From Macrostomum lignano (lineage: Eukaryota): DNA of 64,000 nt. The position numbers were made by a program, and so were the translations under genes. Shown piece after piece: positions 1 through 64,000 of the stretch (position 1 is the stretch's first letter; every line of letters starts with the position of its first letter). The DNA is taken from assembly GCA_002269645.1 (NCBI GenBank), contig NIVC01001299.1:30804-94803 (forward strand), in the 5' to 3' direction. A model generated the notes under the pieces. It was not told the DNA's origin, searched no databases, and saw only the letters and a program-made list of their open reading frames with translations.

Positions 1-497
1 AATATTGTCTTGAAGTCCCTGGGTTATTGGGGGCACCCTTATTGTAACTTCCGAAATGATTTCTAACAACTGATCCCCAGGTCAGTTTGATTGGTGGATG
101 GCTTTTGCAACCAATCGGATTTTGCATTTATCCTGTAATTTCCTTGTAACCCCCCCCCTGCCTCGATGCCCTGTCATGCGTAGCAATGAGGAATGGTAGC
201 TTGGGAAATTTTGGGGATCTGTCTGCTTTTGAGGGATCGACTTGGCTTGCCTACTAAAGCTTGTCTTGCTGTATGTCTTTAGCAACCTACATGTAAATCG
301 GTGAACTTACATGTACATCCTGAGCAACCAGATTGGTGATCCTGGGTCCCATGTCAGGTCCCTGGCAACCAGAATTGTGTCCCTCGATCCCGTTCGTGAC
401 CCTAGAAACCTGATTAAAGCCCATGGATCCGAAATTGGCGTTTTTGACTACTAATGCCAAATTAGCGTCCTTAGAAACCCAGTTAGTGCCTCTAGAT

Positions 498-847
498 CAA
501 GGGGTCGGCAAACATATTTACCCCAAGGGCTAGATAAGGAAACCAGCGGGCCATATGAGAGAGGAAAAGAGAGGGAATACGAGCTCATAGAGAAGGAGAG
601 ACGAGAACAGAGGCGAGAGATGGGATGAGAGAAAGGCAAAAGATAAGAGGAGAAAAGAGGAGAGAGAGGGGAGGGGGAGGAAAGGGTAGAGGGAGAAAGG
701 GGAGAGTGGAGGAAGAGAAGAGAGGGAATAGGAGAGGGCAGAGAGGAGAGGAGGAGAGAAGAGCGAGAGCTGAAGACAGACATGAGAGGATAGAGAGGCT
801 TCGCAGGCTGCACGTGGCCCGCGGGCTGGATTTCGCCGACCCCTGCA
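498..847. mobile_element. hAT (Charlie-like) non-autonomous element with GA-rich interior
   Basis: Ends CAAGGGGTCGGCAAAC (498) and TTTCGCCGACCCCTG (831-845). Flanks CTCTAGAT (490-497) and GTCTAGAT (848-855) match the NTCTAGAN target consensus of Charlie-type hATs. GA-rich low-complexity interior about 555-800. Confidence 0.7.
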
Positions 848-1725
848 GTCTAGATCCAAAATCGGCATCTCTAAATCCTGAATCGGGTTCACTTGGCAAC
901 TAAGTTGAACCTTGGTTTTAGTAATTATCGATGGAAACAGAAACCGACCGAAATGTCCGAAAGGCATGCAAATTGGACACAAAAATGTCTGTAGTTTTGC
1001 TACATGTGCATGGGTACATCCAATTCCCCACTCTGTAATATGAAGTAGATATACGATTGCTAAAGATATTTGGAACGTTTTGGTAACCACATTTAGAATC
1101 TTCCAGCACAGAAAATTGACAACGCCTCTATCGGTTGTACCTCAGCTATTTGCCGCACGAAAGATAAGCAAAAAAGAAACGGTTAGTTATCAATTAAGCT
1201 TCTTTTTCTATCAGTCTGTCCAACTTTATGATGCATAACCTACATGTATAACCCTAGTCAGAGATTTCTACGCCTTAGAACTTGGCCGATAAAATCCTAT
1301 CCAATTGACTGCTTGGAACCGATAAAAGTTCCCTTCTTCCGCGCCGCGGCGGTGTCGTCTTTAAGTCAAATTATAACTGCGATGCGCATGTAAATTGACT
1401 TTCCTGGTAGTATAGCGCGCGAGCCTGTCGTATTCTGACTTCGATCGCGTCTGGAAGAGAAAGTTGCTATCGATTGATTATCCAGTTTTGTCCAAGAGCA
1501 GCCTTGCTATCCCCTTTCCCTAGTTAACGCTAATCGGGTTTCCTGTCTTGAGAAGATTTACAGCTCCCGATAAGCGGCCAAGTTTTGCTACACGGCTAAG
1601 GAAGTTCGAAAAGTGCTTTTAACGTTAATTAGAATTTATGCTCAGCTGGTTGGTTTACCCATGGAGGCCTCCTAATCGGTGAATACAACGATGGATGACA
1701 ACGTTAGACTTGCCACATCGGCCAA

Positions 1726-2600
1726 CAGGGGGGTGTCGCCATGGATTTTATGCTTAGGTGGGGGAACAAACCTAAGAATTTTACATGACTAAATTCCTAC
1801 ATTACTTTTTGGGAATCGGTGTTGTTACTCATTTTAACGCCACAGGCACTCATTTTAACGCCACAGGCACTCGTTTTGGCGCCGCAGGCACTCATTTTGG
1901 CGCTACATGCACTCATTTTGGCGCCGCAGGCACTCATTTTGGCGCTACATGCACTCATTTTGGCGCCGCAGGCACTCATTTTGGCGCTGTAGGCACTTAT
2001 TTTGGCGCCGCAGGCACTCATTTTGGCGCCGCAGGCACTCATTTTGGCACCGCAGGCAGTCACTTATTTTGGCGCCGCAGGCAGTCACTTATTTTGGCGC
2101 CGCAGGCAGTCACTTATTTTGGCGCCGCAGGCAGTCACTTATTTTGGCGCCGCAGGCACTCATTTTGGCGCCGCAGGCAGTCACTTATTTTGGCGCCGCA
2201 GGCACTCATTTTGGCGCCGCAGGCACTCATTTTGGCGCCGCAGGCAGTCACTTATTTTGGCGCCGCAGGCACTCATTTTGGCGCCGCAGGCAGTCACTTA
2301 TTTTGGCGCCGCCGGCAGTCACTTATTTTGGCGCCGCTGGCACTCATTTTAGCGCCGCAGGCAGTCACTTATTTTGGCGCCGCAGGCACTCATTTTGGCG
2401 CCGCAGGCAGTCACTTATTTTGGCGCCGCCGGCAGTCACTTATTTTGGCGCCGCAGGCAGTCACTTATTTTGGCGCCGCTGGCACTCATTTTAGCGCCGC
2501 AGGCAGTCACTTATTTTGGCGCCGCTGGCACTCATTTTAGCGCCGCAGGCAGTCACTTATTTTGGCGCCGCAGGCACTCATTTTAGCGCCGAAGGCAATC
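1726..2600 (+). mobile_element. Minisatellite-carrying non-autonomous element (21/25-bp GGCACTCATTTTGGCGCCGCA array)
   Basis: Starts CAGGGGGGTGTCGCCATGGATTTTATG, similar to the start of the 18804 copy. Array of 21-bp units and a 25-bp variant (GGCAGTCACTTATTTTGGCGCCGCA) at about 1820-2600. Right TIR not found. Confidence 0.6.
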
Positions 2601-3644
2601 ATTTTGTACATGCGATTTTTCCTAGCTACGTTGATAGTACATGTACAAGCGTAATTCCCGGCGTTTAGTTTGTGTTTGTGTTATGGAATGATTAGTTTAC
2701 TAGTCCAAGCAAAGGACATAGTATCCGCAGATGCTGTCCAACGTAATTAATCGTAATTAGGCCTCACACGGTAAGAAAATTCCGAGCAGTGAAATTTGAG
2801 AAAAATTGATATTAAACTGAAACGAGAAAGCTTTTAAATGCATTTAAAGTAAGTTGAGCATTCATGCAAATTCTTTCTCAGTTTACAGTATAAAAATTAG
2901 TTGCGCCTGGCGGCAGGAAGCCAGTGCACATCAAGGCTACATCAAGGACGTAGCTCAAGTATAAGAAGGACGTGGGAAGCTTTTAATAGAAGGCAGAACC
3001 TATGTTCATCTTTTGATATGCTGTGCCTTTCTTATATCTCTATAATATAGCTTAGAAATTTAGGATTCTATGTTAATTTTACATCCTAAATACACAATGT
3101 ATATTTACCTAAAATTGATAAGAATGGCCCAGCTTGACTCATATAGGTTTTATGAATCTATATTTATCGTTATTATTAGTCCTTGGGTTAGATGTGTGCT
3201 GCTTGGATTAGTTTCCTCATCATTTCATTCCTGCAGAAGTGCTCCAATTGGTTGATCAAGAGAGGTAGGCAATCAGTAGAGTAAAGCGTGCAGTATATAT
3301 TTCTTAATTTGTATGCATCGACTTGTTCAGTTTCAGTTGACCGATTTTATTTGACTGTATGGCTAGCTGAAGGATTGCGCTAAGTTGGTTTATATAAGTC
3401 GTGTGTTTTGAGTACTCAGTCATTGGGAACTGTTGCTTAATTTGATGGGAACTGAGGCTGCTGTGTTGGCATCTGTATGCTTAAACATGCGCAGCTCCCA
3501 TTGCACTTGATAGGCAGAAAAATCAATCTTCTCAGTCAGTCTCAGGAAATTTTCTAGTCGAATTTCTTGTCGAGTTTTTAGTAGTCAACCGACATTTGCC
3601 AGCAAGCTATAGGATTATTCATTCTGTTCTAAATCATTCATGCG

Positions 3645-4496
3645 TGTGACAGTTTTATGACCTCCCCCCTATCTCCAAAATCTTTTCCTGCCTGGTACGT
3701 AATACCCCATCATAAATCGTTTTTCTCTGCTGCGCGCTATACCCCAATTTCTCGTCCAATCACAGCGCGACGACTGACGGGTGACGTCATCAGGGCTGCT
3801 CGGTAACGGAGGTCAAGGACAAGTCACGGCTTTCAAAATCACGCATCACGCTTACGTGATCGCGTGACGCGTGATCTCAGGGCTATAAATAAGAGCTGTT
3901 TTGAGCTCTGAGAGGCAACGTTCTATGTTCACAGACCGTTTCCTTCCCCTTTTGTTTCCTTTTCCCCCCTTTGGAGCTGTAACAACCGTTCGGAGCCCGT
4001 TCTCCCTTTTCGGTGCTGAGCTAAACTTCCCTTGGCTTTGACCTCCTGACGCGTCTCATCTGGACGGAGGTCGTCCGTGACTGCAGCCGCCGCCATGACC
4101 ATCCTACGACCACGCAGGCCAAACAGCCCCTGGCCGTCGGCCGCGTCTGGAAGGTCTTGCTGAGGATCAGAGCTAAGTGGAAGATTACATAGTATGAGCC
4201 GAATTATCACGAGTGAGCTCTAGGACCTGCATTTCCCCAGCCAATACAGCATCGAACCCATCTATGTATAGGAGGAAAAAAATTAAGATGGCGTTATCTA
4301 TTATCCATTTTTGGAATCCTGGGGCTCAAGGAGGGAATTGTAGTCTAAAACCTCTCACGAGCTAAAAGAACCCTTCTCTATTTAAAAGTCCTCATTTCCA
4401 GCACTGACATAGACAGCGGTCCTTGTATGCCTCGTATACAGTCCCTTAGTCGGCCATTTCTAGTACAGTTGGGTTCAAGAATCCTCGTCTGTTACA
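3645..4496 (+). mobile_element. LTR-like dispersed repeat, copy 1 (uninterrupted)
   Basis: Clear homology of 3760-4470 to 49710-50235 plus 60420-60870. Putative termini TGTGACAG...CTGTTACA are a 7/8 inverted match. No TSD, PBS or PPT found, so the LTR identity is tentative. Confidence 0.5.
3756..3889 (+). promoter_or_regulatory. Pol II promoter-like motif cluster within the LTR-like repeat
   Basis: CCAAT 3756-3760, TGACGTCA (CRE) 3782-3789, CACG/CGTG-rich tract, TATAAA 3884-3889. CRE and TATA are conserved in the second copy. Confidence 0.45.
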
Positions 4497-6223
4497 GACC
4501 GGGGTGTCCCGTATCGTTAGTGACAGTTTTTCCCGAGGTGTACATGTACTCCCTGCTGCGGTGTTGGTGGCAGCCGCGCCTCTGGCGTGTATCTTCAAAC
4601 ATAACCGCGGGGCCCGCTGTCTAGATGATGGGATCTCGGACGCAAACGTCAACTACCAGACAAAGTCTAAGGGATGACGCCTAGCGGCTGTACCTTTCAG
4701 CGGCACAGCCCAGGGGAATTAGAACAGGCGTTTTTCTGCAGCCAGGGTTGCGTCAAAACATAATGTATAAAAACAAACCTGATCAGCTTTGCCATTCTTG
4801 ATTTAATTATTTCAACGTCGGATCCGATCGGTAGCCAAGTTTCAGTAATTGATGCATAATGGATCAAATTGTTAATATGGCGTAGTATAACTTTAAGTGT
4901 TGATTACCATGTACATGTACATAGCTAGGAAGCTACAGTATATACATGTATAGCCTGCAGCTTTTAGGATCAAGTGTGTCGAGCAGTCCATCATGATGAT
5001 GGGATCCAGTTCAAAGGGTTGGATCAGATTTTTCATGCATAGTCTAGTTCTGAAGAGGAAATAGACTTTGTCTTTGACTCAGATGCTTGCCAAAGGTTTC
5101 CCACGGCGTCCGCATTAAGTTTAAAATATTCTGTTGTCTTCCAGAACCGTAGGAATTAAAAATGAACTTTCCAGTTGAAAATTATTCAATAAAAATAAAG
5201 CATGCGATGCTTTAAACTATCTTTTTCTAAATGCATGATACTCTGATGCGTATACTTTAATGCCCTAATTAAAAAAGTTTTTAAGCCTGTTAGACAATGT
5301 TCAATAATCTAGCTCACGATGCTGGCGATATCTACTAATGCATTAGCTTCTAGATAAAAAATCTGAATTTAGCTCGTAATATTATAAAAAATTTTAAACT
5401 AAAATTATCCTTACATTACAATCATCCGAATCTTCGAATGCATGTGTAAATTTGTTTTAACACTCTGAATCTATTAAAAACAAGTAACGCACTTTTTCAA
5501 CATGATTTTTACCATCTTTTTTAAGGTGGCAAAGCACGTTTTCGACGGCCACGGACAGGGCTCTCATCATAATTTTATTGTAAAATTTGAAAAGAATATG
5601 ATTACACCGTTTCGAAAGTATTATAAATAATTTTGCTGTAAGTATCACAGTTATCACAGTTTTTATTTAATAAAGTCGGTATTGAAACTGAATTTACAAT
5701 TGTGTTTTGTTTGTGAAATCGATATCCACTGATAATAATAGATTTGCTTAATCGAATAAATAGAAATATCTGTAATAAATAAAATAATTTTGAATGAAAA
5801 GTTACTAAGTGTTATAAAAGCAAAGTGCTTATTGAAATTTCCAGCCCTCCATCTCTGTATTAGATAAAAAGTTCAATGTATAAAGTTATAAACTACAATT
5901 GTTAAGTTAGAATTTATGCATGCAAATTTCAAGTCCTATTTAAAATGCTTAGTTTCAGCAGTTGTTTATGGCTTTTATGGTATTGTGTAACTTTGAAGTA
6001 CTTTGTATACTTAATTCTTTTGCGCTGCTTGCCTTCTTATTCAGCTTTCAGCCCTAAACAAAAAAGAATAAATGATTAGTCTTTAATATTTTTATATTCT
6101 TTTAGTCTTTTATAACTTAAAAAATTAATATAATTATCACTTTGAGGATTTAAGTTAATTCAGTTAAATAAAATAAAATCCCACAGTTAGCAGACGTCAA
6201 TTCCATAACGATCGGCAGCGCAG

Positions 6224-13257
<7,034 letters not shown>

Positions 13258-15836
13258 CGACCTTGACACGAGAGACGAGTCAATGTTCACCTCCAGTTCC
13301 AGTAGCATGTTCAAACGATATCTTGTTAGTAAAGTAAAACAAACCAAACCTTTTTTTCAAAAGCTTTAAAAAACCAATTACAGCTAAAAGTTTTTTACTG
13401 TATGGCCAGCTGAAGCAATAGATCGCTATACTCGAGTTTTTTTTTAAAATAAGCTAAAGATCTTAGTACATGATATCCTCTACAGATGAGAAGTTGGATT
13501 TAAGGCCTACCTGAGTAGAAGATCGGGAAACTAGGTTACTTTTAAAAAATTGAGGCAGGTTTGCGTTTTCATTGTTTTAGGACACTGTTAATTTTATATC
13601 CTACATGTACGTACATATGTCCTGTGCCTAGAAGTAAAAAATCGTTCTTTATGACTATGTAACAAAAAAGTGTAGCAGAATGATAAAATAGATTCATAAA
13701 ACCAATAAGAACATCAGTAAAGCTAGCTATAAATTGAAAGGCAAGTCATTTATAGAAAAAAGGAACATTGAGTCTACCTTTTATCAAAAGCTATACCAAT
13801 ATGAAAACTCTCCTATGCAAGATCTCCTGACAAAAAAATTAATTTAAGTTCCTGTGCTATTCTCGTAAAGTCTCTAAAGTCTCGTTCATATAATTTCAAC
13901 AACTTCCAGCAGGTTTCACAACAAGTAATTATATTAGCATGCAGTTGAACAGCATTTTATACTTCACGTTTTATCAGTTTTTATTATTTTGCTGTTATCA
14001 TTGCCAACCAATTATTTATAACCACGGTTTTACGTTAAAACAGTAGCTGCATGCCTAACTTTTGCTCATGTTATTAATTTTCACAATTACTATTGCACGA
14101 ACAGTATATATATTACTATTTACATGATATTACATGTTACAGCCTAGCTATCTCAATTTTCAGTATTTTAGACCCCAAATTTCCGTTACAAACTCTGATT
14201 GTGTACATAGAAAATTATTTTTTAGACAATATAATTAGATTTGAAAAATCAGCATATTCAAGTTTTAACAAGAATTATATACTCGTAAATTTAATCGGAA
14301 AGTATTTTTAACAATTGTGTCACAGATTCTGGTACTAAAAACTGTTTTTTTATTTCACCATTTTCACACACTATCGACGTCTTTTTTTCATTCAAATTTC
14401 GAAAAATTAGATTTAGATTGTCTTTCAAAGAAAATGAATCTGACTATTTTTAGTTGACGAAATCATTCGACTTACGAGCGTATTAAAAATTTAAAACTCT
14501 TCAAACTTTTTCTTACGTCTGACCAACAAAACTTCAAAATACAATGTTTTGTATTGAATTTTAAATTTTGCCTCTTTGTTGAAACGTAAGAATATGCATG
14601 GCTGTGTACTTAAATGTTCGTAACTTGCGCAATTTTTAATTCTGTGGTTCATTTTACAAACAACGATATAAGAAATCTAAAGCTGATATTACCATTATTG
14701 CATGAATTCCCAGCCGAAAATGTTTGGTGTTAAATTACACTTGATCCTATTAAAATTGTTACGCAAAATTGACAGTGTATTTCTTCCAGAAACTTTGAAA
14801 CGCGCTTATTGGTCCCCGAGTAACTTTTGAAGCTAAGAAATCAATATAGCACTCCATTGAGTATTGGTAGGAAAATATGAACTACTCGTACATTACGAGC
14901 ATATAGATCACACTTCATTGTTTGCTGTTGCGCTTAAAAAATATAATAGAGCATCTATACTAGCTGACTGCACCGAACTACTGCACATCAGTAGCATTGG
15001 AAGATTTTTTGTTTCACCCTCTGGAACTACTTTCCTTGAATTTCACAGCTAAAGTACAAAAAAGCCGGAAAATAATTAATACGTTAGAACAGGGTCGATT
15101 TAAAAGCGCGAATATTTACAGCAGACTGCGTAAAAACTATGGAATGATGTCCGCATTGAAAAGGCACAGATATATACTAGCAGCAGACTTAAGAGTAGTC
15201 TCATAAAACAACTCCAAGGTCGTTTAACTAACTATTAGAATTCGATGTCCGGCAGATGTACAGTCAAGCAGGGTTAAGCAGGTAAAAATAGCTCATAAAT
15301 TTTTTAGAAAGAAATCAAAGCACTTATTAAAGTAGATTATAAAACCGAGCGTCGCTTACAGGCACTGCAGGAGTTGCTTGTGCGTGTACTTTTAGTAGTT
15401 ATGTGATCAAAGGCAATGTATGTACATGTAAAGGCCTGTGCTTATATTAGTCATAGATATAATAATAGTACAACCAACGCATATCGCTGACTCCTGATGA
15501 GCACATGCAAGCGCGCAATACTGTACACAGACACGCACTCTTACACACTCGTCAGGCATGTGTCACACTCTCCGTGCCTTAGGGCCGATTTGTCCTCATG
15601 GCTGGAATCGTACAACAGCTCCCCCAGGCCAATTTTCGTACACACACGCAATTTGTGCGTTATTAAATAAATAAATTAGGCAATGAATAGTTATTATTAA
15701 ATTATGAGTAAAAAGCATTAGCACAAAATTAACCGCAACTGAAAGACGCAGTGCAAAGTTGAATTGGCATGCAGACAGACGGGACAAATACTGTTGTTGT
15801 TTTCCTTTCGAGATGACGTATCAGCCCTGTGAATAT

Positions 15837-18800
15837 TTACAAGTGTTTGTGCCTTGCATAAGCTGCTACGGCACTTTTTCGACGAAACGACACCTTCTTG
15901 AGCTTGGCTTTGTAGTGCTCGTTCTCGATTTCGCGCACGTGGTTGGCTGGAAACCAGCCGCGATGACCCAGCTGAGTGAGCCGGCTGCCCAGGTACCAAC
16001 CTGTGGTGAGGGTGTAGGGGACGGAGAGAGGCGTGGGCGCAGTGTCTCGAAATATAAGAGATTAAGAAGGCTACCATTTTTACGTATTACCAGTCCCTCA
16101 TTCCTTGGCTTTACCTCGCTTATCCCTAGTTGACCCAAAGTTTCAGTTTTGCCTGTATTTTTTTAGTCCCAACGCGACAAGGCAGGAGGTTTTCTTTTCC
16201 CAGATCCCAACTGGTCTATGCCAGTATAGAAACTCCCAAACCCCTTGTCATTACTAGTAGGGTAAAAGCGTATCTACGTAGCTATCAGCTCTATCACAAA
16301 AGAGTTTAGTCATCAAGGTGGACAAGGAGCAGCAATCGATGCACCTGGCCCGAACTCCAGATAGTATATAACACTCCTGGGTGTTGACTCTAATAGAGGT
16401 GTGAATCGCATGGGAAATAATCAAACACATTTTTTGTACATAAGGACCCCATTAAATCGAACCTGCTAAACTCATCATGCAATCTGATGGGTGCACAAAA
16501 AGCATCAGAATTAAACTAACCATCCTCAGTCTTCTTGTAGATGTTAACAATGTCCCCTCGTCGCAGTTCCAAGTCGTCTTTCTGCTGAGCGGTATAGGCC
16601 CGGATCGCCTCGGCCTGAGGACAGTCGTCGGGCTCGTACACCGGGTCGCCCAGCTCGTCCCGAGGGCTGAAGATCATCAGCCATCGCTCAGCTTCCTCCC
16701 TGCTAGGCATCTCCAGCACCAGAGAGACTGGCGGAGTACCGTCTGAGCTGTCTACCATGCGAAGTCTCAGAGTTGGCTTTTGAGAGGACTCATCAAAGGT
16801 TGAGTAGGATGCGTTGGACAGGTATTCAACGTCCACATAGGCTCGTGGACAGTGCTTCAGCACTTGGAAGCCTTGGTCGCTAAAAATTGTGTATTTAAGA
16901 AAGTTAATCAAGGCTAAACTCCTCAAAACCACTCCTGATTTTAAAATGAGATAAAAATCCTTCAAGCTTAGGATGTCGAGAAAATTTTCACACATCCGCT
17001 TTGTAACAGAATTTCTCAAGATCTTGTGAAAGGGCGCTAAAAAAACAAGTACGTACTGCTACTAACAATAGATAGATGGTTTGTAACTTTATCCAGTAAT
17101 ACGCAATCATAATTTCGAGGGCAGAATAACCCAACTAGAAAGAGCGGAAACTTACCTCTTTGGCTTGGACACGATAAGCAGGTCTGAGAAGGCGTGCAAT
17201 TGCAGGTAGTTCTTTCGTAGGAACATCTTCGCTACGAAGCCCTGCGTGTTCGGCGTAGCGCTGATCACTCGAACCTGCGCCTCACGGATCAGGTGACGGC
17301 CACCGCCCCAGCAACCGACTTTCTGGAGAAGAAATAAAAATTTTCAAAAATCAATTAAATGAGACGGAATCTCTGAAATCTAAATTTGAATGAAAAAAAC
17401 TTGCCTTGACTTTAGTAAAGATAAGCTGATTCTGAAGTTTGAGCATCTGCTCCTTCTCAGACATCATCCGTGACTCCTGGTCGCACTCTCTGGCCAGGGT
17501 GAGCAGCTGGCCCAGCGCCAACATGCTGGCGCCATAGTTTGGATCATCCTGCGACATCCTACGAACCACAGCGTCCATAAGCAGCTGCAGACTCATCACT
17601 CGCTTCATCGGCATCTCCAGGTAGCTCTGCAGGGCAATCCGGCGACAGTCGGGCCGCTGCTCCAGCTCGCCGAGCTCATTCACAAAATCGGCATTCTCGC
17701 AGAGTTTGTGCAGAGTCTTTGTCTGATAGTAGAAATTCCGGCAATAGTCTTTATAAACTTTCAGGCTCTCGATGCTGTCTAGGATAACTTGGCTAATCCA
17801 TTCCATTCTCGGGCTCTTCTTCCATTGCTCTTCCATGGCTTTGAGAAATCTGTTGAGGAGTTGATTTTGTCAGTTGAAGATACTATATTAATCAGATGTA
17901 GTCAGACTGATTGGTTAATTTGTGCTCTAGACTACTAAAAGTAAGTCGAATAGCACGAGAATAAGTATAAGGTCTGCGACACAGCATGTTGTCACTGTGA
18001 AACTTTAGTCGGGCGTTAACAACGCAAGGAGCAGCACAAGAAGCCATCACTGAAAATTCCATGCTGCACCTGAATCGGAAACCATCGCGGAAGGTCTGAG
18101 CAATGGTGCTTGTGCTCGACCGAGGAGAGGGGTCTGAGGAGGGGGGGGGGGATTCTGTGCGATTCTGGGTGGCCCCAAACCCTCCTGTGAGTACTTAACT
18201 TAACACTAATACCCCGAGTGAGGGTTTTAGCCTAGTGGTTAGAGCGTCGGTCGACTCACAACTGAAAGGTCAGGTTTTCGATTCTCGACACACTCGGAAA
18301 AATTTGTGTTATTGAGCAAGACACTTAACTCTGCATTGCTTCAGTTTACCCAGCTGTAAAATGGGTGCCAGCATTAGCTGGGGATAATTGAGGTTGCGTG
18401 AAGCGATCCCACCCCCCCCACTCCTTGGACTATACAGCCGTACACTGTCTTTAAGCTGTCGGTGTCACATCAGTACATTAGGGTAGGTTTAATAATCAAT
18501 TATTATTTTTTCTATTAGCACTCATAAACAGGCAGATATAATATCTAATTAGAATCGATGAAGTGGCGAAGCTATTTTATTCGGAGAAACATTGACCGAG
18601 AAACTGACATCTATGCTGTCAAGTGCATGTCAAGGGTAAACACTCTGGTAGATAAGACTTGATGGAACGCGTGTCGCTCGCATGGTTGCACACTAATGCG
18701 ATTTTCGCGCCACACTAGCAGTATATGAACAGTTCAAGTAGGACACTACACTCGACTTTCTTAGAAATGAGCTGGGAACAGGTATAGGAACGTTATGACT

Positions 18801-20789
18801 ATTCAGGGGCGTCGCTAAGGATTTTATGGTGGATTTTGTGCATTTTATGGAATGGCACAGGCATTCCTTTTAGCGCCGCAGGCATTCATTTCGGCGCCGC
18901 AGGCATTCATTTTGGCGCCGCAGGCACTCATTTTAGTGCCACAGGCACTCATTTCGGCGCCACAGGCATTCATTTTAGCGCTGTAGGCACTCATCTTGGC
19001 GCCGCAGGAATTCATTTTGGCGCCACAGGCACTCATTTCGGCGCCATAGGCATTCCTTTTATTGCCGCAGGCACTCATTTTAGCGCCGCAGGCACTCATT
19101 TTGGCGCCGCAGGCACTCATTTTGGCGCCGCAGGCACTCATTTCGGCGCCATAGGCATTCCTTTTATTGCCGCAGGCACTCATTTTGGCGCCGCAGGCAC
19201 TCATTTTGGCGCCGCAGGCACTCATTTCAGCGCCATAGGCATTACTTTTATTGCCGCAGGCACTCATTTTGGCGCCGCAGGCACTCATTTTGGCGCCGCA
19301 GGCACTCATTTCGGCGCCATAGGCACTCCTTTTATTGCCGCAGGCACTCATTTTGGCGCCGCAGGCACTCATTTTGGCGCCGCAGGCACTCATTTTGGCG
19401 CCGCAGGCACTCATTTCGGCGCCATAGGCATTACTTTTAGTGCCACAGACACTCATTTTTTCTTTGGCGCCCTGAAGAAAACTTATTGATTGCCACAGCA
19501 GGTCACAAAGTGGGGTGGGATGGGCCGGGACAAAGCATTTGCATGTCCCCCCCACCCCCATAGCTTTTACTGAGGGGGACATGTCCCCCCTGTCCCCCCA
19601 GTTGGCGACGTGCCTGTGAATTTTCGTAGACACTTGTTGTATAGCCTATACACGCATTGAACACAATTTTAGACCAGAAAACTATCAGAATTTTCCTGTG
19701 AAGGTTTGTCATACTTTCAAAATCTCTCTGTTTCTTGTCAACTTTGTTAAATATTGGGTTTTTTTTCCAAAAAATCTGTTTGTCTGAATCCAATGGAAAT
19801 CTGGAAAACTTTTCAGCAACCGATTTTTTTTTATTTTTCATTCCTTATAGTTCCATATAATCGTACAAAGTCAAGATGTTGGCTGCCATGTGATGAAGTT
19901 GCTTGGGTCTTGACGCATGTATCTAATTAAAAAAATCCAACAGTTCACTTACGAGGTTGAGCACTCAATGATGTCCACGATATTTGAGAACAGATGGTGC
20001 TTATCCAGAGCCTTAACCAGTGCATTTTGGCGTGTGTGATCAAACAGGGAACTGTTGTAGAACACGTCAACTAAGACCAGCAAGTTTTTGTAGTAAGACG
20101 CCTCCGAAGTGATGAATTCGAACTGGGCCTGAAATTATGTTGAAAATCAGATCGATTTTTCAGATGCATTTTGCTAATTGAATCAATATGTTTGGTAGAT
20201 GCATACATTAGCAAGGTCGTAGTTTGTAGCTAGGGCGCACCCAGTGCTAAAGCCCCTTCCTGGTGCTAAAGCCCCTGGTGCTAAAGCCCCTGGTGCTAAA
20301 GCCCCTGGTGCTAAAGCCCCTGGTGCTAAAGCCCCGGGTGCTAAAGCACTTGGTGCTAAAGCCCCTGGTGCTAAAGCCCCTGGTGCTAAAGCCCCTGGTG
20401 TTAAATCCCTAACCATATGAGAAATCCTGTCTCTACTACAAGCTAGTTACAACTTGTTTTTTGTACTTGTTTTTCAAAGCAACGTACCTCCTTCAGCTTG
20501 ACCTCATCCTTAGACAGCGATTCCAACAGTCCAGCTTCGGCAACTTCTGGCATGTTTCGCCAGAGAGTTCGGCTGGGCCCGCTGCTGGTCAGCCTTCCGG
20601 CCAGCTCACCGCCTCGCTGGTCTTGCAGCTGCGGCTGCTGCGACTCGTCTGACAAGTTTCCTGACTGTTCGGCTAATCTTAAAGCTGAACTCCGGTTATT
20701 CGTTGCACCAACAGAAGTGGCTGATGTTGTAGCAGCAGATCCGTGATTCTCATGAAGATCGCCCTCACTATCCGACGTCTGTAACGCGC
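15837..20789 (-). CDS. Ephexin-family Rho guanine nucleotide exchange factor (DH-PH-SH3), confident 3' portion
   Basis: Exons (minus strand) 20789-20488, 20128-19953, 17849-17405, 17322-17156, 16879-16521, 16000-15837 splice in frame. Ephexin-type motifs LWRNMPEV..GLLESLS, FEFITSEASY, HHLFSNI, LQSYLEMPMKRV; SH3 AIRAYTAQQKDDLEL..GDIVNI...DGWYLG...RGWFP; TAA stop at 15839-15837. Confidence 0.88.
18221..18510 (+). mobile_element. tRNA-derived CORE-SINE, copy A
   Basis: tRNA-like head with A box (TAGCCTAGTGGTTAG) and B-box-like GGTTTTCGATTC. CORE-like TTGAGCAAGACACTTAACTC...CAGTTTACCCAGCTGTAAAATGGG; AT-rich tail. Confidence 0.85.
18804..19616 (+). mobile_element. Non-autonomous TIR element carrying the 21-bp minisatellite (hAT-like)
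   Basis: Imperfect TIRs CAGGGGCGTCGC / GGCGACGTGCCTG; flanks TGACTATT / TGAATTTT (6/8). 21-bp array about 18855-19450; subterminal palindrome GGGGACATGTCCCC. Located in a RhoGEF intron. Confidence 0.7.
20241..20410. repeat. 15-bp minisatellite (GCCCCTGGTGCTAAA)n
   Basis: About 11 visible units; reverse complement of the first units of the 26.2-kb array. Confidence 0.9.
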
Positions 20790-20850
20790 CTGAAGTATGG
20801 ATTAAACAAAACTACAATATAAGCGGAAACTCCGAGACGCGTGATTTACA

Positions 20851-21458
20851 CAAGGACTACTTAAAAACTGCGGCCTCTCCTCCCGCCGCCTCTGGTGGGT
20901 TTACACTGCCATTGTTAGACCAAACCAGCTCCTTCGCCGGCTTCATCTGGAACAGTGCTCTAGAGGTGAAAGGGGTTCTTGAAGCTCTTAACAGGGTGCA
21001 AGGCCGCGCTTGTCGAGCTATATACTGCCATTGCACGACTCCCTCTACGCCCTTTGCTGGCATGAACTACTTCCTGGACATCCCCTCTTGACCTCTTTGT
21101 CAGAGGGGAGGCAATGAAGACCACCCGCCGTCTGCTCGACGCTTTCAGAAAGCGGAACCTCCGTCCGCACGGCGTGATCTGAAAGCAGCGGGAGGCCTGC
21201 TGACCCTCTCGGACGGAATCCCATCCACGCTCTGCCCTCGGCTCAAATTCAAAACCAGCATTCCACGACGTCATGAGGCCAGAGACAACTGGAAACCCCG
21301 TGAAATCCACTGCTTCACTGACGGATCCCAAATCAACTCCGCCTCTGGCTACGTCTACTACATCGTGTCTGGAGGGAGAACCATGGCGACTTTCTCCCAG
21401 AACTACTTGTTGTTAACAAAAGGTGTTAACAAAAGTTGTTAACAAAAAGTAGTCCTTT
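20851..21458. mobile_element. CAAGGAC-family TIR element carrying a LINE fragment
   Basis: TIRs CAAGGACTACTT / AAGTAGTCCTTT (terminal mismatch); flanks GATTTACA / GTTTTACA (7/8). Confidence 0.65.
20880..21410 (+). pseudogene. Decayed non-LTR retrotransposon fragment: RT thumb region followed by the RNase H N-terminus
   Basis: Frameshifted translation FAGFIWNSAL...LNRVQGRACRAI...STPFAGMNYFLDIP/LDLFVRGEA...RL, then IHCFTDGSQ (21311-21328), the TDGS motif of LINE RNase H. Contains stops and frameshifts. Confidence 0.7.
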
Positions 21459-21540
21459 GTTTTACATTTCATTCTCTTCGATTTTAAGTAGACAATTGAC
21501 AGAGCTGGTTTGGCATAAAAAGAAAAAAATGTAGTCTTAC

Positions 21541-24500
21541 TCAGTCTCGCAGTTGGATCTTCGAACTCCGGTCCAACTCGATCGTAGAAAACCGACTTGT
21601 ATTTGCTACGATCTTGCAGCTTCTCGGCTTGGTACTGCAGATTAATTTGTTTTAAGTGCCCAGTTATAACATCCAAATTAAGGATCAATGGAAGGTTTTC
21701 ACAAATAATCTTATTATTATCGCAAGCTAAAGCTTAAGACTTCTCTCTAGCTTTCCAAACGCCTTCTGTATATGAACTCACCCTCAGAAATATCTCAGCT
21801 CTTTCCGCTTTTGTCTCATCAGAGAAGCTGCCTTTTCGGCTGTCCAGGCTGAAATATTTGGATTGATTTTTCCTCTAAAATGTCATAAACTATTTCTCGT
21901 AAATGTTTTTGTAAAATTCAAATTAGCATTCAACACAGTTGGCGTCAAGCTTACCCTCCGTTGCTAGCCATGTCCTCAAAGACTAAAATAGAAAAAAAAC
22001 CGGGGAAAGAGAAAGATAATAGAAGCTTCCAAGTAGAGTAATAACGTACGTGTACTATGGAAACGTTATCGACGTTGATGATACTGTTCGAAATTTATTG
22101 CAAAAATGATAGACATTGTGAAAAATATACGTGTGACAGTGGATGTCGGAATTTCGCATTGGTGACTTACTTTCGAAACGCTTTCGAATGCCCTGCTTGA
22201 CGGTTCCTCGGCCGCTTGCGCGAGCACCTTTGCTGGGCCCCAGAGCTCGGACCAGTTCGGAATTGCCGTATTGCCCGCTGAGGCAGTCTGGTAAAATAAA
22301 TTTAAAACAAACTGATGGATTCAAAAATCGACAAAGCTAAATATCGATTTCCACCCAGCAAACTCGCCCCAACCATTAAATACGAATGCACCCCTGCAGT
22401 GTGGGAGTGAGTCCATTCGAGCCCCGAGGCATCCAACAGGCCCCTATCAAAGTCAAACCCGAGCTGAATTTATTGACTCAAAATTATCTTTTTTTTGAGT
22501 CGTAAAGCACAGTTTCAGTCCAGTCTATAATCTCTCTTTCTGGATGTATTATTGACTTAATCGCGCGGACCAGCTCCATAACGAATTCGAACTGGACGTA
22601 ACAGGCTTCAAAATTTAATGACTCAAGTCACGTGACTGCCTTCAAGCCCTATAGAGCCGCTTGACTCGATAGAGTTTGAGCGGAATATCTCGAGCTGAGA
22701 GTTGCTGCAAGCGTAGCTGTGCTTCAAGCAATCAAGATAAAAATCGCAGCGTTTCGTGTTGCTGGCAGTGGGTGTAGCAGCCAATACGAAAGACTGCATT
22801 TAATTGTGCAATAAAAGCCCCGTTAACCATTTGCAACTGACAGAAAACCAGCTCCAAGCCATATTTGGTTGTTACAATACGAGCAAAATATTAAATTTCG
22901 TATTGCGCGATTGAAATATTGCATAATAAATTTGCTCCGCAGTAAATTCACCATTGCATCCCGAAATTATACTAGCATTTGGTTTCCAACGTGAATTTAT
23001 TCAGTGCATGCAATTATTCTATTAGAAGCTTCTGAAAGCACCGGACTAAGATGACAAAGAAGAACTTTTTGGACACCTCAAAACAAGGCTTCAGGTCCCG
23101 TTAATTAGGGTAATTGAAAAGTGTTCTTCTTTGCAGGTAGGGCGGGGGGTAGTGCACATCCGTCATCATCAGAGTGAAAGAGTTAATTATCCAACTATTT
23201 AGGACACCAGGAACTGCCTGAAAAATATCAGTTTGCTTTCATCTATACTTCAACCTCAGGGGGTTAAAATTTGACCAAAGCAAAGCATGGAAACTGCAGC
23301 AGAAAGGTGGTGCACTCGACTTTCTTAGAAATGAGATGAGGTCGGAAAAGAACGTATATTTTTAGCATTGCTAGTGAATTTACTCTGATTAATTAATTCT
23401 CTTCTCCACCCAATTTTTCTATCACAAAACCCCATTTAGCGCTATGGAGGACTTCAAAAGACCAAAATTTCAAGGACCAATTAGAAAATTCTGAATTGGT
23501 CCTTGCGCCAAAATGAGCATCAGATGCTTTAGTCTGGCCTGAGTATTGATAATAGTAATAAAATAATTGATTATCCCAGCCCCAGTGGGCAGATGTGCAA
23601 CCGACAGCTCAGCCGCAGCTATTGCGCGGCGCATCTGAAGGCTGCGTACGGCTGTTCAGTCCAAGGACTGGGGGGTCGCCACACACCGGCCCTCAATTAC
23701 ACCAGAGAATGCTGGCACCCATTTTACAGCTTGTAGAACTGAAGCAATGCAGAGTTAAGTGTCTTGCTCAAGGACACAAATTGTTCCGAGTGGGTCGAGA
23801 ATCGAACCCCGGACCTATCAGTGGTGAGTCCGACGCTCTAACCACTAGGCTACAACCCCTACTCACAACCACTGGCCTGAGGCACCAAAATCAGTTCTCG
23901 TTTATAACTTTTGGTTTTGTCTCCACGCACTACTGACTCCAGTAGGGCAACGACGATGGTTCAACATCACAGTGCGATAATTGAGTTGCACTGTAATTGT
24001 TTTGATGTTGCGTGCTCAGTTTCACTCACCGGTAGAAGCCACCATCTCATGCTGAGGCCTTTGATCACCAGATGAATTGGTTGCATGATTTGAGTACTTT
24101 CGCAAACTGCCACCAGCAGGGGCGAGACGGTGAGTTGATCCGCTGAAAGTCAAAATACCATGTAGATGATTAATTTATGAAAGACTTAGATCAGTCAGGT
24201 ATAAAATCGCGGTCGTATGAGTAGGACTAATTCAGTCATTTAAGAACTCAAAACTAACAAGCACTCTTAAATACTTTGTGAAAATTCAAATTTTACAGCA
24301 TAATAACTTCTTACAATCCCGTGTAGCCTTCAGCTCCTCTGGCAGTTGGCGATGTCGAAGATGCCCCCAGATCTTCCCAATACGCCTTGAGCCGTTGGAA
24401 GCGCTCTGGAAATACCAACAATGTAAATGCATTCAATGAGGCAACTATTCGACAAATAGACTGTTACCTCATGACATTATGAACTTCAACCTGTTAAGTA

Positions 24501-25238
24501 AGTGCTCGTCAACTTCGATAAATATTATTCACAAAAAACATTCTTGATGCCAATCGGCAGCATTCCGCGTTAGTGTTTTTATCAGATTTCAAAGGCTTTG
24601 AAAAGTCATTGTAAAATCACTGGATGACTCACGCATGCAACGTGAAGCAGGAGACGTTATAACAAAAATCTTTTAGTGAGATCAGCGAAGCCGAGTCAGA
24701 AGTACAAATTTGAATAAGTTTCGATTTGATTTCTCGGCCGATTAATAGAAAGAAAAGAAAGAAAGAAATAGAAAGCATTTCCTCGCAAGTCTCCTAGCTA
24801 GTGGGCACCGCCGACTGTCTTCGCGCGGTTTTACGTGGCATGTTATAAATTGATTTGCCTTTTGCGCAGTCAGCTAGCTAAGATGCCTCAATTCTTACAT
24901 GCGCCTATATTATAAATTAAAAGCAGATGATTTGCAGGCTGGTTGTGGGCCTGAAAAGTGCAACGCATTCGGCAACATGGTCCCACAACCGGCGCTGACG
25001 ATTGTCGGTAGGGTTCCACGAGTCCCACAACCCATTATCCAATTTTCGTGCACACACTAACCCAGAATTTACGTGGTCGCTCACAGAATCGAACCACGGG
25101 GTCGTGCTTTTTTACACTGTGTTTTTCCTCAGCTATACAAACGTCTCTTGCTTAAATTTTCGACCTCACCTCTTCCCTTGACTGAGTCTCCTACAGCGGT
25201 CTTCTGCTCAGAAGACTCATCGCTGCTTGCCTGCTTGC
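21541..25238 (-). CDS. Tentative 5' exons of the RhoGEF gene
   Basis: Candidate exons about 25238-25170, 24405-24315, 24142-24030, 22287-22171 chain in compatible phases (SVKGR/ERFQRLKAYWE...GTVKQGIRKRFE) with GT(A/G)AG donors. Exon about 21634-21541 has a good donor but its acceptor phase is uncertain. Start codon not found. Confidence 0.45.
23471..23505. repeat. 35-bp hairpin with CAAGGAC-family termini
   Basis: CAAGGACCAATT / AATTGGTCCTTG perfect 12-bp inverted repeat; no clean TSD. Confidence 0.55.
23545..23860 (-). mobile_element. tRNA-derived CORE-SINE, copy B
   Basis: Reverse-complement match to copies A, C and D across head, CORE and 3' region. Confidence 0.88.
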
Positions 25239-26192
25239 CTATGTGGCGATGACATTGCGAATTGAATTGTAATTGCGCGAGTTATTTGATATAATTTATC
25301 TAATGAATATAATTTCGGAATCAAGATTAATAGTAAAAACTCATGACGCAGTTACTTCTGAAGTATTATTATGAACACTTACCAGATATCTGGGAAAACT
25401 TGGGCATCTTCGATATTAACTATGCCAACCAGATTAGTGCAGCTTTTTAGATTGATTGATGAAATGCAACGCGATAGCTGGTTCAGCAGACGCCAGGCAC
25501 ATTGAATGCTAATTTATTTTCCAGACGCTTTTGAGTTTTGATCTACTACGAGCTACAAGTATCAAGCCAAATTGGACAACACAGGAAGAGCTGCATAATA
25601 AAAGTTGTGCGTTGTTAAACGGTATGTTTTATCCAAACTGTAGCTAGCTATAGGAAAAAGACACAGAACTCTGACGCCACTCCCCGCTGTACACTGCGGA
25701 AGAGAAGTAGAGAGAGAGAGTCACAGACAGAGGAGAGGAGAAGAACACTGGAGTAACCACCCACCCCTAAGAACCTCGACCTTGTCTTGCCCTTGCCTTG
25801 TAAAAATCTGCAGGCATAATACGTACAACTCTATGCTCAGTATCGTGGCTTGTACTTGGCCTGAGGTGGGTGAGGTGCATGAGGCATAATAGAGAGAAGG
25901 TATGCGCAGCCCTGAGCGGAGCGGGGGAGAGAGACTAAGGTCGACAGAACCGGTCACGTGCACGTACGCGACTGTGCAAAAAATAGCAGAGATAGAATTA
26001 TAGAGGAAAGAACCAGCACTGCACTGCCGCTGCGTTTCCTCGACCAACACCCGCGTCGGTTTGACTGTACGCAGAATAGTTATTATACTAGGAGATTCTA
26101 TGCCATTAAGACTTTTATAAAAATGAAATCACTTTACCCAAAAGCAAATAAAGCCCATCTCATTTCTGAGGCAGCCTGATTTGTTTAAATGT

Positions 26193-26755
26193 GGCTTTAG
26201 CACCAGGGGCTTTAGCACCAGGGGCGCCAGCTCCAGGGGCGCCAGCTCCAGGGGCGCCAGCTCCAGGGGCGCCAGCTCCAGGGGCGCCAGCTCCAGGGGC
26301 GCCAGCTCCAGGGGCGCCAGCTCCAGGGGCGCCAGCTCCAGGGGCGCCAGCTCCAGGGGCGCCAGCTCCAGGGGCGCCAGCTCCAGGGGCGCCAGCTCCA
26401 GGGGCGCCAGCTCCAGGGGCGCCAGCTCCAGGGGCGCCAGCTCCAGGGGCGCCAGCTCCAGGGGCGCCAGCTCCAGGGGCGCCAGCTCCAGGGGCGCCAG
26501 CTCCAGGGGCGCCAGCTCCAGGGGCGCCAGCTCCAGGGGCGCCAGCTCCAGGGGCGCCAGCTCCAGGGGCGCCAGCTCCAGGGGCGCCAGCTCCAGGGGC
26601 GCCAGCTCCATGGGCGCCAGCTCCAGGGGCGCCAGCTCCAGGGGCGCCAGCTCCAGGGGCGCCAGCTCCAGGGGCGCCAGCTCCAGGGGCGCCAGCTCCA
26701 GGGGCGCCAGCTCCAGGGGCGCCAGCTCCAGGGGCGCCAGCACCAGGGGCGCCAG
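26193..26755. repeat. 15-bp GC-rich minisatellite (GGGGCGCCAGCTCCA)n
   Basis: About 37 almost identical units, starting with GGCTTTAGCACCAGG variants. Confidence 0.95.
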
Positions 26756-27289
26756 AAATTCAACAAAGCTAGAAAGTATCCAAATGTGAACGAAAAATTC
26801 AAGCTGTACAAAGTGCATTTGGCATTAGCATTAGCAGAGATTTTTCTGATAAAATTTGGCTAAAAAATCAAATCTATTCATTTATTTGATGTCTTCCGAG
26901 CAAAACCCGAACAAAACCCATGCAGGCAATCAGTGAGCGCATTCTAAAGGTTGATTGAGTAGCTCTGCTTTTCGACGGAATAGGAAGCCTTGGATGATAA
27001 GGATGCGGGTTGATGAAGCTCGGGAGCTTGGCAGGAAACCTTAAGCCCCCGGGGTGAGTGAGTATCGCAGATGTGCGAATGCATTAATTAGAAAGCATCT
27101 ATATAGTAATAGGCTTAATCTGTTTCTCTAATCGAAATTTCTAAGCTCTGACTAATCTAATCTAAGCTGCGTCTGTCTTGGGCTGGTTTTCATTCCCTTC
27201 CTGCTAGTTCTTTAAGTTGAACCTGTACTTTTTGCGTTTTAAGAGTACTCTATGCATTTCTCTATGCACTTTGCATTTGCATCATGACA

Positions 27290-27680
27290 CAAACATGAGA
27301 ATAATTAGAGTGACACAAGCGTGAGAATCATTAGAGTGACACACTCGTAAAAATCATTAGGGTGGCACAAACATGAGAATCATTAGAGTGACACAGTCAT
27401 GAGAATCATTAGAGTGACACAATCATGAGAATCATTAGAGTGACACAAGCGTGAGAATCATTAGAGTGACACAGTCATGAGAATCATTAGAGTGACACAA
27501 TCATGAGAATCATTAGAGTGACACAAGCGTGAGAATCATTAGAGTGGCACAAGCATGCAAATCATTAGAGTGACACAAGCATGGGAATCATTAGAGTGAC
27601 ATAAACGTGAGAGTCATTAGAGTGACACAATCGTGAGAATCATTAGAGTGACACAAGCAGGAGAGTTATTAGAGTGCTTT
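27290..27680. repeat. 26-bp minisatellite (GAGAATCATTAGAGTGACACAATCAT)n
   Basis: About 15 visible units. Confidence 0.92.
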
Positions 27681-28371
27681 GCATAAAAGTAATAACACAA
27701 TATGCATGTGATGCATGTTCCAATGTGAGCAAAAAATCCCTAGAAAAGAATTTGCTAGAATGCTAAACAAGTCTTAGCCAAAAATAATGAGCCTCAGCAG
27801 ATTTTGTTAATAACACAGCTGCTCAAAACGCTCAAAGCAGATCAGGATTGCAAGCGGAATTAGAATCTTACATCTGAAAGATTTGGCTCGCGTGATTCAA
27901 CAGGAGAATTGTTGTTGTCCTGTTTTTCTCTTGTCCCGTGTTCAATATCTAGAAATCCCATTAGGGACCTTGGAGACTTTGTCAGTGGGGTGGATGGATT
28001 TGCAAGAAGGATGCACGGATTTCTTAGAAATTCTTTAAATTTATTTTTCTAATCTCCGGGTGTCTTTATATTTTTGCGTGCGACAGAAGATTTACAAACA
28101 TGAAAATAAAATTATTAAAATCAATCAGTCCTTGAAGAAAAGTCTACAGGTGAATTTGATTCTCAGCGATCTACAATATCTCATTAGAGATTTGCGTCGG
28201 GTTGCGCGACAAGAATCAACAGTATCAGCTATTAGAGAAATAACTTTTATCAAAGGGCTTTCCCTGCCCTATTGAGAAGAAAGTAGCGGGAACTCAGTAT
28301 TATTAGGTAAGTTTTAGCACAGCAAAGATACTTATGCGAGTGCCTTCTGCAATCCTAACACAGTCTTAGTT

Positions 28372-28412
28372 CGAAGACTACTACTTATATATTGTTACTT
28401 TAGTCGTCCTTG
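28372..28412. mobile_element. 41-bp CAAGGAC-family micro-element
   Basis: Right end TTACTTTAGTCGTCCTTG resembles the right end of the 33558 element; left end degenerate (CGAAGACTAC); flanks TCTTAGTT / CCTTAGTT (7/8). Confidence 0.55.
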
Positions 28413-28419
28413 CCTTAGT

Positions 28420-28877
28420 TTCAGTCCTAGTGGCTAGTGGAGCTTAATTCCGACTTACAACTAAAAGACACGGGCTACTTAAGTAGAAGGACACGTCACG
28501 CACAAAACGTTCATGCCTGCTATAGTATACGCTAAAAAAAATTCTGCCTCCAAAAAATTACACGAATCGTGTGTCGCGTTCTATATTTACGACAATTAAG
28601 TAGTCCGTACTCTAAAAGGTCGGAGGTTCGATTCTCGACCTTCTAGGAAAAATTTGTGTCCTTGAGCAAGACACTTAACTCTGCATTGCTTCAGTTCACC
28701 CAGCTGTAAAATGGGTGCCAGCATTAGCTGGGGTAATTGAGGGTGAGTGTGGCGACAACCAACAGCCGTACGCAGCCTTCAGATGCGCCGCGCAATAGCT
28801 GCGGCTGAGCTGTCGGTTGCACATCTGGCTCAATAGGGCAGGTGTAATCAATTATTATTATTATTATTATCATTATT
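28420..28877 (+). mobile_element. tRNA-derived CORE-SINE, copy C, head interrupted by a MITE
   Basis: Degenerate A-box region about 28424-28460, insertion 28469 to about 28611, then AAAAGGTCGGAGGTTCGATTCTCGACC, CORE, 3' region and (ATT)n tail. Confidence 0.8.
28469..28611. mobile_element. CAAGGAC-related MITE inserted into SINE copy C
   Basis: Ends CACGGGCTACTTAAGTAGAAGGAC / TTAAGTAGTCCGTA, similar to the 33558 element; flanks CTAAAAGA / CTAAAAGG with about 2 nt boundary uncertainty. Confidence 0.55.
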
Positions 28878-29623
28878 GAGCTGCTGGTATATACAACACG
28901 AATTCATTGAAAATCGCTTTACGTAAATTAAGACTGCATCGGAACACGAAATTTATCCTTGAAAACCAGGACGCTATGGGGACACATACTACTAATACGA
29001 GTACTACTCAAGCTTTGCCCCTCGTTTGCGTCGCATTTGTACAAGCGTAATTTATGTTGGCGGAGGAACGAGAGGCAGAGAGAGAGGGAGACAGCGAAGG
29101 GGAGAGGGGAGCGGACGCAGAGCCTAGGTGGCACTGGGAGAGGAGGAGAGCCCCAGCGGAAGCTCATTGTCACGCTCCGCTGGGTGGCAACGCCAGTTCT
29201 GGTGACTCTTTGCTTCGATAAGCGACCAGACGGCGAGTTTGCATGCGAGCTTGTGCGTGTGCGTGTGTGTGAGCGCGTGTTTGTGTGTGTCTTTGCTAGA
29301 AGCAAGGAGAAAGGCTGCGAGAGAGGAGGTTGAGGGCGACAGCAATCCAGTGTCCACAAGGCCTAGGTGAAGTCTGCTGCGCAAGAGACTAAAGCCTAGG
29401 CTCTCACTATTGGCTGAGCTTAACTCAGTCAAATCCTCAAACTTTCGGGCAGGAAAGTGTGAGGTTGGAGCAGCCGTCGGATGGAAGCATCGCTTCCCCT
29501 TTAAGGTGCTTTTCTTCTGTCTACGATACAGCGTTCTTAAAATCATTATGCTTCCCTACTCAATTCTGTAGATCCATCGTGAGTCTGCATGGACCATCAG
29601 AGACAGACAGGTCGGACAATCGA

Positions 29624-32600
29624 ATGATGTGGAGCGCGGAGAGCAACAGCAACAACAGCGGCAGCGGCACTAGCAGAACTAGGAACTGCCCTCACACAGG
29701 TCATGCTGACACGCCATCAGCCAGCGCTGCGGCATCGAGGCCCGTCTTCTGCTGCTGCGGCCCCGGTCGGAAACGATACCTGATAGCTCTGCTGTGCTGC
29801 ATCGGACTGACGGTGGTTATTGGCATGCGAGCGGAGATGGTCGCCATCATGGACTATTTGAACAAGCAGTCCAACGTCTCGGCCACAGTTGCTAGGTCGA
29901 GCAGCAGCGCCTCAATCTTTCAGCCCAACGCTCACCGACAGATGCCTTGGCAGAACACCGCCAACGATCTGATTGAGAACTCGGTGTTCATCGGCTACCT
30001 GGTGGCTAGCCCTGTTGGCGGCTACCTGACGGTGCATCACGACAGCTCCCTGCTACTCGGCTGCTCCGTGGCGCTCACCTGCGGTCTCAACCTGTTCCTG
30101 CCCTTGGTTACGCAAATCGCGGCAGATATCTCAGCGTCCATAGCGATTATTGTAGTGCTGCGACTGATGCAGGGCCTGGCTGAAGGCTGCCTCATACCGG
30201 CCGTCTTTGGTGTGATGCGCTTCTGGGGACCCGAAGGTGAGCGATCCTCGCTGCTCTGCTTCGCCGTCATCGGGGTGTCGCTCGGTCCGCTGATCGGCCT
30301 GCCGGTGTGCCAGGAGATCGAGAACCACTGGGGCTGGGCGGTGGTGTTCTACATCTACGCCAACATCGGCTTGATCTGGTGCATCTTCTGGTGGCGACTG
30401 ATCGACGAGAAGCCCTTGAAGGACAAGAACCTGGGCAAACAGGAGCGCCAGTACTTGGAGGTGACGGTCACCAAGAAGGTCCTGTACGCGCACAGGCGTC
30501 TTCGAGTACCGTGGAAGGAGATTTTTAAATCTAGACAGGTCTATGCGATATTTTTCACGTACGCAGCAGACGACTGGACCTTCCAGATCAGCTCGGTGTG
30601 CATGCAGAGCTACTATCACCAGATGTACAAAACCGACGTTGGTCACACCATATTCCTGCTATCATTTCCGTTCCTGGCCAGGTCACTGTTTGTGCCAATC
30701 GGTAAGACTCTGTCCGTGCTACTAACTAGCTAATCAGTCACTTTTTCAGCTTATAACCTTTCGCCAGCCAATTTATTTTGTGCAAACCTTTCTGCCACGG
30801 ATACGCAAAACTCCAAACCGGTAACTGTCGGCTTGGCAGGACGGGGATTTACCAAGCAATTAATCAAATTACGCTTGTAAATAAGATCAGAATATTAATA
30901 ATGCTAATCTATGCATAAAATTCGGATAAATCTTTCTCAGTTCTCGCATATTTAAATATGATATATTAGACTTGCCATTTTAAGTGACGTTATTCTAGGC
31001 CAATAAACTGCCTTAAAACAGGTACAGTGCTCACCAGAGCATACGGTTTGCACTAGATTCTCCCAATGATATACGAGTCTGAAGTGGGCAGAGAGAGAGG
31101 GAGGGAGAGGCGGATCTAGTTTATCCAGGGAAGTTCTCAGTGAAGCGATGGCAGCAAAAGTGATAATGATGGTTTTTATGGCTGCAAAGTTCCGCTGCCA
31201 CTCATGCAGCTCCAGCTGCTGTGGACATTTCTATACTGTCGAAGTAGACTCAAAAAGTTGGTGAACATGCAAATAGTGACTTTATTTATTGAGTAACGCA
31301 GCTAACTCTCAGTTCTCGTACCTGTCGTGCCACACCCACCAACCCGCGTCTCGAGAGTACTTTTGATGCGATCCATGAAAACTCATTAAACCCTTATGTC
31401 AATAGGCATTGCGGCATATAGGGGATTAACAGTAGGAATACTAAGCCATTTTTCCGTCTGTCGAACTTCCCCTGACAATTTTTTTTGGATGACCAGCTGA
31501 GGATGTCCAGCAGTTGAAGTTCGTATACTGTCAAGGCTTGATTGCAACAGTGTCCATGGTCACCTGGTGTCACCTGCTGAAGGTCCAGAAGCTCCGCCTG
31601 GGTGAAGGCCAATAAGAAAAGAAGTCAGAGCTGATGCAGACACATGCGGTCGACATGCTGATGAAATTTGGAGGCTTGGCAGGGCTGCACTGAGGCGCAG
31701 TGCTGATTGAAGTGTACTAAATACACTAGCGCTAAAGGGAACTTCCGACCTTCTGGCAGAATCGTCGAATATCTCGACGGTCCGCAGGGCTGGTGACTTG
31801 ATTCTTGTTTGAGAAGGTGTGCAACAAACAGGTAGCCGGCGTTCTGGAAGTTCGTGTGCCTGCGTTGCTCCATTCCGGTGCAACAAAAAATTGTCTGGGG
31901 TGGGATTCCCCGAATGGTATAGTTTTACCGTAAATCAGACTTTATTGCCTTCTCATACATTGACAATCACTTAAACTACACTGTACTTATTGTATTTTTA
32001 GTTTTCAGTCATACGACGTAGTTTGAACAGTGAGTGGGCTTTTAAACTTGGAGATAAACCAATTGAGTGCTGAATGCATTCAATTTGTTAATGGCATGGA
32101 TTTTAGCAAGACAAGGTTTGCGTGATTTTTGTTTAAACAGCGAGCATCCTGAACAAACAGTCACAGTGGGAGGACAGGACAAAAAGCATTATTGTCTAAC
32201 TTAAAACTAAAATTAACAACTAACATTGAACAGAAATTTTCTCTTTAGTTTTATTTCATCAATCGGTCTTATATTGCTAGATTGTTTGCTTGGCTAGTTT
32301 GCAGCTCGATCAGTGTAGTAATTCGACTTAATTAAACACGTCAGATGTCTCTTGTTAAAGTTTCGTTACTAATAATAACTCATGCTAACTTAAAACATGT
32401 GCCTTGATAAAGAAGGGTTGCAGCCTAGTGGTTAGAGCGTCGGACTCACCACTGAAAGGTGCGGGGTTCGATTCTCGACCTACTCGAAACAATTTGTGTC
32501 CTTGAGCAAGACACTTAACTTTGCATTGCTTCAGTTCACCCAGCAGTAAAATGGGTGCCAGCTTTAGCTGGGGTAATTGAGGGCGTGAGGCGACCCCCCA

Positions 32601-35600
32601 GTCCTTAGACTGAACAGCCGTACGCAGCCTTCAGATGCGCCGCGCAAAAGCTGCGGCTGAGCTGTCGTTTTCACATCTGCCTATTAAGGGCAGGTGTAAT
32701 CAATTAATTATGTTTATAAAAGACAAAAAACCAATGAATATCTACACGAACAAATATAGTATTGAAATCTTACAGTTTAACTTGATGTTGAATGCTGGTT
32801 CAACTAATGCTCCTCTCTGCATTTCCCTTCCAACAAACATCTGGTACGATAGCAACACAGTATAAACACAAGGATATTGTCGGGAACTAGGCCTTCTATT
32901 CAGCGGATGAAGAAACGATGGAGAAGGAGCTATGCAAGCTGCAGATAAATAATTCATGAATTTCGCAATGACGCGCGGCTTGGGGCGAAGTTGTTTCTCG
33001 AGCTTCCCAATGCAGCCGCACAAATATAGCAAACAGAAGTGTCTCTTCACTTACAAGCAGGCGGACTGTTTGACTTTTTTATTCCAATAGAAGTTTTTTC
33101 TAGATGTATTGTACCATTCCAGCAGAGCATCAACCAAATAACTATGCTGAGTTCTTTGATTCATTTTGTTTCTAAATTCAATATTCATTATATTATTTCT
33201 TCAGGCGGATGCCTGGCTGACTTTTTGAAACTGCGAACCAGCCTGCAGTGGACCACCATCAGGAAACTTTTGGCTGGCTTAGGCTTCGGCTTGAAGGCGA
33301 TCTTCTTTGTGGCACTGGGATTCGCTAATGACGCTGTGTGGGCAACCATCCTGCTATCTGGAGCACTAGGTGAGAGACTTTATTGTGTGCGTTTGCCTGC
33401 CTGTCTATCGGTATACCTGGTCATGCTAGTAGTTGTGACATCTGTAGCCTGTCTGTCTGCCTGTCTGTGCCAATCTGTTTTAGTGTCCTCTGGCTATCTG
33501 TCTACCTATGAGTGGTGTCCAGAAAGTAGCTAATAGCTAGTGACTCTGGGGCCCATACAAGGACAACTTAAGTAGAAGGACGCAACACTCGAAATCCATG
33601 GTAAAAGTTTTGAAGGCAACTTTTCGCCGAAAAATACACTACAGAGATAGGAGGTTTTAATTTTTTCAAGGTCTTGTCATTATTTTAAACGATTTTTTCA
33701 AGTGACAGACCAATTTAACATGAAAAATCGACTAATGCGTCGTTAGAGCAGCATGTGAGGCTCTGTTTTAGTGTTGAAAATCGTGAAATTTCCTATCTCA
33801 GTAGTGTATTTTTCCGGTGAAACCTGCCTTTAAAACTATTTCTGAACGAAAAACTTTATGAATATCAATAGAGCAATAAGAAAGGCACAAAATATCAAAA
33901 GATGAACACTGGATCTGCCTCCTATCAAAAGCAATAATTGTGCTGAAAAAAATTAAAACCTCCTATCTCTGTAGTGTATTTTTCGGCGAAAAGTGGCCTT
34001 CAAAACATTCCCCATAGATTTCGAGTGTTGCGTCCTATATTCGCTCGTATATGTTACTTAAGTAGTCCTTGGGCCCATACCGTAAAAGCCAATGCTGTAT
34101 CATCGATTCCAATCCAAGTATAAAGCACTCACCTCAAAAGTTACGGCTAAATTTGTGACTCATTTCGGGTGGCCTCTCTTTCATTAAAGCTTTAAAATTG
34201 TTTTTGTCAAACTCAAGAGACACTAACCACGCAACACAACTAACAGTCACCATCTCGTGTGGCAGTTTCTTGTCTTCATTTCCTATCTGTCTACCTATCT
34301 GATATCAAAGACATCCAAATAACAAGTCTAATTCATTTCGTCTCATGTAGAGAGGGAGTTTCTGCAGTGCAAAGTAAACTGGATAAAACTGCACAGCTAG
34401 ACTATTGTCGGCAGGGCGCAAGCGTCTCTTGCGAAAGCAATAGGGGATATTTGATCGGCTTCCCTTTGAAGTTTCCGGCTCCAGATGGGATTCGGTTGCG
34501 ACGAAGGGAAGAAGAGAGAGAGCAGGATAGAGATTTCGGCTTGTATTAAACCCAAAGCGTGGAAGGATTTCAGCTGGAACGTGGGGGAAATTTTTTTATA
34601 ATCTCACGGATATAATTTGCTCCATTCACTGGGTGAGAAGCAACATTCGATCTCGCCTCGCGTCCTCAGCTCTGCGTTCCGGCCACTTAAGCGTCAAGCC
34701 ATTTTTATGCTCTATTTTGCTCCGTATTTGCCCTGGGGGGGGGGGGCTCCACGGGAGATTGTCGGAAAGGGGGGACGCACCGCAATGCCCGAGTCTTACA
34801 CTGAGAGCATAGAGGCTCGAAAGTCTTTCCTCGCTGCCTGACTTTGACTTCCTGCTCAAGAGAGGCCCCGGGCTCTCTGTTGGGATGCCCTGGCGATAAT
34901 CACGTTTCCCATTTTCCTGCGCCCCCAGCAGCCCCCCTTGCTTGCTCAGCGTAGCTCTCGGCTGCTCCTTTTCAAGGTTTTTTTCCACAACAATCTCGCC
35001 GTCTCAACAGGCTCTCACACTCTCTCCCTGTTCGCTTCTCTTTCTTCCATCTCTGCTCGCCTCACTCTGCATGTCCGACGAGATGTAGCAGTCAATCAGA
35101 TTATCCTTGAGGCGTAGCTGTGGCGCTCCCCCGGGTTACAACACCCTCATCATAGTTGCCTGTGCACTCTCAGCCTATATCGTTCAGATAATACCATTGG
35201 AGCTGGAGGGGTCAGGTAGCCAGGAAGTTAGCATTATTAGTCATAATGCATCATATCAACGGACATGCCAAAAACTATGAACGGTGGATATAAGTTTGAG
35301 TGGGACAATAAACGAGTCCTCAACCGTTTGCGGCCACAGAACATTGAAACAAAGTGGGGAATGTACGGGTATTTATTACCAACTATTATTAAAGTTTCAG
35401 TAAATGGAGCACTCACGGCGCAGATTGGGGTTGTGGAGGTGAAGCCCTGCTTTCTATACCATAGACTAAACTCTTGCTCTTGAAGGATGAACACTGTACA
35501 GATGAGGATCCGGAGATGAAACCTCCATTTTATACCATAGACTATAGGTTTGTCCTTGAAGGAAACAAGCTGGACCAAGCGTACAATTAGCGGGCAGGTT

Positions 35601-38430
35601 AAGTCACGTGGTCAGCGAAAAGGAGCAAACACTGCATGCATGGATGATAGCGACTTTCTGCTGGATAGGATTCGGAGCTGGAGAAGAAAAATGGAGGCTG
35701 CGCAACCATCTTGAACACTAAGAAGAATGAAATTTGGATGATTAGTTTCTTAAAGAGTTTGTGCGGAACATCATTGATACTGAAGGACAGTCCGGCTTTT
35801 GTCTCCATGGAAGTTCCACAGAAGAAAATGAAGACTCCAACAAGGTCGTCAAATTTCAGCATTCTTCTTCAGACCTTCCCACGCGTTTTCAGTTCAAGCG
35901 TGAAATCGTTTGTCGACAGCCAGATGTAGATCAAGCCAACTTGACACCGTCATGGTCTTGGGAGGGGAAATGGTCTTAGCTATTAAGATAAAAGAATTAG
36001 CTTAAGTTTAGTTTAGTCGAGCCTTCACGTAAAATGCAGCTTAAATTTCTCAATGCTGTAAGATGACACTGCATGGTTCCAGCTTTGTTCGCGTTGGCAC
36101 ACAGTTAGCTGTGATGGTTGTACTTTAGCCAATACGCTCGTATGGTCTACTTGCACTGCAGGCTTGGTACATTGAATGTCTGTATGCATTCAGATTAGAT
36201 AGACAGAACTTTTCCATATTTTTGTTGTATTATCTTCATCCCCATCTTACCTCGTAAATAATCGTCAAAATTCTAATCAGTTACTGGACTAGGATGGGAC
36301 ATTAATGTCTTGAAGTTGTTGTTATTGTCTTGAAGCTGTTGTTATTGTCTTGAAGTTGCTGTTATTGTCTTGAACTTGGTGTTAAATGTCTTGATGTTGG
36401 TACTGTCTCGAAGTTGATGCTATTGCCTTGAGCTGGTGTTAAATGTCTTGAAGTTGTTGTTACTGTCTTAAAGTTGTTGTTACTGTCTTGAAGTTGTTGT
36501 TAATGTCTTGAAGTTGGTGCTATTGTCTTGAAGCTGTTGTTATTGTCTTGAAGTTGCTGTTATTTTCTTGAAGCTGTTGTTATTGTCTTGAAGTTGCTGT
36601 TATTTTCTTGAAGCTGTTGTTATTGTCTTGAAGTTGGTGTTAAATGTCTTGATGTTGGTACTGTTTCGAAGTTGATGCTATTGCCTTGAGCTGGTGTTAA
36701 ATGTCTTGAAGTTGTTGTTACTGTCCTAAAGTTTTTGTTATTGTCTTGAAGTTTCTGTAATTTCCTTGAAGTTGCTGTTATTGCCTTGAAGTTGCTGTTA
36801 TTGTTAGTGTCTTAAAGCTGTTGATTTATCTTGAAGTTATTGTTAATGTCTTGAAGCTGGTCTTAAATGTCTTGAAGCTTGTGTTAAATGTCTTGAAGTT
36901 GGTGCTATTGTCTTGAAGATGTTACTTTTTGTATTTAAATGTGCTTCCTATCATGCCTTGGGCAGAAGTGATGTTGGTCCTGAAGCATTTTAGCAGCAGT
37001 TTCCGTAAATAATAGATGACTCGTCTCCTGAATACCGCATGTGCTTGCAAGCTGCAACCTGTTCACGGCCAAACATGACAGCAAAAGGCAGTGCAATTAT
37101 TAAAATCGAAATTTCAGGATTCTCCGGCCTGGCAGTCGCTGGATACGCCGTGAACGTGATCGACTTGGCCCCAAACTTTTCGGGATTAGTGATGGGATTC
37201 GCCAACAGTATCAGCACTTTCACAGGTAAGATTGGAGAAATTCCTATATAGCTAAATAAAGTAAGGTGCAACAGGCCTATTTCGTTCATTCCCTTGAGGC
37301 CTCTTCACTCTGCCTAATTAGGGCAATTACATTACTTGTTTTATCCCAGCGGCATCGCCCCAAACTCCCTCTAATTTTCCCCAACAAAGCGAGTAACATC
37401 GACAAGATGATTACACACATCAAGGAACGGCTGCTCTCATAGGAAAGTGAAGTACTGAAGTTAGTTAGCAATCAATTATTTAGGGAGCAGAGGCACAAGA
37501 AGACAGATTCCGCTGCAATTATGAGCGCGCGTGTACTCTTATTATCACTGTCGGCTTTTTTTGGTTTCTTTTCGGGTTGTTATAGTCTCAGGGCAGGCCG
37601 ACGGCAAGGAAAGTGACTTCAAACGGATTGCTTGCGGACAGCAGCTAAGGAAGAGCCACTTAGCTCCAATGATTTTTTGGGGAACAAGCGTCCTTTGATA
37701 GCTAAGAAAAACTTTTGAGCTAAAACACTGTCTAACCATGTCCAAAGACACAAACTGATGCCCTAAAGACATAAACCATTGTCCAAAGACATAAACTAAT
37801 ATCTAAAGACACAAACCGCTGTCTAAAGACACACACGATTGTCCGAAGTCATAAACCATTGTACAAAGACACAAAACCGTTGTCGAAAAACACAAACCGT
37901 TGTTCAAGGACACAAACGATGGTTCAAAGACCCAAATCATCGTTCAAAGACACAAACCCGTTGTCCAAGGACCAAAACCATTGTCCAAAGACACAAAGAC
38001 ATAAATATGTACATTCACTGGATAAACCCAAATTTCTAAATGTCAAAGTTGTGAATTATTGAGCTAGCAGATACCCAGCTATAGCTTTGTTTTCCAAGAT
38101 TGCTGACGAACTCCTAACGAATTTCAAACCGCAGGAATGATGTCCACAGTCATAGCCGCAATGATCGTTCGCAGCAATAGCAACGATACTGACCAAGTGA
38201 AACTGGAGTGGCAAATCGCTTTGAGCAGTGCTGCAGCCACCCAGCTCATTGCTGGCACAGTCTACCTACTGTTCGCTTCGGCTGAGGAGCAGTCGTGGAC
38301 GTTTGACTCTTCGGAGGCGGCTACGGAGGTCAAGTCGGCCACAGCTCATGATAGTACAGCGGAACAGCACAGCCGAAATCGATCGAGACAGACAGACTGG
38401 AATCGAGATGGGGGTCTTGATAGCTGCTAG
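29624..38430 (+). CDS. SLC17-family (sialin/VGLUT-like) MFS anion transporter, about 548 aa
   Basis: Exons 29624-30701, 33205-33369, 37118-37225, 38135-38430 join in frame (all phase 1, GT-AG). Family motifs LRLMQGLAEG, VPWKEIFKS, GGCLADFL, TIRKL, AGYAVNVIDLAPNFSGLVMGFANS, FASAEEQSW. The reading frame is open upstream of the chosen ATG, so the start is approximate. Confidence 0.88.
32414..32710 (+). mobile_element. tRNA-derived CORE-SINE, copy D
   Basis: Full head (GCCTAGTGGTTAGAGCG...GGGTTCGATTCTCGACC), CORE and 3' region; in SLC17 intron 1. Confidence 0.88.
33558..34071. mobile_element. CAAGGAC-family MITE, 514 bp, long imperfect TIRs (about 105 bp)
   Basis: CAAGGACAACTTAAGTA...TACTTAAGTAGTCCTTG; exact 8-bp TSD GGCCCATA (33550-33557 / 34072-34079). 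Confidence 0.9.
36300..36930. repeat. 21-bp minisatellite (TTGAAGTTGTTGTTATTGTCT)n
   Basis: Visible degenerate tandem array in SLC17 intron 2. Confidence 0.9.
37720..38000. repeat. About 21-bp degenerate minisatellite (TGTCCAAAGACACAAACCAT-like)
   Basis: Visible array in SLC17 intron 3. Confidence 0.8.
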
Positions 38431-38467
38431 AATTTCCATCTAATATAAGCATCTGGTCAAAGACGGT

Positions 38468-38804
38468 CAAGGGGTCCGCAAACTCCGGCCCCTCGGGTCC
38501 TATAAATTGATACCGTCCACAGTAGCAGCCCGCTCAATTTTCTTTCCTCTCTTATTTCATCTCTACTCTTCTCTACTCCTCTCCCGCAGGAGATAGAAGG
38601 GGGAGATAAATGAGGAGAGACGAGAGGAGACGAGGAGAGAGAAGGAGAGAGTAGAAGGGAGAGGAGAGAGAAAGAGAGTAAAGTTGAGATTAGAGAGAAG
38701 AGACAAACATTGAGCGGGCCGGATTGCTATTGTGAAGAAGTTTCAAAAGACCCCGAGTGGTCTGTATTTGGCCCTCGATCAAGGTAAAAGTTTGCCGACC
38801 CCTG
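38468..38804. mobile_element. hAT-like MITE related to the 498-847 element
   Basis: TIRs CAAGGGGTCCGCAAACT / AGTTTGCCGACCCCTG; CT-rich then GA-rich interior; no TSD recognised. Confidence 0.65.
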
Positions 38805-39901
38805 GTTAAGGGTTGGGTGGATTATAATTAATATTTGTAAGCAGGCTGTAAATGGTCACCCGCGACATCCCGTACCGCCATCAGGCATGCGGTGCACTCA
38901 GTTCCTTATAGGGATTGACTCTTCATTATGGGTGCGAATTAGGATGAAAATATGATTATAACTTTTTCATTGTCAACAGGACGGCATGAACGAATCACCA
39001 ACGCAATGGTTGATACTAATTTAATGGTTGATTTTGATGTTGCTCATAATTTCATGTAGCCGTTCAATCCTCCAGTTTTGTTAAAATTGCGGCTAAATAT
39101 TATATAATATTGTATTTTGCGTAATGCGCTTACGGTATGTACATAATACCATTAAAACAAATTTTCAGACACAATATTTGTTATAGTTAATATTGTAGGA
39201 AGCGCACCAATTCAAAAGCGAGACTATCAATAACTGAATTTAAACATTTTTATTGCCAAAAAATAGAATAATTACTATCAAAATTACTACTGAGATAAAC
39301 TACAATGTCTTAAACTACAATTCATTTTTAAACAAAGTAAAATAAAAAGCTAACCTTTTAACCAGTATGTGTGTGTCTTTTCTCTTCCAATAAACTTGCA
39401 ATTCTGTTATGCTTTTAAGTAAATTGTCATCAATACAATATATTTATTTGTTTATCATGATAGTAAGGATAAAACAGGGTTGAGTCCTAATATTGAAATC
39501 ATTTCTGTCAAATCAAGCAGTTGAAAAAATACACAATAAACAGCAGTGGTCGGCACTTAAAAATACTCATGCAGCATATATATAGTTAATTAAAAAGCAT
39601 TTGCAAGGGTCAGAGAATAAACAAATTGAAACTATAGTCAAAAATAGAATAATTAATTACATTAGACAGATTAAAGCTATTTACTATGAAAAATATGCTA
39701 CTTCTAAAATATAGCTAAGTTATTAAAAATACTAAATTTATTGAACACAGTTTTCGTTTAATTTTGGAGCAGCTGCAGGTCCTGACTCATAAATATAATT
39801 TCCATTGGCGTCCAAGCCCGATATGTATCGAAAATAACTTTATTGACCCGGTGCCGTTTTTAAAAAAAATCAACTACAAGAAAAATAAAACAACACAAAT
39901 C

Positions 39902-42900
39902 CTACAGAGACGAGGATCCAGTAGAGCTGTCTTTCAGCACGTAGACACGATATAATCGATTCATCTGCTCCAAGAAGATGAAGGTGAGCACAGTGTGCGG
40001 GCCCAATCGAAAATAATAGGGAGTGAAACCTTTCCACAGGCTCAGCACGCCTTCCTGCCTGATCACCTTCGCTAGAACGTCCTGTAAGAGGGGATAAAAT
40101 TAACGATTCAATTAGAATTACATTTTAAAAAATCCGTTCGAACTAAATCACACTACTGATAAGTTTAGTAGCGTAAAAGAGTATGCCAAGTTTTAAAGTT
40201 TAAAGTTTTAAACGTCAAAATGGCAGCTGCCACTTGGTGAGCACTCACCGTGATACCATTGAACTCCGGCTTTCCGTCAATCATTTTCATATTTTGAATG
40301 CGAGTCTTCACGATGTCAACTGGCATTGAAGCCGCTGTGGTGACCAGGCCGCTGATCATGCTGGCACCGAAATGGCACAGAAGGCCGTCCTGTCGTGGGT
40401 TTTAGTGGGCGGTTTGAGTTTGCATACTGCATAGTATAGTAATATATTACTATATACCATACACTTGACTAAGATAGAAGTGAGAGTCACAATGGGATTC
40501 TGGGTGTTACAATTGGAGTCACAGTGGGAGAGTCACAGAGCGAGGGTCACAGTGAGAGTTACAATGGATAAGTTACAATATGAGAGTCACAGTGGGAGAG
40601 TCACAATGAAAGTCACAATAGGAGCCACAGTGAGAGAGTCACAATGGAAGAGTCACAATGGGACAGACACAGTAGGGGAGTCACAATGTGGGAGTCACAA
40701 TGTGAGAGTAACAATGAGAGTCACAATGGGAGAAACACAGAGCGAGGTTTACAGTGAGAGTCACAATGGAAGACTGAAGAGTCACAATAGGAGTCACAAT
40801 GAGACAGTCACAATGGAAGTCACAGTGGGAGGGTCACAATGTGGGTAGTCACAGTGGGGGAGTCACAGTGAAAGAGTCACAATAAAAGAAACACTGGGAG
40901 AGTCACAGTGGGAGAATCAAAGTGGGAGGGTCACAATCGGAGAGTCACACTGAGAGAGTCACAATGGAAGTCACAGTGGGAGGGTCACAATGGGGAAGTC
41001 ACAATGGAAGTCACAACCAGCATCGCAAATCTACAGCAGGCTAGAGGCAACTTACACTAATAATACCCGAGCTAATGATAGTTTGCTTAGCCTGAGAATA
41101 GGTGGCCAGCTGGGCAGCATTAACCACCATTGCCCTGGCAACTGTGGGCACGCAGCCGCGCCACAGGGTCACTAAGCCTTCTTCGCGTACAATCCTAGCC
41201 AAAGCGTTAAACACGCTGCTGTAGCCGCGTCTCTGATCAGCTGGCAGTCTGCCATCGGCAGTCATGCGGATCAGAGCCACCTCAGCCGGGGTGCCAACAA
41301 AAGCTCCAATTGCTCCGGCTGTTAACCCAATAGTTGCCTTGACAACAAAGGATGGTGGCTTATTATCATTCCTAGCACTAACTGCATCGAATAGAGCAGT
41401 ATAGACGCCAAGTCTAGTTGTGGTGTAGGTGGCCTGACGCATCAGACCAGCTGACAGACCGGAGTACACCCCGGTGATACCCTCGGCTCGAAGTATGGAT
41501 GTCAGAGCGTGAAAAGAGCTGTTATAGAGGCGCTGAGAGCCGCCCATACCACTGAGCTGCATTCGATTCTTCACCAGATCCAACGGTTGAACAAACAGGG
41601 TAGCCGCCATTCTACAAATTTTTAATGCAATAAACAAACTTTTCTTTGCATTGATCTTCACTGTCATTCATGCGCAACCTCCGAAATTCGGTCGACCATG
41701 CGGCTTAGTTTTAACAAAAATGCGACGTAGTTTTTGGCCAAAAATGCGACTTAGGTGTAAAAAAAAACCTAAAGCAAAATGGGGTAAACGGCTGGAGCAA
41801 CTTTAACTGTCTTATTAAGCCAAAATGCCTCGTCAGCTACTTAGTACTACTACGTTATTTTTTCGGGTGGGCATTTTTGCGACTTCCTTGGTTGGCCGCC
41901 AAATCGGTCGGCCGACTGTTTCGCATGTATGTTCACTGTAACCGAAAATTTTCCATATCCAAATATGTAAGCATAGCTAATTAATTTCATTTAACTTACT
42001 CATTCTATGGTAAACTATGGACCCTGCTGTCTCAACTATGCTCATACAGTACCATTGATCATAATTAATAAATGGTTTTTGAGTGACTTTTGAGTATGCT
42101 AACTTCTTTTACAGGATATATTCTTGTAAAAGAGTTATACTAAACCTTGAAGTGTCTAGAAAGTATAAAATCTTTCTAGCTTTATCTAGTTTTATCTGAG
42201 TCATGCTAGAAATGCTGTAGAATCATTGAGTTGCATCTAAAGCACATCTATATCACCTTGATATAGAAAAGGACCTATGTAATTTTTATTGTGAACGGCT
42301 GCACCTTATTGATTTTTATGAAGCAATTTCACTTTGTTTCTGTTGATGGTTAAAGCCTAATATGGCACAAGAAAAGCAAGGCAAATATATAATTGAGTTG
42401 CATAATTAACTTTGCAATAGTAAAAGTTATCAATGTATAAATCCTGAATCCACTTATGGGCTAAATTGATGACTTCATTAGCACTTTCATTCAAATTGAT
42501 TGTATCAAATAGATATCAAAATAGGCTATTACAGACCTTTGCAACCATTATGATCATTTTGTGGTCTTGTCAAAGCCATATCTAAAGCTGCAACATCAGA
42601 GGTATTTGGGTGTTTTATTCTCACTACTTTAACTTTTATTGGCAATAAGTGATAGTATGGCAATAATAAAAGTACAATCATTGAAGACACTTGACCTTAT
42701 GGCAGTGTATGGCATGAATATGCAAGATCCTTATACTAACCATGCTATGCTAGAACACTATACTAACATTATAATACACCATATGGGTCTATGAAATTTG
42801 CTAGTAGGAAATCTGCTAGCCGAAGTTTGCTAGCAAGAAATTTGCTTGCTGAAATCTGCTAGCCGAAATGTGCTAGCCAAAATCTGCTAGCCGAAGTTTG

Positions 42901-45900
42901 CTAGCCGAAATGTGCTAGCCAAAATCTGCTAGCCGAAGTTTGCTAGCCGAAATGTGCTAGCCGAAATCTGCTAACCGAAGTTTGCTAGCCGAAATGTGCT
43001 AGCCGAAATCTGCTAACCGAAGTTTGCTAGCTGAAATGTGCTAGCCAAAATGTGCTAACCAAAGTTTGCTAGCCGAAATGTGCTAGCCGAAATCTGCTAG
43101 ACAAAATCTGCTAGCTGAAGTTTGCTAGACAAAATCTGCTAGCTGAAGTTTGCTAGCAGGAATTTTGCTAGCGAGGATTTGCTAGCAAGGACTTGCTAGC
43201 GAGGACTTGCTAGCAGAAATCTGCCAGCGATAATCTAACCAAAACCAGCAAATAGCAACTTTTTCATGATATGCAATGGAGTGCAACAGCTGCTATATAC
43301 GGGTATTATATAATACTCATTAAAATAATATTGCCATTACGTAGTTTCCACCTGCATTTGTTTTGAGAGTGTTAAACCTCATTTTGCTGTTTATAAAAAA
43401 AGATATAATAAAGGTAATATTGTTCGAGTTGATAATAAAAAATGTTTTGTTTCAAAAATCATTTAATTGCGATCCAATTTCCTGGTTTAGTTATTCATTT
43501 TTTTTAATGTGGCATTTCATCTCCTCAAAAATCACTACCTTTACAAAGACTAGTTAGGTCGGAACGTAAGCATAAACAATTAATTATGGGTCTAAAGAAT
43601 CAAACCTTTTCTTCAAGTTTGTTGGCTCTGTTGTTTTGTTTGCTCGCTCTTGGTAGTCAGAGTAAATTAAAAAGGCAAACTGTTGTGGGGACGACTTAAT
43701 CTGGACAATTTAATCTGCCACCTAGCCTTTGCCGTGGGTTCTCGTACATGTACGTGTTAAAATGCAATCAGTAGATAATGTCATAGCCAAAAAGAAAATA
43801 AGATTTAGGTTTTAATGTAGGTGGATTGAAAAGTTCATATACAAGCTATTGAATAAAGTAAATATATTACATCCATGATCACAGGGTAAGAGCTTGTGGG
43901 CCATACCTGCATAGAGTTTTTGCTTGTACAGAGTGCCATAAGTGATGGAAAATATCTATACATTAACAATACATATAGCTATAGTAAATTGTACCTTGGA
44001 CATACATGTATCTAGCTATAGATACTATACACCAACATGTGTGTTATTGTATGCTAAAGTACTGTATATGCTAAAACTGCACTTGGAAATTGTCAAAATC
44101 ATTTATAATTTTTTGTTCTATTTTACTCGTAGACATTTGATAATATTTTAGCATTATCAGCTGTAAGGCTGTAGTTCAAGTAGCTCAGGCAGCTATAGTT
44201 CAGGTAGTTAAATTTAAACTTATCTATACACACAACTTTTAGTCTTAATGGCTGGTAGTGGCAGTATATGGTATATAAGTTATATATTTACTTCTACAAA
44301 TCAAAGCAGCTCAAATCAGAATCAAAACATAGCAAATAACATGCAACAGCTACAAGAGCAAGGCAGCTAGCAAAATCTTTGCTAGCAAACTTTGGCTAGC
44401 AGATTTTGGCTAGCAGATTTTGGCTAGCAGATTTTGGCTAGCAAACTTTGGCTAGCAGATTTTGTCTAGCAGATTTCGGCTAGCAGTTTTGGCTGGCAAA
44501 CTTCGGCTAACAGATTTTGGCAAGCAAATTTTTCACTAGCAAACTTTGGCTAGCAGATCTCGTACTCCCACACCATACTATCACCTACCAGACTATTCCA
44601 CACTAGATACCATTTACCAAAATGCTTATTTGCTATAATCAGAACACTTGACTAAGTCCAACTAAGACAAATAAGCTAATATTTTACTACATAGATAATT
44701 ACTTAATTTTCCTAATTTCAAAAGATAGCTAATCTTTCTTTATTTAACTTAAAATTCAAATTAAAGCATACTTTAAAAAAGTATGTATAAAAATACAATT
44801 TATAGTTACATAAGAACTAGGTAACTTTTTTGGTAATAGTCTACTTTGGTAATAGCCACTCCAAAAACAAATGATGACAAATTTAGTAACAACCAACTCA
44901 GTAACAACCACTTTTGTAACAAGTGAAAAAATTGGTATACTTGTACAATTAGTATATACTTGTACATATGTTCAACTTATTTAAAAGTTTAAAACTTTAA
45001 CCAATATACTTTATTTCTAGATGCATTAGATACATGTAGTAGAAATATCTTATAATTGACCAAATATTGAGTATATTAGAATACTTGATTTAGTGACTTG
45101 AAGTTATAGTATTGTTAGGTTGGTGCTTAGCCATAATGGGCTTGCAGTCAGAGCACCCATCATTACACTTTTCCCCCTTCAGTTGTTTACATAGTTGTGT
45201 ACACCCCATATACCCCACTCCCTGTCTGGGCCAGCTGGCTTTGGCTGGCTGTGCCCTCTATCACACCTTTCACACCCTTAAATTGCTATTTTTCTCTAAT
45301 CATGACCCTATCATGTTCTGTAAGTTATGAATTTTGAAATTCTGGTTAGCTGGGCCTGGGGTACCAATATCCCGAGGCTTAACCAACTAGTGAAAATATA
45401 TATATGTTGGCATATGTGGCAGTATAGGAGACCATCCTTTGTGCCAATCTAGACTCTATATACTATTGCCAGTAACTCACCAAAAATCAGTATATATTTA
45501 AAAGCATTCACTGTCAGAATTGGAGTATACTCTTATTGCTACCACTGTCACTGCTATGTCAAGTCAAAAAGTGAGTTGTGTCTCTTGTTTATTGCAGGTC
45601 TGGCTGGGTTCAAATTGTGCCATATAGACAGTTTAACCAAGTCTCATGATGAGATCACATATGGAGTCTAAAGTCAATCCAGCCAATTGATTGACATCAT
45701 CCATGTGCTTGTCCACTAGATTAACTAAGGCTATAATCTGGCCTTTCACAACAATATCTACTTTTTTCTTCATTGATTACTTCAACTTCAACTAAAATAT
45801 TATAGGTTTTTTATATTACTGATTTCAAAACAAGAATCATTTTGAAGCTTTAAATATTTTCTGTTCCATTTTTTAGAATTGGTTCTAAAACTATGATCCA

Positions 45901-48900
45901 ATTATCAGAATTTGGTTTAAAAACTTTTCTAAATGAATTGTTATACTTCTATGGAAAGAACAAGACAACTTTGAATTCTGAAATAACATTTCAAACATTT
46001 CAAAAAAATACAAAGAACTCAAAAGCATAGGCCATATTTTAGATAAAAGTTTTTATATTTTAAGAAGTAATATATGCTTGTAATAAAAGAATAGAAAAAT
46101 TTGACACTTTTCATTTTCCTACTGATTCTGGTTCTGGAATTGGAATTATTCTAGTTCAGGAACCAATCTTTGTGAAAAGCCTAAATGTTTCATTTATCTA
46201 ATATAACATTAATATTACAATAATGTTAATGTCAATAATGTTAATAATGTTAATATAACATTAATATAGAAATTCTACATTGATGCCCACAAAAAGTAAT
46301 GTTTATATTATTGTCATTAATGCAAGAAATTTCTGGGCATCAATGTCAAAAATTCCAGGCTCTGTGTTATTACATAGAATGCAGTTGAAATGTCTATGGC
46401 CATTCTTTCTTTTGATTTGCGAGCTCTTGGTCATAGACGAAGTTTTGATGGTCCAGGTCTAGAGATGGACAGTAAAACTGAAGGAGCTAGAAAAATGCTA
46501 AATATATATTTTTTCAAATCTGTCAGGACTAAGGTGTGCTTGAGTTCTGAAAATGATCAACCATTTAATTAATTATTCCAATCTGCCAGGAGAAATGGTT
46601 TCCGGTATGTTGACCAAAGAGCTGGCGTGGATATTATCCGAGTCAAACAGCCAGTATTTGGAGGAACTGAGCAAAGAATTTGGGCACAAGATAGAATCAG
46701 AAGAGATTCTCGACATTCTGGAGGACGTGATGCAAGAGTTAAATCAGCTTGAACGAGATGGAATACCAGACTCCTCTGCCTGGCAGATGGAGGACAATGT
46801 GAGCCGCTTCAAGACTTTTCTGGAAAAAATGAAACTGTCAATAGATCTGCTGCGAATTCCAAAGTTGATTCTGGCTAATTATTTGCATTTCTTCTATTCA
46901 ACACTGCAAACAAAGGACGAGCAGTACTATGCTCTAGCAAGTCTCATCTGCATTAGAGCCGGACTGCATCGCTTCTTCTGTCTCAGTCGCCTAGAGATTA
47001 ACATTATTGCGGACATGGCCTTCGCAAATGCGAATCAGATGTACAAGCTAGCCAATCAACCAAAATCGCGAGATGGATTTGCTGTGATCAAGAAAAGTGA
47101 CCTCCAGAAGATCATGAGCTACTTTGACAGATCATGTGGTGACATACTCTATAAAGAGGTCATGTTCCATTTAATTTATTATTTTGGACTGCGTGGACAG
47201 GAGAACCTACCAATACTGACGAGGGAGAGTTTTGTGTTTCAAGTGGATTCTGAGTTCTGAAGGCCGTGACTATGCCACTCTGAACTATGACCTTCTTAGT
47301 AAGAATTCTAAGGCATCTCTAAAGAAGACCGAGTTCCAGGATGCAAAGCTAGCTTGTATGTATTTGGATTCTGAGAATTGGAATTGCCCTGTTGCTGCCT
47401 TGAAGATGTACCTACAGTGCCTAGCGGATCTACACATTGAATCACTTTTTCCGAAGCCGTGCGTCAATGTTTCGAAAGGTATGTCCAGTAAGCGATGGTA
47501 CTATGTCTCCCGTACACTGGGCAAGAACATAATTGATCAACTCATGAGTCAATTGTCAATAAATCTTGGTCTCTCTAAACACTATACGAATCATTGCATT
47601 TGTGTAACACACGTCACAGTTTTGAAAGAGCATAGATTTTTGAATGCAGCGATTGCTAGCAGCACCGGTCATAAGAATCTGGAAAGTGTTGAACAATACT
47701 CTTGAATGAGGAGACGCTAACTTTCAAGCGATGTCAGAGACGCTGAGCGTTGATGCCAGCGCATCGACTGTGTGCATTAAACATGTGGGCCCTATTGGTG
47801 TGGTGTCGATAAAGGAAGCAGTAGCTACGTGCAAAGATTGTCTTGCTGAAGGACAAGTTAAGCAGGCTGTGCCAGCTCCATCGGTCAGTGTGAATTTCTC
47901 TAGAACATTTTGAAATTGTACGTTTGATTTCTATAGCCTGAAAGACTAATTTAATTTAACTAACTGATTGTCTCTCTTTGCATGCTTATAAGTGCATAAA
48001 CTTCTACTCTTATTTGTTGGCCACTGTTTCATACTGTTGTTCTATTTTGCTCTATTACTGAAATAGAAAATACCATAGACAATTCAAGGCACAAATTGCC
48101 ACATTGACGCCCAAAAAAGGGACGCTTAAGTTTGCAAAAATTAATGACAATATACAATTTCTTTTCTAGGATTTATATTTTTTATAAAGTTAATATATAC
48201 ATTTAAATAAATTATAATATTGTTTAACTAGAAAATTAAACTATATATAGCAATACAATATTTGACATATTAATTAATAAACTAACAGTGGCTAAAGTCA
48301 ATTGCCATAAAGATATAGTGTTGACAAATGTAAATCTGATTTTTGACTAAAGTCATCATTATTTATGTTATTGAACTTGAAGTGGTAGTTACCAAAATGG
48401 CTATTATTGAAATGGATTGTATTCACTTTTTGAGATAGGGATACAATACAATAGCATTTTGACTTTAAAACGCTATTGTCCTTAGATTAGACCTGAATTT
48501 GATTTTGAATCCTAATGCTAGCAAAAAACCTATAGGCCTATAAGAACAAGTTTTTCTATATATATTACCATTAAGGATACTATTAAAAATCTTGACTTTC
48601 TAAATTGCATCTTAAAATTGGACCTTAGTTGCAAATATACATTATAGCACTAAAAAACTCAAGGCAAACTGGCAAAGAAACTTTATACTTTTGAATAGGG
48701 CCAGCTATATATGATTTACTGCCATGATTCTTTTTAAAGTTTTATAAATAAAATAAATAATGCTAGGCCTACCCAAGTTGATCAATTGTTTTAAACTATG
48801 TTTGAGTAAAATTGCAAAAAATAAAAACTTAAACTACAGAATGAAAATGAGTTTGATACCTTTGGCCTCAGGGCTCAGGCTAAGCCAAAAGCTAAGACCC

Positions 48901-48995
48901 TCAAATTAATTATTTAGGCTTACTTACCCTGCAGAGCCTCCAAAGAGAAACTTGATAGTGTTAGGAATTTCTTTTTTACTAGATTGGTTTGACAT
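39902..48995 (-). CDS. SLC25A11: Mitochondrial 2-oxoglutarate/malate carrier, 314 aa
   Basis: Exons 48995-48928 (MSNQSSKKEIPNTIKFLFGGSAG), 41611-41056, 40389-40249, 40081-39902 join in frame. Carrier signatures VQPLDLVKNRMQ, VGTPAEVALIRM, ASMPVDIVKTRIQNM; C-terminus WKGFTPYYFRLGPHTVLTFIFLEQMN matches the OGC. Intron 1 is 7.3 kb. Confidence 0.93.
40480..41010. repeat. Degenerate GAGTCACA(A/G)TG-based tandem repeat
   Basis: Visible array in SLC25A11 intron 2. Confidence 0.85.
42785..44569. mobile_element. Foldback-like element with modular 15-bp-repeat TIRs
   Basis: GCTAGC-cored 15-bp arrays at about 42795-43230 and in inverted orientation at about 44365-44555. Outer ends GGGTCTATGAAATTTGCTAG / CTAGCAGATCTCGTACTCCC; flanks ACACCATAT / ACACCATAC (8/9; exact 7-bp CACCATA). 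Confidence 0.7.
46590..47913 (+). pseudogene. Decayed Crypton-like (DUF3504-type) tyrosine recombinase
   Basis: ORFs 46553-47260, 47232-47705 and 47731-47913 join through a 7-bp duplication (47254-47260) and a stop. Motifs LQTKDEQYY..SLICIRAGLHRFF, YYFGLRGQEN, CPV, LGKNII, YTNHCICVT (H-x-x-R with R changed to C), TGHKN.ESVEQY. Intronless, antisense within SLC25A11 intron 1. Confidence 0.8.
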
Positions 48996-49728
48996 TTTGG
49001 AGTAAACAATCGACAACGGTAATTACTTTATGTTTAGAATATAATACACCTAATTCCAAACCTGCAGTGCTTTGTCACCTTTGAATCTTTGATGCTGTAA
49101 ATCGCTAGGCTAATACAATAGTTAATATATTCAATATGTCTGATTTACTCGGGACTGCAAAATCAGAGCATTAAAATTTTATTACAGCGTTGGCTTTCAG
49201 CCTTCCAGAATGAACCACAGCAATATTACAAAACAATTACTGCACTGGCCCTAAACCTTTTGAGATATTTCTACGAAAAAAATTGAGCTATAACAGCCAA
49301 TTGCACTTTACGATTTAACAAAAATTACTTACTCTTTTGACCCTTGTTTTGATGAAATTAAAATAAGTAAAATAATTTACAAATAATAATATGTATCATA
49401 TTATTTTCTTAACGATTGAATAGTGAATCTAATATAAGAAATATTCCATTTACTACGTAATTGTATGTTTTGAAGTCTATTTGATCTTGGCCTCCATTTG
49501 CTTGTTGAGCAATATGATCATGCATTCGATGTAGGCACGTCCCTGGGCTCCTCCACTAATTTTTGCGCGCCCTCCTTTCTTTCCCTGTGACTAATCATGC
49601 CTTATCGCCCACCCCACTCCCTCGCGCACCGACGACCCCACCTTAATTCAATTTTGTTTGAAATCGATCATTAAACTGTATGCATTTGGCAGTTTCTAAT
49701 TATGAACAGTCACAGCGCGGCTGACGGG

Positions 49729-49844
49729 TGACGTCATCAGGGTTGCAATTATGGTAACGGAGGTCAAGGATTTAAGTGACACGGCCTTTAATATCACGCA
49801 TCACGCTCACATGATCACGTGACGCGTGATCCCAGGGCTATAAA
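49729..49844 (+). promoter_or_regulatory. Pol II promoter-like motif cluster pointing into the palindrome
   Basis: TGACGTCA 49729-49736, CACGTG 49816-49821, TATAAA 49839-49844; CRE and TATA conserved with copy 1. Confidence 0.45.
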
Positions 49845-49958
49845 GAGATAGATTTAAGCCCTGAGCGGCAACGGTCGATCCGGCCCTGTCCGGGGGCCGG
49901 CGTTCCACGCTCCGGTCGCTTTTGATCCCCTCCCGCGTTTACTCCTGAACTTACGAGT

Positions 49959-50023
49959 CAAGGACCACTAGAAGTTACTTCTAGTGGATAATGTGAACTA
50001 GAAGTTACTTCTAGTGGTCCTTG
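49959..50023. mobile_element. 65-bp CAAGGAC-family micro-element
   Basis: TIRs CAAGGACCACTAGAAG / CTTCTAGTGGTCCTTG; exact 8-bp TSD TTACGAGT (49951-49958 / 50024-50031). Confidence 0.9.
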
Positions 50024-51989
50024 TTACGAGTCCGTTCTGCATCCCTCTTCCTCTACCGTTTCTTTTCTCACCCATTGGAAAGCTAGCTGCATGTAACTTC
50101 CCAATTGACTTTAAACCTCCCGGTCGTGTCTCGTTTGGATTGTCGATCACCCGTGACTGCAGCCGACGCCCTGACTTGCCGACGACCACCGCGCCACAAT
50201 TGCAGCCCTGCCCGTTGGCCGTGTTCTGTAAGGTATTTCTCTCTCTGATGTGTATAATCCGTTGGGTATAATCAACCCCGGTCTCCCTCCCCATATTGCT
50301 CATCATTTCCTAATTTTTCCAATCTTAACATATTTACATAATGCATAATTCTGTTTTAATAATTTCATGTAACTGAGCGGTCAAGGCCAAGTTTCAGGGC
50401 TAATTATTTAGGCCATTAGCTATTATTTTTATCTCGTTTGCTTCTGCCTGTTCAATCACTTAATTATTTACTTATGAATTGTAACTACGTAACGTGCAGA
50501 TTCTGCAGGGTTTTCAGAATTCTGACGCAAAAAACGCAAATTATACTACTATCTGAAAATGAAGTAAGTAGTATACAAAAACGCTATCCTAAGCGTGATT
50601 CAATATGTAGTTGTAATAATCCATGTGCTCATATTAATTCCATGTACATTAATCCCTATCTATCTCAAATTGTATATTAATTCCATGTACATTAATCCCT
50701 ATCTATCTCAAATTGTACATTAATCCCATGTACATTAATCCCTATCCCAAATTGTCTATCCCCAATTCTATATGTACACTTGCATTAATCTACAGTGTCA
50801 TCCCCAGCGCGCGCACACCAAAATTACAACTCGAAACCCTACTACATGTTCAATCTCATCCAAATGAGTCAACTAATTGCGTAGCTCACATCGTAATGTA
50901 TATTTCCAACGTACATTCTCAGACAGATTTGAATAATACTGGTCGGAGTCTATATGTACATTGATAGCCTCTATACTCATATCTGCTACATACCCCAAAA
51001 ATTAGGTATGTAAATTTTCACCCTCGGAGACTGTAGGTTTGAATATGTTGATATAATTTATTCAAAATCTTAAAATACACATACTTTCATATAGAGGCGG
51101 GCCTGTACAAACTCTCGCCAAGCGATGGGGTGGAGGTTGCGTCATCCAAGTCTCTCCCAAGTCTGCCCCCCAAATACAAGACTGTTGAAGCAGTGCTTTA
51201 TATTTCTATTGACAATGGGTATGATACAAGAAGCTTCGTCGCGCTTTAATTACAGTAAACCATCCCCTCGAAGCTCCTATACTGAATGCTGAATCACCCT
51301 TTAACTCGGACCATAGTCAAATTCAACCATGTTCGAAAACAGCCACCCCTCCGATGTTCACCAGACTCGTCTTCACAGCGCAGACCCATAGCAAATCGAG
51401 CTAAATTTTAAAACTCGCCCCTGTTCTCTCTGTCCCCCTTCTAAATGCCAAGGAATTTCGACCCTCTCTTCATTTTCAGTGTACAGACAGATCTTTCCAC
51501 AGCACAGACCGTATATTAAACTTCATTCAGCAAAACCCCTCTCTTCTCCGATTACGTCATCCATGCCGCCCCAGATAGCAAGAAACCAACTTTTAATGCA
51601 CACATCAACCCCGCGAATCTGAACAAATCCGAGTCCGCCAACCTCTACCTGCATTGACAAACCCCAGCTGCATCTGTCAATGTACACAGCCTATGAATCA
51701 GTGTCTCCACCGCATGCAATTCTGATTTACTTGATTCTAAACTTTGTAAATAGTATAAGTCACCCTTGCGTTATACTAGAAGTAGTGAAGTCCACAAATT
51801 TAAATACGTGAGGCTTCTCCGTAATTCAATTCTGCCTCTCCGGCTCCCCTGCCTTCTCACTTCAAGCTTTCAGACTTGGTCTTTGAGACGGTTTAATCTG
51901 TTAGAAGCAGGAATGAATCATGCACTGACCTCTCCACACAAAGTAAAGTTGGAATTTCAAACAATAAATTTGGTTATTTTGAAAGCTAA

Positions 51990-53150
51990 ATGACTAGAAA
52001 TGCGCAGTTTTTTTATAAGAAAATACAATTTTTCACAGTTTTTATGCATTTTTTACGTTAAAATGCAGACTTTATTGATCAAAATCAGTAGTTTCATCAC
52101 TAGAAACCATACTTTCAACAGCTAATTTGTCCAAATGTCGCTTTCAACTTGACCTTAGACAGCTTTGAAGCAAGAATGAATCCCACACGAACATCCACAA
52201 GCCACCCCAGAATCAACCAAAGACATGGCTATTGAAGCCTAAATTGCTAGAAATGCGCATTTTTTCATAAGAAAATACAAATTTTCACAGTTTTTACGCA
52301 TTTTTTCGTTAAAATGCAGACTTTATTGATCAAAATCAGTAGTTTCATCACTAGAAACCATACTTTCAACAGCTAATTTGTCCAAATGCCGCTTTCAACT
52401 TGGCCTTAGACAGCTTTGAAGCAAGAATGAATCCCACACGAACATCCACAAGCCACCCCAGAATCAACCAAAGACATGGCTATTGAAGCCTAAATTGCTA
52501 GAAATGAGCATTTTTTCATAAGAAAATACAAATTTTCACAGTTTTTACGCATTTTTACGTTAAAATGCAGACTTTATTGATTAAAAATCAGTAGTTTCAT
52601 CACTAAAAACCACAATTTTAACACAAAATTATCACAAATGCTACTTCTGGAACTCTGAGACAGCTTTGAGCAGGAATTATAATCGCACACGGATTACCCG
52701 AGCCAGTCCAATTTCCACTAAAGCCATGGTTTTTTAAAGCTAATTCTTAGAATTTCTCATTATTTCGTTTAATAAAGGCCTATTTTCACAGTTTTATTAT
52801 TTTCTAACGTTAAAATGCGAAATGCGAATCGATCAAACTTAGTAGTTTCATCCGAAAAGCCATAATTTCAACCGCTAATTTGTCCAAATTCTGATTTCAA
52901 AGTTGGCAAGAGACAGCTTTCGAGCAGGAATGAGTCACACACTGATCTCCATATGCACACCCCGGCCCAAGTTGGAATTCCACCCAAGACATTTTCATTG
53001 AAAGCTAAATTACTAGAAATTGCACATTTTCGTTTTAAAAAGGTCAATTTTTCACAGTTTTTACTCTTTTTAACGTTAAAATGCTGACTTTATTGAACAA
53101 AATTAATCACTTCATCAGCAGAAACCATAATTTTTACAACTTAATCGTCA
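51990..53150. repeat. About 252-bp tandem repeat in the left palindrome arm (about 5 units)
   Basis: Unit anchors CTAGAAATGCGCA-like at about 51994, 52247, 52499, 52747, 53013. Confidence 0.88.
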
Positions 53151-56100
53151 AAAATGCTGTTTCATCATTCAAATGTGTGTATTTGGTACGCGTAATACCC
53201 CTCAAGAAGTCGGGAAGGGATTATTCTTGAATATTGGGTTAAAACGTACAGTTTGCTATAAACCTAGCTATAATAATTTTAACATATACAGTCGGCGAAG
53301 CGGCCCGTTGATTATTTCGATTGACATTTAAACTGTCCCTCCCAGACCTCTCTCTCTCCTTCTGCACCCACCGAGAAAAGTGACTCATGCGGCAATCAGC
53401 TGGACAGGTTTGGTGTATTACTGAATTGGCAAAACAGCCAACACCCAATGGTCATATTAGACTCGTCTTCACAGCACAGACCCATGTAGAACAGAACCAC
53501 TCGTCCCTGTCTCTCTGACCTTACCATTTCTAACTGTCAAGGAATTCCGACCCTCCCTCTCCAATTTCAGTGTACAAACAGATATCTTCACAGCACGGAC
53601 CCATATATTGAGCCTCCTCCAACCAAAACCCTATCTTGATTACGTCATCCACCTCCCCATAGGAGCAGTTAGCAAGAAACAAAATTTTTCGATGCACATA
53701 TGAACACTGTGAACCATGCAAAATCGCACATCTACGGGTCGATTTTGATTGACAATTTAATACCTTTTGTTGATGCTGCTGTGTACAGTAGTCTTATTTC
53801 TGAAGCTCCTAGCAGTCATCTTTTAGATGTGGTGAATCAGTGTTGTTTTTGCCAACTTTACATCTTGATTCATCCTCCAAATTCTTCAACTCTGACGATA
53901 TTCAATAATTTAACCCATGCAAGTAGATTTGCCAATTCGCCAAATTAGCCAATACGAATGGGGCCAGAGGACCCACCCAAATCGAGCCCTTGTCTCTCTC
54001 AGGCCTCTCTCTCCTACACAAACCCCAGAAAAGTGACTCATGAGGCAATCAGTTTAACAGGTTCAGTATACTGAATTGGCAAAACAGCAAACACCCAATG
54101 GTCAATGGACTCGTCTTCGCAGCGCAGGCCCATTTTGAATAAAGCCAAAACACACATACCCCCCTATTCTCTGACCAAACCTTTCCATTTCTAGTTGTCA
54201 ACGAAATTCGACCGGCCTCTCTCTCAATCCCAATGTACATTTTGACGAAGCAAGCAGATCTTTTCACAGCACGGACCCAGCCTCCCCCAACCAAAGCCCT
54301 ATCTCTGATTACGTCATCTATACATCCCCATAGAAGCAGTTAGCAAGAAAAAAATTTCGATGCACATATATGAACAATGCGAACCAAGCAAATCCGCGCG
54401 TCTACCAAAGCCAACCCTACCCTGCGTGCTGTAATTGCATTTGTCAATGTACACACCCTATGAATCAGTGTCTCCTTCTTTGGAACACACGAAGGCATTA
54501 GTCAGAAAGTTTGGATGCAATTAAAAACTCTCTCGATGCTTTGCGTATAAACGAGTAATCGATTGAATCAATTGTACACTTGACACATTTAATTACGTGC
54601 TGCCATGCAACGGAAAGACAGGATAATGGGGTGGGTGGTCACGCAGCCTCATTCTCTCTTTCCTTCTGATCTTTCATTATCTATCAATCTCAGCTCTTTC
54701 CGGGGCAACTCGCGCATGTGTGCATAGTTCCTCATCAGATTTACCACATGTTCATTTACATGTGATGTACATATGCAAGTGGCAGCCGATTTAAACCTGA
54801 GAAATGGTTGAAGTACTCCCCCGACTATGACTAAATGCACGTACGTTCAGTCAAATACAGGAAAATTTGACATCCGTAGTATGAAGATGTAATCTTCACG
54901 AAAGCTTCACATGTTTATCTTTCTCTGTGGAAATGACGATAGTTTCTCAATAAAAATCTGTCATAGGCCCAATATAGCAGTTTAAATATTTTCACGAAAA
55001 TGTCGCATTCTTCCAAGAACTGATTTTTGCAAACTCTACTGTCAGTAGGAAGATGAGTTTTCATAGAGACATTTTGTAAAACATAGACTAAACTTTCAAA
55101 TCATTCGTTTACACAACCAACTGTCTATATTAATGGTGGGGTTATTATTACTTTACAGAAAAACGCATGTCCTGTGTTACGACACTGCCTAGCAACCGTA
55201 TAATTTTTGCAGGTCAAGGAGCATTAATACATGAACTAACACTCCTATTTTACATTCATTGAGAGGCGGCGGCGCGGGCGGAGGCGGCAGTAGAGACAGG
55301 GACTGTGCTGCGCACAGTCACGGTCCGGCCCCCCTCCGCCCGCTGCCTCCGCCTCTCAATGAATGTAAAATAGGAGTGTTAGTTCATGTATTAATGCTCC
55401 TTGACCTGCAAAAATTATACGGTTGCTAGGCAGTGTCGTAACACAGGACATGCGTTTTTCTGTAAAGTAATAATAACCCCACCATTAATATAGACAGTTG
55501 GTTGTGTAAACGAATGATTTGAAAGTTTAGTCTATGTTTTACAAAATGTCTCTATGAAAACTCATCTTCCTACTGACAGTAGAGTTTGCAAAAATCAGTT
55601 CTTGGAAGAATGCGACATTTTCGTGAAAATATTTAAACTGCTATATTGGGCCTATGACAGATTTTTATTGAGAAACTATCGTCATTTCCACAGAGAAAGA
55701 TAAACATGTGAAGCTTTCGTGAAGATTACATCTTCATACTACGGATGTCAAATTTTCCTGTATTTGACTGAACGTACGTGCATTTAGTCATAGTCGGGGG
55801 AGTACTTCAACCATTTCTCAGGTTTAAATCGGCTGCCACTTGCATATGTACATCACATGTAAATGAACATGTGGTAAATCTGATGAGGAACTATGCACAC
55901 ATGCGCGAGTTGCCCCGGAAAGAGCTGAGATTGATAGATAATGAAAGATCAGAAGGAAAGAGAGAATGAGGCTGCGTGACCACCCACCCCATTATCCTGT
56001 CTTTCCGTTGCATGGCAGCACGTAATTAAATGTGTCAAGTGTACAATTGATTCAATCGATTACTCGTTTATACGCAAAGCATCGAGAGAGTTTTTAATTG

Positions 56101-57469
56101 CATCCAAACTTTCTGACTAATGCCTTCGTGTGTTCCAAAGAAGGAGACACTGATTCATAGGGTGTGTACATTGACAAATGCAATTACAGCACGCAGGGTA
56201 GGGTTGGCTTTGGTAGACGCGCGGATTTGCTTGGTTCGCATTGTTCATATATGTGCATCGAAATTTTTTTCTTGCTAACTGCTTCTATGGGGATGTATAG
56301 ATGACGTAATCAGAGATAGGGCTTTGGTTGGGGGAGGCTGGGTCCGTGCTGTGAAAAGATCTGCTTGCTTCGTCAAAATGTACATTGGGATTGAGAGAGA
56401 GGCCGGTCGAATTTCGTTGACAACTAGAAATGGAAAGGTTTGGTCAGAGAATAGGGGGGTATGTGTGTTTTGGCTTTATTCAAAATGGGCCTGCGCTGCG
56501 AAGACGAGTCCATTGACCATTGGGTGTTTGCTGTTTTGCCAATTCAGTATACTGAACCTGTTAAACTGATTGCCTCATGAGTCACTTTTCTGGGTTTGTG
56601 TAGGAGAGAGAGGCCTGAGAGAGACAAGGGCTCGATTTGGGTGGGTCCTCTGGCCCCATTCGTATTGGCTAATTTGGCGAATTGGCAAATCTACTTGCAT
56701 GGGTTAAATTATTGAATATCGTCAGAGTTGAAGAATTTGGAGGATGAATCAAGATGTAAAGTTGGCAAAAACAACACTGATTCACCACATCTAAAAGATG
56801 ACTGCTAGGAGCTTCAGAAATAAGACTACTGTACACAGCAGCATCAACAAAAGGTATTAAATTGTCAATCAAAATCGACCCGTAGATGTGCGATTTTGCA
56901 TGGTTCACAGTGTTCATATGTGCATCGAAAAATTTTGTTTCTTGCTAACTGCTCCTATGGGGAGGTGGATGACGTAATCAAGATAGGGTTTTGGTTGGAG
57001 GAGGCTCAATATATGGTCCGTGCTGTGAAGATATCTGTTTGTACACTGAAATTGGAGAGGGAGGGTCGGAATTCCTTGACAGTTAGAAATGGTAAGGTCA
57101 GAGAGACAGGGACGAGTGGTTCTGTTCTACATGGGTCTGTGCTGTGAAGACGAGTCTAATATGACCATTGGGTGTTGGCTGTTTTGCCAATTCAGTAATA
57201 CACCAAACCTGTCCAGCTGATTGCCGCATGAGTCACTTTTCTCGGTGGGTGCAGAAGGAGAGAGAGAGGTCTGGGAGGGACAGTTTAAATGTCAATCGAA
57301 ATAATCAACGGGCCGCTTCGCCGACTGTATATGTTAAAATTATTATAGCTAGGTTTATAGCAAACTGTACGTTTTAACCCAATATTCAAGAATAATCCCT
57401 TCCCGACTTCTTGAGGGGTATTACGCGTACCAAATACACACATTTGAATGATGAAACAGCATTTTTGAC

Positions 57470-58875
57470 GATTAAGTTGTAAAAATTATGGTTTCTGCTG
57501 ATGAAGTGATTAATTTTGTTCAATAAAGTCAGCATTTTAACGTTAAAAAGAGTAAAAACTGTGAAAATTGACCTTTTTAAAACGAAAATGTGCAATTTCT
57601 AGTAATTTAGCTTTCAATGAAAATGTCTTGGGTGGAATTCCAACTTGGGCCGGGGTGTGCATATGGAGATCAGTGTGTGACTCATTCCTGCTCGAAAGCT
57701 GTCTCTTGCCAACTTTGAAATCAGAATTTGGACAAATTAGCGGTTGAAATTATGGCTTTTCGGATGAAACTACTAAGTTTGATCGATTCGCATTTCGCAT
57801 TTTAACGTTAGAAAATAATAAAACTGTGAAAATAGGCCTTTATTAAACGAAATAATGAGAAATTCTAAGAATTAGCTTTAAAAAACCATGGCTTTAGTGG
57901 AAATTGGACTGGCTCGGGTAATCCGTGTGCGATTATAATTCCTGCTCAAAGCTGTCTCAGAGTTCCAGAAGTAGCATTTGTGATAATTTTGTGTTAAAAT
58001 TGTGGTTTTTAGTGATGAAACTACTGATTTTTAATCAATAAAGTCTGCATTTTAACGTAAAAATGCGTAAAAACTGTGAAAATTTATATTTTCTTATGAA
58101 AAAATGCTCATTTCTAGCAATTTAGGCTTCAATAGCCATGTCTTTGGTTGATTCTGGGGTGGCTTGTGGATGTTCGTGTGGGATTCATTCTTGCTTCAAA
58201 GCTGTCTAAGGCCAAGTTGAAAGCGGCATTTGGACAAATTAGCTGTTGAAAGTATGGTTTCTAGTGATGAAACTACTGATTTTTAATCAATAAAGTCTGC
58301 ATTTTAACGAAAAAATGCGTAAAAACTGTGAAAATTTGTATTTTCTTATGAAAAAATGCGCATTTCTAGCAATTTAGGCTTCAATAGCCATGTCTTTGGT
58401 TGATTCTGGGGTGGCTTGTGGATGTTCGTGTGGGATTCATTCTTGCTTCAAAGCTGTCTAAGGCAAGTTGAAAGCGCATTTGGACAAATTAGCTGTTGAA
58501 AGTATGGTTTCTAGTGATGAAACTACTGATTTTGATCAATAAAGTCTGCATTTTAACGAAAAAATGCGTAAAAACTGTGAAAATTTGTATTTTCTTATGA
58601 AAAAATGCGCATTTCTAGCAATTTAGGCTTCAATAGCCATGTCTTTGGATGATTTTGGGCTGGCTTGTGGATGTTTGTGTGGGGTTCATTCCTGCTTAAA
58701 AGCTGTCTAAGGTCAAGTTGAAAGCGACATTTGGACAAATTAGCTGTTGAAAGTATGGTTTCTAGTGATGAAACTACTGATTTTGATCAATAAAGTCTGC
58801 ATTTTAACGTAAAAAATGCATAAAAACTGTGAAAAATTGTATTTTCTTATAAAAAAACTGCGCATTTCTAGTCAT
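57470..58875. repeat. About 252-bp tandem repeat in the right palindrome arm (about 6 units)
   Basis: Reverse anchors at about 57601, 57865, 58113, 58365, 58617, 58870; one more unit than the left arm. Confidence 0.88.
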
Positions 58876-60978
58876 TTAGCTTTCAAAATAACCAAATTTA
58901 TTGTTTGAAATTCCAACTTTACTTTGTGTGGAGAGGTCAGTGCATGATTCATTCCTGCTTCTAACAGATTAAACCGTCTCAAAGACCAAGTCTGAAAGCT
59001 TGAAGTGAGAAGGCAGGGGAGCCGGAGAGGCAGAATTGAATTACGGAGAAGCCTCACGTATTTAAATTTGTGGACTTCACTACTTCTAGTATAACGCAAG
59101 GGTGACTTATACTATTTACAAAGTTTAGAATCAAGTAAATCAGAATTGCATGCGGTGGAGACACTGATTCATAGGCTGTGTACATTGACAGATGCAGCTG
59201 GGGTTTGTCAATGCAGGTAGAGGTTGGCGGACTCGGATTTGTTCAGATTCGCGGGGTTGATGTGTGCATTAAAAGTTGGTTTCTTGCTATCTGGGCGGCA
59301 TGGATGACGTAATCGGAGAAGAGAGGGGTTTTGCTGAATGAAGTTTAATATACGGTCTGTGCTGTGGAAAGATCTGTCTGTACACTGAAAATGAAGAGAG
59401 GGTCGAAATTCCTTGGCATTTAGAAGGGGGACAGAGAGAACAGGGCGAGTTTTAAAATTTAGCTCGATTTGCTATGGGTCTGCGCTGTGAAGACGAGTCT
59501 GGTGAACATCGGAGGGGTGGCTGTTTTCGAACATGGTTGAATTTGACTATGGTCCGAGTTAAAGGGTGATTCAGCATTCAGTATAGGAGCTTCGAGGGGA
59601 TGGTTTACTGTAATTAAAGCGCGACGAAGCTTCTTGTATCATACCCATTGTCAATAGAAATATAAAGCACTGCTTCAACAGTCTTGTATTTGGGGGGCAG
59701 ACTTGGGAGAGACTTGGATGACGCAACCTCCACCCATCGCTTGGCGAGAGTTTGTACAGGCCCGCCTCTATATGAAAGTATGTGTATTTTAAGATTTTGA
59801 ATAAATTATATCAACATATTCAAACCTACAGTCTCGAGGGTGAAAATTTACATACCTAATTTTTGGGGTATGTAGCAGATATGAGTATAGAGGCTATCAA
59901 TGTACATATAGACTCCGACCAGTATTATTCAAATCTGTCTGAGAATGTACGTTGGAAATATACATTACGATGTGAGCTACGCAATTAGTTGACTCATTTG
60001 GATGAGATTGAACATGTAGTAGGGTTTCGAGTTGTAATTTTGGTGTGCGCGCGCTGGGGATGACACTGTAGATTAATGCAAGTGTACATATAGAATTGGG
60101 GATAGACAATTTGGGATAGGGATTAATGTACATGGGATTAATGTACAATTTGAGATAGATAGGGATTAATGTACATGGAATTAATATACAATTTGAGATA
60201 GATAGGGATTAATGTACATGGAATTAATATGAGCACATGGATTATTACAACTACATATTGAATCACGCTTAGGATAGCGTTTTTGTATACTACTTACTTC
60301 ATTTTCAGATAGTAGTATAATTTGCGTTTTTTGCGTCTGAAAACCCTGCAGAATCTGCACGTTACGTAGTATTGTATCAACTGTGAATAATGAGTGCGCC
60401 TGTCGCGCATGAAATCGAAGTCGAGGATCAGAGTAGTGGAAGATCACCGAGTTTAACCAAATAATCATAGCAGTAACAATACCTTTAAATAATTGTCCCC
60501 GTAGGATGTACGGAGGGTGAGGCGGATCCAATGGAGAGTCAGAGAGGAGGGTGAGGCGGAGCAACAGGAGAGTCAGAGAGGAGGGTGAGCAGGATTCGGA
60601 CGAAATTACAGCTGGCATAAACTTCTCGTACACCACAAGAGAGCTCTAGGGCCTTCACTTCCCCATCCCTATTGCATCAAACCCATTCTAGGAGGAAAAA
60701 ATTAAGATGGCGTTATCTATATCTTCCCTTGGAATCCTGGTGCTTAGGAGCTGGAATCGGTAGTAAGATCGCTCACCATCTAAAAGACCCCCCCCCTAAG
60801 CAAAATTCCTCAATTCCAGCATTGACTAGATTGTCCCTGTATGCCTCGCATAGAGCCATTTCAATATACAAGTATTACTGGCATACAGTAAAAAACTTAT
60901 TTCTAAAGGTGACAATTTCCGTGCTACACCATACATATTTACTACCTGAATTGCTAAGCAGCTTTCCTGCTCTTCTTT

Positions 60979-61018
60979 AAATTAAATAACTTGCTAAGAC
61001 AGGCAAGTTATTTAATTT
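60979..61018. repeat. Perfect 16-bp stem / 8-nt loop hairpin
   Basis: AAATTAAATAACTTGC-TAAGACAG-GCAAGTTATTTAATTT. Confidence 0.9.
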
Positions 61019-61053
61019 TTCTCTTCGAGTCTTCTCTCTTCCGACCGTCTTTA

Positions 61054-61137
61054 CGCGTGGCGAGAGCATCCAAAAATAAATCGCGTGGCGAGAGCATCCA
61101 AAAATAAATCGCGTGGCGAGAGCATCCAAAATAAATC
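61054..61137. repeat. 28-bp unit x3 (CGCGTGGCGAGAGCATCCAAAAATAAAT)
   Basis: Units start at 61054, 61082 and 61110. Confidence 0.9.
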
Positions 61138-61829
61138 AACGAATAATCAGCCCAGTGTCAAAAACTCCAGCGATTTCGCCGGCTAGACTACTTTTAAGCC
61201 CCCAAAATATTAAAAATACTGTGTACCTGTTGTACAAAAATATTATATTAATACTATATTACTTTTAGTATCTATTTTATAGCTGAATTTAGTTGAAATG
61301 TACAAATTGCCTACCTACAAAAAGTAGTTAAAAGGGCGGAACCGCCAGCTAAAAGGCCAACTAATGTCCGGAGCGAAGAGGCGGAGACGAGCGAGCGGGC
61401 GATCGAGTACAGCGAGCAGGCCCAGAGCGATTAGGGCCCGCATTTTTCAAGTATATTGTTGCGAAAATTAAAAATTTTGAGCGGCAGCAGCGCCCTCGAT
61501 CGCGTTGAGCTGAGCAACGTATATATAAAACACACGCACACTGGGATTAGGGGTGTTGAGTCAGAGCACGTACGTACAGCGCGTAAAAACAAGCACAAGT
61601 ACAAGGTCGGGCGATAAAAAGGGGGCAGCGAGGCAGGTCGCTCAGCCATTAAAAACGGCTAAAGCCCACTTGCTTTACCAGCCAATAACCGGCAATCGTC
61701 TGACATGCTGGTGCCTCATATATGGTGCAACAGCGAAGACTACGCCGCCTTTGGAGCCTCATGTCCTTGAGCCAGGCTCGGACAGATCCTCTGAAACAAT
61801 TTCCTCGGCTAGCGGCTCTGCGACTTTGT

Positions 61830-62530
61830 TGGAAGTGCTGGCCCAGCCAGCACCGAAGACCTCAATGCAGCCGCATCCGCATCAGCATCCGATGCCGATT
61901 CGACTGAGGAGGCACCTGCCAGCAATATTCAATATGATAACCCGATAAGCTATCCAATCAATGCGGACAAGTCCGGCGGCATCATCAAGCGCTTGGATGA
62001 TGTCCAGCTTGAGTACTATCCTAATATGAGGCTTCGAGCTCTATGATAGACTACTCAAGGACCTCCTGCCAGTAGTGGTGCTGGCCAATAGACCAACAGA
62101 GCAGCGCAAGGTGGTCTGGTTTGGGCCAGACTACTCTTAATCCGGTGTGTCATTAGGTGCTAATCCGAACTGGCACCCAGCCGTTGAGGACATGCGCAAC
62201 TTCCTCGAATTTAATGCCGAGTTGAATGCTCCTAAGTTTAACAGCTGCCTAATTAATTTCTATGAGACAGCTGACGACTACATCCGCGTACCATGCCGAC
62301 GACGAGGCCGAGCTGGGTCAAGATCCATGCATAGCAATGGTCTCGTTCGGTGTCGTCAGGCAATTTCTAGTACGCAATAATGCGGATCAACGCGAAGTCG
62401 CGAACTTTGACGCAAAACCCGGCTCTGTTATCATTATGGCTGGGGCCTGTCAAAGAAAGTGTAAGCACAGTGTCCCGGGTGTCGGTATCCAGGAGGGCAT
62501 CCGTATTTCGCTCACCTTTAGGGTGACGCA
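61830..62530 (+). pseudogene. Intronless decayed AlkB-family (ALKBH2/3-like) 2OG-Fe(II) dioxygenase
   Basis: Joined frames give RKVVWFGPDYS*SG...FNSCLINFYE..DDYI/YHADDEAELGQDP.IAMVSFG..RQF...GSVIIMAGACQ...KHSVP...RISLTFR. H-x-D (62292), distal H and C-terminal arginines are present; a stop at 62138-62140 and at least two frameshifts. Confidence 0.85.
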
Positions 62531-62534
62531 TCTC

Positions 62535-62581
62535 CCTTCAAGTCGTGAGTCCGACGCTCTTACCATTAAGCTACAGCCCCT
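62535..62581 (-). mobile_element. Truncated tRNA head of the same SINE family
   Basis: GTGAGTCCGACGCTCTTACCATTAAGCTACAGCCCCT matches 23825-23860. Confidence 0.7.
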
Positions 62582-63047
62582 CTAGGCAAACAATGATGCA
62601 GAGATTAATTATTTCCTATCAGCGTTTAAATGCTGAGATACCATCCTGCTCGAATGACTGTGTAGGTTGCGCGTTAAAGTGCGGCACTGGCCCGCTTCGC
62701 GTGGCATCTTTGGCACGTGCGATCGAACCGTGCCACTGCCACCCCTGCAGCCAAAATCCACTCGCGCATCGGTCCGAGAGACTCCACCGATCTTTCCACT
62801 CCAGGCCCGAGCTCGGCGTAGGCTTGAGGCTACGGGAAAATGTCCAGGCCCAGGCATTGAAACTGGTTTTCGTGTTCCATCATTTGCTGTTGTAAACAGA
62901 AGATAGTGGATAAATCAACAAATATCTGTAGTGACCTTCGCGAACTTTCCCGATTATTGTGCTATTAAATATTCTACGCTATTAACTCTATTATGCTCTA
63001 AGCTCTAATTTCTATTAAGCTCATAATATTATTTCTACACCGTTTAG

Positions 63048-63443
63048 TAGAGGTCGGACGGGATCCCGATCCCGATCCCGAAATCTCGGGATCCGAGGAA
63101 AATTGAATTCCCGCGGGACCAGAATCCCGACCCTAAAAAAGTCGAGATTCGGAACAGGTCTTTCGATTAATAATTTATAGAATTAGTGATTACTTAAAGG
63201 TATTTTGCTTCAACTTGTACGCGTTACATTATTTACTTTGTTGGTTACAAAACTTCATATCACTTTCGTTGTGTTTTACTTCTTGATCTTGACAATCTTT
63301 TCTCAATTTTGTTTAACTTTACATGGACAATACACTAAAAGACCTGATCCCGATTCCCGAATCCCGATCCCGATCCGATCCCGAGAAAAAAATTATTCCC
63401 GATCCCGATCCCGCCCGAAGATTTCAATCCCGTCCGACCTCTA
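63048..63443. mobile_element. hAT-type MITE, 396 bp
   Basis: 17-bp TIRs TAGAGGTCGGACGGGAT / ATCCCGTCCGACCTCTA; exact 8-bp TSD CCGTTTAG; subterminal GATCCC repeats. Confidence 0.92.
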
Positions 63444-64000
63444 CCGTTTAGGCATATTAAATTGTTAATTTACATGAATTCTTGTACTGTAACACTTAAT
63501 CACTATTAAGCAATACGTACATACAATTTAGTTTTTGTTTATAGCGATGCACGTTTTCCAGAACTTTCCGGAAAACCCAATTTCATTTATATATACACGA
63601 AACCAGATTTGCAATTATTTTAAGCCTTTTCAATCACTCGATTGACTCAAACTAACAGAACATTCGACTGCTACCTTTACATATCCGCTTGACTTACTTG
63701 ACTTAGCTGCAGGGTGGATACAGCGTGGAGGCGAGGGTCGCCCATTCCGCTAGCCCTGAAGGCCCGCAGACAGGCAGAGGCGTGGGGCCGGTCAGGGTGA
63801 AGATTTGATCGAGTGGTGATCAGTCACTCGAAAACTCACACTTCCAGACACTTGAGCCTGGGAACAAAATCACTGATTACTTACTGTTGCGGCTCCTCTT
63901 CTTTGTTGCGCGTGTCTGTAGAGCTCGTCTCCTTAGAGCTGTTGCCCGGGGTGGTCTTCTTGAAGTCTAAACTCAGCCGAAACGAGAGCGTAACAATAAA

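What the first reader, a model, noticed from the sequence alone, without database searches (positions are those of the whole stretch)
55261..55357. Palindrome axis is a GC-rich imperfect hairpin resembling a replicated hairpin end
Seen: between the perfect arms (ending 55269, starting 55349) lie 79 GC-rich bases that still fold. There is an 11-bp stem GCGGGCGGAGG/CCTCCGCCCGC (55274-55284/55333-55343), an asymmetric unpaired region (16 vs 13 nt), then an 8-bp stem GACTGTGC/GCACAGTC with a 3-nt loop at 55309-55311, essentially on the symmetry axis. Established: incompletely paired terminal hairpins of poxviruses and parvoviruses give such imperfect central symmetry (flip/flop forms) when replicated into dimer junctions. 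Inference: the insert may be an integrated head-to-head dimer of a ~5-kb hairpin-ended DNA, or a fold-back-primed duplication.
Basis: partly seen in the sequence, partly recalled or inferred. Interest (0 to 1): 0.75.

Follow-up and report, generated by a model that had tools for sequence, protein, structure and literature searches.

The report
Ten-kilobase palindromic transposon with hairpin centre
In a flatworm genome, a gene-less 9.9-kb mirror-image DNA element has recently jumped into place, and the GC-rich hairpin at its centre looks like the turning point of a folded-back DNA that borrows the enzymes of a virus-like transposon.

Summary
The hairpin is real: stems, loop and coordinates are as described (z -5.6). 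It is the axis of a 9,887-bp palindrome (50484-60370). The arms show 0 substitutions in 4,111 bp outside a 250-bp array, and no protein homology was found. The hairpin tip carries a seventh copy of a motif present six times in each arm (4 of 5,000 shuffles), so the centre is native to the element. The host is a Macrostomum-like flatworm. Best reading: a non-autonomous Polinton/Maverick-type element whose two arms were made by copying round the hairpin. It would be a ~4.9-kb clothespin (protein-primed end, hairpin end) whose double-stranded dimer was integrated. The insertion is shown; the helper and the snap-back replication are inferred from one copy. Poxvirus or parvovirus origin is unsupported, and the proposed flip/flop test barely discriminates. 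Precedent is protein-primed fungal plasmid derivatives; no Polinton-linked case was found in five searches.

The parts
50478..50483 (+). Left copy of 6-bp target-site duplication ATTGTA
   Evidence: chance of a 6-mer match between local flanks 2.4e-4
50484..60370 (.). Whole palindromic element, 9,887 bp, 39% GC, ends 5'-ACTACG...CGTAGT-3'
50484..55269 (+). Left arm, 4,786 bp, no protein homology found
50484..50603 (+). Terminal region with small hairpins; 7 bp at 50517-50523 are missing from the right arm
   Evidence: (fold z -2.9)
50631..50746 (+). 43-bp tandem array, 2.7 copies (mirror 60115-60230)
51310..51740 (-). Module A of three diverged ~400-bp modules; holds motif copies at 51374 and 51498
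51979..53164 (+). ~251-bp tandem array; the right arm (57992-58886 and onward) has one extra, distinct unit
53400..53760 (-). Module B; motif copies at 53470 and 53589
54060..54520 (-). Module C; motif copies at 54118 and 54265
55270..55348 (.). Imperfect GC-rich central hairpin (79 nt): 3-bp outer stem with mismatch and bulge, 11-bp stem, asymmetric 16/13 region, 8-bp stem, 3-nt loop
55299..55312 (+). Tip copy of the arm motif (GGGACTGTGCTGCG), forming the 5' side of the 8-bp stem and the loop; same orientation as the six right-arm copies
55349..60370 (+). Right arm, 5,022 bp
60371..60376 (+). Right copy of target-site duplication ATTGTA
49707..50240 (+). Left part of the interrupted host repeat (matches 3757-4161 at 73-80%)
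60634..60855 (+). Right part of the interrupted host repeat (matches 4208-4441 at 76%)

Best explanation
The hairpin is the turn-around of a gene-less, wholly palindromic mobile element that most likely parasitises a Polinton/Maverick. SHOWN: a 9,887-bp palindrome was inserted as one unit with a 6-bp duplication; its arms are identical at the substitution level outside one tandem array; its GC-rich centre is an imperfect hairpin whose tip carries the arms' repeated motif. INFERRED: (1) a helper's protein-primed polymerase starts at one end and displaces a single strand; (2) synthesis folds back at the hairpin and copies its own arm, giving a ~4.9-kb clothespin with an open origin at one end and the hairpin at the other; (3) copying round the hairpin gives the 9.9-kb duplex with two identical, integrase-ready ends; (4) the helper's retroviral-type integrase inserts it. 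This needs no nicking enzyme, explains identical arms beside a mismatched centre, and predicts that both hairpin forms arise, one from each strand. A GC-rich asymmetric centre should also hinder cruciform extrusion and so let the long palindrome persist in a chromosome (general knowledge, not tested). Whether this is a one-off defective or a standing family is open.
For: TSD of exactly 6 bp (p 2.4e-4) and flanks collinear with a paralog. 6 bp is the characteristic Polinton TSD (PMC10045372 passages; PMC8097293 passages). AC..GT tips are known in a swamp-eel Maverick, and GTGTGTGT tips in a polintovirus (PMC4061559 passages). The other 6-bp group, IS3EU/GingerRoot, has TA..TA or TG..CA ends, and Ginger1/2 have 4-5 bp TSDs and TGTNR ends; neither fits. 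Arms: 4,111 matches and 0 substitutions. Hairpin far beyond chance. The tip ranks 13th in the window for profiles built only from the six left-arm motif copies, directly after the 12 arm copies: 16.7 bits against 9.2 for the best of 108,192 outside positions; 4-6 of 5,000 composition-matched shuffles; 1 of 300 after allowing for 49 conserved windows. Protein-primed plasmids are reported to give hairpin/duplex deletion derivatives (two titles seen in reference lists).
Against: Only one copy was seen and no helper: 0 of 79 ORFs of 85 aa or more outside the element gave an integrase, polymerase, capsid or Rep family in Pfam. The tip ACTACG is only a near-repeat (5 of 6) and matches none of the three published vertebrate end motifs exactly. 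The arms (4.8-5.0 kb) far exceed the 100-1,500 bp quoted for Polinton TIRs. The arms differ by one whole, distinct 250-bp unit and a 7-bp indel, which a fresh copy-back would not give unless these arose later or in assembly. The 10-nt core of the motif also occurs once outside, at 49711. A longer centre-to-module alignment is weak: 8 of 1,000 shuffles reached it, but 1 of 10 unrelated segments scored higher. No text on Polintons in Macrostomum was found.
Confidence: 0.52

Rival explanations
1. A foldback-type, non-autonomous cut-and-paste DNA transposon (a giant MITE) moved by a DDE transposase with 6-bp TSDs. The palindrome arose once by template switching during gap repair; the modules are transposase or host-factor binding sites and the hairpin is only the scar.
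For: Modular arms with internal tandem arrays and no genes recall Drosophila FB/Galileo and sea-urchin TU elements (recalled). The TSD shows transposition but not replication. A repeated motif in long arms is what transposase binding sites look like.
Against: The ends fit neither IS3EU/GingerRoot nor Ginger. Cut-and-paste gives no built-in reason for zero arm divergence beside a strongly mismatched yet well-folding centre, other than youth. Foldback TSD lengths that I recall are 7-10 bp. hAT subgroups with 6-bp TSDs are recalled and were not tested.
Confidence: 0.27
2. An integrated dimer bridge of a parvovirus-like or poxvirus-like hairpin-ended DNA that is resolved by a nicking or resolving enzyme. 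The tip motif would be the initiator's binding site.
For: Imperfect, asymmetric, GC-rich hairpin on the axis. A seven-fold repeated motif, one copy at the tip. Terminal palindromes have been proposed as replication primers for some endogenous virophages and PLVs (bioRxiv 10.64898/2026.07.28.741278 passages).
Against: No Rep/NS1 or capsid homology in the element ORFs tested. Precise outer ends with a 6-bp TSD are not how such viruses integrate (recalled). In the cited preprint the palindromes sit at the outer ends next to the TSD, not at the centre.
Confidence: 0.08
3. The TSD-flanked element is real but its interior is a sequencing or assembly artefact: a fold-back read or a collapse that replaced a longer internal region.
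For: All 8 indels outside the array (seven single bases in runs, one of 7 bp) are losses from the downstream arm. That pattern resembles missed bases after inverted-duplicate junctions in nanopore reads (PMC7229812 abstract and passages). Reads could not be inspected.
Against: A fold-back chimera cannot return to collinear unique flank with a TSD. The right arm holds a distinct extra repeat unit that the left lacks. The two sides of the 16/13 region are different sequences, not one with missing bases, and the tip matches the arm motif.
Confidence: 0.09
4. An in-place chromosomal fold-back duplication (break-induced, or inverted-repeat amplification at an origin) primed at a pre-existing hairpin.
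For: A short imperfect inverted repeat at the axis is the usual junction of such events (recalled).
Against: The arm has no match in the rest of the window, the symmetry stops at the TSD, and the host repeat continues collinearly across the insert.
Confidence: 0.03

Closest known systems
Polinton/Maverick elements (non-autonomous derivatives)
   Same: 6-bp TSD, long terminal inverted repeats, short-period tips; AC..GT tips have a precedent.
   Different: No polymerase, integrase, ATPase, protease or capsid gene. The inverted repeat is the whole element (4.8-5.0 kb arms against 0.1-1.5 kb). The tip hexamer is not one of the published motifs. There is a central hairpin.
Hairpin/duplex deletion derivatives of protein-primed linear plasmids (yeast pGKL1 derivative, Kikuchi 1985; Neurospora kalilo derivative, Vierula and Bertrand 1992)
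   Same: A palindromic duplex equivalent to the dimer of a molecule with one hairpin end and one protein-primed end (titles seen; details recalled).
   Different: Those are cytoplasmic or mitochondrial fungal plasmids; the yeast one is titled a perfect hairpin. Here the element is nuclear, animal, integrated with a 6-bp TSD, and the hairpin is imperfect and carries an element motif.
Foldback transposons (Drosophila FB, Galileo, Tetris; sea-urchin TU)
   Same: Gene-less, long modular inverted arms with internal tandem arrays, and a TSD (recalled).
   Different: TSD of 6 bp rather than the 7-10 bp recalled; arms about 5 kb with no substitutions; spacer reduced to a 79-nt structured hairpin.
Parvovirus dimer bridges and poxvirus concatemer junctions
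   Same: Imperfect central symmetry that folds into two reverse-complement hairpins.
   Different: No viral genes found; GC-rich, whereas poxvirus hairpins are AT-rich (recalled); transposon-type outer ends.

Membership tests
Polinton/Maverick | 6-bp target-site duplication | tested here: met
   ATTGTA on both sides; p 2.4e-4
Polinton/Maverick | Terminal inverted repeats of about 100-1,500 bp | tested here: inconclusive
   Inverted repeats are present but 4.8-5.0 kb long and make up the whole element (range)
Polinton/Maverick | Short tandem end motif (AGT)2, (AG)3 or (AC)3A | tested here: inconclusive
   ACTACG is a 3-bp near-repeat with an AC start but no exact match; the motifs come from vertebrate elements only
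Polinton/Maverick | Encodes protein-primed polymerase, RVE integrase, ATPase, protease, capsids | tested here: not met
   Longest ORF inside is 107 aa. 27 element ORFs in Pfam gave one sub-threshold hit; 0 of 26 in PHROGs. So it is not an autonomous member.
Polinton/Maverick | Ends shared with an autonomous Polinton of the same genome (criterion for a non-autonomous member) | not testable with these tools
   No eukaryotic genome collection was available; no helper in the window
Polinton/Maverick | Protein-primed extrachromosomal replication | not testable with these tools
   Needs bench work
IS3EU/GingerRoot | 6-bp TSD with TA..TA or TG..CA termini | tested here: not met
   TSD fits, termini are AC..GT
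Ginger1/Ginger2 | 4-5 bp TSD and TGTNR termini | tested here: not met
Parvoviridae / Poxviridae | Imperfect terminal hairpin appearing as a central palindrome in dimers | tested here: met
   (structural likeness only)
Parvoviridae / Poxviridae | Rep/NS1 and capsid genes, or poxviral genes | tested here: not met
Parvoviridae / Poxviridae | Enzymatic resolution giving flip and flop hairpin ends | not testable with these tools
   One copy, no reads; both forms are inherent in any duplex palindrome
Foldback transposons | Gene-less long modular inverted arms with tandem subrepeats and a TSD | tested here: met
   a descriptive class, defined from recall
Foldback transposons | Mobilised by a P or Mutator transposase with 7-10 bp TSD | tested here: not met
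   TSD is exactly 6 bp; the comparison lengths are recalled

The most novel reading that the evidence does not exclude
This is one copy of a standing family of non-coding 'clothespin' satellites of Polintons: ~4.9-kb DNAs with a protein-primed origin at one end and an evolved, motif-bearing hairpin telomere at the other. They would alternate between a snap-back monomer and an integrating 9.9-kb palindromic dimer. Such elements would be invisible to gene-based or standard TIR-based Polinton screens and would preserve a footprint of how Polintons replicate.
Probability: 0.3. Interest if true: 0.82.

Novelty: new variant of a known kind. Interest (0 to 1): 0.6.

Why it matters
Protein-primed replication of Polintons is inferred from gene content, and the terminal protein had not been identified experimentally (PMC4405056 passages). 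A very young, fully palindromic derivative would show that these elements pass through displaced single strands in an animal. It would also give a simple physical assay: a snap-back ~4.9-kb form and a ~9.9-kb form in an easily kept flatworm group. It offers a route by which 10-kb near-perfect palindromes enter and survive in animal chromosomes. Screens that require core genes or a long loop between the repeats (15 kb minimum as stated in PMC11131425) would miss such elements. If it is only a foldback MITE, it is still an unusually large one with an unassigned end type.

Tried and rejected
DNA searches: left arm plus centre against 72,556 plasmid and 50,697 phage records, no match. Exact hairpin pattern and exact 26-nt terminus in GTDB genomes, 0 and 0. 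These are prokaryotic collections, so absence says little. Viral and metagenome contigs and any eukaryotic genome stayed unchecked, so copy number, empty allele and helper are open. Rfam over 49000-62000: 3 matches, all far below gathering score, generic miRNA hairpins; no ribozyme. Coding remnants: 27 of the 119 stop-to-stop ORFs of 40 aa or more overlapping the element (many are mirror duplicates) were scanned in Pfam, giving one sub-threshold zinc-finger hit, E 0.005; 26 in PHROGs, none. The 61-aa ORF next to the hairpin gave 0 hits in 1.84 billion proteins and a best Atlas score of 0.76; the 65-aa ORF gave none among 12 candidates. The idea that the 5' side of the centre is a deleted arm module is not relied on. 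Blind motif counting put the tip motif among the top arm families at two of five settings, behind an AT-rich TGTACA family, and not in the printed top 14 at the other three. The paralog does not give an exact empty site: the target lies in a ~290-bp stretch that the paralog lacks. A longer TSD was checked by eye and rejected. A library hairpin adapter as the centre was rejected from recall and from the TSD. Kikuchi 1985 was not held. Three supplementary files of PMC5730564 had no Maverick, Polinton, foldback or palindrome. Supplements of the other papers were not examined and may list further end motifs; bioRxiv supplements were closed; Repbase was unavailable.

Full report
Observation. The finding is accurate. 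Alignment of the left arm with the reverse complement of the right puts the first mismatch at 55270/55348, leaving 79 nt. These are 76% GC, against 39% on average and 62% at most in arm windows. They fold at -32 kcal/mol, z -5.59, 0 of 200 shuffles, better than all 6,376 other windows tested. The 11-bp and 8-bp stems and the 3-nt loop are where stated. The tip stem is unlikely even given the outer stem: 14 of 20,000 shuffles. The 16/13-nt region is partly paired in the model.

What the hairpin belongs to. The symmetry extends to 50484 and 60370 (9,887 bp; arms 4,786 and 5,022 bp) and stops abruptly. ATTGTA lies immediately outside both ends as a direct repeat; random 6-mers from the local flanks match with probability 2.4e-4. 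Sequence left of the element matches 3757-4161 and sequence right of it matches 4208-4441, in order and orientation (73-80% identity). The palindrome therefore sits inside one copy of a dispersed host repeat. The exact target lies in about 290 bp that the paralog lacks, so this is collinearity, not a base-resolved empty site. The arm has no match elsewhere in the window. Together these show a transposed insertion and exclude an in-place fold-back of the chromosome. The host is a flatworm: an MFS exon at 29459-30730 has its best hit in Macrostomum lignano at 78%, and the other named hits among 39 are parasitic flatworms at 46-67%.

The arms. Outside the 250-bp array they share 4,111 matched bases with 0 substitutions and 14 gap bases, all missing from the right arm: seven single bases in runs and one 7-bp piece. 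The one-sidedness suggests sequencing error, as described for the arm downstream of inverted junctions in nanopore reads (PMC7229812, abstract and passages). The right arm has one extra array unit that differs from its neighbours, and there are two small differences within the array. The arms consist of a 43-bp array, a 251-bp array and three diverged ~400-bp modules. The longest internal ORF is 107 aa. No credible protein match was found: 27 ORFs in Pfam with one sub-threshold hit, 0 of 26 in PHROGs, and none for the two ORFs nearest the axis. Rfam gave only sub-threshold generic hairpins.

A link between centre and arms. Each module holds two copies of a motif like GGGTCTGTGCTGTGAAGA, six per arm. 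Weight matrices of 18 and 14 nt built from the six left-arm copies alone rank the hairpin tip (55299-55312) 13th in the whole window, directly after the 12 arm copies; for the 18-nt matrix the tip scores 16.7 bits against 9.2 for the best of 108,192 outside positions. Composition-matched shuffles of the centre reach this in 6 and 4 of 5,000. Allowing for all 49 conserved 14-nt module windows, 1 of 300 does. Against this, I noticed the motif by eye first; the bare 10-nt core occurs once outside the element and in 227 of 20,000 shuffles; and a longer alignment was not convincing. On the plus strand the tip copy is the first of seven same-facing copies, and it forms one side and the loop of the terminal stem. 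This is what one expects if one arm plus the hairpin is the parental sequence and the other arm its copy.

Mechanism. A 6-bp duplication is characteristic of Polintons; IS3EU/GingerRoot share it but end in TA..TA or TG..CA (PMC10045372 passages). Ginger elements have 4-5 bp and TGTNR (PMC2836005 passages). Vertebrate Mavericks end in (AGT)2, (AG)3 or (AC)3A (PMC8097293 passages). ACTACG resembles these in its AC start and 3-bp near-repeat but equals none. Polintons encode a protein-primed polymerase and an RVE integrase and are thought to replicate by protein priming (PMC4405056 passages). From general knowledge of strand-displacement replicons, a nascent or displaced strand that folds back at an internal hairpin yields a molecule with one open origin and one hairpin end, and its replication yields a palindrome with two origins. 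Such derivatives are reported for yeast and Neurospora protein-primed plasmids; I saw only their titles in the reference lists of PMC4443254 and PMC11071308, and the Kikuchi paper was not held. I therefore read the element as the integrated duplex of such a clothespin, moved in trans by a Polinton (confidence 0.52). The insertion, arm identity, hairpin and motif are shown; the helper, protein priming and snap-back are inferred. No helper gene occurs among 79 ORFs of 85 aa or more in the rest of the window. The main rival is a giant foldback MITE of an unidentified cut-and-paste family (0.27). Then come an artefactual interior (0.09), a rolling-hairpin virus dimer (0.08) and an in-place duplication (0.03).

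On flip/flop. The two strands of the centre fold into reverse-complement hairpins of similar stability. Any duplex copy contains both, and with identical arms its orientation in the chromosome is undefined. Finding 'both forms' would therefore prove little unless phased to arm-specific markers.

Novelty. Searches for Polinton with palindrome, hairpin, snap-back, foldback or non-autonomous terms and for Macrostomum or flatworm with Polinton/Maverick listed no description of a fully palindromic, TSD-flanked derivative. These were judged from listings, plus passages of PMC6431247, PMC10748475, PMC11131425 and PMC4061559. The nearest was a preprint on 52-nt palindromes at the outer ends of virophages and PLVs (passages). 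Subscription journals and Repbase were not searchable, so a catalogued family cannot be excluded. It is not filed as a Polinton, since the coding criterion is not met and shared ends could not be tested; the claim is that it works like a Polinton satellite. Verdict: real, more defined than first reported, a new variant of known kinds, resting on one copy. Interest 0.6; the boldest reading, a standing family of hairpin-telomere satellites, has probability 0.3 and interest 0.82.

Noticed in passing
window 49959-50023: 65-bp palindrome built of two self-complementary 19-mers, lying in a ~74-bp stretch absent from the paralogous repeat near 3975; probably a small hairpin insertion.
   Followed up: partly
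window 3757-4441 and 49707-60855: Two diverged copies (73-80%) of an unidentified non-coding dispersed repeat; the second hosts the palindrome and at least three other extra segments.
   Followed up: partly
window 46544-47705: Two overlapping ORFs in different frames (238 and 161 aa), the second with a weak tyrosine-recombinase match (PF00589, E 0.01, below cut-off); possibly a broken Crypton-like gene. Outside the TSD.
   Followed up: no
window 62141-62585: AlkB-like 2OG-Fe(II) oxygenase fragment (PF13532, E 9e-13), apparently spread over two frames.
   Followed up: no
window 11164-12279: 279 copies of TTAG, 95% pure; a telomere-like but 4-nt repeat in an internal position.
   Followed up: no
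window 41041-41667 (-): 208-aa uninterrupted mitochondrial carrier ORF (PF00153).
   Followed up: no
window 23588-23858 / 32415-32681 and 42793-43230 / 44366-44555: Older, imperfect inverted repeats (88-94%), and inverted arrays of a 14-bp unit.
   Followed up: no
window 51374-54330 (arm modules): Each module also conserves GATGACGTAATC, which resembles an ATF/CRE site (label recalled), and the hairpin stems hold GGGCGG boxes; the arms may act as enhancers.
   Followed up: no
window 62979-63440: GATCCC-rich repeats between inverted GTAGAGGTCGGACGGGAT-like ends (about 63047-63445), probably a small MITE; seen by eye.
   Followed up: no
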